NCBI GenBank assembly: GCA_965197475.1
Contig: CBDANF010000003.1
Span: 2,848,001-2,912,000, forward strand
Direction of reading: 5' to 3'
From: Candidatus Poribacteria bacterium
Lineage (GTDB): Bacteria; Poribacteria; WGA-4E; WGA-3G
Length of the DNA: 64,000 nucleotides
Both the position numbers and the translations under genes were made by a program. Positions within the stretch are counted from its first letter, which is position 1. The number at the start of each line of letters is the position of its first letter. Under the pieces are notes generated by a model. That model was not told where the DNA came from. It worked only from the letters and a program-made list of their open reading frames with translations, and did not search any database. Shown one piece after another: positions 1 through 64,000 of this stretch.

Positions 1-170
1 AAGGTTCACAAACAGAAGCATTGATCCGGGAATGCGGTGCGAGTTTGTTGTTTTTACCGCCGTATTCACCGGAGTTGAATCCGATTGAGAAAGATTTCGC
101 TAACATCAAGCGGATACGTCAATACAACGCTGAGACCTCTATTGATGATATTATAAAAGTGTATAAGTAA
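1..170 (+). mobile_element. IS630-family transposase, C-terminal end (runs off window)
   Basis: Frame 3 reads GASLLFLPPYSPELNPIEKDFANIK..., the IS630/Tc1 DDE motif; stop at 168-170. Confidence 0.85.
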
Positions 171-223
171 TTACAGGTTTTACTATAATAGACATAAGTT
201 GTAACAAACAAAAGGAGCAATAA

Positions 224-1366
224 ATGACCGCACCCCGTGTTATTTATCTTGGCATCAGAACTGAGAAATCAGCTGCCGAGGTCGGTGGCTGGTCTAAAGT
301 AGACCAGATGGGTTTTAGAGACGCTGTAATTTATGACACTGCAACCCGTAAATATCACAACTATACTAAATCAGAAGTTACGGATCTTATTGCTAAACTT
401 CAAGCTGCTGATCTTGTTGTCGGCTTTAGCCAGTTGAACTTTGACTATAAGGTATTATCCACATATACTGAAACAAACTTTGAGACACTACCGAATTTTG
501 ATATGCTTGACAAGATTGAACAAAACCTTAATTATCGCGTTTCACGTGACAATCTTGCACAAAATACGTTCAGTGGTACCAAAAACGAAAAAGCTTATCC
601 TAATGTTGTAGATCGAGTTGAAATCACTAAAAAACTATTCGCACATGCCTGTAGAGAAGGATATCTTCTGTACGAAAACAAACGTTTTGGAGGAAAGGAT
701 CGCTGCGATACTTCAAGTTGGGCAGAGACCGCAAGAAATCTAAGCCAAAGAAATAAGTTTTTGGCAGAAACAATGGCATTAAGCGAAAACAATATTTCTG
801 AAAATCCCAATAATTCTAACCCGAATGTCCCCACTCCACCTATTAACCCTTGGAAGGATAAGGTTGAAGTCAACATAAATTCACCCATCCCTAGGGATCG
901 CAAACATTCCGAGATAAAACCTCACAATTCAACAACAAGTCAAGTCAATATTGGAAACGAATCGGACATAAAAGAGTATCAACATATCGTAGGAGGTTCG
1001 GAAATTGCCGAAATCTCTAAAAAAACACAATTTACAGAAGTAGCTCGGCAAATTTATGATCAAACAAAGAACCGTCACGCGCGTGGAGTGGTTGCTTATA
1101 ACGAAATGGCTCGTTTGCATGGTTCTGTTATCTCTTTCCATCAGTTTATGGTAGCAATTGGACGAGTATCTAACTACCCCTCACCAAAGAATAATGCTGA
1201 AAAGTCAAGTTCCCGTTTAGAGTATCCTTCTGAGTATATTGAAGGATATGGCACTCTTGTGGGTAAACGTGAAAACGGTCGTATAGTTCAAATTTACAAG
1301 ATTCCACTCTGTAGAAGTGCTTATGCAGCGTGCATACAGTCAGGAAAAAGAGATGAAATGAGTTAA
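224..1366 (+). CDS. Hypothetical protein with N-terminal RNase H-like (YprB/DEDDh-like) domain, probably degenerate
   Basis: N-terminus (IYLGIRTEK...ADLVVGFSQLNFDY...DML) resembles RNase_H_2 proteins; RBS aaggag; low-complexity C-terminal half. Confidence 0.55.
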   Translation: MTAPRVIYLGIRTEKSAAEVGGWSKVDQMGFRDAVIYDTATRKYHNYTKSEVTDLIAKLQAADLVVGFSQLNFDYKVLSTYTETNFETLPNFDMLDKIEQNLNYRVSRDNLAQNTFSGTKNEKAYPNVVDRVEITKKLFAHACREGYLLYENKRFGGKDRCDTSSWAETARNLSQRNKFLAETMALSENNISENPNNSNPNVPTPPINPWKDKVEVNINSPIPRDRKHSEIKPHNSTTSQVNIGNESDIKEYQHIVGGSEIAEISKKTQFTEVARQIYDQTKNRHARGVVAYNEMARLHGSVISFHQFMVAIGRVSNYPSPKNNAEKSSSRLEYPSEYIEGYGTLVGKRENGRIVQIYKIPLCRSAYAACIQSGKRDEMS

Positions 1367-1557
1367 TTTGGATTCGCTCATTCAGAATATAAAGGAGGAA
1401 TTGGCCCGAGGCATTTAGTTCAACTGACAATTTGTGACTAAAATCTAAAACTAAAACAATGGCACAACTTAAATATACTGTACTGCCACCGGAAATTCGG
1501 GCCGCTCTCTAAGACAAGATTATGGTATAATATCCATCTCCTTGAAAGGAGTATCCG

Positions 1558-1848
1558 ATGGCGAAACGAAAACGAAGAAACTTCACCTCCGAGTTTAAAG
1601 CCGAAGTTGTTCTTGAGGCTCTCAGCGTTGAAAGTTCCCAAGCAGAAGTGTGTCGGCGACATAACCTCATCGATGAACAACTTTCAAAGTGGAAGCGACA
1701 GCTTCTTGAAAAAGCGGCGACCCTCTTTGAACCCGCTGATAAACAGTCTGATGCCTCTGCGGAGCGGATCGCCCAACTTGAGCAACTCGTTGGGCGGTTG
1801 ACCTTGGCACTTGACATCCAAAAAAAAGCCTCAACTTACTTGAGTTAG
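1558..1848 (+). CDS. IS3 OrfA (HTH)
   Basis: RRNFTSEFKAEVV HTH_Tnp_1 pattern; A-run CAAAAAAAAG near the 3' end (possible -1 frameshift site). Confidence 0.9.
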   Translation: MAKRKRRNFTSEFKAEVVLEALSVESSQAEVCRRHNLIDEQLSKWKRQLLEKAATLFEPADKQSDASAERIAQLEQLVGRLTLALDIQKKASTYLS

Positions 1849-1853
1849 CCTCG

Positions 1854-2684
1854 ATGGAGCAGCGAGAAATGGTTACGGCATTACGGACAGACTTTTCGGT
1901 TCGGCAGATATGTGAGACACTCGGTTTCAACCGAAGCAACCTCTATTATCACTCCAAGCAGGCCCCGTGTGAAGCGGGCCTCCAGGATGAAATAGAGACG
2001 TTATCTTTGCTATATCCAACATACGGATATAGGCGTCCCACACAGTTGTTGGTGCGTAGCGGATACACCATCGGGTATAAACGTGTTGCCCGATTGATGA
2101 AGTCCGCCAACCTCTCGGTTTCTGTCAAGCGTGTCTGTCAAACCACGACATCCGTTGCGGGTGTGCGTCCCTGGAGCAATCGCCTTGAAAACCTTGATGT
2201 CTCCCGATGTAATCAGGTCTGGGTGGGCGATATTACCTACGTCCGCCTCAAAGGACACTTTATCTATGTTTGTCTGCTCATGGATGTCTTCACTCGCATG
2301 ATCAGAGGGTGGCATATCAGTCAACACTTGACGCAATCTCTGACGTTGAAACCCTTGGAGACAGCATTATGTCAAAGTGTCCCAGAGATCCATCATTCTG
2401 ATCAAGGCGTTCAATATCTTTCAAATGCGTCCATCTCACTGCTTAGGCATCATGGGATTGAGATTTCAGTCGCCCGGAGAGGGTGTCCTTGGGAGAACGG
2501 ATATGCTGAAAGACTTATCCGCACGCTCAAGGAAGAAGAAGTTCATCTCAATGACTATGAGGACATCCACGAAGCAAGAACCCACATTGGGCATTTTATT
2601 ACACAAGTGTATAATCACAAACGCCCTCACTCTGCGTTAGGGTATTTGACACCTGTGGAATTTGAGCAAAAAAACTTGTCTTAA
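1854..2684 (+). CDS. IS3 OrfB integrase-core transposase
   Basis: WVGDITY, HHSDQGVQY, ENGYAER, YNHKRPHSALGY motifs. Confidence 0.93.
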   Translation: MEQREMVTALRTDFSVRQICETLGFNRSNLYYHSKQAPCEAGLQDEIETLSLLYPTYGYRRPTQLLVRSGYTIGYKRVARLMKSANLSVSVKRVCQTTTSVAGVRPWSNRLENLDVSRCNQVWVGDITYVRLKGHFIYVCLLMDVFTRMIRGWHISQHLTQSLTLKPLETALCQSVPEIHHSDQGVQYLSNASISLLRHHGIEISVARRGCPWENGYAERLIRTLKEEEVHLNDYEDIHEARTHIGHFITQVYNHKRPHSALGYLTPVEFEQKNLS

Positions 2685-2761
2685 CTTTGCTAAATTTTGG
2701 TCTGAATAAACGGTAGCACTTCATGTTGAGACTCAGCAAGTCAAGCAAAAGGAGAAAAACA

Positions 2762-3634
2762 ATGGAACTTCGTATAGAAAAGTTCTTAACTTTATTTATG
2801 ATCGCGATTATATTCCTCGCGGGTTGTTCTGGATGTGGTCAAAAACCCACGCCACAGGCACCGATTGAGCAATCGCCGGAGGTGTCTAAAACACCAACCC
2901 CTGTCATAGAAACCTCTAAACCGGTAAAAAAGGTAGAAACACCGGTGGGTACGCCCAAACTGGATAACGCACTTGATGCTGCGAAAAAAGCCAAACTGAA
3001 AGCATTGACTGCAACAAAAGGATTATCAGCTGATGAACGCCGTAGAAGAAGGATCGAGATTCTCATAGAGGGACTAGACGACATGGCAGCAGCGCGTATC
3101 TGTGTTAGCAACAAGTCATGGAAAGCAGCGCGTCCCTATCTTGATAAAGCACTCGCGGAGAACCCGAATGACTTTGAAACCATGCTGTTCTGGGCGGAAA
3201 ATGCTGTATCAACGCTTGAGAACGAATTAGATTATACACTTAATCGAAAAAAGGTAGAGGTCCTTCGGCATCTATATGAAATGAATCCAAATCACCACAG
3301 AGTGTTATATGGCTTAGGGCGGAGTATCCATAATGCGTACCCTAAAGAAGCCCTCGGATACGTACAAAAGGCATTTGAACTTGAACCGAAGCACTACGCA
3401 AATTTCCCTCTCCTTGCCAAATGTTATATGAAAACCGGGCAGTATGAAAAGGCGTTAGTGGAGTATCAAAGGATCTTTAAATCCGCAGGCACAAATGTGC
3501 CCCCCGATGTTTTGGCTGGATTTTACCACATCCACCGGATACTTGAGCTAAAAGACGATGTTTACCGTGAGCAGTATGAGAAAAACCAAAAACGGTGGCA
3601 TATGGAAACACGCAAACGCCTGGGATTGGAGTAA
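2762..3634 (+). CDS. TPR-containing lipoprotein
   Basis: RBS aaggag; lipobox LAGC; TPR-like helices (ALAENPNDF, AFELEPK). Confidence 0.75.
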   Translation: MELRIEKFLTLFMIAIIFLAGCSGCGQKPTPQAPIEQSPEVSKTPTPVIETSKPVKKVETPVGTPKLDNALDAAKKAKLKALTATKGLSADERRRRRIEILIEGLDDMAAARICVSNKSWKAARPYLDKALAENPNDFETMLFWAENAVSTLENELDYTLNRKKVEVLRHLYEMNPNHHRVLYGLGRSIHNAYPKEALGYVQKAFELEPKHYANFPLLAKCYMKTGQYEKALVEYQRIFKSAGTNVPPDVLAGFYHIHRILELKDDVYREQYEKNQKRWHMETRKRLGLE

Positions 3635-3734
3635 TATTGATACAGACACTGCGTGATCGAACGACAAACACTCACAAACCATTGTACGAATCAAGGAAAA
3701 AATCAATGAATCGTAAATATCTTGAGGGTATTGC

Positions 3735-4463
3735 CTAACTAATGATATTCATGGTTTCCATTCCGCTAAGTTTTAAAATGTCAAACACGTCTCCATTAAC
3801 ACGAAATCGTGCGAACAAGGCAATCGTTAGGTTCACCATCTCCACACTTTTTGAAACAATAATGGACGGACGTTTGAACCGGCCGAACCAGTGCCGCATC
3901 AAGCAATTGTTGCGTTCAATGCGATGTGTCTCCGCCTTCGTTTGAACATGTTTTGAAGCAGGTAGGATGGATTCGTCCACCTGCCACTTGTCGGTGTAGG
4001 ACATTTTGACATTCAAGGCTTTGAGGCGATGCGTCAGTTTTTCAAGGGTTTCTGTGTTGCGTCCGCCGCATTGCCAATCTATGAGGTATCCTGTGTTCCT
4101 GTCAAGTGCTTTCCATATCCAAAGTTTGTTTTTCTTCTTTCCGATATAATGCCACATTTCATCAAGCTTCAAAACTACGGTGGATCCGGGTGAAAATGTC
4201 CGTTTCGGGGCGTGTTTTTTCGCATAGGAGCGTCCCCATTTGAGAACAGTTGTTACATGAATGTTGAAGAGTTTTGAGATAGCATTCATTGAAATACCGT
4301 GGCAGTCCAAGAGCAGAGCGAGGGTTTTATGTGTCTGGGGTTTACCTCGTGGTGTTTTGCGTGTGAATTGATAGTGGCAACTTGGACATTTATAGCGTTG
4401 TTTTGCGTTGACGAACCCGTTTTTGACGAAGTGAATATGTTGACATCTTGGACACGCTTTCAT
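3735..4463 (-). CDS. IS1-family transposase (single ORF)
   Basis: CPRC...CPSC Zn ribbon, LDEMWHY, TDKW, IERNN; RBS aggagga before MKACPRC. Confidence 0.88.
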   Translation of the reverse strand: MKACPRCQHIHFVKNGFVNAKQRYKCPSCHYQFTRKTPRGKPQTHKTLALLLDCHGISMNAISKLFNIHVTTVLKWGRSYAKKHAPKRTFSPGSTVVLKLDEMWHYIGKKKNKLWIWKALDRNTGYLIDWQCGGRNTETLEKLTHRLKALNVKMSYTDKWQVDESILPASKHVQTKAETHRIERNNCLMRHWFGRFKRPSIIVSKSVEMVNLTIALFARFRVNGDVFDILKLSGMETMNIIS

Positions 4464-4610
4464 GGTATCCTCCTGTGAGTAGAAATGAGTTGTTTCAATG
4501 AGGATACAGGTTTTAGGCATATAAGTCAATGAAAATCAGTCTGATTTTTTCATTGACAACTCTCGTTATAAGTCTGATATTTATCAAAATTCTTCATATG
4601 TCAATGTTTA

Positions 4611-5765
4611 TCAATGTTTTCTTGGTATTTGTTCATGAAAATGCTCGCTGAGATCAGACAGCATCTGCCTCTGTCCTGAAAGTTCAAGTTGTCCTTGATG
4701 AAAGGTTTTTCGCACGGAGCGACTGACCTGCTGTATCAAAAGGTAGCTCATCACTTTCACACCTAAGTTCACATACGCGCCATTCCGTCCTTTTAGGCTC
4801 ATGGATGCAAGGTTTAGGTCTGTTTTTAGATACCGCCAATACTGTTCTATACCGTGGTGTTGAGACCATATCCGTAGGATTTCACACGCACGCAGCGGTT
4901 TCCCGAATACGAGCATTGTTCGGACTTTGCCACGGTCTGCAAAGAACAACACCACTACTTTTCCAAAAGTTGGACTTGTGGCTTTAGTCCGATAGACCGG
5001 TTTATCGCACCCCCATTGATTGGAAAGGAGTTGGATCGACTTTTTATGTTCCGAGAGTTTCGCCCTTTTTTCATCAATCGTCATCACATAGTTGCTTTTT
5101 CCGTGCACAAGGATCGTTTCAAATCCCATTTCTCGCAAGGTGTCAATCAAGTGGCGGCTACCATACCACGCATCGAAGGTGATCGGATAGTTTCGGATAT
5201 CTATTCCGGTCCCTTCAAAGAAAGACAAGATTTCCTTGAACATAGTGATGACACAGGAGGGTTTATCCGTATTCCCGCGTCCTTGTTTGCTGATCAGTCG
5301 CATATTCAGGGGAATGATCCGTTTTCCAATCTTTAGGACGATCCCCAATATATTTTGCCCCTTCATCGGCTGTTTTGCTTGAGAAGACCACCAATTGGAT
5401 GTGTAGGCGAGACCCTCTCCATAGCGGAAAAGAAAGGTATCATCCACACTGATGACGATACACAGACGCGATAGAGAAGCAGCACTTTTTGATACTGCCT
5501 CCTGTAGCACCTCTAACGCAATAGAACACCCGATACGCACAAAAAGATGCTGCCAGAGATAAAGACTCATCGTGTTCAGTTCCCGATATAGCCTCGTTTT
5601 CGGAATAGACAACGCATCCGCCACTTGATTCGGGTTAGTGAGCCCAAACAGATGGCAGGTTGACAAAAACACTAAGGTATTAACAAAATGCTGTTTCAAG
5701 GTCTGAAACTGTGAAGATAGAAGTTCTTGAAAAAAAGTGGTAGATTTGATAATCTGAGTTAGCAT
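4611..5765 (-). CDS. DDE transposase (IS4 superfamily)
   Basis: SVDDT, FDAWY, W...IEQYWRYLK motifs; RBS aggagga before MLTQ. Confidence 0.85.
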   Translation of the reverse strand: MLTQIIKSTTFFQELLSSQFQTLKQHFVNTLVFLSTCHLFGLTNPNQVADALSIPKTRLYRELNTMSLYLWQHLFVRIGCSIALEVLQEAVSKSAASLSRLCIVISVDDTFLFRYGEGLAYTSNWWSSQAKQPMKGQNILGIVLKIGKRIIPLNMRLISKQGRGNTDKPSCVITMFKEILSFFEGTGIDIRNYPITFDAWYGSRHLIDTLREMGFETILVHGKSNYVMTIDEKRAKLSEHKKSIQLLSNQWGCDKPVYRTKATSPTFGKVVVLFFADRGKVRTMLVFGKPLRACEILRIWSQHHGIEQYWRYLKTDLNLASMSLKGRNGAYVNLGVKVMSYLLIQQVSRSVRKTFHQGQLELSGQRQMLSDLSEHFHEQIPRKH

Positions 5766-5780
5766 GAGATATCCTCCTAA

Positions 5781-7025
5781 TGTACTGCCACCGGAAATTC
5801 GGGCCACTCTCTAAGACAAGATTATGGTATAATATCCATCTCCTTGAAAGGAGTATCCGATGGCGAAACGAAAACGAAGAAACTTCACCCCCGAGTTTAA
5901 AGCCGAAGTTGTTCTTGAGGCTCTCAGCGTTGAAAGTTCCCAAGCAGAAGTGTGTCGGCGACATAACCTCATCGATGAACAACTTTCAAAGTGGAAGCGA
6001 CAGCTTCTTGAAAAAGCGGCGACCCTCTTTGAACCCGCTGATAAACAGTCTGATGCCTCTGCGGAGCGGATCGCCCAACTTGAGCAACTCGTTGGGCGGT
6101 TGACCTTGGCACTTGACATCCAAAAAAAAGCCTCAACTTACTTGAGTTAGCCTCGATGGAGCAGCGAGAAATGGTTACGGCATTACGGACAGACTTTTCG
6201 GTTCGGCAGATATGTGAGACACTCGGTTTCAACCGAAGCAACCTCTATTATCACTCCAAGCAGGCCCCGTGTGAAGCGGGCCTCCAGGATGAAATAGAGA
6301 CGTTATCTTTGCTATATCCAACATACGGATATAGGCGTCCCACACAGTTGTTGGTGCGTAGCGGATACACCATCGGGTATAAACGTGTTGCCCGATTGAT
6401 GAAGTCCGCCAACCTCTCGGTTTCTGTCAAGCGTGTCTGTCAAACCACGACATCCGTTGCGGGTGTGCGTCCCTGGAGCAATCGCCTTGAAAACCTTGAT
6501 GTCTCCCGATGTAATCAGGTCTGGGTGGGCGATATTACCTACGTCCGCCTCAAAGGACACTTTATCTATGTTTGTCTGCTCATGGATGTCTTCACTCGCA
6601 TGATCAGAGGGTGGCATATCAGTCAACACTTGACGCAATCTCTGACGTTGAAACCCTTGGAGACAGCATTATGTCAAAGTGTCCCAGAGATCCATCATTC
6701 TGATCAAGGCGTTCAATATCTTTCAAATGCGTCCATCTCACTGCTTAGGCATCATGGGATTAAGATTTCAGTCGCCCGGAGAGGGTGTCCTTGGGAGAAC
6801 GGATATGCTGAAAGACTTATCCGCACGCTCAAGGAAGAAGAAGTTCATCTCAATGACTATGAGGACATCCACGAAGCAAGAACCCGCATTGGGCATTTTA
6901 TTACACAAGTGTATAATCACAAACGCCCTCACTCTGCGTTAGGGTATTTGACACCTGTGGAATTTGAGCAAAAAAACTTGTCTTAACTTTGCTAAATTTT
7001 GGTCTGAATAAACGGTAGCACTTCA
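5781..7025 (+). mobile_element. IS3-family element, copy 2, nested in the IS4-like element
   Basis: Same IRs as copy 1; 3-bp TSD TAA; orfA 5860-6150, orfB 6156-6986. Confidence 0.93.
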
Positions 7026-7269
7026 TAATGTTTGTTTATATTCAAATCTGTAATTAGGATGCTATCTCATGCTATAAAAGTCAAGGAAAATGGACACAGC
7101 AAAAACGCATTTTCATGGTGCTATACCTTGTTTCTATTGATTATTATTAGGTTCAAGACTATTCTGAGAAATATCAGTAAGTGTTATCATTACCGCAACT
7201 GAAATATGATGCAGCGCAGTTCAGAGGGTATCCCGCTAATTCTTGCATCATTATTTAACCAATACCCTC

Positions 7270-7590
7270 AAGAAAGATACTTGGTTGTATATGACAGCTA
7301 CCTACGATGGGGTGGATACCTTTAAAATCTATGAAAATGGAACAGAGTTCACTTCAGTCGGTGGTTTCGGCGGTCCTCCGCCCAGGGATACATCGGAAGT
7401 CAACATCGGTGGTTGGACGAACAACACTACAGAAACTCTTAACGGTATGCTCTATGATGTCGCGATTTTCAACGTCGCGCTGTCCGAGGAGGATATAAAC
7501 TCTTTGATGGACAAAGGTATTGCAGGGTTACTGCCAGTTGAGCCTGCTGGTAAACTTGCAACTACATGGGGAACTATCAAATCTCGGTAA
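7270..7590 (+). pseudogene. LamG-like jellyroll protein, 5'-truncated at the IS1 end
   Basis: WLYMTATYDG...IYENG...IGG...GMLYDVAIFNVAL and C-terminal VEPAGKLATTWGTIKSR; no N-terminus. Confidence 0.8.
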
Positions 7591-7611
7591 TATACGCTTC
7601 CTTTTCCAATT

Positions 7612-7639
7612 AGGGCGTAATGTTTTTGTGTTACGCCCT
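7612..7639 (+). terminator. Hairpin after the LamG fragment
   Basis: agggcgtaa...ttacgccct 9-bp stem. Confidence 0.5.
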
Positions 7640-7885
7640 CCCTCCAATCCTTAGTTTCAAATTAGATCATAAAGACATACCAAATCATCCCTTCGAAACC
7701 AACGCTATATTTAAGATGAAAGAAGAACACCGCGTTGAAATCCTATAAGTACATTTCTGATCACCCAATCTGGCTGCACCGCAGAACTTTGTGTCTCTCG
7801 AATCGGTGTGCCAATAGATGTTCCTGCATCATTGTGTGAGATAGCAGATTGACTACACATTCTTTGAAAAACAATCAAATCGTAT

Positions 7886-10122
7886 ATGGAGATGGCTATG
7901 GCAAAATTACCGAACATTTTACTTATTCTCGCTGACGATCACGGGTATGGCGATATCTCGGCGCACGACGGACCGTCAATTCAAACACCACATATTGATA
8001 GGATTGCTGCACAGGGAACGCGTTTTACGCAATTCTATGCGAATTCTTCTGTTTGTTCCCCAAGCCGTGCATCCCTCATGACTGGACGCTATCCTGATAG
8101 AGCGGGTGTCCCCGGGGTGATTCGCACCCATGCACAGAACAACTGGGGTTACTTTCGACAAGACGCTATCACGTTGCCTTCAATGTTAAAACAGAAAGAT
8201 TATCGCACATCGCTCATCGGAAAATGGCATTTGGGGCTTGAAGATGAGAATCACCCGTGCAAACGAGGTTTTGACCATTTTCACGGTTTCCTCGGTGATA
8301 TGATGGACGATTATTACATGCATCTACGACATCAAAATAACTATATGCGGCACGGTTTTGACACGATCGATCCGAGGGGGCACGCCACTGACCTCTTTAC
8401 GGACTGGAGCGTGGACTTTATTCGAACAGGACTTACGCAGTTTTGAAGATTATTGAAGGATTAGAGAGTTGATGTCGTCCGTAATCATCCAATAAACTTT
8501 GTTTGAGTTCGTAAATCGTTTGAGTGATTTTCCGGGCAGCACGCTTCAAGCAGACCCAGACCTGGAAACAACACGCAATATGGTTTCGTTGGGCACGCAG
8601 TTTGCGGCATTGACATTTGTCAATACCGGTTAATTGTTTGATTTCACGATGAAGTTGCTCAATCTTCCAGCGAACCCGACACTGTTGTTTTGTCGCTTTC
8701 GCATCCGATTGAGATAAATCGTTTGTCACAATATATTCCGTGCGTCCTGTATCAGACACAATCCGGAACAACTTCACTTGATACCCTTTTGGAAACCTTT
8801 TGATATGCACGCGTTTGCCTTGTGTCGTTTCTGATGGAGACCAAGATAAATCTTTTTACTTGCTGGTGCGGTTCAACACCATCCGTATCATTTACAAGCC
8901 TGTTTCGTTTCAGGGGCGCATAGTAGACCTTGGAAAGTGCCGCAATCGCTTTCATTACTTTCATGGATACATACCAAGCATCCATTAGCACTGTCCGAAA
9001 CGAGAGTTGTTTCTTGAAGTAAGCATCGTGCAACATATCAAGTAAATGATCAATTTTGGATTTACCATCAGGGTCTTTGTCAAAAATGCGGTAATCAATG
9101 ATCCAATACTCGTGTGTCTTTGGGTTAACATAGACACACGTGACAATACCGATGCCTTCAATGACCTTTTTGTCGCTACCACTCCATTGAGGGTAGGCAG
9201 CTTCAATCAGTTTTGAATATATTTTTGACAGCACAACATCGTCAAAGATAAGGTATCCATCTTTATCAAACGCAATGTCGTCTTTGACAGATTCCCAGAG
9301 TTCGCTTGAAGGAATGTTTTCGTTTCTCAGGAAACGATTGAGTTGATCATGGCTCCACTTCTCCGTATGGTTTGCAAAATAGGTTTGTGTAAAATTAGTG
9401 AAACTCGCTAACAAAAATTGACAATAATCAGAAAATAAGTGGTGCTTCTTTTTAGAAAGTGTAAATGTAGTCATAATAGAACAGTATAACATAATTGTAG
9501 ATTATTGCGTAAGTCCTGTCGAACTCACGCACATACATCTCATCCTTTTTTCCTCTATCTTGCATATAACGCACCGCATACACCAATTCAACCGCCTGAA
9601 GATTGGATCGAACGCGTGAGGGAACGTGAACTGGACATTTCACCCCAGCGTGCCAAATACGTGGCACTCGTTGAGCACATGGATGCGGGTATCGGAAGGG
9701 TACTTGATACGCTTGAGGAAACTGATCAGCTTTCCAATACGCTTGTAATCTACACATCAGATAATGGAGGAGCGATGCAGGTCGGTGCACATAACGGTCC
9801 GCTACGCGGGCAAAAAGGTGAGATGTACGAAGGCGGGATCCGAGTGCCTACGTGTGCTATGTGGCAAGGGCAGATACCAGAAGGACATGTTACGGATCAG
9901 GTAGCGATGCTTATGGATATCTTTCCAACGCTATGCGAGGTAGTTGATGTTCCTATCAAACACGAAATTGAGGGACGTTCAATTTGGCAAACGCTTCAAG
10001 GCGAAGAACAGGATTTCTCCGAACGCCTCCTTTATTGGTTGCGGAGAGAGGGAGGACAACAGTTTCACGGTCAGTGTCAACATGCCATTCGGCGTGGCGA
10101 TATAAAGTTACGCAATGAGTAG
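7886..10122 (+). pseudogene. Sulfatase split by IS701 and 3'-truncated
   Basis: LADDHGYGD, CSPSRASLMTGRYP, GKWHLG, then after the IS PFFLYLAYNAPH, SDNG, YEGGIRVP; stops just before the IS1595 gene. Confidence 0.9.
8427..9518 (-). mobile_element. IS701-family element with frameshifted transposase (9492..8433)
   Basis: TIR CAGGACTTACGCA at both ends; 5-bp TSD TCGAA; FDD, DAWY, RWKIEQLHREIKQ split over two frames. Confidence 0.9.
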
Positions 10123-10227
10123 TTTTGGACTTGAGAAAAATTTTAAAAAATCGCTATAAAGCCTTGTGTCCACTGGGTTTATATGGTATAATATAGATAA
10201 GAAAATAGGGGGTTGGTAGCCCCCTAA

Positions 10228-11211
10228 ATGAACACAAAAAGCGAGTTGCTTTTTGACGGTTCTAATCTTATCTGGTATTATATCAGAAATCCGTCAGAAA
10301 AAGCAACTCCTATTTCAAGGAGTTATCTGATGGATTTGTTGAAGGTGATGGAGCGTTTTCCCGATCAAGAGAGTTGTATTTCGCATTTAGAGAAGATTCG
10401 GTGGCGAGGTAAACCTGTGTGTCCGCATTGTGAAAGCGATCATATAGGAGAACGGACAGAAACAGAAATCGGTCGTATCGGTCGTTGGAACTGCCACGAG
10501 TGCCAAGTGAGTTTCAAGGTGACGTGCAGGTCGGTGTTTCACGGGACAAAGATAGCGTTACAGAAGTGGTTTTTGGCTATTTCGTTGATAACGAATGCGA
10601 AGAAAAGTTTGTCAAGTCATCAACTTGCGCGCGATTTAGACTTGAATCAAAAGACAGCATGGTATATCATGACTCGTATCCGTGCTGAAATGGCAAAGAA
10701 AGGTAACGTGCTACTACAAGGCATCATAGAGGCAGATGAAACTTACATCGGGGGTAAACCTCGTAAGCCTAATAAGAAGGAAGACCACGTGCCTGCCAAG
10801 CGTGGACGTGGAACAGAGAAAGACGCTATTATCGGGGCAGTACAGCGGGGCGGGAAAGTTGTAGCACAACTCGCTAAAGATTTGACAGGACGGACTATTT
10901 TAGACTTTATCCGAAGAGTCGTCAAAGTTGAGGATTCGGAGTTGATGACCGATGAGTATAAGGCGTATCTCGCTATCGGCAAGGAGATGAAACACCATAT
11001 CATAGATCATCAAACGCAATTTGTTGAGGGTGATGTCCACACAAACACAATTGAGGGGTTTTGGAGTCTACTCAAACGAGCTTGGTATGGAAGTCATCAC
11101 CACTACTGGACTGAATATACGCCCCTGTATGTAGCAGAGGCGTGCTATAAATACAACTATAGGAGCATTGACAGTATCTTTGATAAGTTTGTTAATGAAA
11201 GTATGCGGTGA
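10228..11211 (+). mobile_element. IS1595-family transposase (true start may be ~10330)
   Basis: CPHC...CHEC Zn ribbon, IEADETYIGG, TDEY, HTNTIEGFWSLLKR; element ends not identified. Confidence 0.9.
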
Positions 11212-11220
11212 TGGACACAA

Positions 11221-11493
11221 CTAAAGGTATGCCTTATCAATCTTGTTCTTTTTGTCATCAGGATTTGAGGGAAAATGCTGTGGAAGTTCAAAAGTTGGCT
11301 TTCCATCTTTCAGAGCATCGATCATGTCAAGAGCAAATTCCAACCTCTCATTGTCCGTGTCAAAAGGTTTCTGAATCACTACGCGAAAATTTGTATCAAG
11401 TTTTACAAGGGCGAGTTCTACAAAACTCTCTGTATGTAAGGCTAAAAGTGAAAAATCAACAGGATCGGAAGGCGGCTTGAATATTACCCACAT
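11221..11493 (-). CDS. Hypothetical protein (possible IS1595 passenger)
   Basis: 90-aa ORF with RBS aaggag. Confidence 0.5.
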   Translation of the reverse strand: MWVIFKPPSDPVDFSLLALHTESFVELALVKLDTNFRVVIQKPFDTDNERLEFALDMIDALKDGKPTFELPQHFPSNPDDKKNKIDKAYL

Positions 11494-11549
11494 GGGTTTA
11501 GTCTCCTTTGGGGTTAGAGGGGACAGAGTCCCCTCGTTGGTTGGAATTG

Positions 11550-12063
11550 CTAATACCCGTATGGAGAATCAGCAGCTGAAATTAAAATTATCCAAAGTCC
11601 CACCATAGTGCCAGTTCCAATAACACATCCTATTGTAGCATGTGTTATTTGGTCGTTTTTCACAAGTTTTTGATAAATGCTTGTGTAATAAGCAACCTGA
11701 TATTTCTCAAAAGCACTCAGAAATCAGTATCTATCTATGGTCTCTCAATACGCGGTTATGAAAATGCTAAAAAATACTAATTGATAAACCTCCATTATGT
11801 GAAAAAAGCACTTTATTTTCAATACAAAATAGAATAAATTGTCCATTAAATGGGTTTTTTATTGGTGTGACAACATACGCAATTAACATACCGGTAACAC
11901 CAAGTAGACAACCAACAGTTCCCCATATTTGAGTGTTTGCAAGTGTTGCATCACGTCGTGCATCAAATATTGCTTGCGCAGCATCACTTGTTTGTTGTGC
12001 AAGTGTGAGATATGGCGTAGTGAATAACATCACAACCATTATAAACGACAAAGTTTTCATCAA
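11550..12063 (-). pseudogene. Exported membrane protein interrupted by an IS-end remnant
   Basis: N-part ...GMLIAYVVTP ends ~11863; C-part VAYYTSIYQK...GCVIG...SPYGY* resumes at 11696; the insert begins with CTGATATTTCTCAAAA, the same IR type as 4574-7177. Confidence 0.6.
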
Positions 12064-12130
12064 TGTTCCTTTTGTGAGGTAAAATGTGTATGTAGGGGAT
12101 CAAAAGACCCCCTACATGTTTGCAAGCGGA

Positions 12131-12262
12131 TTATTTACACCGCTTGTGAGGTTTGACAGTTTCTTTCACCGTTGTGGCGGGACGGCGTTTGTCCGTGCCT
12201 TTGGGAAGGAACCGTCCGTCTTTGGCATCGCGTACACGCGTGCCAGTGGCTTTTTTAGCCAT
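12131..12262 (-). CDS. Small basic protein (43 aa, RDAKDGRF motif)
   Basis: MAKKATGTRVRDAKDGRFLP...RRPATTVKETV; RBS gaggt; downstream hairpin tgtaggggat...ccccctaca. Confidence 0.6.
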   Translation of the reverse strand: MAKKATGTRVRDAKDGRFLPKGTDKRRPATTVKETVKPHKRCK

Positions 12263-12850
12263 AGTATACCTCACTTTGCTTGAGATAAATTGGTGCATAG
12301 CGTATTTCCAGTGCGTTATGCACTGTTCAAGCATATAAAATTGATACGTTAAACGGGTATCGTTCGTAGGTTCGTTTACACCTTTCTATGGGTGAGGGCA
12401 GGACACAACACAAGGAGTGTTGCGATAGAAATCCTGCCCAACGAACTTGAGAATAGTATAACATGGAAAGAATTTGAGTGTCAAGTGAAAAATTTGAGAA
12501 AAAATTTCAAGTCCAAAACTACTCATTGCGTATATTTTTATATATGTTATTGTGAACACATGAAAAAGACTAAGCAACGGGTTTTCCCTCATTTTACGAC
12601 AGAAGTTCTTACGCTTCCAACGACAATTCGGAAATCTTTATCTTTGGCATAGGATCGCTTTCTAAGTACTCACTCATCCATCTGCCTATCCGTTCTTCAC
12701 GACTCGTTTTTCGATTGGCATGAATATACTCAAGGTAATGAGTCGATCACTTGAGGCAAAAAATCATCATGAGTAAGGCCTTGGAGCAATGCGTGGAATT
12801 CGCTACGGACATATCAGCAAGTTTTTCACAAGATTCACCGTTCATGTGTT

Positions 12851-13000
12851 TTGACATACTCCCCCAGCTAAAGCAAGGGGGATTCTTCTAAAAGAGAATC
12901 CCTTGCTTTCAGGTGCGGATTGTGGGTTTCCGACTTCGGTTGAAGTCTGCGAGGGTTGCTTGTGATCGCAAGTCTGATACCCTCTAATCCAAAGGTTAAT
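12851..13000 (-). ncRNA. Predicted TnpB omega/reRNA scaffold overlapping the tnpB 3' end (5' boundary uncertain)
   Basis: Hairpins gacttc..gaagtc and agcaagggattct..agaatcccccttgct running to the TCAA right end; family knowledge. Confidence 0.6.
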
Positions 13001-14073
13001 GCCCCAACCTTTACTATGTTTATAGCAGCATTCACGTCTCTGTGGTGATTAGTTGGACAACGATTACAAGTCCATTGACGTATAGACAAGTCCATTAGCA
13101 TTTGCTGTTGTCCGCAGGTGCTACAGTTTTTAGAAGTCGCTTCAAACCTATCAATATGATAGATTTCTTTACCATGTTTTGTGGCTTGGTGTTTCAACTT
13201 CAGGTGGAATGCATAGGGCGCAATATCAGAGACTTTACGCCCCCATAGACGCTTCATGCCTTCAAAGGTAAGCGTTTCAAAGCAGAGTGCGTCATATTTA
13301 TGGACAAACTGCTTGGCAAGTTTCCAATGGTGGTCGTCTCGTTTACGCCTGATTTTACGGTGAACACGTGCAGCGTCTTTTCGTGAACGCTCACGATTAT
13401 TGCTACCTTTAACTTTGCGTGAATGTTTGCGTTGTGCTTTCGTCAGTGCTGCCATAGAAGTTTTATAGAATTCAGGGGATGCGTAGAGTGTGCCGTCAGA
13501 ACAGGTGAACATTGTCTTCATACCGAAGTCAAACCCTGCAGCATGACCCGTCTTAGGTAGGACTTCGGAAACAGTGGGGTCTGACACGACAGACATATAG
13601 AAATCACCGAGACTATCTTCCTTTATCGTGATCGTTTTGATATTACCGAGTATAGGACGGCTAAGATTAAAACGATAGTATTTATCCTGTATCCGAACCT
13701 TATCACCATAGAAACCATAACCAGAGGGTGACAGAGTGAACGAATATGGCTTTCGCCATGAACGGAACTTAGGTGGACGCTTGGCAATACCGTCAAAGAA
13801 ACGCTTATGGTTTCCTATATGCAACCTTTTCAGTATCTGCCGGGCTGCCCACGAATCTAACTCACGCCAATGGGCAAACACTTCAGGGTGTGCCGGACGC
13901 AATATAGTGAACTGCCGAGACATTTCGTTATAGGACATATACGGCAGTCCAAGAGCGTAGCGAGCCCGTTGCCAGCCTAAAAAGTAGTTCCATATATCGT
14001 GTGCTATCCACGTTAATCGCTTCAAATTACGATTACGTCTCGCACGAAAAAGTTTGTCCAATGTGCTATACAT
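12868..14073 (-). CDS. tnpB: RNA-guided endonuclease TnpB
   Basis: RuvC triad appears intact (GFDFG, CFETL, RDVNAAINI); CSTC/CNRC Zn finger; PPKFRS. Confidence 0.93.
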   Translation of the reverse strand: MYSTLDKLFRARRNRNLKRLTWIAHDIWNYFLGWQRARYALGLPYMSYNEMSRQFTILRPAHPEVFAHWRELDSWAARQILKRLHIGNHKRFFDGIAKRPPKFRSWRKPYSFTLSPSGYGFYGDKVRIQDKYYRFNLSRPILGNIKTITIKEDSLGDFYMSVVSDPTVSEVLPKTGHAAGFDFGMKTMFTCSDGTLYASPEFYKTSMAALTKAQRKHSRKVKGSNNRERSRKDAARVHRKIRRKRDDHHWKLAKQFVHKYDALCFETLTFEGMKRLWGRKVSDIAPYAFHLKLKHQATKHGKEIYHIDRFEATSKNCSTCGQQQMLMDLSIRQWTCNRCPTNHHRDVNAAINIVKVGALTFGLEGIRLAITSNPRRLQPKSETHNPHLKARDSLLEESPLL

Positions 14074-14082
14074 GGTATATCA

Positions 14083-14167
14083 AGTATCAAGTTTTTAACC
14101 CCTAATGAGTGAGTAGGCAGACACGTAACCTTGCGATTACGCTCATTATGTCTGCCAACTTGATACT
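14083..14167 (-). ncRNA. Structured 5' leader RNA of tnpB (three stems plus possible pseudoknot), copy 1
   Basis: AGUAUCAAGUU/AACUUGAUACU, GGCAGACA/UGUCUGCC, CGUAAUC-GCAA-GGUUACG, UAAUGAG/CUCAUUA. Confidence 0.6.
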
Positions 14168-14170
14168 CTA

Positions 14171-14199
14171 ATTATACTACATTTTAGACCGAAAATCAA
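14171..14199 (-). promoter_or_regulatory. sigma70-type promoter of tnpB
   Basis: TTGATT-17 bp-TATAAT on the minus strand. Confidence 0.7.
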
Positions 14200-14895
14200 A
14201 CCTTTTTCTACAAATGTTTGGTCTAATTAACGAGGGCGAGACTGTATCCCCGCCTTAAAAGGCGAGGTTTTAGTCTCGGAGGTTTTGATAAAAGAGGGAC
14301 AATTTTGGAGGATTCTTTATCGCATATTTCACGCGTGCACAGGCTTGGCAGCGGCACCGCATTTTTCAGAGAGGGGTTTTCGGTAGATAGACAACGTCTA
14401 AAATAGGGACGGAAAGTTTTTTTACATCACGATACCCGATTCCTATTTTCGTTTTCATGTAAAATACAGAAAAAGTTGTCAGATCAAATCACCTAACCGT
14501 ATGGGTTTATCCAATGTGTCAAAATTCACACATAAAACAGTTATACAACGCTATTAGTGAGATTTTGGATACCGAATTCTGCGTGTTTGATAAAATATCA
14601 ATACCAAAAGAAATAATACTCAAAACGCCCAACCATAGTGCTTTCCCGTAATCAAGAAACTTCTGATTTCAATGTAAGCGTTTCGGTGTCAACAGCAGTG
14701 ACTTTCACCAGTTTCAATCTCGTAATCGAGTAACTTCTGATTTCAATATTGAGCAGATTATCAATCCTCCGCCTGAATATGTGAAGTTTCAATCTCGTAA
14801 TCGAGTAACTTCTGATTTCAATATGAACATCATGACGACACAGACACAATCAATTGCTATGATGTTTCAATCTCGTAATCGAGTAACTTCTGATT

Positions 14896-15180
14896 TCAAT
14901 TCATCATGGAGTGGTCGTAAGTATGCTCGGCAGCCTGGATAATCTGATGGATATATGGATAGTCTTCAGCGATTTCGCTATACCAGCCGTCTTTGACATC
15001 TTCGTCTGTCCAGATGTCCTTGAATTCTGCGCCTTCTGCGGGTGAGCCGATGGGGGCTTTGTATTGTTTCTTTGTGTTGAAAGGTGGATCAAGGTATATG
15101 AGATCCACCGTTTCGGAGTTCATGCCACGCATGATGTTAAGGTTGTCGGCGATGAAGAGGGTGCGGTTTTGGAGGTTCAT
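14896..15180 (-). pseudogene. Site-specific DNA methyltransferase N-terminus, truncated at a CRISPR repeat
   Basis: RTLFIADNL...VDLIYLDPPFN (N4/N6 MTase); the stop codon is supplied by the repeat at 14896-14898. Confidence 0.85.
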
Positions 15181-15190
15181 ATCATAAATA

Positions 15191-15457
15191 TTACGACAGT
15201 ATCTTAATATCTAAAAGTTCAAATCCTATACCTTCAGAACTTATATCAACAGTCACTGGTATAGGTTTCATTGAAGGAAGAACATCTTCTATAAGTTTCT
15301 CATTTCTTGTATAAAGCATTAACTGATGTTCCGCATCATTCTTAGGAGGGAAAAAGCGAAAAAAAAGACCGAAAAGAGGACCCGTATTTGTATTATATTG
15401 GTAAACATCAGTTATGGATCCTGTTAATGTACCTCTATTTGGATATATAAAAGACAT
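15191..15457 (-). CDS. Hypothetical protein inside the array insert
   Basis: 88-aa ORF with RBS aaggag. Confidence 0.6.
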   Translation of the reverse strand: MSFIYPNRGTLTGSITDVYQYNTNTGPLFGLFFRFFPPKNDAEHQLMLYTRNEKLIEDVLPSMKPIPVTVDISSEGIGFELLDIKILS

Positions 15458-15521
15458 CTATTTCTCCTTATTGAAGGTTGTCGGCTATGAAGAGGGTGCG
15501 GTTAGGGATTTGTTGGTTCAT

Positions 15522-15983
15522 TTATCGCCATGTTTGAAGTCTTTTATCAAAATTATTAGCTTCTGCTATACACCAAGCAGGTAAGTCGTCTTTAGACCAA
15601 TGAGCGGGGCTTAGTTCGACAGAGTAAACTGGTATACCAGGTGCGACAAAATCATAAATTGCAAAATAAAACTTAGGCACACGTCGTTGTAAAGATGAAG
15701 CAATTGAAACCCATTGGTCTTTTGTGCCATCTTTGAATTTAATACCAAGAACAGTCACAAAAATACGCCATTCCCAATCATCGTTTTTACCAACAATGAC
15801 AACATCGCCTAATGCGCGTAGTTCTCGCTTAAGATGGCTTTCAATTATAATTTGTTCAGTTTTATCTTCTTTTTTTGCATGGACATACACATACACCTTG
15901 AATGTCTTAGGTTCAGGAGCGTAGGCGTTGCCTATGAATACAGCGGAGAGTAGAAGGATTGTGAGTACTAATGATCGTTTCAT
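15522..15983 (-). CDS. Hypothetical exported protein inside the array insert
   Basis: Signal peptide MKRSLVLTILLLSAVFIGNAYA; RBS aaggtga. Confidence 0.7.
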   Translation of the reverse strand: MKRSLVLTILLLSAVFIGNAYAPEPKTFKVYVYVHAKKEDKTEQIIIESHLKRELRALGDVVIVGKNDDWEWRIFVTVLGIKFKDGTKDQWVSIASSLQRRVPKFYFAIYDFVAPGIPVYSVELSPAHWSKDDLPAWCIAEANNFDKRLQTWR

Positions 15984-16060
15984 GGATCACCTTTTATGAA
16001 GAGGGTGCGGTTAGGAATTTGCAGAGGCATAGGAGAAGTTTACATTGTGTGTTATGGTCA

Positions 16061-16444
16061 TTATTTTTCAAAGTTGCTATCTGAGGACACTGGAATACGA
16101 GTACCAATAACACCGTATCCATCATATCCTTCGATCGGTTTTGACTCACCATCCTTTTCAGAACGAAGATCGTATATTTGCTTGCCAGATCTAATTGCAC
16201 TGATTATCTTTTCAAATAAAATCAGACAATCATCTTTACTATGAAAGCCTGCAAAAATATAATAAGTCTCAGAATCATTTGAGAATTTGCCATCATGGAA
16301 TTTTTGAACACCTAAACAGTATGCATCTTTATCGTTAGACTCTTTTACTTTATAAACAACGATTGAGTCATGATTATTTATATTGATAGCAAGAGTATCA
16401 ATAAATTCATTTCTTGTATAAGAATGTTCCAATATTATTAACAT
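16061..16444 (-). CDS. Hypothetical protein inside the array insert
   Basis: 127-aa AT-rich ORF with RBS gaggtga. Confidence 0.65.
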   Translation of the reverse strand: MLIILEHSYTRNEFIDTLAININNHDSIVVYKVKESNDKDAYCLGVQKFHDGKFSNDSETYYIFAGFHSKDDCLILFEKIISAIRSGKQIYDLRSEKDGESKPIEGYDGYGVIGTRIPVSSDSNFEK

Positions 16445-16515
16445 GCTAATTCACCTCTTACAGAATTAAATATATTGCATTAAAGCATTAACAAAATAGT
16501 TAATCCACTTAAATT

Positions 16516-16748
16516 ATGCCAACACCACAAGATGTTATCTGGGAAAGGGATTTAATACCTTACATACATGTCACACTGCTGGGTGAGGACATCACAGCCG
16601 ATTTGCTTTCAGAAAACAATCAAGGTATTGAGGGTATAGAACTGACGCTTGATTATCCGCAACTGAACGTTTTCAAAGCATCGAACATTATCCTTACACT
16701 TGCGAACGATGATGGACGTTTCTCACCTGATAACACCAGCAACTTTTT
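16516..16748 (+). pseudogene. 5' fragment of a possible phage structural/tail-type gene, cut by a CRISPR repeat
   Basis: Protein-like up to ...LTLANDDGRFSPDNTSNF, after which the ORF runs through the repeat and tnpB antisense; phage origin is an inference. Confidence 0.5.
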
Positions 16749-16785
16749 GTTTCAATCTCGTAATCGAGAAACTTTTGATTCCAAC

Positions 16786-17045
16786 TTACGTCTCGCACGA
16801 AAAAGTTTGTCCAATGTGCTATACATGGTATATCAAGTATCAAGTTTTTAACCCCTAATGAGTGGGTAGGCAGACACGTAACCTTGCGATTACGCTCATT
16901 ATGTCTGCCAACTTGATACTCTAATTATACTACATTTTAGACCGAAAATCAAACCTTTTTCTACAAATGTTTGGTCTAATTAACGAGAGCGAGACTGTAT
17001 CCCCGCCTTAAAAGGCGGGGATACAGTCTCGGAGGTTTTGATAAA
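16786..17045 (-). mobile_element. Second, truncated copy of the tnpB element left end (target TTTAT, hairpin, promoter, leader RNA, first 41 nt of tnpB)
   Basis: 260-bp near-identical direct repeat of 14033-14292; abuts the repeat at 16785. Confidence 0.92.
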
Positions 17046-17345
17046 TACAACATATCCTAATACAATCCATCAGTGAGATCAATGTTTTTAGAATATTAAT
17101 GAATATTTACTATTTCTTCAAACAATTGGATAAAAGAGTCGGAACCACGTCACTAATCGGTTGAGAACAATCAGGGATTCTAACCTAACGCATTGGATAA
17201 CGGTTAACACATGCGCGTTTCAGAGATCGCAGTTCCGACCCACCTAAGGAGGCATATTTAGTAATCCGCAATTTCTATGCCAACGGAAAAGGGTGGCATT
17301 CGGTGGAGCGTGCCCTGCTACTTTTAAGGACACACTTCATCTATT

Positions 17346-18251
17346 TTAATTTGAATCCGAAAGTTCTTCTCCAACAATTAGCCGATATGCCTCTCGGTAT
17401 TTCTCGCTCGTTTTAGTAATCACAGTGTCCGGTAACTCAGGTGCTGGCGGTTGCTTGTTCCATCCGATCTCAGAAAGATAATCCCGAACAAACTGCTTGT
17501 CAAAACTTTGTTGTGGCTTTCCGGGTTCATATAAAGCGGCGGGCCAAAACCTTGAGGAATCAGGTGTAAACACTTCATCAATCAAGATCAATTCACCCTC
17601 TCGTTCACCGAATTCAAATTTTGTGTCACATAGGATGATACCTGAGTTTTCGGCATGCCTACTTGCCACCTTGAATAGCGCGAAACTGATATCAATTAGT
17701 CGATCGGTCAGATCAGTACCAACCTGATCACGCATTTGGTCAATAGATATTGGTTCGTCATGCTCACCTTGCTCTGCTTTGGTAGTCGGGGTGAATAGAA
17801 GTTCAGGTAGCCGATCCGACTCGCGTAGTCCCGCGGGTAGTTTTTGTCCGCATATTTCTCCTATTTTCTGATACGAAGCCCACCCCGAACCAGCAAGGTA
17901 ACTCCGCACAACACATTCAATATCAACGCGCTTAGCTTTCTTGACAAGCATTGAACGTCCATTTAAAAGGTCAGCATCAGCATGTAATGTGTCGGGATAC
18001 TCTTCGACTTCTGTTGAAATAAGATGGTTTTCTACGACAGATTTGGTGTAATTGAACCAGAATTTTGACAATCCGGTTAAAACTCTGCCTTTATCTGGAA
18101 TACCGTTCGGCAAGACAACATCAAAGGCAGAAATCCGATCAGTAGACACAATCAGAAATTCATCACCGAGATCGTAGAGATCGCGGACTTTACCACGATG
18201 TGCAGGACTTAAGTTTGTTAATTGTGTAGACGTAATAGTTTTTTGAGGCAT
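17346..18251 (-). CDS. purC: SAICAR synthase
   Basis: GKVRDLY, TDRISAFD, DTKFEFG, DEVFTPDSSRFW, SFDKQFVRD. Confidence 0.96.
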   Translation of the reverse strand: MPQKTITSTQLTNLSPAHRGKVRDLYDLGDEFLIVSTDRISAFDVVLPNGIPDKGRVLTGLSKFWFNYTKSVVENHLISTEVEEYPDTLHADADLLNGRSMLVKKAKRVDIECVVRSYLAGSGWASYQKIGEICGQKLPAGLRESDRLPELLFTPTTKAEQGEHDEPISIDQMRDQVGTDLTDRLIDISFALFKVASRHAENSGIILCDTKFEFGEREGELILIDEVFTPDSSRFWPAALYEPGKPQQSFDKQFVRDYLSEIGWNKQPPAPELPDTVITKTSEKYREAYRLIVGEELSDSN

Positions 18252-18453
18252 ATTTCTCTCCTAAAAAATTTCTTAAGTATCACATTACTCTTTTAGCAGA
18301 TTTTGAAGCACAACTACAGTCTTTACCACGATGTGCAGGACTTAAGTTTGTTAATTGTGTAGACGTAATAGTTTTTTGAGGCATATTTCTCTCCTAAAAA
18401 ATTTCTTAAGTATCACATTACTCTTTTAGCAGATTTTGAAGCACAACTACAGT
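18188..18453. repeat. Perfect 133-bp tandem duplication
   Basis: 18188-18320 equals 18321-18453. Confidence 0.92.
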
Positions 18454-19062
18454 TCTATTTTTCGCATCAATTTTTAGCACTTTCTCAATCTCTTGTTTTG
18501 CATGCTGATTTTTACCGAGATAGTAGTAGCACGCTGCCTTAAGTGCATGAAGTTCTGCTTCAGAGTGATAATCGTGCCGATACAAGTATTGTGCATCAGC
18601 CTGCAATGCGTTATCTATTGCACGGATTGCCGATTCAAAATCGGAATTATCTTTATATCGTAAGTATAGCACATTCGCTAAACCAACCCAAGCGTCCCCG
18701 TTAGATGGATCAAATCGCACAGCATTTTGGAAACCTTCTTGTGCAAGGGAAAGAGAGAGCCCAAGACTTAGATTACTCCAACCGACTCCGTTGTGTGCAT
18801 CACCAAATTCAGGATCAGTGTTGAGGGCGCGTTCAAAACTCAATAAAGCTTGGGTATAATTGCCTGAATAATAAGAACGCCATCCTTGCTGAGTATGATT
18901 TAAAGCGGTTGACGCTCCATTGTCAGAATCACTTGAACAACCAACTTGTATTAAAAGTGAGAATATAAGAAAAAAGATGGACAGAACGATATAAATTTGG
19001 CGCGTCATGTATGCTTTACTAAAGTTTGGACAATTTCTGTCTGTTTCATGTTGTGTTCTCAA
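18418..19062 (-). CDS. TPR lipoprotein
   Basis: Hydrophobic leader plus VGC; TPR pattern (ALNTDPEFGDAHNGVG); true start probably MTRQ. Confidence 0.8.
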   Translation of the reverse strand: MRTQHETDRNCPNFSKAYMTRQIYIVLSIFFLIFSLLIQVGCSSDSDNGASTALNHTQQGWRSYYSGNYTQALLSFERALNTDPEFGDAHNGVGWSNLSLGLSLSLAQEGFQNAVRFDPSNGDAWVGLANVLYLRYKDNSDFESAIRAIDNALQADAQYLYRHDYHSEAELHALKAACYYYLGKNQHAKQEIEKVLKIDAKNRTVVVLQNLLKE

Positions 19063-19284
19063 GTCCTTTCTATTTTTCTACGAGTTTTGTGCAAAGTTGT
19101 AACTCACAGAAAAACTATTATAGGTTCAGCAAAGGCAGCCCCAGCGGGGCGAAATGTTTATCAATAAATCTTATATTGATGTCTGAGGTGTTTCTATTGA
19201 TCTTGACTATCACTCAAGAACTCTAAAAATTGTCCAAAGTATAGTATGCTTTAAAGATCAAAAGTAAACTTGCTAATCTCATGT

Positions 19285-22200
19285 CTATTCCGATTTCAGA
19301 GTTGATAATAACGGACTTCTGAGTGCAAACGAAACAGCAATTGCATTTGCAATTATACCAAAACCGAAGATGAATAACAAGGTAATCGTTAAGGATAGCC
19401 ATGGGAAAGCGGGTAGATGCCCTTGTGAGCCGAGAATCGCAACTAATCCCGCTACGACACCGATTAGCATTCCTACAGCAAGAAGAAAGCAGCTTTCAAG
19501 AAACAACATTCGTGACAGCAATTCTCGACGAAAACCGAATGCCCGAAGTGTTGCTAATTCTCCGTGACGTTCCATAATATTTCTTAATAAAACTAATGCT
19601 AAACCGAATGTACCCAGTAGTACTCCCAAACCTCCAAGGCTCTGAAAAGTAGAGATGTAGGTGTTTTGAACTGCGCGAAAACTTGCCAACCGTTCCGATG
19701 CAGATGTAACATCAAAGCCGTAGTCCCCTAATGTTTTTTCAAGTATTTGCGATGTTCCTTCCCGCAATTCAGGTGGTGTTTTAATCAGAAAAAATTGATA
19801 CCCGCTTTGACTTGGGAAGTATTTCGTAAAATCGGATTCCGAGATGATAAGTTGACTCTGGAAAAGACTATTTTCTATCGTATCAATACTTAAACGCAGC
19901 GGTTTTCCAAATTCATCTTGGATCAGAAAATCTTCCTTTGGGTTATGATGCAAAATCCACTGTAGTGAATTTTGATCACCGATAGCAGGAATTTTACCTT
20001 CGTCAAAGTTCGATAGCTTTAAATTTTCCCAAGGTTTTCCATTTAGTATAGCATCTGATGCACCCAATATCTGCGGTTTCTTTGGTTGGTAGAGATTTAG
20101 ACAACTGACATCTTCCCCTGGTAGAACGCGAAACGGGTATACAACCGATTTAGATAGCACTTCAGAATCTTTGTCAGAAAAACCGAGTTCTAATCTTCCT
20201 TCAGAAGTATTTAGACTATGATGCAAGGATATAGATGATTCAGCGACAAAAGCGTATTCAGTCTCTGGTAGAGCTTCTTGCCTATTTGCCCCTACTGCCA
20301 CGATAATACAGCATGCTAAACTGATAGTCGTAACACATGTATTGCTTCGCGCTGGCTGTCGCGCAGCGTTTTTAATGGCAAAATGCATTCTACTCAGTCG
20401 TTTTGACACCTTCTGTGAACTTAACCACTTTGCAAAAATTGTCCAACCCAAGGAAAGGATTGTGATTGTGAATATTAAGAATTTTACCACTGGATGCTCA
20501 AAAAATGTAACTGTGTCAGAGATTCTTCTTCCAAAAGTAAAATAAGCTATTAATACACCAGTAACGAGTCCAATACAGAAGAAAATAGAACTCATTTTGA
20601 TGTTTTTGGGGGTAAGGTTAGGGTTTGTTCCATCGTCTTTTCGGCTTGCTAAACGGATGCCAAATAGGCCGCAAGCTGCCAGTATGATAACAATAATAAT
20701 CCCACTCCAATCTCCAGTAAAGAGCCTTCCATTGTCCATGGTGCCGAAAAAGAGACCTACGAAAAAAACTGAAATCCTTGCTGTGCTAATTTTTGACACA
20801 ATAACACTCTTTGCTTTCTGTTTTGAATTTGCCTCGCCAAAATCAGTTTGCCCAGCAAGAAGTGATACGGTAGAAATCTTTCCCAATTTTCCGACAGTCG
20901 TACGGATAGAGAACATCACAACGGCAAGTGAAATGAGCACCCCTGCAAGTAAACTCCAGACACTAACGTGAAGTTTCAAAAACGCTGTTCCGATAGCGGG
21001 TAGCCACCACGTTTGTAACCCAAATATCATCAGCTGTGCATATCCAATAGCGAGTAAACATCCTAATAAACTACCGAGACCAGAAATGATACCGCCTTCT
21101 AAAAGGAAACTGCGGCGGATTTTGGCAAGCGGATAACCTACTGCTTGTAGAATTCCGATCTCACGCGATCTTTGCTCTACGCCAATACGGAACACCATGC
21201 CAACCAGAAGCGCGACAGCAATGATAATAAATCCACTCATGCTGCTAAATAACATCCCGAAATCTGATGACCCTTTTGCGGATTGAAGTCCTTCTGTCCG
21301 GAGTGATAAAAATTGGAATCCAATCTGTTCTGGATCAATTTCTTTGAGGAATTCAGTTTCAAAAAGTGATCTAGTCGTGCTAATATTCTGATCGGGTACT
21401 TTACCCATCCGAATTGTGGTGAGATCACCGAATCGGTTTTGCCAAAGATTCTTGCCAGTATTCAACGAGATAAATGCTTTTGCAGCAGCCTGATAATCAT
21501 CCCAATATTCCTCGTCCTTAGAACGAATAAGGGAATTATCAAATGGAAAAGGTGGATCCCATTCAAACATATCAGTTGTATCATTTATGCCGGGAAAATT
21601 GGGAATTAAGTCTGTATCCGCAGCGATGTCCTCAATAGGAACAATGCCTTTTAATAGAAACTGTGTTGTTTCTGTAACGTACTCTTCTTCTGCGCTGACA
21701 CTATAGTAGGTAACCTCGATTTTATCCCCGACTTTCGCGCCGAGATCGTCCGCTGCCCATCTATTGAGGTAAATTTCAGAATGTTCAGTAGATGGATTGA
21801 GTGCTTTTAATTTGCTTTCTGCTGCACGCAGTTCCTCTTCAGTCGTGTATCTACTAAGTAGGTCTGCAAATTCTCCTTTTTCAACAGGAAGTGCTAAGAT
21901 TGTTGAATATGGAACTTTTTTGGGAGCAATACTTGACTCTTCTTGCGATGGGGCAATAATTGATATTGTATTTGCAAGGTATGTGAGGGTGGGGAGCGTC
22001 GAAATACCATTCTCAGATGCCACCTGTAACGCTGCTTCAGATAATACCGGTTCTATAAGATACTGCTGACTTTGCAGGTCGAAATGGTTCTCATGCTCAT
22101 TAATGCTTAAACCGAGTCCATCTAAGCTTAACATGAGAGATTCCGGTAAGATTGGCTCAGTTTCCGTTGTAAACAGAGCGTTTACTTTACCTGTTTGTGC

Positions 22201-22839
22201 AAGTGCTTTTTGCAAAACGGGCAGTTTGATATATGCATTCAGAGGTAGGCTTTGATGTGTGTTGAGACTGAATCTTCCTGCATTCTCAGTCGGGATGATG
22301 TCATTTATCACCAAGCGGATGCTTTTAATAACATCTGCCAAGTCTCTCTTACCAAGAAGAAATTCAGGATGGATTTCAACCGCATTCGGAAAATTAACAA
22401 GGAGCGCATCACCAATTTGGACATTAAGTTCCTTTTGAAGTGTTTCGTTAATAATTATATCCGCAAAAGGTTGATTTGATGTTTCGTTCCAATTGGGAAC
22501 TGAAGTCTCATCCCATAAACTGAAGAAATTATCTTCAACACCGTAGATGTTAACTTTTGATGCACGGTTTTCGGTTTTGGTGGCAACAACTGTCCCGTTG
22601 AGCAGAATCGCAGGTGCCAAGTTTTCAAGGTTTATTATTTCTTGTTGAAAGAAATGATCGGTAATAAGGGCATGTTGGATGCTACCGAGGCGTTCTAATG
22701 TGATATCCCGTAAACTCCCCCGCATTGAATCCCCAACAATTAATGCCCCTGCAAGCACCCCTGTTGCCACAGCCGTGCAAAGCGCAACTGTAAGATGAAT
22801 TTGCCAATGGTGTTTAGCGGTTACCCAAAGATTACGCAT
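19285..22839 (-). CDS. ABC transporter permease, FtsX-like (duplicated)
   Basis: EQRSREIGILQAVG and ERHGELATLRAFG motifs; multiple TM segments. Confidence 0.88.
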   Translation of the reverse strand: MRNLWVTAKHHWQIHLTVALCTAVATGVLAGALIVGDSMRGSLRDITLERLGSIQHALITDHFFQQEIINLENLAPAILLNGTVVATKTENRASKVNIYGVEDNFFSLWDETSVPNWNETSNQPFADIIINETLQKELNVQIGDALLVNFPNAVEIHPEFLLGKRDLADVIKSIRLVINDIIPTENAGRFSLNTHQSLPLNAYIKLPVLQKALAQTGKVNALFTTETEPILPESLMLSLDGLGLSINEHENHFDLQSQQYLIEPVLSEAALQVASENGISTLPTLTYLANTISIIAPSQEESSIAPKKVPYSTILALPVEKGEFADLLSRYTTEEELRAAESKLKALNPSTEHSEIYLNRWAADDLGAKVGDKIEVTYYSVSAEEEYVTETTQFLLKGIVPIEDIAADTDLIPNFPGINDTTDMFEWDPPFPFDNSLIRSKDEEYWDDYQAAAKAFISLNTGKNLWQNRFGDLTTIRMGKVPDQNISTTRSLFETEFLKEIDPEQIGFQFLSLRTEGLQSAKGSSDFGMLFSSMSGFIIIAVALLVGMVFRIGVEQRSREIGILQAVGYPLAKIRRSFLLEGGIISGLGSLLGCLLAIGYAQLMIFGLQTWWLPAIGTAFLKLHVSVWSLLAGVLISLAVVMFSIRTTVGKLGKISTVSLLAGQTDFGEANSKQKAKSVIVSKISTARISVFFVGLFFGTMDNGRLFTGDWSGIIIVIILAACGLFGIRLASRKDDGTNPNLTPKNIKMSSIFFCIGLVTGVLIAYFTFGRRISDTVTFFEHPVVKFLIFTITILSLGWTIFAKWLSSQKVSKRLSRMHFAIKNAARQPARSNTCVTTISLACCIIVAVGANRQEALPETEYAFVAESSISLHHSLNTSEGRLELGFSDKDSEVLSKSVVYPFRVLPGEDVSCLNLYQPKKPQILGASDAILNGKPWENLKLSNFDEGKIPAIGDQNSLQWILHHNPKEDFLIQDEFGKPLRLSIDTIENSLFQSQLIISESDFTKYFPSQSGYQFFLIKTPPELREGTSQILEKTLGDYGFDVTSASERLASFRAVQNTYISTFQSLGGLGVLLGTFGLALVLLRNIMERHGELATLRAFGFRRELLSRMLFLESCFLLAVGMLIGVVAGLVAILGSQGHLPAFPWLSLTITLLFIFGFGIIANAIAVSFALRSPLLSTLKSE

Positions 22840-22853
22840 AATTTGAATACCCG

Positions 22854-23573
22854 TTAGGACTCTCCTTGTTGTGCATTACGTTTACCGTTCACGGTTTCTA
22901 TAGTGCAAACACCATCACTAAGTTTTAAGCGATTCTGGAACTGTGAAGCCAATTCAAGATTATGTGTCACAACAATTAAGATGTTATGTTGTAAACTGTG
23001 AAGTTCAAATAGCAAATCTGCGATGTTCGCTGCAGTCGTAGTATCCAGATTCCCTGTCGGTTCATCACAGAGAAGAATACTGGGTCGGTTTATAAGTGCG
23101 CGGGCAATTGCAACCCTTTGACGTTCACCACCGGAAAGTTCGGCGGGGCGATGCGACATACGATCTATTAATCCGACTCGTTTAAGGAGATCTTCTGCCT
23201 GTTGCGTGACATCAGGATTCTTCTTGAATGCAAGGGTGGGAATGAGAACATTTTCAAGCACGGAATACTGAGGTAGCAGATGATGATCCTGAAATACAAA
23301 GCCGATCACCGAGTTTCGATAGCGAGCTAACTCAGGTTCAGATAACGTAAATGGATCGGTCCCGTTGATTTCAACTTGTCCATTAGAGGGTTTTTCTAAT
23401 GTGCCGATGATGTGTAGCAGTGTGCTTTTGCCGGAGCCAGAAGGTCCTGTAATCGCGACAGATGATCCAGAAGCGAAACGAAAAGATATATTCCGCAAGA
23501 CTTGAATTGTTCCGAAGTCTTTTGACAGATTTGAGATTTTAAGATGATGCGTCGTATCGGTAGTTTCTTTCAT
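22854..23573 (-). CDS. ABC transporter ATP-binding protein (LolD/MacB-like)
   Basis: GPSGSGKS, LSGGERQRVAIARA, DEPTGNLD. Confidence 0.93.
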   Translation of the reverse strand: MKETTDTTHHLKISNLSKDFGTIQVLRNISFRFASGSSVAITGPSGSGKSTLLHIIGTLEKPSNGQVEINGTDPFTLSEPELARYRNSVIGFVFQDHHLLPQYSVLENVLIPTLAFKKNPDVTQQAEDLLKRVGLIDRMSHRPAELSGGERQRVAIARALINRPSILLCDEPTGNLDTTTAANIADLLFELHSLQHNILIVVTHNLELASQFQNRLKLSDGVCTIETVNGKRNAQQGES

Positions 23574-23956
23574 TTTTTAGAATAATGGCAAAGTAGTGCA
23601 AAAAAAACTTCGTGTGAATAGCGCGTTATTGAGAGGAATTTTCTCAATTTTTTTGACAGATTTTGATGGTTTGTTATCGGTTGTTCTAAATGTAGGTTGT
23701 TAAGAGTTTATCATAGACCGATGATGACTCGCAATTAAATCATTGTAATATCTGATATAAAACGTTAGATATACAGTATTTGGAACAATTCTAAAATACT
23801 CTTGGTGTGTAAAGTTTTTGACAGTGTAAAACACATCCCTACACATCTGTCGCCCGCTGGGACTAATACCAAATTAGCTTGATACAACTTGTAGGCGCGC
23901 TTTGTCCGCGCGCTGTCTGCCCAGAAAAATAAGATCAATCCCGTTAATTTGATATA

Positions 23957-24125
23957 ATGCTGTGTCCACTTCCAAGCTGTGAGTTACAACAATAGTCGGG
24001 AATCGGAGTTCCCTCCCGCCGAATGTCATAAGCGCATTCGGCGTTGATTCACAATATGCAACATTTCTGTAGGAGCGATCTCCGAATCGCGACCTTTACC
24101 CATAAAATTTGAGTGGACACAGCAC
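23957..24125. mobile_element. Probable IS630-type MITE carrying REP-like hairpins
   Basis: 13-bp TIR TGCTGTGTCCACT / AGTGGACACAGCA, flanked by TA on both sides. Confidence 0.6.
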
Positions 24126-24260
24126 TAAAATGTATGATGACAAATTTTGAAGGAAAATGTATAATTCGCGAAAACGAAACTTTAGACGAGACGTATTGTT
24201 GGAAAGACGCTCTTAAGGACATTGAGAACGCACAAACACTTAAAAGGAAGGAGAAACAGA

Positions 24261-25075
24261 ATGAAACTTCGTATACAAACCTTCACAACTTCATTGACAC
24301 TCGCTGTTATCTTGCTGGCTGGCTGCGCACAGAAAAACATTCCCAGGGAAATCGCTCAATCGGATAAAGCTCCTGTAGACACGCCATCAAAACAGGTGTT
24401 GGGACCGCAACTTTCGGATGCCTTGCCGACGACATTTTCCCCGCCCGAAAATCCTTATGAGGATATTACAATAAATGGGCAAGCCCCACCATTTGAATAT
24501 TACGGTAACGCTGTCTACTGGGTGCTCACATGGAATATAAGACGGTCGGCACACCGGGACAAGAACATACGCTGCCAATACTACCAAATCAGTCCCCGTC
24601 GTCTCGCTACAGAAAGCTAATCCGAGAACTTACTGAAGAACGGGGAGAGGAACTTTCTGCTAAAGAACAGGAGTATATCGCGAATAAGATAGCGTTTGGT
24701 GACTTGCCTCCACTGGATGCAGCTAAGTGTATGTTAGCAAATGCAGGTGGTGGTGATCTCTATCTTCAGGAAGTTGCGCAGCAAGCACTTGATGAAAACC
24801 CTAATGATTTTCACACCCTTCTAATTTGGACAGACGCACAACCGTACGATAGTGAAAACAGAGAAAAAGGGTATCGTCAACTGCTACAAATGCGCCCAAA
24901 CGCCGCGTATGTCCTGCTTATGTTAGGCGAATGTATGAAGTTTAAGAACCGTCAAGAGAGTATTGAACTCTACAAGAAAGCCGCACAATACGCACCAAAT
25001 ACACGACTCGGCGCGCGAGCGACATTAGGTGGTCGAAGTGGGTTCATATACGAGATTGGGCACTTCAGGAGTTAG
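24261..25075 (+). pseudogene. Frameshifted TPR lipoprotein, paralog of 2762-3634
   Basis: MKLRI...LAGC, then ALDENPNDFHTLLIW in another frame (compare ALAENPNDFETMLFW). Confidence 0.65.
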
Positions 25076-25258
25076 GGGGAAGGTATTTTTTTAATGGCGA
25101 AAAACAGAAGTCGATCGAAACTTTTAACTATCTACAGCAGATCACAACCGATGAAAAAACACGAGAACGCGCACAAAAGCGGATCGCTGAAATAAAGGAA
25201 GGAAAACGCTTTGGTCGCATCGTCTTTGTAGATGATGAAGATTAAGGAGAAACTATCC

Positions 25259-25615
25259 ATGAATAAGAAATCATTTGTTTTTCTATTGCTTGTTGCTTTT
25301 ATTACTTTTCCGTTTCTTATACATGGTGCACAAGAAGCACCGATCCCAGCAGAATCTTTAGTCTTGGATGTATCAGATAGTTGGGTTCCGAAAAAGGATA
25401 ACTTTATTATTGTAACCGTGACGTTACCCAGTATAGCAGTACATCCAGGCGGATCTGTCTCATTCTCATTGCTTTCAAGTAGCTGGCCTGGGTATTGTAT
25501 GAACGCATATTTTGGAGATGATTTTGATGCAGATCCAAAAAACACCACCCCGATATGTCATTTATACCCTACAACCAGACCGCCATACCCGGCTGCACGT
25601 GGATACCTGGTATAA
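25259..25615 (+). CDS. Exported hypothetical protein, probably a truncated fragment
   Basis: RBS aaggag; signal peptide MNKKSFVFLLLVAF. Confidence 0.45.
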   Translation: MNKKSFVFLLLVAFITFPFLIHGAQEAPIPAESLVLDVSDSWVPKKDNFIIVTVTLPSIAVHPGGSVSFSLLSSSWPGYCMNAYFGDDFDADPKNTTPICHLYPTTRPPYPAARGYLV

Positions 25616-25899
25616 ATAGCACAGAAAAAGTGCAGGAAATTACCTTACAATTTGGGGATAACGCAGAAGAGCTGCCGATGGCTGATAGCCGCACAGATCG
25701 CTTCCCTAATACCTCTTTTTAAGACACATCCACAGTGTCAAGTTACTATGATCTATGAAATAGATTGTAAGTACTTCTGCTCAATTTCTCCCCAATGTTT
25801 AAGAAGATTGACTTGAGATGTCCATTGTGATATAATTCTGTGACTTGAAAATTTTAGTTCATAAAGGAAAAATGAAAATATACATTTGGTTATGTTGAT

Positions 25900-27609
25900 A
25901 TGGATGAAATCAAATCAGAAATATACAATATATTAAAAGGTGCAATCCGTTCTGCAATTGCTGCAGGGGAACTTCCAATATCGGAGGTTCCCGAAATACC
26001 TTTTTCGCCCACCAAGACTCCCGAACATGGTGATATTGCTACCCCGGTTGCCTTGGGATTGGCAAAAAGTGCGAAGATGGCACCGCGTACGATTGCTGAA
26101 ATTATTAAAAAGCATGTCAATCAAAATAAACACCCGCGCCTCCGTGATCTTGAGATTGCTGGACCGGGTTTTATTAATGTCTACCTTTCTAATGAATGGT
26201 TATACGACACACTCAGGACGATTGTAGAAACAAAGGACGCTTATGGAAGTAGTGAAATAGGGGTTGGAAAGCGGGTTCAAATTGAGTTTGTGAGCGCAAA
26301 TCCGACAGGTCCGCTTAACATAGTGAGCGGTCGCGCAGCTGCTGTAGGTGATACGCTTGTCAACTTACTAAACACTGTCGGTCATGAGGCAATCCGTGAG
26401 TATTATGTCAACGATGCGGGTGGACAAGTGGATCGACTTGGGGAATCAATTGATGTGCGCTATCGGCAAGCATTAGGTGCAGAAGGTTTGGAAATTCCAG
26501 AAGGTGGATATAAAGGAGAATACCTACGTGATTTTGCAGAGATTATCGTGGCAGAAGAAGGTAACGCATATCTGAAACTTAGTCAGGAACAACGGATAGC
26601 ACTTTTCCGAGATAAGGGAATTGTGCACCTGCTTGGACAACAAAAAGCCTCTTTGGAACGTTTTCGTGTTAACTTTGATGTGTGGACAAGCGAAAAAGCA
26701 ATCCGAGACAGTGGAAAACCTGAGGAAATTATTGAACTGTTCGGTGAAAAGAATTACCTTTATGAAGCAGAAGGTGCAACATGGTTTCGCATGACAGATT
26801 TTGGGGATGATAAGGATTGTGTTGTTATCCGAAGCAATGGTGAATATACCTATTTTGTTCCGGATGCCGCCTATCATCGCGATAAATTTGACCGCGGGTT
26901 TAACAAAGTGATTGACCTGCTCGGACCGGATCATCAGGGTCATGTGTCACGACTCAAGAATTTTGTGAAAGCACTCGGTTTATCAGATGATTGGTTGGAA
27001 GTCGCTATCATTCAACAGGTAAATCTGGTTGATTCTGATGGCACTCGGAGGGATATGTCCAAACGACAGGGACAATTTTTTACCCTTGATATGCTCATTG
27101 ATAAGCTTGCTGATGCTGTCGGTGAACAGTTCGCGGTTGATGTGGCACGATACTTTTTCCTGATGCGTGCTAACAATACACATCTCGATTTCAATTTTGA
27201 ATTAGCAATTACACAAGCAAATGAAAATCCGGTTTTCTACATACAGTATGCACACGCGAGATGTTGTAGCATTTTTCAACAAGGACGAGAACAGAAGGTT
27301 GCGTTGAAACCGATTGATGAAGTTTCTCTGGAGCTGCTCACAGAACCGCAAGAACATGAATTGATTCGGAAATTAGCGGAATTTCCATCAATTGTTCTGT
27401 CCAGCGCGGAGGAACGCGAAGCGCATCGAATCCCACATTTTCTAACCGAATTAGCAGGTTTGTTTCATCCATATTATAACCATCATCGAGTCTTAGATAC
27501 ATCACATATCGAACGGACTTATGTGAGACTTATCCTTGTAAAGAGCGTGCAAACGGTGTTAGCAAATGGATTGAAACTGTTAGGCATTTCAGCCCCGGAA
27601 TCAATGTAA
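25900..27609 (+). CDS. argS: Arginine--tRNA ligase
   Basis: HGDIAT, GPGFIN, EFVSANPTGPL, MSKR, NPVFYIQYAHAR. Confidence 0.96.
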   Translation: MDEIKSEIYNILKGAIRSAIAAGELPISEVPEIPFSPTKTPEHGDIATPVALGLAKSAKMAPRTIAEIIKKHVNQNKHPRLRDLEIAGPGFINVYLSNEWLYDTLRTIVETKDAYGSSEIGVGKRVQIEFVSANPTGPLNIVSGRAAAVGDTLVNLLNTVGHEAIREYYVNDAGGQVDRLGESIDVRYRQALGAEGLEIPEGGYKGEYLRDFAEIIVAEEGNAYLKLSQEQRIALFRDKGIVHLLGQQKASLERFRVNFDVWTSEKAIRDSGKPEEIIELFGEKNYLYEAEGATWFRMTDFGDDKDCVVIRSNGEYTYFVPDAAYHRDKFDRGFNKVIDLLGPDHQGHVSRLKNFVKALGLSDDWLEVAIIQQVNLVDSDGTRRDMSKRQGQFFTLDMLIDKLADAVGEQFAVDVARYFFLMRANNTHLDFNFELAITQANENPVFYIQYAHARCCSIFQQGREQKVALKPIDEVSLELLTEPQEHELIRKLAEFPSIVLSSAEEREAHRIPHFLTELAGLFHPYYNHHRVLDTSHIERTYVRLILVKSVQTVLANGLKLLGISAPESM

Positions 27610-27632
27610 AACTTTAAGGGAGATTTCCATCA

Positions 27633-28976
27633 ATGGAAGTAAATTATAGAGAAATTGATAAATCCCATGTTTGGCACCCGCTGTTTCAGCACCAACGTCT
27701 TGACGAAACAGATTTGTTGGTTTTTAAATCGGCACATGGTACAACCCTTGTAGATGCAGAGGGAAACGAATATCTTGATGCCTATTCGGCACTCTGGAAT
27801 GTCAACGTAGGTTACGGCAGGCAGGAAATTGCTGATGCTGTCTATGCACAAATGCAAGAATTGCCTTACTATCCACACTCGCAGATAAACGTTCCTGCGA
27901 CTATGTTAGCAGAAAAGTTAGCAGCATGTCTGCCCGGCGATTTGAACCACGTCTATTTTTGTAACAGCGGGTCCGAAGCGAATGAAACAGCAATCAAAAT
28001 TGCACGACAATACGGTAGGCAAACTTATCCAGGTCAAAATCGCTACAAGATAATAAGTCGATATCGTGGTTATCACGGATTTACCTATGGCGCAATGTCG
28101 GCGACAGGACAGGCGCGAAGACGGAAAGCATTTGAACCGCTGGTGCCAGGGTTCCATCACGCCCATCCACCCTACTGCTACCGGTGTCCGCTCGGTTTAG
28201 ACTACCCATCCTGTAATGTTGCATGTGTTGATGAAATTGAACGGATAATTCAGTCAGAAGGACCCGAAACTGTAATTGCAGTTATTGCGGAACCTATCAT
28301 CGGCGGTGGCGGAGTGATTGTGCCACCTGATGAGTATTTCCCCAAATTACGAAAAATCTGTGATGATTACGGGTTGCTACTTATTCTTGATGAAGTGATT
28401 ACCGGTTTCGGACGGACGGGAAAGATGTTTGCTTGTGAGCATTGGGACGTACAGCCTGACCTCATCACACTCGCTAAGGGATTGACAAGTGGATATCTTC
28501 CACTCGGTGCATGTGTTGCATCGACTTCTGTATTTAACACATTCCTTGGGGATTCCGATGAAAATCGGGAATTTTCACAAGTTTGTACTTATGGTGGACA
28601 CCCTGCAGCATCTGCTGCTGGCGTGGCAAACCTGAATATTTTGCAAACCGAACGGCTCTGGGAAAATGCTGCAAAGGTCGGTGGTTATCTACTTGAAAAA
28701 CTAAAGACGTTGGAATCGCTACCTATCGTAGGTGATGTGCGCGGCAAAGGGTTGATGCTTGCGGTTGAACTGATTCAAACCGATGGCGCACATCTTGAAA
28801 CTTCAAAAACGAACAAAATTGTGGGACAATTGAGAGAAAAAGGGGTTATTGTTGGGAAAATCGGTCATGCTATAGACGAACCGGAGAATATCATTTTTAT
28901 TGCGCCCCCTCTTATTCTCACTGAACCAGAAGCAGATATAATTTTTGATAGGTTACGTCAGGTATTTGTCCAATAG
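27633..28976 (+). CDS. Class III PLP aminotransferase
   Basis: [31 protein letters not shown]. Confidence 0.92.
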
Positions 28977-29816
28977 AAGTTTTAACTCATGTCGCTTCGC
29001 AATCGGAATCTTATCCGGTTGTGTAGCGATAGAATATTGAAGGGCATTGGCACAAGCGCAATTGCGTTGTTCGTCTGGAATGTTGGAAACTAAATTTTTC
29101 ACGATCTGTTTGGAAATCTCTACATTGGAACGGAGATTGTCAAGAATCATCTCAGTCGTAACGTTATCGTGTTCGGGATGCCAGCAATCATAATCAGTGG
29201 AACATGCAAGGACAGCATAACAGATTTCTGCCTCGCGCGCGAGTTTGGCTTCCGGTGCAGCGGTCATCCCGATGATGTCAAAACCGAGGTGTCGGTACAC
29301 ATTAGATTCAGCTTGTGTAGAAAATGCGGGTCCTTCCATACAGATATAGGTGCCACCGTTATGAACAGTTGCATCGACCTCTGTCGCAGCACTATATAAA
29401 AGTGTGCTCAGGTGTGAACAGAACGGATGCGCAAGGCTAATATGTGCGGCAATTCCATCACCGAAGAAGGTAGATACTCGGTTTTTTGTGTGATCGTATA
29501 GTTGATCGGGTATAACGAAGTGACGTGGTTCAATTTCCTGTTTCAGACTGCCAACAGCACTGATGGAGATAATCCATTCTACACCTAAAGACTTTAAGGC
29601 ATAAATATTAGCACGGACATTAATATCAGAAGGAAGAAGTGGGTGTCCCACTGCATGCCGTGGTAGAAATATGACCGGTTGTTCATCAAGTTTCCCCAAA
29701 ATTAGCGCGTCACTGGGTTTACCAAATGGGGTATCAATTTTGATCGTTTCGATGTCGGTTAAACCTTCTATCTGATAGAAGCCGCTACCGCCAATTATGC
29801 CGATTTTAACATGCAT
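28953..29816 (-). CDS. mtnP: S-methyl-5'-thioadenosine phosphorylase
   Basis: GIIGGSG, TPFGKPS, MEGPAFST, TDYDCW. Confidence 0.92.
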   Translation of the reverse strand: MHVKIGIIGGSGFYQIEGLTDIETIKIDTPFGKPSDALILGKLDEQPVIFLPRHAVGHPLLPSDINVRANIYALKSLGVEWIISISAVGSLKQEIEPRHFVIPDQLYDHTKNRVSTFFGDGIAAHISLAHPFCSHLSTLLYSAATEVDATVHNGGTYICMEGPAFSTQAESNVYRHLGFDIIGMTAAPEAKLAREAEICYAVLACSTDYDCWHPEHDNVTTEMILDNLRSNVEISKQIVKNLVSNIPDEQRNCACANALQYSIATQPDKIPIAKRHELKLLLDKYLT

Positions 29817-29867
29817 ATATTTCTATTCTCCAAAGGAAAGCAAAAGAATTACGCTTTATAATTAACT

Positions 29868-30689
29868 ATGGCATTGTTACAATGTGGAAATTGGATACTT
29901 GAAGGAAAATCAAGTTCAGCTGTTGCGACTTACATCAGGGTAAAAGAACTTGACCTGATTTTTGATTTGGGGAGGTGTCCAATGCGTTTTATCGGTACTA
30001 ATCATGTATTTATTTCGCATTTCCACCTCGACCACTATTTTGGGTTACCAATCTATATAAGTCAGCGTTGGCTTGCAGAAATGCCACCTGGAAATATCTA
30101 CGTTCCGTCAAGCGGGTTCAAGCAATTGAAGAACATCCTCAATAGGATTTCTGACCTTGATACAGGGCGGAACTGGGGTTATCAGATTACGCCAGTAGAA
30201 GTTGGGAACGCTATTCCGTTTCGGAAGAATTTAATCGCTCACATTCTACCGGGGAACCATAGTGTCCCAGCTGTTTCCTATCTGATTTGTGAAATTCGCA
30301 AAAAACTGAAGTCCGAATATCTTGATTTGTCCGGCAGAGAAATCGTGGCACTTAAGCGTTCAGGTGTTGAAGTAACTAACGAGGTGCAACTACCGTTAAT
30401 TGCATACTTGGGTGATACGCAAGGCATTTCACTTGATGTACACCCGTTGCTCAAACAGTGCAAACTATTGATTTGTGAATGTACCTTTATTACCCCTGAA
30501 CATCGTGAACGTGCTAAAAAAACGAAGCACTTACATCTGGATATGTTACCGTCTCTGTTAGAACGTTTTGAGAGTGAATATATCGTTCTAAATCACTTCT
30601 CACGCCGTTACACACCTGAGCTAATTCAAGAAGAAGTCTTCAAACGGTTGCCAGCTTCTGAACATTCCCGTGTTCACTTATTCATATAA
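29868..30689 (+). CDS. MBL-fold hydrolase, RNase Z-like
   Basis: SHFHLDH, GDT, CECTF, HFSRRY. Confidence 0.85.
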   Translation: MALLQCGNWILEGKSSSAVATYIRVKELDLIFDLGRCPMRFIGTNHVFISHFHLDHYFGLPIYISQRWLAEMPPGNIYVPSSGFKQLKNILNRISDLDTGRNWGYQITPVEVGNAIPFRKNLIAHILPGNHSVPAVSYLICEIRKKLKSEYLDLSGREIVALKRSGVEVTNEVQLPLIAYLGDTQGISLDVHPLLKQCKLLICECTFITPEHRERAKKTKHLHLDMLPSLLERFESEYIVLNHFSRRYTPELIQEEVFKRLPASEHSRVHLFI

Positions 30690-30887
30690 CAATACACTCA
30701 CTGTATTTCTATATGTGAATGATTCCGCTTCCTGCTACCGCTATTTTTAGGAGGATTCTCCTAAGAGAAGACGGTTTGAAATTGTATAACTTCTACTTCA
30801 GACAAAGCAAGATCGGTTATCAAGGTTTATTGCGACACCATTGAAATTTTGTTTGTCTTCATAGAAAGTTTTAAACCATCAAAATCC

Positions 30888-32294
30888 TTAGTTTTCTGCG
30901 TCAGGTTGTGAGTTTGGTACTAGGTCGGAGGTACCGTTTTCCTGTTCCTGATAAAATTTATAGCCATCGTTATCTTCATCAAGTTCATATTGGCGGACAA
31001 TCTGTTCCGCATCTCGAAGATAGGGTCTTTCCCCTTTTGAAAGGCTTATATACGTTTTGAAACCTTCGTAAGCGGCACCAAATTCTCGAATAGAACGATA
31101 GCAGACTGCTTGTTGATAGACAGCTTCATTCCGCCATATAGATTCTGCAGCATCTTGAAGCAAGTTTTCATAAGCTTGTATTGCACGTTCGAACTGACCA
31201 CTCTGCTGGTAAAGGTCACCAACTCGGTATAGAGAATCGGCAACAGCGAATTTTTTGTGCGAAAGATCTCGAATTAACACTTTATAAGTTTCAATAGCGT
31301 GTGGGAAGTTACGTAGTTCCTTCCAATTCTTCGCGATACCTTGAAAATTCTGAACAACAAGCTCAATTTTTCCCATTCGCCATCTGTCGGAGGGGACCAC
31401 ATACCGATCATTTTCTTCATATGCCTTGGCTTTTTTGCTTCTGTTTTGCTGAATTTCATCTTGGTATTGTTTGATTTTGATCAAGAGTTCTTCAGCTTCA
31501 GTTAAGATTGTTTTGACCTGTACAGCTTCAAAAGTACCGGGAAATTTTTGGGCGACTGCGAGAAAAGCTCCCCAACCGCCTGAATTAGTGTAGTCATACA
31601 ATTTGTAAAAGTAAATGTTTCCAACCTGAAATTGCGCTTGTACTGCTTTTTGATGATTCGAAAATTCTTTGACCATTTTCTCGAAAGTTTTGATGGCTTC
31701 AGGGTAATTTCCCAATGACTCATACGCCTGCGCGACCTTGTAAAGTGCTTGTGCTGCAGTATTATATGTTTCATCGGTTTTTTCAATGTCATAAAGAGCT
31801 TTAAAGTTTTGGTAATTCGCAAGTTCCTGTGCAATTAACTGACGGTTCTTACGAATATTAGCGACACCGCTCTTTGCTTCATTGGCGTAGTATCCAGTAG
31901 GGTCAAGCTCAATGATTGCTTGATAATGCCCATTTGCTTTATCCCACTCATAATGCTTTTTGTAGATTTTTGCAATTTGATGGTGGGCGCGCTGTGCGTA
32001 TCTCCCTTCTGCATCTTGTTCAATGATTTCGAGGTAAAGGGACATTGCTCTATCGTAAAGTTGTTGCCGCTTTGCCCGCACCTTCTCTTTCTGTTTTGGG
32101 TCTTCAGAGCGAGTAGAAGTGGCTTCTGCCTCGTCAAAAGCATTATCGGCATTTTGGATTTTCGCACTCAATGGAATGATGTTAATGCCGCCTTGACATC
32201 CGATATGTGTTATCACGAGCATGCCAAAAGCGAGAATAATAAGAGAGTTTCGAACTATGTTTCTTAGCGCGAAACTGGGTATGAAACGGGTCAT
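30888..32294 (-). CDS. TPR lipoprotein (BamD/YfiO-like repeats)
   Basis: IGC lipobox; repeated TPR helices. Confidence 0.8.
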   Translation of the reverse strand: MTRFIPSFALRNIVRNSLIILAFGMLVITHIGCQGGINIIPLSAKIQNADNAFDEAEATSTRSEDPKQKEKVRAKRQQLYDRAMSLYLEIIEQDAEGRYAQRAHHQIAKIYKKHYEWDKANGHYQAIIELDPTGYYANEAKSGVANIRKNRQLIAQELANYQNFKALYDIEKTDETYNTAAQALYKVAQAYESLGNYPEAIKTFEKMVKEFSNHQKAVQAQFQVGNIYFYKLYDYTNSGGWGAFLAVAQKFPGTFEAVQVKTILTEAEELLIKIKQYQDEIQQNRSKKAKAYEENDRYVVPSDRWRMGKIELVVQNFQGIAKNWKELRNFPHAIETYKVLIRDLSHKKFAVADSLYRVGDLYQQSGQFERAIQAYENLLQDAAESIWRNEAVYQQAVCYRSIREFGAAYEGFKTYISLSKGERPYLRDAEQIVRQYELDEDNDGYKFYQEQENGTSDLVPNSQPDAEN

Positions 32295-32431
32295 CGTTGT
32301 TAATCCTCCTCAGGAATGAATAATGAAAACCTCCCAGTAAATTGATAAAGTTTACTGGTTTGCGATTTATGGTTTTAGTATAACAGATACACAAAAATTG
32401 TCAAGAAAAAAGTTCCGTTTTCTGATTAATT

Positions 32432-33844
32432 TCAATTCCCTGCTCGCGGTTGTGAGTTCGGATCTTGAGCAGAAGTGCTATTTTCTTGTTCCTCATAAAA
32501 GTAATAGCCATCGTTGTCCTGATCAAGTTCAAATTGATGGACAATCTGTTCAGCTTTTCGGAGATACGTTGTATTGTTCCGTGCGGATCGTATATATGCC
32601 TTGAAACCTTTATAAGCGTCAGTATATTTCTGAATGGCGTGAAAGCAAACGGCTTATTGGTAAATTGGCTCACGCTTCCAATGCTAATTTAAGGACTCTG
32701 GCACTTTCTTAAAAAGTTTGTTATAAGCATGGATTGCGCGTTCGTATTCTTTGTTTTGTTGGTGTAAATTGGCAATATTATAAAACGCATCTGCGACAAC
32801 AAATTTTTTATTGGGTATTTCTTTGAGTAAGGTTTTGTAAGTTTGAATAGCACGAGGATAATTGCACATATCAACCCAATTTTTGGCAATTATTTGGAAC
32901 GTTTGGGCTAAACGGTTTTCGTCAAGTTCTTTTCCTAATGTGGGCACTCCAACACCTCTTCTATCGGAATAACTACATTTTGGCGATTTTTTATCTCTAT
33001 ACCGCCGAATTTCGTCCTGAAGATGTTTGATTTCTGTTAATAGGTTTTCAGCTTTTTTCAGCAAGAGACGGGTTTTCTTGGCTTCCTGAGTATTGGGAAA
33101 TTTCTCGACTACTGCCACAAAGGTACCCCAACCACCAGCATTAGTATAGTCATAGAGGTCATAAAAATAAATATTTCCAATCTGGAACTGGGCTTGTGGT
33201 GCCTTTTCGTGTTTAGGGAATTCCGCAACAATTCTCTGATATGTACGGATAGCTTTGAGAAAATCTTCCATTTCTTCGTAAGCTTGTGCTACCAGAAATA
33301 GTGATTCTGCTGCAGAATTAAAAGACTCCTCTGATGAAGTCTTATTAAAAATGATTTTGGTGTTATGGTATTTAGCGAACTGTTCTTTGACAATTTCTCG
33401 ATTTTTACGAATATTCTCGATTTTTTCCTTCGCCTGACTCGGATAATATCCTACGTCAGCGAGTTTAAGAATAGCCTGATAATGTTCTATTGATTGATCA
33501 AATTGGTAATACCGTGTGTAAATTTTAGCTATTTCATAATGAGCGCGCTGCGCATATACTCCATTAATATCTTTTATAGCAGTTTCCAGATATAGACCTA
33601 TAGCTGTGTTGTAAAGTTCCTGTCGCTTAGTGTCCGCGTTTTCTATCTGTTCCGGAGTATCTCCGCGTAAAATTACTGCATCCGCACTGTCAAATGCCTC
33701 ATCTGCAGTGTGGATCAACTCGCTCAGTGGCATGGAGAAGATGTAAATTCCCCCTTGGCACCCGAGAATTGTTACAACCGACGGGATAATAACAAAGACA
33801 AGGATATGGTTCCGTGTTGGTTGCAGTACGGTGCTGGTTGACAT
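32432..33844 (-). pseudogene. Tandem paralog of the preceding TPR gene with two in-frame stops
   Basis: After TAG (32684) and a TAA the same frame continues AVCFHAIQ...ELDQDNDGYYFYEEQENSTS...PNSQP, matching the neighbour's C-terminus. Confidence 0.8.
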
Positions 33845-34112
33845 ATTAATTCTCCTTTCTGAGAGTAATGAAATTATTCCGATGCGTTGAGCAATATCAT
33901 GGATAATTAGTCACAATAAGAATAACAGATTTTAAAAATTTGTCAAGGAAAAGTTCTGTTTTCATATTTTTTAAAGGAATGGTATAGTATATTTTTGCAA
34001 TGCCACAAAACGTATTGACAAATACGATCAAAATTAGTAAAATAATCTAACGGAAACCTTTAGAAGGATATATTTTCCTTGTGTGAATCTTGATTATAGT
34101 AGGGAGGCGAAT

Positions 34113-35015
34113 ATGGAAAACGCGACTTATAAAATAGGCGTTGTAGGTGTAGGAAGGATGGGAGCGAACATCGCTCGACACCTCAATGACGAAGGGTTTA
34201 AGGTGGTTGCTGTGTACGATGTTGCAAGTGAACGTGCACAGGAATTGGCAACAGAGCTTGGAGCAACGGCTACAGACAAATTAGCACAAGTCACCGTACT
34301 GGCGGATTATATCATTACTGTTGTAACAGATGACAATGCAATGCGGCAGATTTATTCTGAAGATGCAGATGATAGTTTACTCAAAGGGGCATCAGGAAAA
34401 GTTTTTATCAATTGTGCTACGATTAGCCCACAAGTTCATGTTGATATTGAACGTCTTGCGGAAAAGCATGGTGCTGAAAGTCTTGAGGGTTGTATGGCGA
34501 GCAGCATTACACAAGCGCGAGAAGGCACGCTCTATCTAATGTGTGGGGGTAAAAAAGAGACTTTTGATAAGGCACAAGCGATTCTGGATTCAATGAGTGT
34601 TTCCCTGCGTTATATCGGTGAAGCGGGACAAGCAGCACAGGTAAAAGCATTGGTCAACATGGTAATGAATATCAACACTGCGGGACTCGCGGAGGGGCTT
34701 GGATTGGGTGCTGCGCTTGGTCTGGATCTGGATATGCTGCAGGAAGTTTTCGCACAAACGGGCGCAAACTCTCGCGTTTTGGAAACTGATGGAGAGGATA
34801 TGCAGATACGCGATCATGAATGTTATTTCTCTGCTGCTCATGCGTCTAAGGATTCCGGTATCGCGCTTGACCTTGCAAATGATGCTGGCATCGCGCTTCC
34901 ACTGGCACAGGCGACGAAAGATCAGTATGATCGGATGATTGAACTTGGATTGGGTGAGTTGGACAAATCCGGAGTCGCTGAATTGACGTTCCCTGGGCGC
35001 GGAAAGAACGCATAA
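34113..35015 (+). CDS. NAD(P)-dependent oxidoreductase, 3-hydroxyisobutyrate dehydrogenase family
   Basis: GVVGVGRMG; GEAGQAAQVKALVN. Confidence 0.88.
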   Translation: MENATYKIGVVGVGRMGANIARHLNDEGFKVVAVYDVASERAQELATELGATATDKLAQVTVLADYIITVVTDDNAMRQIYSEDADDSLLKGASGKVFINCATISPQVHVDIERLAEKHGAESLEGCMASSITQAREGTLYLMCGGKKETFDKAQAILDSMSVSLRYIGEAGQAAQVKALVNMVMNINTAGLAEGLGLGAALGLDLDMLQEVFAQTGANSRVLETDGEDMQIRDHECYFSAAHASKDSGIALDLANDAGIALPLAQATKDQYDRMIELGLGELDKSGVAELTFPGRGKNA

Positions 35016-35078
35016 TTGTGAAAGCGTAAGAGGTTCCGACGCGATTTTTCATGGATGAATTGCGTTAGAAACTGACTG

Positions 35079-35822
35079 ATGTTGAAAACTGCAAAAAAAT
35101 TGATGCTTAGAGGTGTAATCCTTGCAGGAGGATTAGGCACCCGTTTACACCCGCTTACCAAGGTTACCAGTAAACACTTGCTACCTGTTGGCAATGAACC
35201 GATGATTTTTCACAGCGTCCGGCAACTTACAGAAGCAGGAATCACCGATATTCTTATTGTTACAAATCCAAGTCATGTGGGGGATTTTGTGAACGTGTTG
35301 GGAAGTGGAAAAGACTTCGGTTGTGAATTCACCTATCGAGTGCAGGAGGAGGCGAAAGGTATTGCGAATGCCCTCGCCTTAGCTGAAGGATTTGCTGCTG
35401 GTGGTAGTATAGTTGTCTTGCTGGGAGATAACATTTTTGAGTCCTCAATTCAACAAGCCGTTTCTGATTTTGACGCACAGCAAACAAGTGCTCGCGTTTT
35501 GCTCAAACAGGTAGATGATCCAGAACGTTTCGGGGTGGCGACCTTGGACAGAAACCGAATTGTAGCGATTGAGGAGAAACCGGATCATCCCAAAAGCAAT
35601 TATGCGGTTGTTGGTCTCTATTTCTACGATTCATCAGTATTTGACATTATCAGAACAATTGAACCCTCATCGCGCGGTGAGTACGAAATTACCACGGTTA
35701 ATAATGTCTATATTGAGCAGGGACAACTTGAGCACAGTTTTATACAAGGCGAGTGGATTGATGCGGGTACCTTTGATGCCTTTGCTGAAGCGCATCGGAT
35801 TGTTTTAAATCGAAAGGAGTAG
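35079..35822 (+). CDS. Sugar-1-phosphate nucleotidyltransferase (RfbA/SpsI-like)
   Basis: GVILAGGLGTRLHPLT, LGDNIF, EEKP, RGEYEIT. Confidence 0.9.
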   Translation: MLKTAKKLMLRGVILAGGLGTRLHPLTKVTSKHLLPVGNEPMIFHSVRQLTEAGITDILIVTNPSHVGDFVNVLGSGKDFGCEFTYRVQEEAKGIANALALAEGFAAGGSIVVLLGDNIFESSIQQAVSDFDAQQTSARVLLKQVDDPERFGVATLDRNRIVAIEEKPDHPKSNYAVVGLYFYDSSVFDIIRTIEPSSRGEYEITTVNNVYIEQGQLEHSFIQGEWIDAGTFDAFAEAHRIVLNRKE

Positions 35823-35824
35823 CA

Positions 35825-37048
35825 TTGAACGCTACACAAAAACCATACTTATCGATTGTTGTCCCAGTTTACAACGAGGAGGAAAATGTCCGACCACTAT
35901 ATGAAAAAATTCGGGTGGTATGTGATTCAATTGGTGAAACTTACGAAGTGCTTTTTATAGACGATGGTAGCCAAGATAACACCTTTGAAGTGCTATCGGA
36001 ATTGCGGGAGCGGGAACCGAATTTAGCCGTTATGCGATTTCAAGAGAATGCTGGACAAACAGCTGCGATGGCAGCGGGTTTTGAATTCGCGCAAGGTGAG
36101 CGTATTATCAGCATGGACGGTGACCTACAAAATGACCCTGCCGATATTCCGCATCTACTTGAGAAACTTGACGAAGATTACGATCTGGTATGCGGTTGGC
36201 GGAGAGAACGGCAGGATAAATTCTGGACGAGACGACTTCCTTCTGTCGTTGCCAATTGGATAATTAGTAAGGTAACTGGTGTCGCGATTCATGACAACGG
36301 TTGCTCACTCAAAGCGTATCGAGCTGAAGTTATCAAACAGGTCCCACTTTATGGAGAGATGCATCGGTTCATTCCAGCAATGTCCACGGTCATAGGTGCG
36401 CGCATCGCTGAAATTGTAGTCGCGCATCACCCGCGCCGTTTCGGTACAAGCAAATACGGTCTCGGTAGGGTTTGGCGTGTTATACTGGATATTTTAGCAT
36501 TTAAGTTGATTCTCTCAGTTTTCGCGCGACAATCTAATCCAAATGGACATCCGCCTATGCAACAGTCGTATGACAACCAGATCAACCCCAAATTTAATGT
36601 GTATCGGGTCGCTGCGTTTCTAAGCCTACCCTTCTTTATAATAGGATGTCTTCTCATCAATACTGCCATTATTGCTGCTCTTAGTTTTATAGGATTAGGA
36701 GTATCTCTGATAGGAATCAGTTTGATTACAGGGTGGACAATTGCCATAGCACAGCGCGATGAGGCGGAACTGGGCGCACTCGCGCGTTTTTTTATTTTTC
36801 GTTGTGCAAGACGGCCCATTCGATGTTTTGGTCCTTCAGGCGCGCTGTTATTCACATTGGGTTGTATCCTAACGATAGCCGTGCCGCACGTTGGCCCCAT
36901 TTTGATGAATACAGGTATTTTGGTATTCTGTTGTGGCTTGTTCGGTGAGACTATAGCTTATGCGAATGCGAAACGGGTAATAGATTACAGAGTTGAGGTA
37001 TTTCTGAATGCAAAGGAAGATGTTAAACGCGTTGAAAACGTTATCTGA
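35825..37048 (+). CDS. GT2 glycosyltransferase (ArnC/DPM-like)
   Basis: VPVYNEE, IDDGSQD, MDGDLQNDP, GEMHRFIP. Confidence 0.88.
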   Translation: MNATQKPYLSIVVPVYNEEENVRPLYEKIRVVCDSIGETYEVLFIDDGSQDNTFEVLSELREREPNLAVMRFQENAGQTAAMAAGFEFAQGERIISMDGDLQNDPADIPHLLEKLDEDYDLVCGWRRERQDKFWTRRLPSVVANWIISKVTGVAIHDNGCSLKAYRAEVIKQVPLYGEMHRFIPAMSTVIGARIAEIVVAHHPRRFGTSKYGLGRVWRVILDILAFKLILSVFARQSNPNGHPPMQQSYDNQINPKFNVYRVAAFLSLPFFIIGCLLINTAIIAALSFIGLGVSLIGISLITGWTIAIAQRDEAELGALARFFIFRCARRPIRCFGPSGALLFTLGCILTIAVPHVGPILMNTGILVFCCGLFGETIAYANAKRVIDYRVEVFLNAKEDVKRVENVI

Positions 37049-38168
37049 TAAATGGCGACCCGAATTTCCGGTTACCAATACCTATATCTATATGAACCAT
37101 GCCGGTGTCGCACCGTTATCACGTCGGGTTAGGGAAGCGATGATAGGCTTTGTTGAAGATGCAACCGTCAACGGTGCAGTCAACTTTGAATCTTGGGCTG
37201 AAACGGCAGAGATATGTCGAGATGTTGCAGCACAGCTTTTCAATGCCAATGCCACCGAAGTCGCGTTTATGAAAAACACTACGCAAGGTATACTCATCGC
37301 TGCGAACGGCATTGACTGGCGTGAAGGAGATAACGTCGTCACAACGGCGGTTGAATTTCCGGCAAATGTCTATCCGTGGTGGAGCTTGAAGGAACGCTAC
37401 GGGGTCGAAACACGTATGGTCCCCGAACAGGATGATCGTATTTATCTTGAAGATATAGTTGAAATGATTGACGAACGTACACGAGTCGTAACAATTAGTC
37501 ATGTGGAATTTGCCTCTGGCTTCCGAAACGACATCAAGGCGATTGGCGAAATATGTAAAGAACGCGATATCTGGTTTGTGGTGGATGCAATTCAGAGTCT
37601 CGGTGCGATTGAGGTGGATGTGAAAGCGTTCCATATTGATATTCTCGCAGCAGATGGGCATAAATGGTTGCTGGCACCAGAGGGGGCAGCGATTTTCTAC
37701 TGTGCTGATGAAAAACGGGAACAGCTTATCAATACAAATGTTGGATGGGCAAGCGTTGTGAATCCGCGCGATTTTCTGAATTACGATCTGACGCAGAAAC
37801 CGGATGCAACCCGATTTGAGGAGGGTTCTTACAATAGTGTTGGTTTATATGGGCTTAAGGCTGCGATTGAGCTGTTGCTTGAAGTAGGTATTTCAAACAT
37901 TGGGACCCACATTCTGGAATTGACAGGATCCTTAATTACCGGGTTGGAATCCAAAGGGTATCGTGTAATCACGGCTGAGTTGAATTCTGAACGCGCGGGG
38001 ATCGTGGTTTTTGAAAGCGAACGACACACACCTGCAGAACTTTATGCGCTGCTTCATGACCAAAATATCATAACTGCAGAACGCGGTAGTGGTATCAGAG
38101 TCTCACCACATTTTTATAACACCGAATCGGAAATTGTACGGTTGCTTGAAGTCTTACCTAACCTATAA
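37008..38168 (+). CDS. Class V PLP aminotransferase
   Basis: MNHAG, VDAIQSLG, DGHKWLLAP, RVSPHFYN. Confidence 0.88.
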   Translation: MQRKMLNALKTLSDKWRPEFPVTNTYIYMNHAGVAPLSRRVREAMIGFVEDATVNGAVNFESWAETAEICRDVAAQLFNANATEVAFMKNTTQGILIAANGIDWREGDNVVTTAVEFPANVYPWWSLKERYGVETRMVPEQDDRIYLEDIVEMIDERTRVVTISHVEFASGFRNDIKAIGEICKERDIWFVVDAIQSLGAIEVDVKAFHIDILAADGHKWLLAPEGAAIFYCADEKREQLINTNVGWASVVNPRDFLNYDLTQKPDATRFEEGSYNSVGLYGLKAAIELLLEVGISNIGTHILELTGSLITGLESKGYRVITAELNSERAGIVVFESERHTPAELYALLHDQNIITAERGSGIRVSPHFYNTESEIVRLLEVLPNL

Positions 38169-38194
38169 AAACCAATTATACTTTACGATTTTAA

Positions 38195-39646
38195 GTGGAA
38201 ATGAAAAAATTGACGATAAATAATAAAAACAAACCTCAAATTCAGACCTTGAAATTGGGTTTATCGCTTATTTTAGGGTTTTTGATTATGTTTGCCGGAT
38301 GTACTTTTCCTGGTGGTAAGCAGAAGACGAATCGCATTCGGTTTTCTATCCAAAATACGCTGCCGATTGATAGGAATAATGTTCCAATTGTGATGACTTT
38401 AGAGCAACTTCAAAAAGTCAGTCCTGATTTTTCCCTTAAAGCGTATTCCGTTGTTACTGGAAAAGCTCCGCGGGAAGCGATGATCCCTGCTCAAGCAGAT
38501 GATTTGAACTATGACGGTGAACGTGATCAGTTGGTTTTTCTTTTAGACCTTGCATCGGAAGAGACGAAGGAGATTTCAATCCTCTACGACCCAAATGTAA
38601 AAGCGACGTTCACGCTTGATGTCAATAAACAGACACGCGCGGGCATTTTTCCTGAACTTAACGTTGTGGCGGCAGTGGAATCAGACTTAATTGCCTATCT
38701 TCTGAAGCCGGACGGTGCTGTGGTCGCATACGGTAAAAAGCGTACAGAACTTTTCAGTGTTGATGGGATGTTTCAAAGTGAATTGGATTACGGCGGCGCG
38801 TTTTCACCTGAACTAAGGCTGCATTTTGAAAGTAACAAGATTGCACTGACCCAAAATCCGCAGGCATTAAGTATAGAAATTGAGAAACCTGAACATCGGT
38901 GGGTGATCCGTGACTTTGAGAATCAGGAGGATTACTTTGTCCGAAAATCAGAAATGCAACTCAATCTCTATAAGTCAGTCGGATTGTCACTAAATGCACT
39001 TCTCAACCCAGAAAACACGACCATGGTTATGTTAACGCCTCAAGAAGGACTGATCGGGTGTGGTGGGTTTGCACTATGGCATAAAGGGAAATCTGAATTA
39101 ATTCCTCTACCAAGTGAAGGGGATTACGTTCGGGTTCTCGCGAATGGTGGTATGCGTTCGGTCATTCAACGGATTTTACCGGAATGGGGCATTGAGAGTG
39201 AAACATTTCAGCTTACATCAACTACATTTATTTATGGTAGGAACCCGTGGATTGAACATCATATCCATATTGACAGAGAACTGCCTTCGGATTATGCTAT
39301 CGTTGTCGGTATTCCGAAAGTTGGGGAAACTTATGGTGTTGACGAAAAACAGGGGATGTTATGGAGTTGGGGAACAGACCCGAATGGAATGCATCCGCTT
39401 GGTATAGCATTAATTTATCCCACGGCACGGACAGGCGGATTGATCGACACGGACCCATCCCTTACGTCAATAATCTTAAATCCTGATGATGAAGGACGGA
39501 TCAGTTATCGGGCATTGACTATTTGGGATGGCGGTATTAATGGAATAGAGACCAAAACAGAATTTGAGCAGTCCCTTCAAATTATGGTTACAGCGATGCA
39601 AAACCTACCGAGAATCAAATTTTTACCGTTAGAGGAAAAGAAGTAG
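38195..39646 (+). CDS. Lipoprotein, DUF4861-like
   Basis: FAGC lipobox; QADDLNYDGERDQLVF. Confidence 0.6.
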   Translation: MEMKKLTINNKNKPQIQTLKLGLSLILGFLIMFAGCTFPGGKQKTNRIRFSIQNTLPIDRNNVPIVMTLEQLQKVSPDFSLKAYSVVTGKAPREAMIPAQADDLNYDGERDQLVFLLDLASEETKEISILYDPNVKATFTLDVNKQTRAGIFPELNVVAAVESDLIAYLLKPDGAVVAYGKKRTELFSVDGMFQSELDYGGAFSPELRLHFESNKIALTQNPQALSIEIEKPEHRWVIRDFENQEDYFVRKSEMQLNLYKSVGLSLNALLNPENTTMVMLTPQEGLIGCGGFALWHKGKSELIPLPSEGDYVRVLANGGMRSVIQRILPEWGIESETFQLTSTTFIYGRNPWIEHHIHIDRELPSDYAIVVGIPKVGETYGVDEKQGMLWSWGTDPNGMHPLGIALIYPTARTGGLIDTDPSLTSIILNPDDEGRISYRALTIWDGGINGIETKTEFEQSLQIMVTAMQNLPRIKFLPLEEKK

Positions 39647-39664
39647 GAATTTCTTCTACTGAAA

Positions 39665-40276
39665 ATGGAGGATTTCATGCTTATCAAGGAAGAATGTCTA
39701 AAACTTATCGCATCTCAGCGAACAGACGAAATCGTTGTTGCCACGATGGGAATGACCGTGCCCTGGGCTAAAATATCAACACATCCACTGGACTATGCGT
39801 CTGTTGGAAGTGCTATGGGACACGCAGCAGACTTTGCACTCGGTATTGCACTTGCCAAACCCGAAAAAAAGGTTGTCGTGCTTAACGGAGATGGGAGCAT
39901 GCTGATGTGCTTAGGGACACTCGCTACGATTACAGGTTTGAAAAAGCCGCCTACCAACTATCTTCTTTTTGTCTGTGATAACGGCACTTATGAGGTGACC
40001 GGGAATCAACCTATTCCTGGTAATGTTGGATTCAGTTGGATGACAATTGCAAAGGGGACAGGTTTTCAGCAGGTTTATGAATTTGATGACATAGATACAC
40101 TTGAAACTGATCTTCCAAGAATCTGGAATCAAGTTGGTCCCGTATTTGTGAATCTGAAAATTGCACAGGCGCATGAACCCCCGCCTGATCGATGGGGTGG
40201 GTTTCCATACCCGTTCTTGCAGGAGTCGCTTGCTACTTCAACGCATAAGCTACGAAAGGCACTTGAGGATCAGTAG
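39665..40276 (+). CDS. TPP-binding protein (sulfopyruvate/phosphonopyruvate decarboxylase beta-like)
   Basis: GDGSMLM...DNGTYEVTGNQ. Confidence 0.82.
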   Translation: MEDFMLIKEECLKLIASQRTDEIVVATMGMTVPWAKISTHPLDYASVGSAMGHAADFALGIALAKPEKKVVVLNGDGSMLMCLGTLATITGLKKPPTNYLLFVCDNGTYEVTGNQPIPGNVGFSWMTIAKGTGFQQVYEFDDIDTLETDLPRIWNQVGPVFVNLKIAQAHEPPPDRWGGFPYPFLQESLATSTHKLRKALEDQ

Positions 40277-40304
40277 GAACAATTTTCTTCTAAGGAATAG
40301 AATT

Positions 40305-41201
40305 ATGGCACAAAAATTAGAAACTCGTCGGATGGGCAGGACTGAGATGCGTCCAAATGCCTTAGCTCTTGGTGCTGCATGGTTATGGCGGAAACCGGAT
40401 GCTGAAGTCATCGGTGCAATCCGATGTGCTATAGAGCTCGGTATCAACTATATTGACACCTATCCAGGTCACGCCGAACACTTGTGGGGAGAAGCACTTT
40501 CTGACGGTTTGAGGGAAAAGATTTATCTACAAGCCAAAGTCGGCACACATCCTGAACGCAGGAAAGATTTCTCAGCGGATAGCACAAGATGGAGTGTTAC
40601 CAATAGCCTCAAAGACCTTCGCACAGATTATCTGGATGCGGTGTTAATCCATGATCCAGAGGACATGGAAAGTGTTTTGGAAAAAGGACGCGCATTGGAT
40701 ACGCTTGTGGAGATGAAAGCAGAAGGTTTAATTCGACATATCGGTGCGGGGGTGCGTTCCCACGAATTTCATAGACAACTGATCGAAACAGGACACATTG
40801 ATATTATTCTCACCTTCCTTGACTATACATTGTTATCGCAGTCTGTGACGCAAACGACCTTGCCGTTAGCGAGCGAACACGATGTCGGCATTATCCTCGC
40901 AAGCCCCTTGGGAATGGGGAGTTTGACCGGTGCCGAACCGAACGTTGAAGATGAGCGGAGACGTAATCCGAATGCTGAACCCAAGGCTTATGCAATGTGG
41001 AAATGGTGTCAGGAACGCAACGTTAATATTCGGCATTTGGCGATGCAGTTTTGTCTCGCTGCGCCGATAGATGGGGTTGTAATGTTCGGTCCCGCTGACA
41101 AAGCGCAAATAGAAGATGGATATGAGGCTGCTACGGCAAACATATCGGAAGAAATTTGGGAAGCATTTGAGGCGGAATTTGGCATCAAACGTGGGATGTA
41201 A
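40305..41201 (+). CDS. Aldo/keto reductase
   Basis: GINYIDT, SLKDLRTDYLD...HDP, GLIRHIG. Confidence 0.87.
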   Translation: MAQKLETRRMGRTEMRPNALALGAAWLWRKPDAEVIGAIRCAIELGINYIDTYPGHAEHLWGEALSDGLREKIYLQAKVGTHPERRKDFSADSTRWSVTNSLKDLRTDYLDAVLIHDPEDMESVLEKGRALDTLVEMKAEGLIRHIGAGVRSHEFHRQLIETGHIDIILTFLDYTLLSQSVTQTTLPLASEHDVGIILASPLGMGSLTGAEPNVEDERRRNPNAEPKAYAMWKWCQERNVNIRHLAMQFCLAAPIDGVVMFGPADKAQIEDGYEAATANISEEIWEAFEAEFGIKRGM

Positions 41202-41267
41202 CTTGCTGCCGTTTACTGTAGGACGAGGTTTCTGTGACTCTGCCACTGTATCACTTCAGAGTCTGTT

Positions 41268-42068
41268 TTACGATTTCACACCTGCCGCCAATTCTGACGC
41301 AAACTGCTTCACTGCTGTGAGCAATTCCGTTTCGTCATCCATACGCTCTTCAGCAATATTGATGATAGCACTCGCCACAATCACCCCGTCAGCGATCTGA
41401 GCGACTTGTGTTGCCTGCTCAGGGGTTGATATACCAAAACCCACACTAATCGGTTTGTCCGTGTGTTTTCGCAGCTCTGCTATCATCGGTGCAACCTCAT
41501 CCGACAAAGTTACCCGAGCCCCCGTTACACCTGTTACCGAGACGCAATAGACAAATCCAGTACTGACAGATGCAACCAATTGCATCCGTTTCGGTGAGCT
41601 TGTCGGCGCGACAAGAAAAATAGTAGCAAGATTATACCGTGGGGCGACTTCAAGGAGCGGCTGTGCCTCTTCTGGCGGCAAGTCAGGCACGATGACACCG
41701 TCTACCCCTGCCTCTTGTGCTGCTTTGCAAAATGCCTGCTCCCCCATACGAAAGATCGGGTTATAGTAACTCATTAGGGCGATCGGGATATCTGTCTGTT
41801 GGCGAAGCGTTTTCACTATCTCAAGAATTTGCTGGAGTGAGATACGATGTTTGAGTGCGCGTTCACTTGCGCGTTGGATGGTGGGTCCGTCTGCTATCGG
41901 GTCGGAGAAAGGGACTCCGAGTTCTATAAGGTCTGCCCCTACTTCTTCAAGAGTAAGAAAGAGTTTAGATGTAAGTTCTGGGTTTGGGTCTCCGGCACAA
42001 ACATATGGCATAAATGCACTGACACCTTGCTGCCGGAGTTCCTGAAATTTCTTGTCAATTCGATTCAT
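41268..42068 (-). CDS. trpA: Tryptophan synthase alpha chain
   Basis: IELGVPFSDPIADGPTIQ, GVTG, VGFGIS. Confidence 0.96.
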   Translation of the reverse strand: MNRIDKKFQELRQQGVSAFMPYVCAGDPNPELTSKLFLTLEEVGADLIELGVPFSDPIADGPTIQRASERALKHRISLQQILEIVKTLRQQTDIPIALMSYYNPIFRMGEQAFCKAAQEAGVDGVIVPDLPPEEAQPLLEVAPRYNLATIFLVAPTSSPKRMQLVASVSTGFVYCVSVTGVTGARVTLSDEVAPMIAELRKHTDKPISVGFGISTPEQATQVAQIADGVIVASAIINIAEERMDDETELLTAVKQFASELAAGVKS

Positions 42069-42274
42069 GGATATGATTAAGTTTCGGCTTTCTGATAATA
42101 GTTTTTCTCAATTATACTCTGTCCGAATTGAATTGTCAAGGAAGTTCGAAAAGTTATGGATTTAAAACAACTTGACCTGAGTTTGCGAACGTGATAAAAT
42201 CTCCTGTGTGTAAGAGGAGGACGCAATATCATCTATCCTATTCAAGAATCCACTAACCGCAAAACTGTTAATAA

Positions 42275-42396
42275 CAGGACTTACGCAATGTGTTTAAAAG
42301 TCCCACTGATAAGGGGGATTTAGGGGGTTAAAAGCACCAAATTCTGCCTATTTAACCCCCTAACCCCCTTATCAAGGGGGGAATGCGTAAGTCCTG
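42275..42396. mobile_element. 122-bp MITE with IS701-type ends
   Basis: TIR CAGGACTTACGCA identical to IS 8427-9518; 5-bp TSD AATAA; internal G/C-run palindrome. Confidence 0.88.
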
Positions 42397-42460
42397 AATA
42401 AATTGACTTGGAACAAAAGCAACAAAGTACTTGATTACAAGATTATCTATCCAATGAAAG

Positions 42461-43621
42461 GTGGTGAAAATGAAAGAAAAACATGAAGAAAAACTCGCAG
42501 AGACAACAGAGCATCCTATAGATAAGGAGACAAATGGATCAGATAAAAATCCAGAAATTGATACCTCAATTCAACACCAATTCAATGAATTAAAGCGCGA
42601 ATATCTGAATGACCGCTCCAGTTCAATGCATCGGTTGTTAGTCTTTATCTGCATAGTTCTTGTCTTTTTTACGATTATCATTCCGGTTGTAACGGGTATA
42701 GCCGCTTATTTCGTCTATGAAAGGTTTGAGGATGTCCAATCCCAAATGCTAAAACAGGTGAACGAAGCAAGTAAACAGGCTACTGCAGCAGAAAAACATG
42801 CTAAAGAAGTGGCACAGGCCCTTAAGGAAATCAAGGAGCATCAAAGCAAATTAAAAGAAATTGTATCTAAATTGACGAGTAAAGACTTCAGTAATCCGAA
42901 TAAAGTTGAAATTTTTAGGACAACCATTGAAGATATTCTAAAGAACCCTGAATTATCTCTTGAGGACAAAGCAATAATCGAGGTTTATAAGCTGCAGAAT
43001 ACGGGTAAAATATCGGAAGCAATTGAAAAATGGAGATCCATCGCGAACACTGCCATGGGGGTCAATAATGACCTTGTCGCACGCGCTTTTTTCTCAATTG
43101 GGTATCTCCATTCGGAGCAAAATGAAAGAGACCAGGCACTCTCTGCTTACGACCAAGCGATTGAACTGATGCCGAATTTCGCTGATGCGCATACCAGTCG
43201 CGGTGTTGTAAAAAGTTCACTGGGAAATCCTGAGGAGGCTATTACCGACCATGACGAAGCGATCCGCCTGAAGCCAGATTTTGCTGAGGCATATATCAAT
43301 CGTGGCACCGCGAAAAGAGCATTAGATAAACATGAGGATGCCATCGCCGACTTTGACGAAGCGATACTGCTAAATCCGAATTCTGCAAGTGCTTATACGC
43401 ATCGTGGTGTGTCAAAGAATGTGATCGGTCAACATCAGGATGCTATTGTTGACCATAATGAGGCGATACGTCTAAACCCCGATTTCGTTGAGGCATACAT
43501 CAATCGTGGTTCTGCGAAGCGAGCGTTGGGTCAAATGGGCGAAGCAAGGAAGGATTTTGATAAAGGATTGGAACTTGCTCAGCAGCAAGGGAAAGAGAAG
43601 CCGAATGTTGATGCTGAGTAG
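42461..43621 (+). CDS. Membrane-anchored TPR protein
   Basis: One TM segment, coiled coil, several canonical TPRs (AIRLKPDFAEAYINRG). Confidence 0.85.
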   Translation: MVKMKEKHEEKLAETTEHPIDKETNGSDKNPEIDTSIQHQFNELKREYLNDRSSSMHRLLVFICIVLVFFTIIIPVVTGIAAYFVYERFEDVQSQMLKQVNEASKQATAAEKHAKEVAQALKEIKEHQSKLKEIVSKLTSKDFSNPNKVEIFRTTIEDILKNPELSLEDKAIIEVYKLQNTGKISEAIEKWRSIANTAMGVNNDLVARAFFSIGYLHSEQNERDQALSAYDQAIELMPNFADAHTSRGVVKSSLGNPEEAITDHDEAIRLKPDFAEAYINRGTAKRALDKHEDAIADFDEAILLNPNSASAYTHRGVSKNVIGQHQDAIVDHNEAIRLNPDFVEAYINRGSAKRALGQMGEARKDFDKGLELAQQQGKEKPNVDAE

Positions 43622-43725
43622 CAGATACATGAACTTGATGAGATGGAATCGTCCTTTGCTGAAGGCGTTCTACCATTCTGCTTATAAAAACGGACTACTA
43701 AGTATTTCTGATTGGAGCAAAACTA

Positions 43726-46195
43726 ATGAGAACAAAATTTTCTGAGGAAGAGCGTATTTGTTTCTACGATGCTATACTTTACCTGGATAGTGAAAGTGAG
43801 ATCGTTACTGTTGATAGAAATAGTGATACACTAACTTACAATGAAGGGAAAATAGAGAGTGAAGAAAAAATATCAGGGATCCCTAGTGACGAGGAATTAA
43901 CCCGATGTTTGATACTGCTTAATCTGATAAAACATTATGGTTACAACCCTGAGAGAATTAAAATTGAAGATAGTTTTAGAATTGGTGGGAGAAGACCTGA
44001 TAGGGCAAGAGCCGTTGAGACTGATATAATCATCAAGAGTAAACAGGGAGAAATTGATATTGTCTGTGAGGTAAAGCGTGTCCACGAATGGAAGGGTGTA
44101 GGCGACACATCTATCAGGAACCAGTTATTTTATCCCTACGGAAGTATTGTGAAGTACAATTCAGCAAGGTATCTCTTCTATTTATCTGTGGACGTTCCCC
44201 TTAATAAAGAACAGTTTCCATTGAATTGCATTGGAATTGATACTAGTATATCGAAGACCTATGATGAGTGGACACAGCAAGGAAAAACACCGCACCTTGT
44301 AGATATTGTTCAACCTGATGAGGAACCAGTTGTTCAAGATGTTTTCGTCAAACTTTCGGGCAATGAAGAAAATTTGCTGAAGAACTATAAAGATTTAGAT
44401 GGTAGTTTTGGAATAGGTGTTCTTAGACGCACATGGAGGACTCTCTGGGATTATATCTGGGGCGGAACACTCGAAGACAACAAAAAATTTGAAAACTTCA
44501 ATAAAGTTTTGCTTTCTAAAATTTATGATGAGCGAAAGACTAAGGCAGGCACAACATACCAATTTCAGCGAAAGTTTAAAGGGAATACTCCACAGAGTGA
44601 GTTAGAATTATCTAATGATGTTGACTTACTGTATCGACGAGCTTTTTTAGAATATTTATCAAAGGATAAGAACATTGAATTAAAAGATGTAAAAGGTATT
44701 GACTTCAACGAATTTCCCCCTCAGTTGATCAGCAAATGTGTAGAATGTTTATGTTCGCTTTCGTTCCAGAAAAACCGATACCAGAACGTGGATGTACTAG
44801 GTGAGTTTTACGAAATGGTTATTAGAGAAGCATTTAAACAAACAAAGGGGCTTTTTCTCACTCACCCGAATATCGTTTTGTTCATCCTTGCAGTGCTTGA
44901 AGTTGAAAATTTGGTTACTGAAAAGTTACGCAATCCTGACGAAGACGTACGGTATAGGTTGCCTTTTGTGATAGATCCTTCTTGTGGCACCGGTACTTTC
45001 CTTGTGCATTATATGAAGTACGTTCAGAAATATGTTGTTGAGAAGGACAAATCAATCTCCGCTGGAGACGATGATGTAACGGACTTTATCAAAAGCAATA
45101 TGTCAGGAAGTAATCCTTACAAATGGGTAATAGATTATGTTTATGGCATTGATGATGAACAAGTGTTAGCAACTGCTTGCCAAATTAACATGATTCTTCA
45201 TGGTGACGGAAGTACTAATATCTATGGGACAGACGGATTAGATAATCTTGAAAACTACTCAAAGCTGGAAGTTACGGGAGCAAACAATATGTTATCAAAA
45301 CCGAAAACTGGTAGAACATATTACCCGAAAAGCACCATTGAAAAGTTTGACTTAGTTATCTCAAATCCACCTTTCAACGTCAATATAGACAAAGCTTCCA
45401 CCCAACCAAATTTTGACATTGTTAAAGGTAAGTCGGAAGCATATTTCCTTGAACGGTGGTATCAATTACTAAAGCCTGGCGGAAGAATAGGAGTAGTTTT
45501 ACCTGAAAGTTTTTTCTCAGTGAAAGAGGATATTGAAGGAAGGTTGTTTCTCTATAAACATTTTAACATAAAAGCTATAGTATCCCTGCCAAACCATGCT
45601 TTTTCACCTCACACAACCACATCTACAAGTCTTTTGTTTGCAAGTAAAAAGACCGAAAAAGAGGAGAAGCAGTTTCAAGAACTGTGGAACGAATTTTTAG
45701 CATTGTTTAACAAGAGGGAAAGCCGTTTTAAGAGCACTTTGTCCACTCCTAAAAAGGAGATAAATTTTGAACCAACGGATGCCGGACAACCCGAAAGTAT
45801 AAAAACTTTCTTAAAGAAAACTGAGGAGTTTCTAGACAAGGAATTTGGGAAAAATATTGTGATTCTGCCTTACTTTTCTATTTGATGCCAATAATTTTAC
45901 CAAATTAAAGACACAAATAAAGACGGTAGTCACTGATGTTAAAGATCAGTGGGTTTTACTCCAGGTCTCTAAGGAAATCAAAAGTGAATTTTATAACCTC
46001 GCTATCTGTGAGATAGGTTACAAAGCTGGTAAGAAAGGATCGAAAGATAAACCTAATGAACTTATGGAAATGCTGGACAGCAACGGAGTACAAATTTATA
46101 ATTTAAAGTACGCTCATTCCTGGAGCAAGATCAATGTGTCTAATAAAAAAACTGCTCTGGGACTACTGAAAGGGTTAAAATTGTGGCAATCATAA
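43726..46195 (+). pseudogene. Restriction-modification enzyme (PD-(D/E)xK nuclease + N6-adenine MTase), frameshifted near 45880
   Basis: ETDIII...CEVK, DPSCGTG, NPPF; an alternative frame stays open from ~45881 to 46195 (EIGYKAG...PNEL) and overlaps the S gene. Confidence 0.8.
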
Positions 46196-46926
46196 TAGAA
46201 AAGAATTCGCTTGATTATATAGCTGGTTTTTCTCCAATTAGGTGTGATACTCACTTTAAGAATAATATAAAGCAAGCAGAGAGTTTTTTTTCCTCGTCTG
46301 GAATTACTTGGTTTGCTCTCGGTTCAGTTTTGGAAGAAGTACGAAATGGTATGAATCTTAAAACAGACTACTACTCTATGGAACCGACTAATACATTCTA
46401 CGTGTCCGTTTCTCAAATCAAGGAGTATGGTCTGATAGACAAAAATCAAAATTATTTGACAGATGAAGTCAAGGACCTGAAAAACTACCTCGAATTAGAA
46501 CCAAACATGCTATTAATTACAAGGTCAGGCACTATTGGAGTGGCATTGTCTACGAATCATCCATCCTTCAACTTTGATGAGTATTCTTATGTTGCTTCTG
46601 GTTTTGTAATCACAATGAAAATTAAAGAAGGATTTTCGGCTGACGTAATAGCAGGTTATATTAATCTTGTTGATGTTCAAAAATATCTTACAGCTATGGC
46701 AGCAGGGGCATGTCAAAAGAACATATCCCAACCAGTTATAAAAAACTTACCTGTCCCGGACTACCTACTAAACGGAGCAACAGAAATAGAACACGCTTTC
46801 GCGGAGTACGAAGAAGAAAGTCGAAAGATACTTGAATCTGTAGACTTACTTGAAAAAAAACTTTCCGAATTGAAATCTAAAGTATCAAATTCAGTAAAAA
46901 GTAAAATAATAGATTTTTACAAGTAA
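46183..46926 (+). CDS. RM specificity (S) subunit, single TRD
   Basis: LLITRSGTIG...GACQKNISQPVIKNLPVP plus C-terminal helix. Confidence 0.82.
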   Translation: MAIIIEKNSLDYIAGFSPIRCDTHFKNNIKQAESFFSSSGITWFALGSVLEEVRNGMNLKTDYYSMEPTNTFYVSVSQIKEYGLIDKNQNYLTDEVKDLKNYLELEPNMLLITRSGTIGVALSTNHPSFNFDEYSYVASGFVITMKIKEGFSADVIAGYINLVDVQKYLTAMAAGACQKNISQPVIKNLPVPDYLLNGATEIEHAFAEYEEESRKILESVDLLEKKLSELKSKVSNSVKSKIIDFYK

Positions 46927-46934
46927 ACATGGTA

Positions 46935-47624
46935 CTATTTTTGAACCTTACTGGTTTCTAACTTTACACCAATCGGTTTCTGGGCAATTAAATCTAATGC
47001 GTGCTTGATACTGTAGGCAAGTATTATACCCGTGTTAGATTTATAACTGAGGGATGTTTGCTTGTCATCTTGATACACAGGTTCACGCACGTAGTGATGT
47101 CCAGTTACGATTCCAGCAACAGCAAAATCGTTACCATGATTATTTGGGCGAAAAACAACCGGACCACCAGAGAATCCCGGATTGTTATGACCGTCCAAAA
47201 GAATATACTGTCCTCGTTCAGCAACCAAAGAAACAATCCCTTTTTTCACGAGAGGGAATGGGAAGTTTCTATTTAGCGGACCAACATCACTCGTCAATCC
47301 AAAAGGAAAACCGAGAAAGTACACATCCTGTCCGAGCATCATTCCATCCATGGTAGGAGATAAAGGAAAAGCAGGTGAAATTTGGAGGTCAGAAGCTAGC
47401 ACTGAAATGTCGACCTTTCCTTTACAGTGTCCGACTAATTTAACCTGGAGGTCCTTCCATTTTTTTTCTTGCATTATTTTAACGCTACTTTGATCAACAA
47501 CTTTTTCAACAAGATGTCGAGCAGTGACGATGTATTGACGGTTATCAACATCAATTGTAAAGCAAGTGCCTTCTTGTGTGCTTCTGATTCTGAATGTCCG
47601 TTGGACAATGTTTGTAGTAACCAT
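46935..47624 (-). CDS. Trypsin-like serine protease
   Basis: TARH, DISVL, NNPGFSGGP catalytic triad. Confidence 0.85.
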   Translation of the reverse strand: MVTTNIVQRTFRIRSTQEGTCFTIDVDNRQYIVTARHLVEKVVDQSSVKIMQEKKWKDLQVKLVGHCKGKVDISVLASDLQISPAFPLSPTMDGMMLGQDVYFLGFPFGLTSDVGPLNRNFPFPLVKKGIVSLVAERGQYILLDGHNNPGFSGGPVVFRPNNHGNDFAVAGIVTGHHYVREPVYQDDKQTSLSYKSNTGIILAYSIKHALDLIAQKPIGVKLETSKVQK

Positions 47625-47807
47625 AGGTTAGTACTTCCTAATAATATAATGCACTTCTTATCTATTTACAATATAGGTAAGAGTGTATTAGTTCTGTTAC
47701 CGTTGTTTTAATTTAACGAAAAGGTTAATAAATTATATTTTATTTTAACTAAAATGTCAAATTTATTTTGTTCGGGGACAGTCTACTTGGTTGCCTTGGA
47801 CATTTTG

Positions 47808-48203
47808 TCAAAGCGGCTTCGCAAAACACAAAACATAACCATCATGATCCTTCAGTTCAAAGGCACGCAGACCGTCATCGGTATTTTCAAGCGGTTCGTG
47901 AAATTCTAATCCACGCGACTGATACTCCGCAAAAAGCGCATCCGGATCAGAAGTTAGGATAAAAGCATCCCATCGTGCCCACTCATGCCGAGTGTGGTTT
48001 GGAACTGGATGTATGTATTCAATAATCTGTTTGAGAAGTATCCGCACATTATCACGAGACACTATTCCAAAAAACGGATCGTCTTCAGGGACAAGTAAAT
48101 CTGTCTGAAAACCGAGTTTTTGATTGTAGAAGTCAATGGACTCAGCAAGGTTATCAACAATGAAAAATGGGGAAATTCCCTGAAGTATTGAATCTGTTGC
48201 CAT
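47808..48203 (-). CDS. VOC/glyoxalase family protein
   Basis: SIDFYNQKLGF...GLRAFELKDHDGYVLCF. Confidence 0.85.
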   Translation of the reverse strand: MATDSILQGISPFFIVDNLAESIDFYNQKLGFQTDLLVPEDDPFFGIVSRDNVRILLKQIIEYIHPVPNHTRHEWARWDAFILTSDPDALFAEYQSRGLEFHEPLENTDDGLRAFELKDHDGYVLCFAKPL

Positions 48204-48388
48204 TGTCCATCCTCCTATTTTCCTTACACAATATCCTAACAAATTTCCGTTTGCTGTTCAACAGAGAATAGAAAGCACATTCCCAAAATTGTTTGACACC
48301 TACTGCCAGTGTGTGTTAAACTTTAACAATTCACTGTCTATGAGAAAGGAACTGGCACGAACTTGTACCCCCAGTAAGTGCATCTGAT

Positions 48389-49363
48389 ATGGCACAAAGA
48401 CCAGAGTTTCCGGCATCTAATAGGCGGCAACAATATGATACCGTTTCAAAAGTACTGATTCACCAAAACCCCGAAGATTGGTTAAGATTTAGCCTCGGTA
48501 TCCCGGAAGCAGAGGTGATCGAGGTGCTTGAAACCGAGCAGCCCACTGTCAAATCCAATCGTGCGGATAGTTTTATACGCGCGAACGTCCTCGGCAAGGA
48601 AGCCATTGTACATTTGGAAATGCAGACACACGATAGCAGAGAGGTACTGATGCCGTATCGTATGGCAGGTTATGTTGGCAGAGGAATTGAGTCCTTTCAG
48701 CTGCCGATTTATTCACACGTCATCTACCTGCACCCGCGGGCAGGGCAAACCGACCCCGGTGAATATATTCAAGAGATGTTGAACTATGAAATCCGTATCC
48801 GATATAAGGTGATCCGGCTGTACGATTTGGAGGGTTTGCCGTTTCTGGAGGCGGGTGTAAAAGGCTTGATACCTTTTGCGCCATTGATGAAACCACCGAC
48901 AGATATGAAAGGTGAGGATTGGCTTCGGCAATGTGTTGAGGTTGCGGATGCTGTGCAGCAAGATGCGGTGTCAAAGGCGGATTATCTCACAGATTTAGCG
49001 ATTTTGAGCGGCTTAATATTTGACTATGCAACTATTCGTGAAACTATAATGGAGGCGATCATGCACGAATCATCGGTTATCCAACATTTCCTGCAACAAG
49101 GCATTGAACAAGGCATTGAACAGGGCATTGAACAGGGCATTGAACAGGGGACGCGAGAAAGTCTCATCGAGGGCATCCTTGAAAATCTGGAGGTGCGTTT
49201 CCACTCCGCTAACTTGCAAGCGGTCGAGGCAGTGCTTGAACGTATTGAAACATTGCAACGTCTTAGACAGTTGCGGCGCGCGTCGCTGCAGACACCAAGT
49301 CTTGATACCTTCCAACAAGTTTTGGACTTAAACGAAGACACTGACGAAACCGACTCCATTTGA
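48389..49363 (+). CDS. Rpn-family (PD-(D/E)xK) nuclease
   Basis: RADSF...HLEMQT, RMAGY, C-terminal GIEQ repeats. Confidence 0.85.
   Translation: MAQRPEFPASNRRQQYDTVSKVLIHQNPEDWLRFSLGIPEAEVIEVLETEQPTVKSNRADSFIRANVLGKEAIVHLEMQTHDSREVLMPYRMAGYVGRGIESFQLPIYSHVIYLHPRAGQTDPGEYIQEMLNYEIRIRYKVIRLYDLEGLPFLEAGVKGLIPFAPLMKPPTDMKGEDWLRQCVEVADAVQQDAVSKADYLTDLAILSGLIFDYATIRETIMEAIMHESSVIQHFLQQGIEQGIEQGIEQGIEQGTRESLIEGILENLEVRFHSANLQAVEAVLERIETLQRLRQLRRASLQTPSLDTFQQVLDLNEDTDETDSI
49097..49149 (+). repeat. 12-bp coding tandem repeat CA(A/G)GGCATTGAA, about 4.4 copies
   Basis: Encodes QGIE repeats in Rpn. Confidence 0.9.
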
Positions 49364-49396
49364 GAAACACATATTACGCCGAAAAGGAACATTTTC

Positions 49397-50371
49397 ATGG
49401 CAACACTCAGATGGGGCATACTCGGTTGCGGGAATGTCGCTGAACATAAGGGTGGACCCCCGCTCTACACAGTTGAAGATTCAGAACTTATCGCTGTGAT
49501 GCGGCGGGATCGCGCCAAAGCCGAGGCATTTGCAGAGAGGCACGGCGCAAAACGTGTTTATACCGATATAGACCAACTCCTATCAGATGACGAAATCAAT
49601 GCGATTTACATTGCAACGCCGCCACATCTCCACTGCGAACAGACTATCCGTGCCGCACAAGCGGGTAAGCACGTCCTCTGCGAAAAACCGATGGCGATGA
49701 CAGTTGAAGAGTGTCAACACATGGTAGATGCCTGCCGTGAAGCAGGTGTTATCTTGATGCTCGCTTACTACCGAAACCACTATCCGAATGTCGTCAAAAT
49801 GAAAGCACTGATAGATGAAGGCGCAATCGGTGATGTGGTACTTGCACGTATCAACTGTACCGGTTACTATAACCCGAATCGCCACGATTTGAAGAATTGG
49901 CGGATTAACCCAGAGATTAGCGGTGGCGGTGTGTTGATGGACATCGGCAGTCACCGCATCAGTCTGCTTAAGTATCTGATGGGAGACATCACATTTGCGC
50001 AAGGCTACGCTGAGACAGTGCATTTGGACGCTGCCGTTGACGATTCTGCTGTATTCACATTACGTTTCAAGAGTGGCGCGCATGCTGTTGCGAATATCAA
50101 CTGGAATGTCGGCATCGGAATTGACGATGTTGAGGTTTACGGCACAACAGGATGTTTACGGTGTTCACCATTGAATTCTGGGAATCTGACACTTGAAACA
50201 AAATCAGCGGGACGGGTTGAGATGCCGCAAACACCGTTACCGCATACACACACGGGACTTGTGGAAGATTTTGTCAATCATCTCAAAATAGGTGAACCGA
50301 TACGATGTTCGGGTGAATCGGGGTTGCAGACAAACGCGATTATTGCGAAGATTTATGCGGATGGAAATTGA
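49397..50371 (+). CDS. Gfo/Idh/MocA oxidoreductase
   Basis: GILGCG, HVLCEKP, GGVLMDIGSH. Confidence 0.9.
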   Translation: MATLRWGILGCGNVAEHKGGPPLYTVEDSELIAVMRRDRAKAEAFAERHGAKRVYTDIDQLLSDDEINAIYIATPPHLHCEQTIRAAQAGKHVLCEKPMAMTVEECQHMVDACREAGVILMLAYYRNHYPNVVKMKALIDEGAIGDVVLARINCTGYYNPNRHDLKNWRINPEISGGGVLMDIGSHRISLLKYLMGDITFAQGYAETVHLDAAVDDSAVFTLRFKSGAHAVANINWNVGIGIDDVEVYGTTGCLRCSPLNSGNLTLETKSAGRVEMPQTPLPHTHTGLVEDFVNHLKIGEPIRCSGESGLQTNAIIAKIYADGN

Positions 50372-50458
50372 TATTTTCGTCGGGGTTGCAAACCCGCAGT
50401 GTGCCACACGCGCACGCTGCGTTGATTCACTCCCACAAGAAAACCCCTTCCTACAAAT

Positions 50459-51612
50459 CTATTGCCCAATCCGCTTGGACTCTAATGTTAACCACTCACC
50501 ATAACCACGTGGCATCTCTGCTGGTGGTTGTAACCCCGATTCCTCACGCCACCGCAGTAACGGATGGCGACGGTCTTTCTGTGGAAGATTCACACGTTTA
50601 CCATAAGCCGCAGACTCAAAGATACCCATCATCATCTCAATAATGTGTCGTCCCGCATAACCGCTGCACTGATGAGGTCTGTCCTCATCCAAAGCGTTGA
50701 TATATTTCTCAACAAACCAATAATCCATTTCAGATCCGCTACGCTTTGGGTCGTAATGCTCAGGATAGATAAGTTCCAACGTTTCCCACTTATCATGTGT
50801 CCATCGGGGAGATAGTGCGGTGTCGGTAAATACCATGCACCACCGCTTTTCCAAAAGAGCCTCCCCTCGCTGCCAAAAAGTTCCATAGAATAGGCGTTCG
50901 TGTCCATCTTGTCAAAACGGTGTTGCAGCAGCGTGCCGGTAACGTTGCCTTCATACTGTAAGGTTGCGGAGATATATTCCCCTGCGATGGTCCCCATCCC
51001 ACTCGGTGACGGAACAACGTCATCAGGCGTAATCGGCTTTCCGCCGGTTGTCAGGTTTGCAACAACACTTTCACACCGCTTCCCAAAATGTAGCATATTG
51101 TTGAGCATGTGTGTACCGATGTTCATCAAGCCGTAACCACCGTAGTAGCCCTTTCCACTGCCGTACATATAACGCAATTCACCGATCTTGCCAGCATTGA
51201 AGGCACGCGCTATCGCTTGCATAGACGCACCGACTCTACCCTGATGATGCACTGCAACTTGCACGCCTTTTTCCTCAGCTTTCGCGATGACAGTATCTGC
51301 TTCCACAAGATCAACACACATTGGCTTTTCCACTTCAATATGCACGCCGTGTTCTAACACGCGCATACACAAATCGTAGTGAAACTCAGTGCCAGTAGGG
51401 ATTGCAACGATGTCAGGTGAGGTTTGCCGGATCATCTCATCAAGATCAGCAAACTGTGCTGTGACGTTGACTTCCTCGCCCAATGTCCTACGTCTTTCCT
51501 CAATCAGGTCGCAGAGTCCAACAATCTTAGTGCGGGGATGCGCGTGGTACGCACGCGCTGCTGCTGTGCCGCGTCCTCTACATCCTAATATTGCCACCCG
51601 ATATGTTTTCAT
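50459..51612 (-). pseudogene. Gfo/Idh/MocA oxidoreductase, frameshifted near 50800
   Basis: MKTYRVAILG...VEKP...; the C-terminus (HDKWETLE...GIFESA...HPLLRWR) is in another frame. Confidence 0.78.
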
Positions 51613-51676
51613 AGGTATCTTCCTTGTAGGGGCTGAGGTTACAGACCCCGCCCACAAGAAAATTATCTCAATATCA

Positions 51677-52285
51677 CTATTCTTCTGGGTACTCTTCAGG
51701 GTACTTAATGTTTACTTTTCCATCAACTATGGATTTCTTGAGTGAAACAAGGAGTACTGCCTGAGTAGAATCCGGACTTTCATAAGAAAGACGTAAATAT
51801 TCTATGATAATATCATCATAAGCTGCCATGTATTCAAACCAAAATTCGCCGCGAATTAATCCTCCTTCAGGATTCTCAGGATCCTCAAATTTTGAGAAGT
51901 AATAGCCAAGGAAGTTCACATATTCTAGTGCCTCTGCCTTGCCCTCATCTTCTTTACCAGCTGCAAAGAATCCTTGAACGCGTTCATCATGCGCGTCTTC
52001 CCATATATCTAACAATTTTTGCCAGACTTCTTGACCAAAACCGAGTTCTTCTTGGAAGATAGGTTCAGCAGCAGTAAACAGAACCGAGAAATCGCCTGCT
52101 TCTTCTGCTTTTTGGTAAGCCTCCATTCTTCTCTCATTTACCCGTGCCATCGCTTCTTGCGCTTTTTCCAGCGATGTTTGAGTTTCTTCCACCATTTCTT
52201 CTTTTTTCACATCTTTTTCCATATCTTCACCGCAACCGAAGGTAAATATCGTTGCGACTAACATGAAAAACAGTAAGAATCTCAT
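51677..52285 (-). CDS. Lipoprotein, hypothetical
   Basis: FGC lipobox; RBS gggag. Confidence 0.7.
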   Translation of the reverse strand: MRFLLFFMLVATIFTFGCGEDMEKDVKKEEMVEETQTSLEKAQEAMARVNERRMEAYQKAEEAGDFSVLFTAAEPIFQEELGFGQEVWQKLLDIWEDAHDERVQGFFAAGKEDEGKAEALEYVNFLGYYFSKFEDPENPEGGLIRGEFWFEYMAAYDDIIIEYLRLSYESPDSTQAVLLVSLKKSIVDGKVNIKYPEEYPEE

Positions 52286-52306
52286 TTTTTACTCCCTTTT
52301 GTAGTT

Positions 52307-53138
52307 GAGGGTATTGGTTAAATAATGATGCAAGAATTAGCGGGATACCCTCTGAACCGCGCTGCATCATATTTCAGTTGTGGTAATGATAACACTTATA
52401 ACGAGAGTTGTCAATGAAAAAATCAGACTGATTTTCATTGACTTATATGCCTAAAACCTGTATCCTCATTGAAAACAACTCATTTCTACTCACAGGAGGA
52501 TACCATGAAAGCGTGTCCAAGATGTCAACATATTCACTTCGTCAAAAACGGGTTCGTCAACGCAAAACAACGCTATAAATGTCCAAGTTGCCACTATCAA
52601 TTCACACGCAAAACACCACGAGGTAAACCCCAGACACATAAAACCCTCGCTCTGCTCTTGGACTGCCACGGTATTTCAATGAATGCTATCTCAAAACTCT
52701 TCAACATTCATGTAACAACTGTTCTCAAATGGGGACGCTCCTATGCGAAAAAACACGCCCCGAAACGGACATTTTCACCCGGATCCACCGTAGTTTTGGA
52801 GCTTGATGAAATGTGGCATTATAACTGACGCATCGCCTCAAAGCCTTGAATGTCAAAATGTCCTACACCGACAAGTGGCAGGTGGACGAATCCATCCTAC
52901 CTGCTTCAAAACATGTTCAAACGAAGGCGGAGACACATCGCATTGAACGCAACAATTGCTTGATGCGGCACTGGTTCGGCCGGTTCAAACGTCCGTCCAT
53001 TATTGTTTCAAAAAGTGTGGAGATGGTGAACCTAACGATTGCCTTGTTCGCACGATTTCGTGTTAATGGAGACGTGTTTGACATTTTAAAACTTGGCGGA
53101 ATGAAAACCATGAATATCATTAGTTAGGCAATACCCTC
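52307..53138 (+). mobile_element. IS1-family element, copy 2, with ~106-bp internal deletion
   Basis: Near-identical to copy 1; segment IGKKK...TLEK missing at ~52822, causing a frameshift. Confidence 0.9.
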
Positions 53139-53240
53139 CTGAAATTTATTTATAAAGAGTATCAACTTTTTCACAAGAGAAACGTGAAATCTTGTTGTAA
53201 GGTTTACATATTGGAGATTTCGGATGGTTTGTCAAAATAT

Positions 53241-54131
53241 TTACTTGCGTCGGGAAAGATATGCCGACAATGCATGGTCAAACGGAGTAGCAGTATCCAT
53301 CTGCACATAGTCAATCTGACTCGCACCACACCCGCGACGGTAATTCTGAATAAACTGATTCAGATTTTCAAGGTATGCGGTTTTAAGTGAGTCGGCTTGC
53401 GTAGAAAGTGTCTGTCCCGTCTCCATATCTCGAAAAACAACTGACCCTTTATATGGGAAGGTGAGTTCAGCTTGGTCAAGTAGGTGAAAAACGATTACCT
53501 CATGTTTTTGGTGGCGGAGATGTTTCAGGGCAGATATAACATGTGAAGGTTCATCAAGCAGGTCTGAGATTACAATAACTAAACCGCGTCGGACAATCCG
53601 TTTCGCGAGTTCGTGGAAGAGGCCGCTCAACTCAGTTTCCTGTCCTGGCGTAGCATTTTCAAGAGCGGACATAATCGCACGCAGATGTGTTGCTGCCCCT
53701 CTCGGTGGAATGTATTCAGTAATGTCTGTGTCAAAAAGTGCCAACCCAACTGAATCACGCTGCTTCAGCATCAGATAAGTAAGCGTTGCAGTGAGATAAC
53801 ACCCGTATTCAAATTTCGTCAATGTATCATCTTTGTACTTGTAGTTCATTGATGCACTGGTATCAAGCAGGATATATGCGCGTAGGTTTGTCTCTTCTTC
53901 AAACTTTTTGACATAATACCGATCAGATTTACCGTAAACTTTCCAATCAATATATCGGATTTCATCGCCGGGCATATATTGACGGTGTTCAGCGAATTCA
54001 ACGCTAAATCCCTGATATGGGCTTTTGTGTAACCCGGTAACAAACCCCTCAACGACAAGTCGGGCAACGAGTTCCATGCCGCCGATACGAGAAAGTGCTA
54101 CTGGATCAAGATATTTGTGAGATGTTTGCAT
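53241..54131 (-). CDS. DUF58 protein (MoxR-associated)
   Basis: GLHKSPYQGFSVEFAEHRQYMPGD, IDWK, LDTSASM. Confidence 0.92.
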   Translation of the reverse strand: MQTSHKYLDPVALSRIGGMELVARLVVEGFVTGLHKSPYQGFSVEFAEHRQYMPGDEIRYIDWKVYGKSDRYYVKKFEEETNLRAYILLDTSASMNYKYKDDTLTKFEYGCYLTATLTYLMLKQRDSVGLALFDTDITEYIPPRGAATHLRAIMSALENATPGQETELSGLFHELAKRIVRRGLVIVISDLLDEPSHVISALKHLRHQKHEVIVFHLLDQAELTFPYKGSVVFRDMETGQTLSTQADSLKTAYLENLNQFIQNYRRGCGASQIDYVQMDTATPFDHALSAYLSRRK

Positions 54132-54555
54132 AGTGTTCCTTAGCTATTTTCGGTTGCAGTCTGATCAGGTCAATCATGTGTTCAGTTGTTAATTCAAATG
54201 TTAGATCCATGTTAATCATTTCCTAATCTCGCTTCTTCATTATAACAAAGATCTTTCTAAACATCAACCAAAAAGTAATGAATTCCTCAGATAATGCACC
54301 TCAATTCTAACTTTTTACATAATTTTCACACCCGATAACAAACCGATTTAGCTTCAAAAAAGGGTTTCTAAAAGAAAAGAAATGTGTTAATTGCAGGCAA
54401 AAGAATGCAACGATGAGCAAATTATATCGTTTTATATTTGTTGAAAACAGATTGAACCCTCACGGATTTTTTCTGCATACACTATACCTTAGTCCATTTC
54501 CATGGGCATGTAATCATTCACAGTGTTCTTAATTTTAAGTAAGGAGTAAATTACG

Positions 54556-54924
54556 ATGGGAAATCCTGTCACGTATTTTGAAATAGCCGGTAAAAACGGT
54601 GAAGAGTTAAATGATTTTTACAGTTCCGTATTTGGTTGGAAAACAGAACAAAGCCCTAGCGGTGAGTACGGGATTGACCCGCAGTCAAATGTGGGAATAC
54701 CCGGGCATATATTTCCTGTAACTGAGGACATGGGTTTTTCAAACCACGTCACAGTTTATGTTGAGGTAGTCGATCTTCAAACCTATCTTGATAAGGCAGA
54801 AGATCTTGGTGGTAAGACCCTTATCCCACCTCAGGATATTCCTGGGAACATGGGTTCATTTGCATGGTTCGTTGATCCAAGTGGTAACTGCATCGGATTA
54901 TACCGGCATCCGAATTCAAATTAA
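54556..54924 (+). CDS. VOC family protein 1/6
   Basis: MGNPVTYFEI...DPSGN. Confidence 0.9.
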   Translation: MGNPVTYFEIAGKNGEELNDFYSSVFGWKTEQSPSGEYGIDPQSNVGIPGHIFPVTEDMGFSNHVTVYVEVVDLQTYLDKAEDLGGKTLIPPQDIPGNMGSFAWFVDPSGNCIGLYRHPNSN

Positions 54925-55049
54925 TCATCTTCTCGCTCTTCCTCTGGAACGAAATTTAGTAAAGACATTAACTTACAAGAAACGGGTGATGAACACATCT
55001 TCCCCGCTGTATGTTTGCGATTATAGAAATTAGAATAGGAAAAATTAAA

Positions 55050-55406
55050 ATGGCAAATCCTGTCACGATGTTTGAAATAGCAGGCAAAAAAGAGACCTCG
55101 TTATGTGACTTTTATGGTTCTTTGTTTGGTTGGGACATCAATCAGGACGAAGATTGTGGTAATACTGTAGATACAGATTCGGATCAAGGCATCAACGGAC
55201 ACATTGTGCAGACAACCGAAGGAATGCCTATTACAAACCATGTAACGATTTATATTCAGGTAGATGATATCAATGCTTCTGCTAAGCAAGTAGAAAGTCA
55301 TGGTGGAAAGATACTTATGGGACCCGCCCCTGTTCCCGAAGGCGAGGGATTCTTCGCTATGTTCACTGACCCGAGCGGTAACTTCCTCGGTCTGTTTCAA
55401 TCTTAA
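55050..55406 (+). CDS. VOC family protein 2/6
   Basis: MANPVTMFEI...DPSGN. Confidence 0.9.
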   Translation: MANPVTMFEIAGKKETSLCDFYGSLFGWDINQDEDCGNTVDTDSDQGINGHIVQTTEGMPITNHVTIYIQVDDINASAKQVESHGGKILMGPAPVPEGEGFFAMFTDPSGNFLGLFQS

Positions 55407-55538
55407 GCGGTGATTGTTAGTCGCAGCTTTTTCTGATTGGTTGTCAACGGAAGATGCGACTCCCACTTAAGAGGTTGTAAAACAAGCATCACCGTGCCTC
55501 CGATGTGATTATGACATATTTATGAAGAAGAAATACCG

Positions 55539-55901
55539 ATGGGCAGTTCTGTTTTACATTTCGAAATTGCGGGAAAAGATGTCGAAAAGTTAATTGACTT
55601 TTACAGCACTGTGTTGGAATGGAAAATATCTCCGCTAACAGATGAATTATTCATTGCAGATCCGGCATCAAACAGAGGTATAGAAGGACATCTATTTGAG
55701 ACAACTGAAGAAATGGATTTTACAAACCTCCTCATCATCTATGTTCAAGTTGATGATATCTGGGGTTGTCTGAAGAAAGTGGAAACACTTGGGGGTAAAA
55801 TGCTAACACGACCTCAAGAAATTCCGGGAAATGCAAGTCACTATGCTCTGTTCCGTGATCCGAGTGGTAACGGCATCGGTTTGTTGCAAAAAAGGCTATA
55901 A
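55539..55901 (+). CDS. VOC family protein 3/6
   Basis: MGSSVLHFEI...DPSGN. Confidence 0.9.
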   Translation: MGSSVLHFEIAGKDVEKLIDFYSTVLEWKISPLTDELFIADPASNRGIEGHLFETTEEMDFTNLLIIYVQVDDIWGCLKKVETLGGKMLTRPQEIPGNASHYALFRDPSGNGIGLLQKRL

Positions 55902-55944
55902 TAGTGGTAAATCTATTCTTAACCGGAGTAAGGAGTAAATCTCA

Positions 55945-56328
55945 ATGCCAAATCCAGTGACGAAATTTGAAATAGCAGGTGAGAAAAGTAAAGCCTTAGG
56001 TGATTTTTATCGTTCCGTTTTCGATTGGAAGTCGACAGAATATGCTGCAGGCTATTACGGCTTTGAGACAAGTTCTGAATCTGAAAACGGGATTGAAGGC
56101 CATATATACCCGCCAAACGATGAAATACCTTTAGTAGACAATGTTCCTTTCGCAAACAATGTTACCATCTATGTAACAGTGGAAGATATTCATTCTACGG
56201 TTGAGAAACTTGAGGGTATTGGCGGAAGGATTCTCATGCCTCCCACAGTTGTATCCGATAAAGGTGAGTTATTGGCTATGTTCCTTGACCCAAGCGGAAA
56301 CCGTATCGGTTTGTATCAACCTAAATAA
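55945..56328 (+). CDS. VOC family protein 4/6
   Basis: MPNPVTKFEI...DPSGN. Confidence 0.9.
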   Translation: MPNPVTKFEIAGEKSKALGDFYRSVFDWKSTEYAAGYYGFETSSESENGIEGHIYPPNDEIPLVDNVPFANNVTIYVTVEDIHSTVEKLEGIGGRILMPPTVVSDKGELLAMFLDPSGNRIGLYQPK

Positions 56329-56347
56329 TCAAAAAGGAGTAATGTCA

Positions 56348-56737
56348 ATGGGAAATCCAGTGATGTTTTTTGAAATAGTGGGTAAAAACGCTGAGAAATT
56401 ACGCGAGTTTTACAGCACTCTATTTGATTGGACAATTTTACCATTTGGTTGGAAAATACCCCATTTTCCTAACGATATTTATGGCGTTGATCCGACACCT
56501 CCGCCATTGCCTGACAACGGAATAAAGGGGCATATTTTTCCGCTATCCGATGAAATGGATTTCTCTAATCGTGTTACAATTTTTATACAGGTTGATGATC
56601 TTGAGGAGACATTCAAAAAAATTGAAAATCATGGCGGAAAAACGCTTGTATCGCCGCAGGTGCTGCCTGAAAACATGGGATCAATCGCGATGTTCGTTGA
56701 CCCAAGCAGAAATGTCGTAGGTTTGTACCAGTTATAG
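56348..56737 (+). CDS. VOC family protein 5/6
   Basis: MGNPVMFFEI...DPSRN; RBS aaggag. Confidence 0.9.
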   Translation: MGNPVMFFEIVGKNAEKLREFYSTLFDWTILPFGWKIPHFPNDIYGVDPTPPPLPDNGIKGHIFPLSDEMDFSNRVTIFIQVDDLEETFKKIENHGGKTLVSPQVLPENMGSIAMFVDPSRNVVGLYQL

Positions 56738-56898
56738 ATGATATATTAACAAAACTTGTGTATGATTTTAAGTAAGTAGATGTAGGTTGGGTAAAGCGAA
56801 ACCCGACACTTAACTGCTATAGGTTAAACAAAATCGGTAGTGAATCAATTTCACACCGATACAAATTAGAATTTTTAAATTATTAAGGAGTAATACCA

Positions 56899-57255
56899 AT
56901 GGGTAATCCAGTCATGTGGTTTGAAATTGCAGGCAAAAATGGTGAGGAATTATCTGAGTTCTACCGTTCACTTTTTGGGTGGGAAATTTCACCAGAGACA
57001 AACGGTGTTCATTTGTGTGATCCGTCTCCGGATCAAGGAATAAAAGGGCATATTTTCCCAACAACTGATGAGATGCCATATACAAACCACGTAACCGTTT
57101 ATATTTCTGTGGACGATCTTCAAGCTGCAGTTGCGAAGGTAGAAAGTAATGGTGGGAAAATTATAATTCCGCCACAAGAAATTCCAGATTTTGGTGGATC
57201 ATTTGCGATGTTTCTTGATCCGAGCGGCAATGTTGTCGGGTTACACAAGCAATAG
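56899..57255 (+). CDS. VOC family protein 6/6
   Basis: MGNPVMWFEI...DPSGN. Confidence 0.9.
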   Translation: MGNPVMWFEIAGKNGEELSEFYRSLFGWEISPETNGVHLCDPSPDQGIKGHIFPTTDEMPYTNHVTVYISVDDLQAAVAKVESNGGKIIIPPQEIPDFGGSFAMFLDPSGNVVGLHKQ

Positions 57256-57287
57256 TAATATGGTGTCAAATTGGTCCCGTTAAATGC

Positions 57288-57315
57288 AGTAGGCGCGGTT
57301 TTAAACCGCGCCTGC
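57288..57315. terminator. GTAG-type REP hairpin / terminator between convergent genes
   Basis: gtaggcgcggttttaaaccgcgcctgc. Confidence 0.55.
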
Positions 57316-57329
57316 TAAGATTGAGACAC

Positions 57330-60300
57330 TCATGTAAGCAAAGGCTTTAGCCATCGCCTTGCTGTTTCCATATCCATTCCAGTGCGTTCAGCATAATCAA
57401 CAACCTGATCTTCTCCTATTCTGGCAATGCTGAAATACCGCGTATCCGGATGTGAAAAATACCACCCGCTAACAGATGCTGCAGGAAACATCGCAAGACT
57501 CTCAGTAAGAGAAATACCCGTATTTTCAGTTGCCTGTAGCAGTTTGAACAAAACCCGTTTTTGATTATGGTCGGGACAGGCAGGGTACCCGGGGGCAGGA
57601 CGTATCCCACGATATTTTTCTGTAATCAATGCTTCATTGTCTAACTTTTCATCATTAGCGTAACTCCAAAGTGTCGTGCGGACATGCCAATGCATACATT
57701 CAGTAAAAGCTTCAGCTAAGCGGTCTGCTAATGCTTTCGCCATAATGCTGTTGTAATCGTCAAGTTTCTTCTCAAATTCGGCGCAGAGTTCGGGGACACC
57801 GATGCCTGTTGTAACAGCAAAAGCACCGATATAGTCAGGAAGGGATGTCGCCTTCGGTGCGATGAAATCCCCAAGACTGAGGTTCGGTCTGGAAAAAGGT
57901 TGTTCTGTCTGTTGACGTAGATGGTGCAGCGTGCCTATCACCTCTTTTCTCGCTTCGTCAGCATATATTTCCGTATCATCACCGACACCGTTCGCAGGGA
58001 ATATTCCCACAACAGCTCGCGCACAAAACTTTTTCTGTTCAACGATTTTCTTGAGCAGAGTTTTACCATCCTCAAATAGTTCCCGCGCCCATGCGCCCCT
58101 TTCTGGATTTTCCAATATATTCGGATATTTTCCTATCATTTCCCATGTCGTAAAAAAGGGTGTCCAATCAATATAATCAACAAGTTTTGTCAAAGGAAAG
58201 TCATCAAAGACTTTAATGCCTGTCATGTGTGGTTTGGGAGGTAGATAATTTTTCCAGTCAGGAGTGAATTTGCGCTGTTGTGCGACAGAGAACGGCAGTA
58301 AGTTGGTTTGTTGGCGATTTTTTGCGCGGCGTTCACGGATTTTTGCATATTCTTCGCGTGTCTGCTCCACAAACATTTGTTGGTTTTCACTGTTCATCAG
58401 ATTACTGACGACACCAACGCTGCGGGAAGCGTCCTTGACGTGAATCGTTGGACCACTATAGGCTTGTTCGATCTGAACTGCGGTATGCACCTTTGAGGTA
58501 GTCGCACCACCGATGAGCAGTGGTAGGCAGAAACCCTCACGTTCCATCTCTTCAGCGACGTGCACCATTTCATCTAATGATGGCGTGATAAGTCCACTCA
58601 ATCCGATTATATCTGCGTTTTCTCTGCGCGACGTTTCCAATATATCTTCTGCTGGCACCATCACACCAAGATCAACAACATCGTAATTGTTGCAGCCAAG
58701 CACAACACCAACGATATTTTTACCGATATCATGAACGTCTCCTTTTACTGTCGCCATCACAATCTTTCCTCTGGATTGAATAGCACCTGCTGCCTGCTCC
58801 CTTTCAATATACGGAATCAGATGCGCAACAGCCCTTTTCATCACCTGCGCGCTTTTTATAACTTGCGGCAGGAACATCTTACCATCACCAAAAAGTTCAC
58901 CGACACGGTCCATCCCATCCATTAAAGGGCCTTCAATTACCTGTATGGGACGTTCATACATAAGACGCGCTTCTTCCGTATCAGCTTCAATGTGTTCAAT
59001 AATTCCTTCCACGAGCGCATGGCTGAGTCGTTTTTCTACAGGTAATTTCCGCCATTCCTTGTTTACGCGCCTTTTCTTTTTTCTGCTTTGCAGTGTACTC
59101 GCGAGGTTAACGAGCTGATCCGTTGCGTCTTCTCGACGATTAAATAGGACATCTTCTACCGCTTCTAAAACCGGTTTCGGCAGGTCGTCATATACAGCGA
59201 GTTGCCCAGCGTTGACAATTCCCATGTCCATGCCAGCATTGATCGTATGATATAGAAATGCGGCGTGCATTGCCTCACGCACCGTGTCGTTGCCACGGAA
59301 GGCAAAAGAGATATTGCTAACACCCCCGCTGACCAGCGCATGCGGACAAGTCGCTTTAATCTCTCTGCAAGCATCTATAAAAGCAAGTGCATATTCGTTA
59401 TGTTCTGGAATACCTGTCGCTACAGCAAAGATATTCGGATCAAAGATAATATCCTCTGCCGGAAAGTTTACCGCTTCCGTCAGCAGTTTGTATGCCCGAC
59501 GACAAATCTCAACTTTTCGTTCAAAAGAGTCGGCTTGTCCCGCTTCGTCAAATGCCATCACGATAACAGCAGCACCGTATCGTCTGATAAGGCGTGCCTT
59601 TTCTAAAAAGTCATCCTCACCCTCTTTTAAACTAATTGAGTTGACAACTCCTTTACCTTGAACACATTCTAAACCCGCTTCAATCACGTCCCATTTGCTG
59701 GAATCCAGCATAATAGGCACTCGACTGATGTCTGGTTCAGCTGCGATGAGATTAAGGAACTTAACAATTGCGGTTTTCGCATCTAACATGCCAGCATCCA
59801 TATTAATATCAATGATCTGGGCACCGTTTTCTACCTGATCTCGTGCTACCTCTAAGGCGGTCTCATAGTCATCCTTTTTGATAAGGGTTGCAAAGCGTCG
59901 AGAACCTGTTACGTTTGTCCGTTCGCCTACGTTAACAAAGAGAGAATCGGGGGTGATGTTGAATGCCTCTAAGCCGCTCATTCGGCAAGCGTGTTCTTGA
60001 GGTTCAGGCTGCCTTGGAGGATATTCGGCTGCAACTTTCGCAATCGTTTCAATATGTTCTGGTTGGCTACCACAACAACCACCGACGATATTGACGAATC
60101 CGTTTTGTGCGAATTCGTGCATCCAATTTCCCATTTCATTTGGTGTCTGCGTATAATGACCGAATTCGTTTGGAAGTCCAGCGTTGGGATAGCATATAAC
60201 TGGGATATCCGCGAGTTTCGCCATTTCCGCTAAATAGGGGCGGATCTGTTGTGCGCCGAACCCACAGTTTAACCCGACGGCAAGTAGGTTGGCATGTCGG

Positions 60301-61004
60301 ACGGAGTTCCAGAAAGCCTCAACTGTTTGTCCAGAAAGGTTGCGCCCACCGCCGCCACTTCTGTCAGAGGAAACGATAAGGGGTATGTCAATGCCTCTCT
60401 TTTCAGAAAGTGATTGTATTGCAAAGAGTGCAGCTTTACAATTAAGGGTATCCATCACGGTTTCAACGAGCAGGAGATCAACGCCGCCATCAATTAAGCC
60501 TTCCGCCTGTGTGATATAGGCAGCTACCAATTGTGCAAATGTAATATTCCGGTATCCTGGGTCGTTTACGTTCGGTGAGATGGAGCAGCTGCGATTGGTA
60601 GGTCCCATACTTCCCGCTACAAAACGAGGTTTAGTAGCGGATGACCATTCGTCTGCAACCTCACGAGCGATTTGTGCTGCAGCATAATTTACCTGATACG
60701 CTTCATCTTGAAGTTGGTAGTCAGCCATTGACACAGATGTGCTGGTAAAAGTATTCGTTTCAATGATGTCTGAACCAACCCTACAGTAATTTGTATGTAT
60801 CTCACGCACAATATGCGGTTGAGTGATAGAGAGTAGGTCATTATATCCTTTCAGATCGCACGAATGATCGGCAAACTGGTCGCTTCGGAAACCTGCTTCC
60901 GTAAGACGATAGGTCTGCAATAGTGATCCCATTGCACCGTCAAGGATCAAAATACGTTGCTTTAGTTCATTTTTTAGATGTATTATTCGTTCAGATTCTG
61001 TCAT
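57330..61004 (-). CDS. metH: Cobalamin-dependent methionine synthase
   Basis: [39 protein letters not shown]. Confidence 0.97.
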
Positions 61005-61166
61005 ACTTTTCTCTTATTTTTTAGATAGGTATGTGTCATTGACGCATCATGGCTTTTACCAATTTGCAATCTATATATTATACCACGAGCGATGCGGTTT
61101 GTCCATTCCATATTAATGGAATCAATGCTAAAAACATGAGTAACGCGAAATTAGGAGACAAAATTT

Positions 61167-61625
61167 GTGTCAAACACAAAAGTAGATTTTATACAGAAAC
61201 AAAATGTTGAGATGTCCCTTCATGCCCATAAATATGCTATCCATTTTGATATCCTGCCCGAAATTTCCTATCTCAATCAAGAGATACCTGTTATAATTGC
61301 CGACCTCTTACAACTTTTTCATGGATTTCCCGAAGACGTATGGATTTCACAACAATCGGTTGACGAAGGGTTGGATTTTTGTCGGGTGATCTTTTGGATT
61401 TTTTCTGAATCATCTGATGCCCTCAAAACGTTTAACATCTGGTTTCAGGCACTGTTTCGTGAGGCACAAGTCGCAGAAACTTTAGAACGTCTCGTCACTT
61501 GTGCGTTAGATGAGCCGGATACTGTAGAGGTAGATCTTACAGATTGGACACGGGTACATGCTTTAGGAGCAGACGTTGAGAAAGCAATTCAGACTGAATT
61601 AGAAAAAAATAACATTGACATGTAA
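61167..61625 (+). CDS. Hypothetical protein
   Basis: 152-aa ORF with RBS aggag. Confidence 0.6.
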   Translation: MSNTKVDFIQKQNVEMSLHAHKYAIHFDILPEISYLNQEIPVIIADLLQLFHGFPEDVWISQQSVDEGLDFCRVIFWIFSESSDALKTFNIWFQALFREAQVAETLERLVTCALDEPDTVEVDLTDWTRVHALGADVEKAIQTELEKNNIDM

Positions 61626-61688
61626 AATTGACTATGCTATACTATTTAACGAAAATAGATATTCCTTGTTAAGTTAAGGAGAAACGCC

Positions 61689-62438
61689 GTGAAACGCTTG
61701 TCTTGCAGTTTACTTCTACTGTGCTTGTGCCTAAGTTTTTCAAACATAGGGCATACTTATACAGTTAATGAAATCTTCCAGAATTTCAAAATGGCTTATG
61801 AGAAGTCCAAGAACTTCAGTGCAGAATTTGAGGAAACAACGTTATTTAAAACTAAAAAAAGTGTTACGCGCGGACGATTTACATTTGGCAAACCAAACCT
61901 ACTACGCAAGGAATATGTCGCACCTAAAGCCCCAAACAAAATCGTAAAAACCATCGTTTTAGACGGTGCTTACGCATGGTCTTACACCCCGATGCTCAAT
62001 CAAGTCAATAAAACGAAGTTGCAAAGCGCCCAGCGACGTGAGTTATTACCCGGAATTGGTGCCTCTCTGAAGGATGTAACAGAAAACTGGGATATGAAAC
62101 ACGTCCCGGATGAAGCAGCGAACGCAAAAGGTGTATACCAAATTCAGTTAACCCCAAAACCACATCTTCTAAATAGAAATGCAAAGCAAACCCCTGAAGA
62201 TGGAACTATCAAGGAAAAACCTAAAGATGGAGATGTCAAAGAGACAATTGAAATCTGGGTCAAAGAAGGTGAGTGGCTCCCCGTACAATTTGGTCATGCG
62301 ATTGAATATGAGGACGGTAGCCGCCGTAGCGTAATTGTAAAGTTATCTAAAATCGAACGAGATAAGAAATTACACCCGAAGGTTTTCAAGTTTGTTTATC
62401 CTGAAGATGCTGAGGTGATCGATCTTTCTGAGAATTAA
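61689..62438 (+). CDS. LolA-like outer-membrane lipoprotein carrier
   Basis: Signal peptide; FSAEF...GRFTFGKPNLLRKEY...DG..WSY.P...FKFVYPEDAEVID. Confidence 0.75.
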   Translation: MKRLSCSLLLLCLCLSFSNIGHTYTVNEIFQNFKMAYEKSKNFSAEFEETTLFKTKKSVTRGRFTFGKPNLLRKEYVAPKAPNKIVKTIVLDGAYAWSYTPMLNQVNKTKLQSAQRRELLPGIGASLKDVTENWDMKHVPDEAANAKGVYQIQLTPKPHLLNRNAKQTPEDGTIKEKPKDGDVKETIEIWVKEGEWLPVQFGHAIEYEDGSRRSVIVKLSKIERDKKLHPKVFKFVYPEDAEVIDLSEN

Positions 62439-62444
62439 GCATTT

Positions 62445-63044
62445 ATGAACTTCCGTTATCTTTTTCGGTTGGCAAATCTCCTTACATTTTCACGATTATT
62501 GCTAACACTGCCTTTTATCTTCTTTTTTCACGCCAAAATGATGGTGCCTGCAGCAATCTGTTTTGGGTTGGCTGCCTTAACAGACCATTTTGATGGGAGA
62601 ATTGCACGCAAGCAAGGAATCACCGAATTTGGCAGCTTCATGGACTCGTTCGTAGATAAAATTTTGGTCGGTGCTGCTTTAATATGTTTCTATCTTTTTC
62701 AGCATGAATATTTAGGTAATGGGGCAGAATTGATTCCAAGATGGATGGTGTTAGTTATCATTGGGCGTGAAGTAGTCGTCACCGCATTTAGAATCCTATT
62801 TGTAGCGAAACATGGTGAGGTCATATCGGCGAATCAATGGGGAAAATACAAAACGACTTCTCAACTCATCGTGGTATTAATAAGTTTGGTTTTGCTAATC
62901 TTGTCAGTTACTTTTGAATATGTATCTGAATATGTCATTCAACGCCACGGACCCATTTACTTTATGATGTATCTACCTGTAGTGTTGACAGTTGCCTCCG
63001 GCTTAGAATTTCTGTACGGCAACCGAAAGGCGTTCTCGGTTTAG
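62445..63044 (+). CDS. pgsA: CDP-diacylglycerol--glycerol-3-phosphate phosphatidyltransferase
   Basis: TDHFDGRIAR...FGSFMDSFVDK, GKYKT; typical pgsA-thpR-recA order. Confidence 0.88.
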   Translation: MNFRYLFRLANLLTFSRLLLTLPFIFFFHAKMMVPAAICFGLAALTDHFDGRIARKQGITEFGSFMDSFVDKILVGAALICFYLFQHEYLGNGAELIPRWMVLVIIGREVVVTAFRILFVAKHGEVISANQWGKYKTTSQLIVVLISLVLLILSVTFEYVSEYVIQRHGPIYFMMYLPVVLTVASGLEFLYGNRKAFSV

Positions 63045-63054
63045 GGTAATCATA

Positions 63055-63648
63055 ATGAAACCTGATTGTACTCGGTGTTTTGTTGCTATTGAGATACCAG
63101 AAAGTATTCAAACGAAATTAACAGAGATTCAGGAGGTATTTCGCTCAAGGATTGAGGGAGCATCGTGGACAAGACTTGGGAATTTTCACCTTACATTGAA
63201 GTTTCTTGGAGACGTTGAGTCCGACAGTATTCAGGAGATTGGCACAGTCTTGCAAAGAGGGGCGATGAGTCATAAGCCATTTTCTGTAGAAATTGGTGGG
63301 ATGGGAGCATTTCCAAATTTGGTTCGACCTCGTGTATTGTGGGTAGGTTTGAAACAGGGAGCAGCACAAACAACAATGTTGGCGCGTACGGTAAACGGTG
63401 AACTGGTAAAATTGGGGTATCCGAATGATACCCGGTTTCACCCGCATTTTACACTTGCACGGCTAAAAAACCAAGTAAACTTGAATTCTTTTATCAATTT
63501 ATTTAAGAAATTTGAAACTATTGAGGGGACATTGCTGACAGTTGATAAAATCACACTCGTCAAAAGTGAGTTGCACCCCAGCGGTGCAGTCTATACCCCG
63601 ATCAAAATTTATCAATTGGGCAGGGAGAAAGTCGAAAATGGCAAATGA
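63055..63648 (+). CDS. thpR: RNA 2',3'-cyclic phosphodiesterase
   Basis: Two HxT motifs (HLTL, HFTL). Confidence 0.9.
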
Positions 63649-64000
63649 CAATCAAAAAAAGCCGGAAAATAAAAAAAGTCCGGAAGAACAGAAAAAAGCT
63701 GAAGAGAAAAAGAAGGCTGTTGACCAAGCTATTTCTCAAGTTGAACGCGCCTACGGAAAAGGCGCAATTATGCGTTTTACTGACAACGAAGTGGTGCCTG
63801 TTGAAGCTATTCCTACAGGAGCCCTTTCGCTTGATATAGCGTTGGGCGTTGGTGGAGTTCCGAGAGGAAGAATTATCGAAATTTTTGGACATGAGGGGAC
63901 AGGAAAAACCACGTTGGCACTTCACATTGTCGCTGAGGCTCAGAAATTGGGCGGAATCGCAGCATTCATTGACGTTGAGCATGCTTTAGACACGACTTAC
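63638..64000 (+). CDS. recA: RecA, 5' part (runs off window)
   Basis: YGKGAIM...[37 protein letters not shown]...[10 protein letters not shown]. Confidence 0.96.

Follow-up and report, generated by a model that had tools for sequence, protein, structure and literature searches.

A cas-less type I-G CRISPR remnant beside a single tnpB insertion element and a broken second left end in a Candidatus Poribacteria genome

In the genome of a Candidatus Poribacteria bacterium, the decayed remnant of a type I-G CRISPR array, devoid of cas genes, adjoins a single tnpB insertion sequence (IS) and the broken left end of a second copy. The locus lies in a 64-kb stretch of DNA that was analysed as a whole (hereafter the window, on which all coordinates are given), and it is probably rearrangement debris in a variable region adjoining an IS-rich one. 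A sequence-only reading of the same DNA had described the anatomy of the locus; when coordinates, repeats, and duplication were remeasured, this description was correct to within one base (Table 1).

Organization of the locus

The first part of the window (1-12530) holds six transposase genes of five families: IS3 (two copies), IS1, IS1595, a DDE_Tnp_1 gene, and a DDE_5 gene, the last of which is flanked by the two parts of a split sulfatase gene. Positions 11000-12530 are a multi-copy element. Synteny with six relatives stops at purC (~17113-17346), and the ancestral arrangement is not reconstructable from the nearest available genomes because they are only ~83% identical in purC.

Table 1. 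Features of the locus in descending window coordinates; G003, G012, and G020 are other genomes
Feature	Position	Strand	Remarks
TTTAT target/TAM motif, 5' of outer truncated left end	17041..17045	-	TTTAT/CAA common to both window copies and the G003 and G020 elements
Outer left-end copy	16827..17040	-	Palindrome 17031-16990; promoter-like TTGATT-17-TATAAT 16952-16924; structured 5'UTR ~16916-16840
Truncated tnpB, first 41 nt	16786..16826	-	Frame enters R1 and stops there; 24-codon frame by reading of the sequence
R1, solitary variant repeat	16749..16785	-	Sequence identical to the type I-G repeat of G020 (44 copies, next to cas genes)
5' fragment of a gene without assigned family	16519..16733	+	77% nt identity to G012; homology ends 15 nt from R1
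ORF, 127 aa, no family	16061..16444	-	Genome encodes six paralogues at 35% identity
ORF, 153 aa, no family	15522..15983	-	Preceded by methyltransferase 5'-end remnant 16017-15983
ORF, 88 aa, no family	15191..15457	-	Preceded by second methyltransferase 5'-end remnant 15508-15474
Type II DNA methyltransferase 5' fragment, 93 codons	14901..15180	-	Cut exactly at first base of R2
Mini-array R2-S1-R3-S2-R4-S3-R5	14637..14900	-	R2-R4 identical (37 nt each); S1-S3 of 41, 38, and 37 nt; R5, at the end, degenerate
Trailer, 344 bp	14293..14636	-	No match in relatives examined; unitig covers 14263-14739
TTTAT motif, 5' of intact element	14288..14292	-	TTTAT/CAA, as at the outer copy
Intact non-autonomous IS200/IS605-family element	12851..14287	-	Left end, promoter, structured 5'UTR, tnpB, right end
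Putative guide-RNA (omega/right-end RNA) scaffold	12851..13040	-	Overlaps tnpB 3' end
Flank, would-be guide of right-end RNA	12835..12850	-	Variable region starts here; putative function

The intact element carries an imperfect hairpin (14278-14237), a promoter (14199-14171), a structured 5'UTR (14163-14087), and a tnpB ORF (12868-14073, minus strand) whose 401-aa product scores 80.2 bits against OrfB_IS605 and 64.3 bits against Cas12f1-like_TNB, above the curated cut-offs. The protein aligns over its full length with ISDra2 TnpB (E 2.6e-33), with which it shares the RuvC acidic triad and the CxxC...CxxC zinc finger; its GfDfG, cfEtL, and hRDvNAA motifs align to the matching ISDra2 motifs (8h1j), at what we take to be the catalytic positions. 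The left boundary, TTTAT/CAA, and the right boundary, ...GTCAA(A), the latter ambiguous by one base (12850/12851), agree with those of 92%-identical elements in G003 and G020. TTTAT/CAA was found at the related loci L084 and L089, TTTAC-like and TTAT-like motifs at L086 and L090, and L091 was not placeable; insertion is 3' of a conserved motif, with defined ends and no target duplication. At the other extremity, 9 of 9 sequences share a highly conserved right end as far as ...GTATGTCAA, past which they are unrelated; such a sharp boundary would be expected for a putative guide RNA of the element's own. The predicted fold of this region has z = -3.19, with 0 of 51 predicted pairs covarying; the structured 5'UTR shows strong covariation and gave no match to an Rfam family.

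The element resembles ISDra2-type tnpB elements in its TnpB domains, catalytic motifs, lack of tnpA, insertion 3' of a motif, subterminal hairpins, and conserved right end that breaks off abruptly at the expected start of the guide, but differs in its structured 5'UTR and in being single-copy in its genome. One full copy and one truncated left end are present; in relatives the element is multi-copy, with at least 45 matches in some. TnpB, if active at all, would be a homing nuclease of the usual guide-RNA kind, acting for its own element.

The broken second copy forms part of a 260-nt duplication on the minus strand (14033-14292 and 16786-17045; 98% identity, 6 differences), comprising TTTAT, left end, promoter, structured 5'UTR, and the first 41 nt of tnpB, the ATG of which lies at 14073 in the intact and at 16826 in the truncated copy. 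That the two left ends have identical promoter hexamers was borne out, TTGATT-17-TATAAT being present in each, and array and tnpB may, as predicted, both be driven by a left-end promoter. The outer hairpin is a perfect palindrome with 20-bp arms and, because the inner copy and the relative L089 retain an internal loop, is derived and perhaps not a TnpA substrate. Between R1 and R2, the 1,848-bp interval is a non-CRISPR patchwork of gene fragments and small ORFs, and a local ORF (16516-16851) reads across R1 into the left end.

Origin of the repeats

The repeats lie on the minus strand, as does tnpB, in the orientation that the sequence-only reading had given them. R2 (14900-14864), R3 (14822-14786), and R4 (14747-14711) are identical in sequence, R1 (16785-16749) differs from R2 at 4 positions, and R5 (14673-14637) is degenerate, with 8 mismatches; regular repeat-spacer units are present, with a spacing of 74-78 nt and unique spacers. 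No further repeat copies or other CRISPR-like arrays were found in the genome. By sequence, the repeats belong to a type I-G system of the genus: repeats of this family occur in genuine type I-G loci of three relatives from the genus. In G050, 98 repeats with 3 mismatches to R2 lie directly downstream of Cas4g/Cas1g, Cas6, and Cas3'; in G020, cas4/cas1 is followed by a leader of ~500 nt and then by the 44 repeats identical to R1; and G003 carries this cas4/cas1 gene as well, with an array whose last repeat is R1-type.

The leader is 80.6% conserved between G020 and G050 and has no match in the genome under study, in line with the earlier claim that the native leader was lost. The lack of cas genes, first noted for the 64 kb, extends to the whole assembly (5.70 Mb, 3 contigs, 92.7% complete) as far as the tested families go: nothing matched Cas1, Cas2, RAMP, or Cas6_C, or, by tblastn, any of the 10 ORFs of the G050 type I-G cas region. 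The array thus shares with those of G050, G020, and G003 its 37-nt repeats of one family ending in ATTGAAAC, its spacers of 37-41 nt, and a degenerate trailer-end repeat, but has neither cas genes nor a leader in the genome and consists of only 5 repeats, split by 1.85 kb of unrelated DNA. CRISPR arrays without cas genes are termed orphan arrays. The present one is likewise short, lacks cas genes and a leader, and ends in a degenerate repeat; it differs in that a transposon left end, bearing a near-consensus promoter, takes the place of its leader. Here too the earlier description held, as the 16785/16786 join is flush with the exact leader/first-repeat boundary seen in G020 and G050.

Alternative explanations

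Mis-assembly at the duplication, against which the sequence-only reading had cautioned, is highly improbable as the source of this arrangement. Differences at 6 positions distinguish the copies, the assembly consists of just 3 contigs, and in the runs of two samples unitigs (0-1 differences) connect the variant hairpin arm of the inner copy with the trailer and the start of the outer copy with its own flank. Specifically, the intervals 12700-12957, 14263-14739, and 16507-16775 are covered in the public runs by unitigs that show 0 differences, and 17025-17200 by one that shows a single difference; among the public-run contigs listed, however, none reaches across 16785/16786 or contains the whole of either copy, so that the join at 16785/16786 is known from the assembly alone. 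What weighs against debris is that the genome's only tnpB homologue and only CRISPR repeats lie inside one 4.2-kb left-end-to-right-end stretch, a co-location that would be coincidental if decay alone were at work, unless the whole piece came in at once. Exact joins of two truncated genes to repeat 5' ends, at 16785/16786 and 14900/14901, would also be rare under random deletion (roughly (3/75)^2 for two flush joins, by a post hoc estimate). The co-location would be explained if the outer left end and the right end bound an element comprising array remnants, small ORFs, and tnpB that was moved, or is movable, by a Y1 TnpA acting in trans. TTTAT precedes both left-end copies, and an excerpt of 10.1101/2023.03.14.532601 states that excision requires intact left and right ends and that TnpA can act in trans on elements without tnpA. 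The genome, moreover, carries one Y1_Tnp gene (G000:C3:1868465-1868800), the search having returned one match at 124 bits and one weak match. Yet the region around this gene shares no sequence or ends with the element and has no ORF of at least 130 aa beside it, the outer palindrome may be no substrate, and the unit is single-copy, with no match to its flanks elsewhere and no second copy in the genome. No empty site was found in the relatives examined, which are too distant for that test, and a search for the same arrangement, as proposed earlier, gave 0 matches to the tnpB41/R1 junction in metagenome_contigs and in genome_contigs, where records of this or a very near genome were possibly left out. 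The proposed mobile composite therefore gained no positive support and is quite unlikely; that the 4.2 kb arrived as one piece, a mobilisable composite of tnpB, three cargo ORFs, and type I-G units behind a transposon promoter, is very improbable. The flush joins, for their part, could be the work of the type I-G integrase (Cas4/Cas1-Cas2), before loss of the cas genes or in a donor genome, and such an origin would be compatible with debris. Repeat 5' ends would have received long DNA ends, with the 1,848-bp stretch then in the position of a giant spacer and the tnpB fragment on the leader side. The leader-repeat boundary is where Cas1-Cas2 joins 3'-OH ends; both junctions fall exactly at the first repeat base, and at most 15 nt on the 3' side of R1 are unassigned. 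This origin is nonetheless unlikely: R1 and R2 differ at 4 positions when a repeat duplicated on integration should be identical, and the case is single, with no second example. Arrays of G020 contain mixed repeat variants, and recombination between arrays is an alternative.

The sequence-only reading had further suggested an early TnpB-CRISPR association, TranC-like or type V, in which repeat-spacer RNA from the left-end promoter would guide TnpB. The repeat-then-spacer polarity does match a scaffold-then-guide order, the array lies on the tnpB strand, the promoter hexamers are shared, and tnpB is single-copy in the genome. An excerpt of PMC10691335, in addition, presents insertion of tnpB near a pre-existing array as a possible route to Cas12 that is not ruled out. 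The same excerpt, however, places the array downstream of the nuclease gene in conserved Cas12-array associations, whereas here it is upstream. The repeats are, moreover, type I-G, and the right-end RNA region is intact. The 401-aa protein, full-length to ISDra2 TnpB, matches PDB entries named LaTranC in its C-terminal half only (E 1.9e-22). In local alignments of the repeat with the tnpB element, scores of 9-10 compare with shuffle means of 9.6-10.1 in either orientation, and 189-277 of 300 shuffles scored as well, leaving no signal of similarity or of an anti-repeat. Neither the repeat core nor any array was found at the 11 related loci with 70-92% identical TnpB. The locus is like TranC and early type V systems in having a TnpB-size nuclease close to a CRISPR array, and unlike them in its upstream array, lack of an anti-repeat, and repeat unrelated to the right-end RNA; in those systems, according to the review PMC13565253 (citing Jin et al. 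2025), the function of the guide RNA is divided between a tracrRNA and a crRNA. An early association of this kind is not upheld, and use of the array by TnpB is extremely improbable.

Proposed history and implications

Under the preferred reading of the locus as debris, a type I-G CRISPR locus would have lost its cas genes and leader, leaving two leftovers, a solitary R1-type repeat and an R2-type mini-array with three spacers and a degenerate repeat at its end, between which gene fragments and small ORFs now take up 1.85 kb. A non-autonomous IS200/IS605-family tnpB element would have entered 3' of TTTAT, 344 bp past the array, and a second copy 3' of another TTTAT upstream; a later rearrangement joining this second copy to R1 would have truncated it 41 nt into tnpB. 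The order of these rearrangements is one that we infer. Transcription from the outer promoter may extend into R1 and past it, and repeat-spacer RNA made without Cas6 or an effector would have no known user.

Were the composite or the crRNA reading true, the locus would record an encounter, seldom caught in nature, between TnpB and a foreign array. A composite would provide a solitary TnpB with a constitutively transcribed supply of repeat-spacer RNA, which would be raw material for the route to Cas12, left open in the literature, that starts from a transposon inserting beside an array already in place. A systematic survey of exact joins between unrelated genes and repeat 5' ends would be worthwhile, and their recurrence, if found, would indicate integrase-mediated rearrangements at CRISPR repeats. 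As it stands, the locus cautions that an array adjoining a tnpB gene is not evidence for a TnpB-CRISPR system, and it offers an example of CRISPR locus decay and scrambling in transposon-rich symbiont genomes.

Architecture of the locus and support for its assembly

The feature is real, and the anatomy put forward by the sequence-only reading proved accurate when the minus strand was read through 12500–17400 and a repeat finder was applied. Five CRISPR repeats (R1–R5), with spacers of 41, 38 and 37 nt (S1–S3), lie between two copies of the left end of a tnpB element; R1 stands 1,848 bp from R2, and a trailer of 344 bp separates R5 from the TTTAT of the inner left end. This locus is probably an orphan remnant of a type I-G system, scrambled by rearrangement, whose neighbours are a non-autonomous tnpB element of the ordinary kind and a second, truncated left end.

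The repeat finder aligned the two left-end copies at 98% identity over 260 nt, with six differences, four of which fall in a hairpin arm of the inner copy. Both begin with TTTAT, after which come a hairpin-forming palindrome, a promoter close to consensus (TTGATT-17-TATAAT) and a 5'UTR, and both reach their 3' limit 41 nt inside tnpB, where the inner copy runs on into a complete gene for a 401-aa TnpB and the outer copy abuts R1 at 16785/16786. The stretch is present in public runs labelled as sponge metagenome. Unitigs from public runs tie the variant arm of the inner copy to the trailer and array (14263–14739, with 0 and 1 differences in two samples), the beginning of the outer copy to the sequence that flanks it (17025–17200) and the unknown-gene fragment to R1 (16507–16775); no piece covering the join at 16785/16786 appeared among the matches listed. 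Two joints with sides of 22–28 letters, 14899>16747/16749 and 14103>16861, were considered as deletion variants and rejected, and are ascribed to repeat similarity and the 260-nt duplication.

Features of the locus and its surroundings (window coordinates; the R1–R2 contents are listed in minus-strand order)
Feature	Position	Strand	Remark
R1	16785–16749	minus	
R2, R3, R4	14900–14864, 14822–14786, 14747–14711	minus	identical
R5	14673–14637	minus	degenerate
Inner left-end copy	14033–14292		
Outer left-end copy	16786–17045		
tnpB	12868–14073		intact
Left-end hairpin, inner	14237–14278		
Left-end hairpin, outer	16990–17031		
tnpB 5'UTR, two copies	14087–14163, 16840–16916	minus	
R1–R2, 15 nt			unassigned
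R1–R2, unknown gene, 5' part		opposite	homology to related genome G012 stops at 16733
R1–R2, three small ORFs			
R1–R2, type II DNA methyltransferase, 5' part			first 93 codons; homology to related genome G006 stops at 14901, flush with R2
Methyltransferase 5'-end remnants (NRTLFIADNL)	15139–15173, 15474–15508, 15983–16017		tandem orientation; repeat family D4
Non-coding block	17132–17295		
purC ORF	17346–18251	minus	
Tandem duplication	18188–18453		
Multi-copy element	11000–12530		
Transposases	within 1–11211		IS3 (two copies), IS1, DDE_Tnp_1, DDE_5, IS1595
Sulfatase halves	7886–8446, 9505–10122		DDE_5 gene between them

A type I-G origin for the repeats

The window repeats belong to the type I-G system of the genus and are unrelated to tnpB. 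In the related genome G050, 98 repeats with three mismatches to R2 stand directly 3' of ORFs matching Cas4g/Cas1g (618 bits), Cas6 and Cas3', and in another relative, G020, cas4/cas1 is followed by a leader of ~500 nt and then by 44 repeats identical to R1. The same cas4/cas1 gene is found in G003, together with an array whose last repeat is R1-type. That the window array reads on the minus strand is confirmed by the way the cas genes are oriented, by the leader and by the degenerate terminal repeat, and the 5' end of R1 is the exact counterpart of the leader–repeat junction in these relatives.

The genome that carries the window (5.70 Mb in 3 contigs, 92.7% complete) yielded no match to the Cas1, Cas2, RAMP and Cas6_C profiles, no tblastn match to ten ORFs taken from the cas region of G050, no counterpart of the leader, which G020 and G050 share at 80.6% conservation, and no copy of the repeat elsewhere. 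A crude k-mer array finder run on this genome reported 44 periodic clusters and no other CRISPR-like array among them; 12 were inspected, four by reading the sequence (perfect tandem or coding repeats) and eight by the longest exact repeat and its spacing, and the remaining 31, the window's own array apart, were judged by period and whole-period identity (0.50–0.78). Searches of the same genome with S1–S3 and the 38 nt after R1 returned only self-hits and chance matches of 14–18 nt.

The tnpB element and its predicted RNAs

TnpB carries OrfB_IS605 and Cas12f1-like_TNB domains and aligns over its full length with ISDra2 TnpB (8h1j; E 2.6e-33), retaining the acidic motifs of RuvC and the cysteines of the zinc finger, whereas its match to chains named LaTranC is confined to its C-terminal half. 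PADLOC Cas12f and Cas12u models also hit the protein; these hits reflect the homology that TnpB and Cas12 proteins generally share in their RuvC half and do not speak for a type V effector. Elements of 92% identity occur once in G020 and twice in G003, and alignment with them showed the element ends proposed earlier to be correct to within one base: in all aligned copies the left boundary falls between TTTAT and CAA and the right boundary directly after ...GTATGTCAA(A). The own genome holds a single copy of the element, apart from the truncated left end, and no second TnpB homologue; in some relatives the matches number up to at least 45.

Eleven loci encoding TnpB at 70–92% identity were drawn from records titled Candidatus Poribacteria MAGs, and eight of these were aligned with the window at the right end. 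Some 190 nt are highly conserved in all nine sequences, which become unrelated directly past GTATGTCAA, a sharp boundary of the kind that would be expected of a guide-RNA scaffold followed by its guide. The RNA fold of this region is better than that of shuffled sequences (z = -3.19), and 0 of 51 pairs covary, as there is hardly any variation in it.

The tnpB 5'UTR is a conserved structured RNA common to many tnpB subfamilies of the genus (loci L048–L077). Across 24 distinct copies, pairing is kept through two-sided changes in 16 of the 24 predicted pairs. Immediately before the start codon stand two tandem copies of the outer stem's 3' strand; by our own reading of the alignment, both of these copies change along with the 5' strand, a hint at alternative pairings through which translation might be controlled. 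An Rfam search of 11000–19000 in E-value mode found nothing on the 5'UTR or the right end; three matches in this interval (SraB, sot0042 and HgcC) fell far below their gathering scores and were treated as chance.

Proposed association with TnpB, composite mobility and transcription

The sequence-only reading had gone on to suggest an early TnpB–CRISPR association. That the TnpB uses crRNA appears extremely improbable, and several observations speak against a nascent association. Neither similarity nor a complementary anti-repeat relates the repeat to the element above shuffled controls, and neither the repeat core nor any array was found in the 11 related TnpB loci (0/11; the flanks covered reached 6 kb on either side, contig permitting). 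The window array lies upstream of tnpB, whereas conserved Cas12–array associations have the array downstream (PMC10691335). The element also appears to retain its own right-end RNA region. In TranC systems, according to a review, the key step is that the guide RNA is functionally divided into a tracrRNA and a crRNA (PMC13565253); the window locus bears no sign of such a split.

It had also been suggested that the outer left end and the right end form a composite unit able to mobilise array, cargo and tnpB together. The idea is legitimate in principle, since excision requires that both the left and the right end be intact and TnpA can work in trans (10.1101/2023.03.14.532601), and it would neatly explain why the only tnpB and the only repeats of the genome share one left-end-to-right-end stretch. 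Positive evidence was not found, however, and we regard composite mobilisation as unlikely. The putative unit is single-copy in its own genome, and in collections from which records of the own and very near genomes are possibly absent, the pattern of the join at 16785/16786 had 0 matches in metagenome_contigs and in genome_contigs and the left-flank pattern had 0 in metagenome_contigs. Only one Y1 TnpA gene is clear, and it has neither a tnpB-sized ORF alongside nor end sequences in common with the element. In the outer hairpin, the 20-bp arms form a perfect palindrome; the inner one has four clustered mismatches in one arm, matching the 80%-related element L089. As the resulting internal loop (TAAAAC arm) is common to the inner copy and L089, the outer left end is the derived version, its perfect palindrome looking secondarily 'corrected'.

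The further proposal of identical promoters in the two left-end copies holds for the sequence. The -10 hexamers end at 16924 in the outer copy and 14171 in the inner one, and transcripts would be predicted to start a few nt downstream of these; discrete repeat-spacer species would not be expected in the absence of Cas6. Two RNA libraries (X4 and X5) contain 0-difference contigs on parts of the cargo (15480–16291 and 16541–16725), which may come from either strand or from DNA carry-over; coverage is zero over 14361–14813 in both and next to none over 14814–14964, a gap that speaks neither for nor against transcription into the array.

A variable neighbourhood and the flush joins

None of the three small ORFs between R1 and R2 matched a family. 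A different small ORF follows each of the two upstream methyltransferase remnants. The pattern looks as if the starts of methyltransferase genes had repeatedly been replaced or had taken up insertions, and the methyltransferase N-terminus occurs at at least 15 further loci in the own genome. Contigs joining 16012 to 16470 without the 127-aa ORF region reach a depth of 3.3 in public run X1 and 18.9 in X3; together with the uneven depth of the unique parts of the locus in X3 (~11 to 84), they suggest strain variants.

Synteny with six relatives (G020, G003, G024, G005, G053 and G044) ends at purC or the conserved non-coding block (~17113–17346) and is not resumed in the window; from these six, neither an ancestral arrangement nor an empty one was recoverable. 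No open frame, of the kind that a gene split by the insertion might have left, crosses the boundaries 12850, 14293 or 17046. The block, which many genomes of the genus share at 81–84% conservation, adjoins purC in four relatives and lies elsewhere in others; it has no Rfam match, and a tRNA gene was rejected, a tRNA/tmRNA scan of 10000–20000 being empty. In the tandem duplication, two 133-bp copies of 100% identity overlap both the start of the purC ORF and the region upstream. Downstream of the unit, the multi-copy element has further copies, 100% identical, in several parts of the genome. The first 12.5 kb is crowded with transposase genes, next to which the locus occupies a variable region.

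The truncated tnpB and the truncated methyltransferase, which are unrelated, each meet the exact first base of a repeat. Such exact joins would rarely arise from random deletions, and it is a reasonable guess that the adaptation integrase of the type I-G system made them, or that they came about by recombination involving repeat-bearing DNA. The four positions that distinguish R1 from R2 speak against one integration event. A second array in G020 (locus L033, G020:C1:5353000-5372999, 9959–10600) consists of nine repeats in three blocks of three, each with its own variant and the final three R1-type; such mixed-variant arrays indicate recombination between arrays in the genus. Within the same public runs, repeats of the R1 type reach a summed depth of ~13,500 (X1) and 82,000 (X3) per bin and are joined to dozens of different spacers, at least 12 of which (31–39 nt) stand at ~1,300–1,400 depth each in X3 among the matches listed. 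Given this very high depth and the dozens of spacers, an abundant co-resident organism therefore carries a large, active R1-type array, and horizontally acquired fragments would have a donor at hand.

What the first reader, a model, noticed from the sequence alone, without database searches (positions are those of the whole stretch)
14864..16785. A 1,848-bp multi-gene 'giant spacer' inside a CRISPR array
Seen: after spacers of 37, 38 and 41 bp, the next repeat pair (14864-14900 and 16749-16785, same orientation) brackets 14901-16748. This segment holds three intact-looking ORFs and two broken ones. A DNA methyltransferase is cut exactly at the left repeat and a divergent ORF is cut exactly at the right repeat. 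No IS ends, integrase or TSD are visible. Inference: foreign, phage-like DNA was captured at repeat boundaries, either by Cas1-Cas2 integrating a kb-scale fragment or by recombination between two spacers and their two protospacers on one invader. The flanking repeats differ at 4 of 37 positions, which favours recombination or an old event over a fresh integration, since that would duplicate the repeat exactly. The three intact genes are co-oriented with the inferred array transcript, so the array could act as a gene-capture and expression site.
Basis: partly seen in the sequence, partly recalled or inferred. Interest (0 to 1): 0.88.

Follow-up and report, generated by a model that had tools for sequence, protein, structure and literature searches.

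The report
Phage fragment replacing a CRISPR spacer
A leftover CRISPR array with no Cas genes holds a 1.8-kb piece of phage-like DNA exactly where a 37-base spacer should sit, and the whole array lies inside a small TnpB transposon, so it looks like a relic of past recombination and not a working gene-capture site.

Summary
Three identical 37-nt repeats (14711, 14786, 14864), one degenerate terminal repeat (14637) and a fifth repeat (16749-16785) bracket 14901-16748. This segment starts and ends inside truncated genes, flush with the repeats. Independent short-read contigs of one sample cover 14871-16775 without a mismatch, at the same depth as the flanks, so an assembler jump is unlikely.

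- The fifth repeat is not a decayed copy. It is letter for letter the main repeat of a type I-D array in a sister species.
- It abuts a 260-nt second copy of the left end of the neighbouring IS605-family TnpB element.
- The whole block 12851-17040 sits at one IS target site, which is uninterrupted in three congeners.

The genome has no Cas1, Cas2, Cas6, Cas7d or Cas10d.

My reading is an inert relic made in a cas-bearing ancestor by a process specific to repeat boundaries, then carried in the IS. I favour spacer-target homologous exchange (about 0.4) over aberrant Cas1-Cas2 integration (about 0.2). The PAM checks do not clearly support either. Sixteen related arrays show only IS or MITE insertions, plus one ambiguous 4.8-kb gap, so gene capture is not a habit of this system.

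The parts
12851..14287 (-). Full IS605-family (IS1341-like, tnpB only) element: right end at 12851, inner left end at 14287
   Evidence: Copies of 91-92% identity in G044 (1) and G041 (2) match window 12850-14214. End sequences were compared.
12868..14073 (-). tnpB, 401 aa
   Evidence: PF01385 1.9e-22 and PF07282 1.1e-17. NF040570 guided_TnpB 207 bits against a cut-off of 100. Single copy in the genome.
14033..14292 (-). Copy A of the 260-nt direct repeat: tnpB nt 1-41, left end and TTTAT motif. Its left-end hairpin is weakened.
   Evidence: 97.7% identical to 16786-17045, with 6 mismatches of which 4 fall in 14265-14271. DNA fold -12.7 kcal/mol against -24.6 for the outer copy.
14293..14636 (-). 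344-nt trailer-side sequence between the terminal repeat and the inner IS left end
   Evidence: Unique in the genome. No real match in 111 family genomes; one 54-nt hit in G029.
14637..14900 (-). CRISPR array remnant: terminal degenerate repeat 14637-14673, spacer 14674-14710, repeat 14711-14747, spacer 14748-14785, repeat 14786-14822, spacer 14823-14863, repeat 14864-14900
   Evidence: The orientation follows from cas1-cas2 positions next to the same repeat family in G044 and G106 and from the decay of the 14637 repeat.
14901..16748 (-). 1848-nt foreign segment occupying a spacer position, GC 37.5%
14902..15180 (-). N-terminal 93 codons of an N6/N4-type DNA methyltransferase, cut at the repeat
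   Evidence: phrog_67 6.5e-08. 83.7% aa identity to a 476-aa chromosomal paralogue. Junction shown.
15191..15457 (-). ORF of 88 aa, no family
   Evidence: No other copy in the genome.
15522..15983 (-). ORF of 153 aa with a signal-peptide-like N-terminus
   Evidence: 51-62% aa homologues beside the tail-gene homologue in G035, G029 and G032. No Pfam, PHROG or NCBIfam hit.
16061..16444 (-). ORF of 127 aa, no family
   Evidence: Seven weak paralogue hits in the own genome, six of them at 35%.
16516..16748 (+). N-terminal 77 codons of a phage/GTA tail-tip or baseplate-like protein, cut at the repeat
   Evidence: 82% aa identity to an ORF of at least 560 aa on a metagenome contig and 69% to a 656-aa protein. 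Model of the N-terminal 280 aa: pLDDT 86.5. 4 of 4 PDB hits at E <= 0.001 are phage/GTA tail-tip or baseplate chains, TM 0.27-0.30.
16749..16785 (-). Fifth repeat, a different natural variant
   Evidence: Identical to the commonest repeat (43 of 52) of the cas-adjacent array of G044. It differs from the 14864 repeat at crRNA-sense positions 1, 5, 11 and 17.
16786..17040 (-). Copy A' : truncated IS left end (tnpB nt 1-41 at 16786-16826, then the left end with a perfect hairpin), flush against the fifth repeat. The TTTAT target motif follows at 17041-17045.
   Evidence: Promoter-like site on the minus strand at 16952-16924.

Best explanation
SHOWN:
- 12851-17040 is one 4190-bp block bounded by the right and left ends of an IS605-family TnpB element. 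It sits at a single target site that is uninterrupted in three congeners.
- Inside it, between a truncated second copy of the IS left end (LE + tnpB nt 1-41) and the full IS, lies an orphan remnant of a type I-D-family CRISPR array. The array reads on the minus strand.
- In that array a 1848-nt piece of prophage-like DNA occupies exactly one spacer position.
- Three junctions are flush with repeat boundaries: tnpB nt 41 | repeat 16785, repeat 16749 | segment, and segment | repeat 14900.
- The genome has no cas genes, no leader and no Cas6, so the array is inert today.

INFERRED:
- The junctions arose in a cas-bearing ancestor or donor by homologous exchange between spacers and the matching DNA of their targets.
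- A spacer taken from tnpB nt 6-41 (its PAM would be GTA) recombined with an IS copy. That gives the tnpB|repeat junction and the 260-nt duplication, which runs exactly from the IS tip to nt 41. The route was either a 2753-bp circle re-entering a resident IS, or a deletion followed by transposition of the composite from the outer left end to the right end.
- Two spacers against one phage were exchanged for the 1.8-kb stretch lying between their protospacers.

Sub-odds: the structure is real and IS-nested, 0.85. Spacer-target exchange is the mechanism for the segment, about 0.4. The confidence given for this field (0.4) is for the whole statement including the inferred mechanism.
For: - Structure and reads.
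- IS identity and ends. TTTAT precedes the left end at 4 of 4 junctions examined.
- Empty site: window 12737-12850 is directly contiguous with 17043-17290 in G041 and G044, and roughly so in G036. That is 3 of 6 loci fetched; the other 3 are purC flanks.
- Type I-D identity of the repeat family: Csc2, Cas6, Cas3' helicase, Cas4-Cas1 and Cas2 next to the same repeats in G044, and Cas4-Cas1 plus Cas2 in G106.
- The fifth repeat equals the main G044 repeat.
- No Cas1, Cas2, Csc2, Cas6 or G044-type Cas10d in a genome that is 92.7% complete.
- Flushness: homology to paralogues or homologues runs to the boundaries. Three random breakpoints all falling on boundaries would be about (2/75)^3.
- tnpB junction: a 36-nt protospacer ending at nt 41 is preceded by GTA, which fits the type I-D GTN PAM (for the sequence; passages of PMC10212523). 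36 nt is the commonest spacer length in G044.
- Precedent: recombination between targeting spacers and phage genomes is reported. I saw this as a statement in the Discussion of bioRxiv 10.1101/2020.10.09.333658 citing Varble 2019 and Watson 2018.
- Two Y1 transposases are available in trans. The outer left-end hairpin is intact.
Against: - PAM at the repeat-14900 end: it would lie inside the segment, and the + strand has no 'AC' in 14931-14950, so no GTN fits any spacer length from 30 to 46.
- PAM at the 16748 end: the three homologues that reach the breakpoint all continue with TAT, which reads ATA and not GTN on the crRNA strand. They are only 72-82% identical to the segment.
- The GTA at tnpB would arise by chance in roughly a quarter of cases.
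- No supporting spacers: 257 spacers of four related arrays do not hit the segment or the IS. The segment's first and last 40 nt and tnpB nt 1-41 hit no spacer in 16 related arrays.
- No donor phage was found: IMG/VR gave 2 weak loci and none; the JGI metagenome scans gave 0 and 1 relative; INPHARED gave 0.
- The model needs two or three rare exchanges on 36-41 bp of homology.
- In run X3 (second sample) the flanks lie at 50.6 and 79-88 while the exact-match segment contigs lie at 10.9-21.5. This could mean the segment is polymorphic or also sits elsewhere. Contig depths cannot settle it.
- The reads may come from the sample that was assembled, so they are not independent support.
Confidence: 0.4

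Rival explanations
1. Integrase capture (a true 'giant spacer'). In a cas-bearing ancestor, the type I-D Cas1-Cas2(-Cas4) machinery joined the two 3' ends of a kb-long fragment to the leader-repeat and repeat-spacer junctions. A half-site event joined a chromosomal end at tnpB nt 41 to the leader side of the repeat. Later exchange between arrays changed the upstream repeat to the other variant.
For: - The three junctions lie exactly where Cas1 performs its two transesterifications (model described in PMC10212523, passages).
- The same review says that in type I-D the two prespacer ends are held by two separate sub-complexes (Cas1:Cas4 and Cas1:Cas2), and that spacer length varies by 5-6 nt. 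That suggests a looser ruler.
- Related arrays here carry spacers of 34-46 nt.
- Both ends of the segment are arbitrary cuts inside genes.
- The lack of a PAM at the repeat-14900 end is expected for the non-PAM end.
Against: - The flanking repeats differ at 4 of 37 positions, although integration duplicates the repeat.
- The expected PAM position next to 16748 reads ATA in 3 of 3 homologues.
- No Cas1 or Cas2 in this genome.
- None of 894 repeats in 16 related arrays with active-looking systems shows a clear second case.
- My searches found no report of kb-scale integration by Cas1-Cas2. They cover only CC-licensed PMC papers and bioRxiv.
Confidence: 0.2
2. Assembly artefact. The assembler walked from a real spacer into the identical protospacer of a phage contig, and back through a second spacer.
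For: - Such a jump would give flush junctions by construction.
- The genome has the look of a metagenome bin (92.7% complete, 7% contamination).
- X3 shows unequal depths for the flanks and the segment.
Against: - One unbranched contig in X2 runs from 30 nt inside the repeat at 14871 to 27 nt inside the repeat at 16775, with 0 differences. Its depth of 13.7 equals the flanks at 12.7 and 12.9. X1 tiles the same span at 13.7-21.
- If a spacer were shared with a separate phage, the graph should branch about 37 nt in.
- The genome is in 3 contigs, which suggests long reads that would span 4 kb. This is an inference.
Confidence: 0.04
3. Ordinary mobile-element event. Either an IS, MITE or integrase-borne prophage inserted into a spacer or repeat and then decayed, or two unrelated arrays happen to flank a piece of an island.
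For: - Related arrays do carry such insertions: G042 972 nt with a 281-aa transposase-like ORF, G036 2782 nt with two large ORFs, MITE-like copies in G046, G044 and G028.
- A phage that integrates into CRISPR repeats is known: PhiAP1.1, whose attP shares 8 bp with the repeat (bioRxiv 10.1101/2020.10.09.333658, abstract and passages).
- The two flanking repeats are different variants.
Against: - The segment has no transposase, integrase, terminal inverted repeats or target duplication.
- No spacer halves remain at either end. Gene homology reaches the repeats.
- Both ends are truncated genes pointing outwards, which an att-mediated insertion does not give.
- There is no leader-like sequence upstream of the 14864 repeat.
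Confidence: 0.08
4. Working gene-capture platform. The array, or the TnpB element that holds it, acquires and expresses foreign genes as a function.
For: - The three intact ORFs are co-oriented with the array.
- They lie downstream of a promoter-like site in the outer IS left end, 16952-16924 on the minus strand, 10 of 12 matches.
- tnpB lies downstream in the same direction.
Against: - Promoter-like sites are not enriched: 16 found against 10.9 +/- 3.2 in shuffles.
- No cas genes.
- Single instance among 17 arrays.
- The repeats are type I-D repeats unrelated to a TnpB guide RNA. Rfam found nothing above its gathering score.
- The ORFs have no known family.
Confidence: 0.03

Closest known systems
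Recombination between CRISPR spacers and the phage genomes they target (Varble 2019, Watson 2018). I saw these only as cited in the Discussion of bioRxiv 10.1101/2020.10.09.333658.
   Same: Exchange on spacer-length homology joins phage DNA to array DNA, and by construction it yields junctions flush with repeats.
   Different: That work concerns phages picking up whole CRISPR loci for transduction. Here a 1.8-kb phage piece would have replaced spacers inside a chromosomal array, and a spacer against an IS would have fused the array to that IS. Neither spacer was observed.
Canonical type I-D spacer acquisition by Cas1, Cas2 and Cas4 (review PMC10212523, passages)
   Same: New DNA is joined at the leader-repeat and repeat-spacer junctions, so it ends flush with the repeats. 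The repeat family is type I-D.
   Different: Normal spacers are about 35 nt (34-46 in the relatives here), carry a GTN PAM and lie between duplicated identical repeats. This segment is 1848 nt, shows no fitting PAM, lies between two repeat variants and is in a genome without Cas1 or Cas2.
Prophage PhiAP1.1 integrating into CRISPR repeats of Streptococcus pyogenes (bioRxiv 10.1101/2020.10.09.333658, abstract and passages)
   Same: Phage DNA lies between two repeats of one array and silences it.
   Different: That event is integrase-mediated, uses an attP sharing 8 bp with the repeat and inserts a whole prophage. Here there is no integrase or att site, and both ends are cut genes.
IS and MITE insertions in CRISPR arrays, as seen in the relatives here
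   Same: They are kb-scale interruptions of an array of the same repeat family.
   Different: Those sit inside spacers, leaving spacer halves, and carry transposase genes or inverted repeats. This segment has none and replaces the spacer exactly.
IS200/IS605 'peel-and-paste' elements with TnpB (bioRxiv 10.1101/2023.03.14.532601, abstract and passages)
   Same: TnpB, subterminal palindromes, insertion next to an AT-rich transposon-adjacent motif (TTTAT here), no inverted terminal repeats, and an empty site in relatives.
   Different: This copy carries 2.75 kb of passenger DNA (array plus phage fragment) and a duplicated left end. There is no tnpA in cis. Mobility of the composite was not tested.

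Membership tests
CRISPR array of the type I-D repeat family | Three or more near-identical direct repeats separated by unique spacers of regular length | tested here: met
   3 identical repeats plus a degenerate terminal one, with spacers of 37, 38 and 41 nt.
CRISPR array of the type I-D repeat family | The same repeat family lies next to type I-D cas genes in relatives | tested here: met
   G044: Csc2, Cas6, Cas3' helicase, Cas4-Cas1 and Cas2. G106: Cas4-Cas1 and Cas2. Matches at up to 3 mismatches in 5 of 112 family genomes. More divergent arrays in 20 of 40 genus genomes.
CRISPR array of the type I-D repeat family | cas genes and a leader in the same genome (a working system) | tested here: not met
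   No hit for PF01867, PF09827, PF18320, PF10040 or the G044 Cas10d protein in a genome 92.7% complete. The upstream side of the first repeat is IS sequence.
Spacer integrated by Cas1-Cas2 | Flush with the repeats on both sides | tested here: met
   Gene homology reaches the boundaries within 1-2 nt.
Spacer integrated by Cas1-Cas2 | Length within the system's ruler | tested here: not met
   1848 nt against 34-46 nt in the four related arrays whose spacer lengths were tallied. In all 16 arrays every gap is at most 60 nt apart from the 11 listed long gaps.
Spacer integrated by Cas1-Cas2 | Flanking repeats are duplicates of one another | tested here: not met
   4 of 37 positions differ, all in the leader-side half.
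Spacer integrated by Cas1-Cas2 | GTN PAM beside the leader-proximal end in the donor | tested here: inconclusive
   The donor is unknown. 3 of 3 homologues at 72-82% identity read ATA at that place. The PAM is taken from PMC10212523.
IS200/IS605 family element | TnpB (RuvC-like, RNA-guided nuclease family) gene | tested here: met
   NF040570 at 207 bits against a cut-off of 100, plus PF01385 and PF07282.
IS200/IS605 family element | Subterminal hairpin at the end, conserved adjacent motif, no inverted terminal repeats | tested here: met
   The outer left end folds at -24.6 kcal/mol, z -12. TTTAT lies before the left end in 4 of 4 copies examined.
IS200/IS605 family element | An uninterrupted target site exists in relatives | tested here: met
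   G041 and G044 join the homologues of 12737-12850 and 17043-17290 directly. G036 does so approximately.
IS200/IS605 family element | TnpA (Y1) transposase for mobility | tested here: inconclusive
   None in the element. Two PF01797 genes lie elsewhere in the genome. Whether they act on these ends was not tested.
Prophage integrated at a CRISPR repeat (PhiAP1.1 type) | Integrase and att core, with intact phage ends | tested here: not met
   The ORFs carry no integrase family. Both ends are truncated genes.
Phage or GTA tail module (origin of the segment) | Recognisable tail or baseplate protein | tested here: met
   N-terminal 280-aa model of the full-length relative (pLDDT 86.5): 4 of 4 PDB hits at E <= 0.001 are phage Chi, GTA, JBD30 and R4C tail-tip or baseplate chains, but the TM scores are only 0.27-0.30. 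ESM Atlas leads at 0.76 point to Prophage_tailD1 and Sipho_Gp37. No Pfam, PHROG, NCBIfam or INPHARED hit.

The most novel reading that the evidence does not exclude
The type I-D adaptation machinery holds the two prespacer ends in separate sub-complexes. It may occasionally integrate kilobase-long DNA at repeat boundaries, making true gene-bearing 'giant spacers'. An IS605/TnpB element can then carry such an array piece to new sites and genomes. Together these would give a route by which CRISPR arrays capture genes and TnpB elements come to sit next to arrays.
Probability: 0.12. Interest if true: 0.85.

Novelty: new variant of a known kind. Interest (0 to 1): 0.55.

Why it matters
Arrays interrupted by IS elements or prophages are known. 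A kilobase of gene-bearing foreign DNA that replaces a spacer to the base is not something my literature searches turned up (CC-licensed PMC and bioRxiv only). Here it also comes with a second flush junction to an IS.

If the junctions come from spacer-target recombination, the locus is a natural record showing that immunity memories can act as recombination handles. Such handles would rearrange the host chromosome, delete cas genes and load array pieces onto transposons.

If the junctions come from the integrase, the locus would show that the type I-D ruler can fail by a factor of fifty.

Either way, the TnpB element with a CRISPR array inside its ends is a concrete example of the physical association presumed to precede type V systems. 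That link is from my recall and was not tested here. The case rests on one locus without a donor sequence, so its present value is as a lead.

Tried and rejected
- Donor search for the segment. IMG/VR with the tail fragment gave 2 loci matching only a 14-residue motif. IMG/VR with the 153-aa ORF gave none. INPHARED tblastn with the full-length relative and with the neighbouring 714-aa protein gave none. JGI metagenome contigs gave one 2.4-kb relative at 82% aa.
- Pre-insertion allele or further copies. The first 25 nt of spacer 3 gave 0 matches in metagenome contigs. The tnpB|repeat junction 28-mer gave 0 in genome contigs. The 344-nt trailer found no partner in 111 family genomes.
- Deriving the PAM of this repeat family from protospacers. 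The G044 array against 40 genus genomes gave only array-to-array and repeat-like hits. Five candidate places gave noise plus one 29-nt match at 86%. I therefore used the published GTN.
- G044's 4810-nt gap as a second case. It holds dispersed repeats and a 1304-aa cadherin/LRR gene. An 84-aa open frame runs flush from the repeat but has no homologue in 39 congeners. It stays ambiguous.
- Rfam on 12000-18500: 3 matches, all far below their gathering scores.
- Whole-protein fold search of the tail-gene relative was swamped by its C-terminal beta-propeller. Only the N-terminal model was informative.
- Depths in run X3 hint at polymorphism, but contig depths cannot show it.
- A contig in X2 joining an R5'-type repeat to spacer 2 (depth 4.4) and a contig in X1 skipping 14731-14863 (shorter side 21 letters) were not interpreted.

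Full report
**What is there.** The window is G000:C3:2848001-2912000 of a 5.70-Mb genome in 3 contigs.
- The 37-nt repeat occurs exactly three times, at 14711, 14786 and 14864 (0 expected in 100 shuffles). It occurs nowhere else in the genome.
- A copy with 8 mismatches lies at 14637-14673, and a copy with 4 mismatches at 16749-16785.
- The spacers are 37, 38 and 41 nt, and the bracketed segment is 1848 nt.
- On the minus strand the segment holds the first 93 codons of a DNA methyltransferase and ORFs of 88, 153 and 127 aa. On the plus strand it holds the first 77 codons of another gene.
- The methyltransferase fragment aligns with a 476-aa chromosomal paralogue up to the last base before the repeat.
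- The other fragment aligns with homologues in G029 and G032 and on a metagenome contig up to the last bases before the other repeat. Its relatives have at least 560 and 656 aa.

**Is it an assembly artefact?** Three public runs from one study hold the stretch, and their Logan contigs were laid.
- In X2 one 1905-nt contig covers 14871-16775 with no difference at depth 13.7. The flanks lie at 12.7 (14263-14739) and 12.9 (17025-17700). X1, from the same sample, tiles the same span at 13.7-21.
- The contig enters the two repeats by 30 and 27 letters. This is just short of the tool's 31-letter rule, so it does not formally bridge. However, it does not branch about 37 nt in, as it should if a spacer were shared with a free phage.
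- In X3, from a second sample, the flanks lie at 50.6 and 79-88 and carry 1-2 variant letters, while exact-match contigs of the segment lie at 10.9-21.5. This may reflect strain mixtures or polymorphism, and contig depths cannot decide.
- The runs may be the assembly's own source.
- I put the artefact at about 0.04.

**Orientation and type.** The same repeat family forms arrays of 98, 86 and 23 units in G028, G106 and G056, and occurs in G044. That is 5 of 112 family genomes at up to 3 mismatches, counting G000. More divergent arrays occur in 20 of 40 genus genomes.
- In G044 the array follows WYL, a 958-aa gene, Csc2, a 251-aa gene, a Cas3'-type helicase, Cas6, Cas4-Cas1 and Cas2. In G106 it follows Cas4-Cas1 and Cas2. 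This is a type I-D system.
- The positions of cas2 fix the crRNA sense as the window's minus strand. On that reading the 14637 repeat, decayed in its 3' half, is the terminal repeat.
- The repeat at 16749-16785 is identical to the commonest G044 repeat, 43 of 52. It differs from the 14864 repeat only at positions 1, 5, 11 and 17 of the crRNA sense.
- In the laid runs this variant has summed depths of 18,000-108,000, so large arrays of it exist in the community.

**No cas genes.** The own genome (92.7% complete, 7% contamination) gave no hit for Cas1, Cas2, Csc2, Cas6 or the G044 958-aa protein.

- 14033-14292 and 16786-17045 are a 260-nt direct repeat with 6 mismatches.
- Copy A is the first 41 nt of the tnpB gene (12868-14073, minus strand) plus the sequence upstream of it. 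The gene matches PF01385 and PF07282, and NF040570 at 207 bits. Copy A' abuts the 16749 repeat flush.
- Full copies of this element at 91-92% identity exist in G044 (1) and G041 (2).
- In all four left-end junctions examined, the end is preceded by TTTAT. This fits the transposon-adjacent motif of IS200/IS605 elements (bioRxiv 10.1101/2023.03.14.532601, abstract and passages).
- In G041 and G044 the homologues of window 12737-12850 and 17043-17290 are directly contiguous. In G036 they are nearly so.
- So 12851-17040 (4190 bp) lies at one IS target site. In the element's own (minus-strand) direction, which runs from 17040 down to 12851, its order is: outer left end with a perfect hairpin (-24.6 kcal/mol), tnpB nt 1-41, the 16749 repeat, the segment, the array, 344 nt, the inner left end with a weakened hairpin (-12.7 kcal/mol), tnpB, and the right end.
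- Two Y1 transposase genes lie elsewhere in the genome.

**Origin of the segment.**
- At DNA level the only other own-genome matches to the segment are methyltransferase paralogues. At protein level the tail-gene fragment and the 88-aa ORF hit only themselves, while orf153 (1 hit, 31%) and orf127 (7 hits, 26-35%) have weak paralogues.
- The methyltransferase 5' part has 14 paralogous hits in the genome and matches in many of the 71 of 112 family genomes that hit the segment.
- The 153-aa ORF and the divergent fragment are neighbours in G029, G032 and G035. In G029 they sit beside a 240-aa and a 714-aa coiled-coil ORF.
- The full-length relative has 240 relatives at E <= 0.001, but 10 of 10 relatives tested have no Pfam family and 9 of 10 no PHROG.
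- A model of its N-terminal 280 aa (53 sequences, pLDDT 86.5) gave 4 PDB hits at E <= 0.001. All four are tail-tip or baseplate chains of phage Chi, a gene transfer agent, JBD30 and siphophage R4C. Their TM scores are low, 0.27-0.30.
- ESM Atlas leads at 0.76 point the same way.
- 'Phage- or GTA-tail-like' is therefore supported at moderate strength.
- GC is 37.5%, against 40-47% in most neighbouring 400-nt windows; the adjacent IS and intergenic windows are as low (0.35-0.37).

**Mechanism.** Three junctions fall on repeat boundaries. Random breakpoints would do so with a probability of about (2/75)^3. The process therefore either cuts at boundaries (the integrase) or uses spacers as homology.

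I favour spacer homology, for these reasons:
- It explains why the duplicated IS piece runs exactly from the element's tip to tnpB nt 41. A spacer equal to tnpB nt 6-41 would have the PAM GTA, which fits the type I-D GTN (PMC10212523, passages). 36 nt is the commonest spacer length in G044.
- Exchange between that spacer and an IS copy downstream of the array would release a 2753-bp circle. That circle could re-enter any IS copy through 260 nt of homology, which gives the observed order.
- Alternatively, an upstream IS copy was fused to the array by deletion, and the composite then moved from the outer left end to the right end.
- The same kind of exchange with two protospacers on one phage would place the interval between them in the array. 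Spacer-phage recombination is documented (Discussion passage of bioRxiv 10.1101/2020.10.09.333658 citing earlier work).

Against this reading:
- No GTN fits the internal PAM position at the 14900 end for spacer lengths 30-46.
- The three homologues that reach the other breakpoint continue with TAT, that is ATA on the crRNA strand.
- 257 spacers of four related arrays do not hit the segment or the IS. The segment's ends and tnpB nt 1-41 hit no spacer in the 16 related arrays held.

The integrase alternative gains plausibility from the two separate end-binding sub-complexes described for type I-D. It must, however, explain the unequal flanking repeats and the missing PAM. I give exchange about 0.4, the integrase about 0.2, and leave the rest open.

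**Generality.** In 16 related arrays with 894 repeats there are 11 gaps above 60 nt.
- Three are degenerate leader-side repeats, with gaps of 71, 71 and 84 nt.
- Those of 268-383 nt and 1216 nt hold MITE-like sequence or a decayed repeat.
- The 972-nt and 2782-nt gaps hold transposase-like ORFs and retain spacer halves.
- G044's 4810-nt gap remains ambiguous.
- None repeats the pattern seen here, so the idea that the array acts as a gene-capture and expression site is not supported.

**Literature.** Searches found IS insertions, array recombination and prophage integration into repeats. They found no description of a kilobase gene-bearing segment flush between repeats. Only CC-licensed PMC papers and bioRxiv were searched, and supplements were closed.

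**Verdict.** The structure is real and unusual but inert, and it is IS-nested. It is a new variant of known array-disruption and recombination events, and the mechanism is unresolved.

Noticed in passing
window 15139-15173, 15474-15508, 15983-16017: The 5' end of the methyltransferase gene (start codon plus an invariant 17-nt core, AACCGCACCCTCTTCAT) occurs three times. Each copy stands in front of one of the small ORFs, as if cassettes had been added by recombination at this conserved gene start.
   Followed up: partly
L021 5149-9958 (G044): A type I-D array with intact cas genes is split by 4810 nt. The gap holds dispersed repeats and a 1304-aa cadherin/LRR gene. The repeats on either side are of the same rare variant, and an 84-aa open frame runs flush from the upstream repeat.
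   Followed up: partly
L021 10595-10963 (G044); L022 (G028), 383-nt gap: A MITE with ends GTCTGAACCAGGATT...AATCCTGGTTCAGAC is inserted in spacers near the trailer ends of two related arrays.
   Followed up: no
L023 and L024 (G106, G056), 71 nt upstream of the first repeat: A degenerate repeat-like unit is embedded in the leader of two related arrays.
   Followed up: no
L075, L076, L077 (G032:C57, G035:C16, G042:C14): Solitary CRISPR-repeat-like units lie away from the arrays of their genomes.
   Followed up: no
window 18188-18453: A perfect tandem duplication of 133 nt spans the start of purC (17346-18251, minus strand) and the sequence upstream of it.
   Followed up: no
window 1476-1775 and 5778-6077: A 300-nt direct repeat, 99% identical, with copies 4302 nt apart.
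   Followed up: no
window 54538-56984: Six copies of a ~104-nt unit at 67-77% identity, spaced 403-551 nt apart.
   Followed up: no
window 8752-11211: An IS-rich stretch: a DDE_5-like transposase, a sulfatase fragment and an IS1595-family transposase.
   Followed up: no
G000:C3 242436, 591603, 1217485, 2473276, 2587269, 2787735: The 127-aa ORF of the segment has six equally scoring 35% paralogues, which suggests a multicopy element carrying a related gene.
   Followed up: no
window 16786 joined to 14748 in run X2: A low-depth contig (4.4) joins a repeat of the 16749 type to spacer 2. This hints at a related array in the community that shares this spacer but uses the other repeat variant.
   Followed up: no
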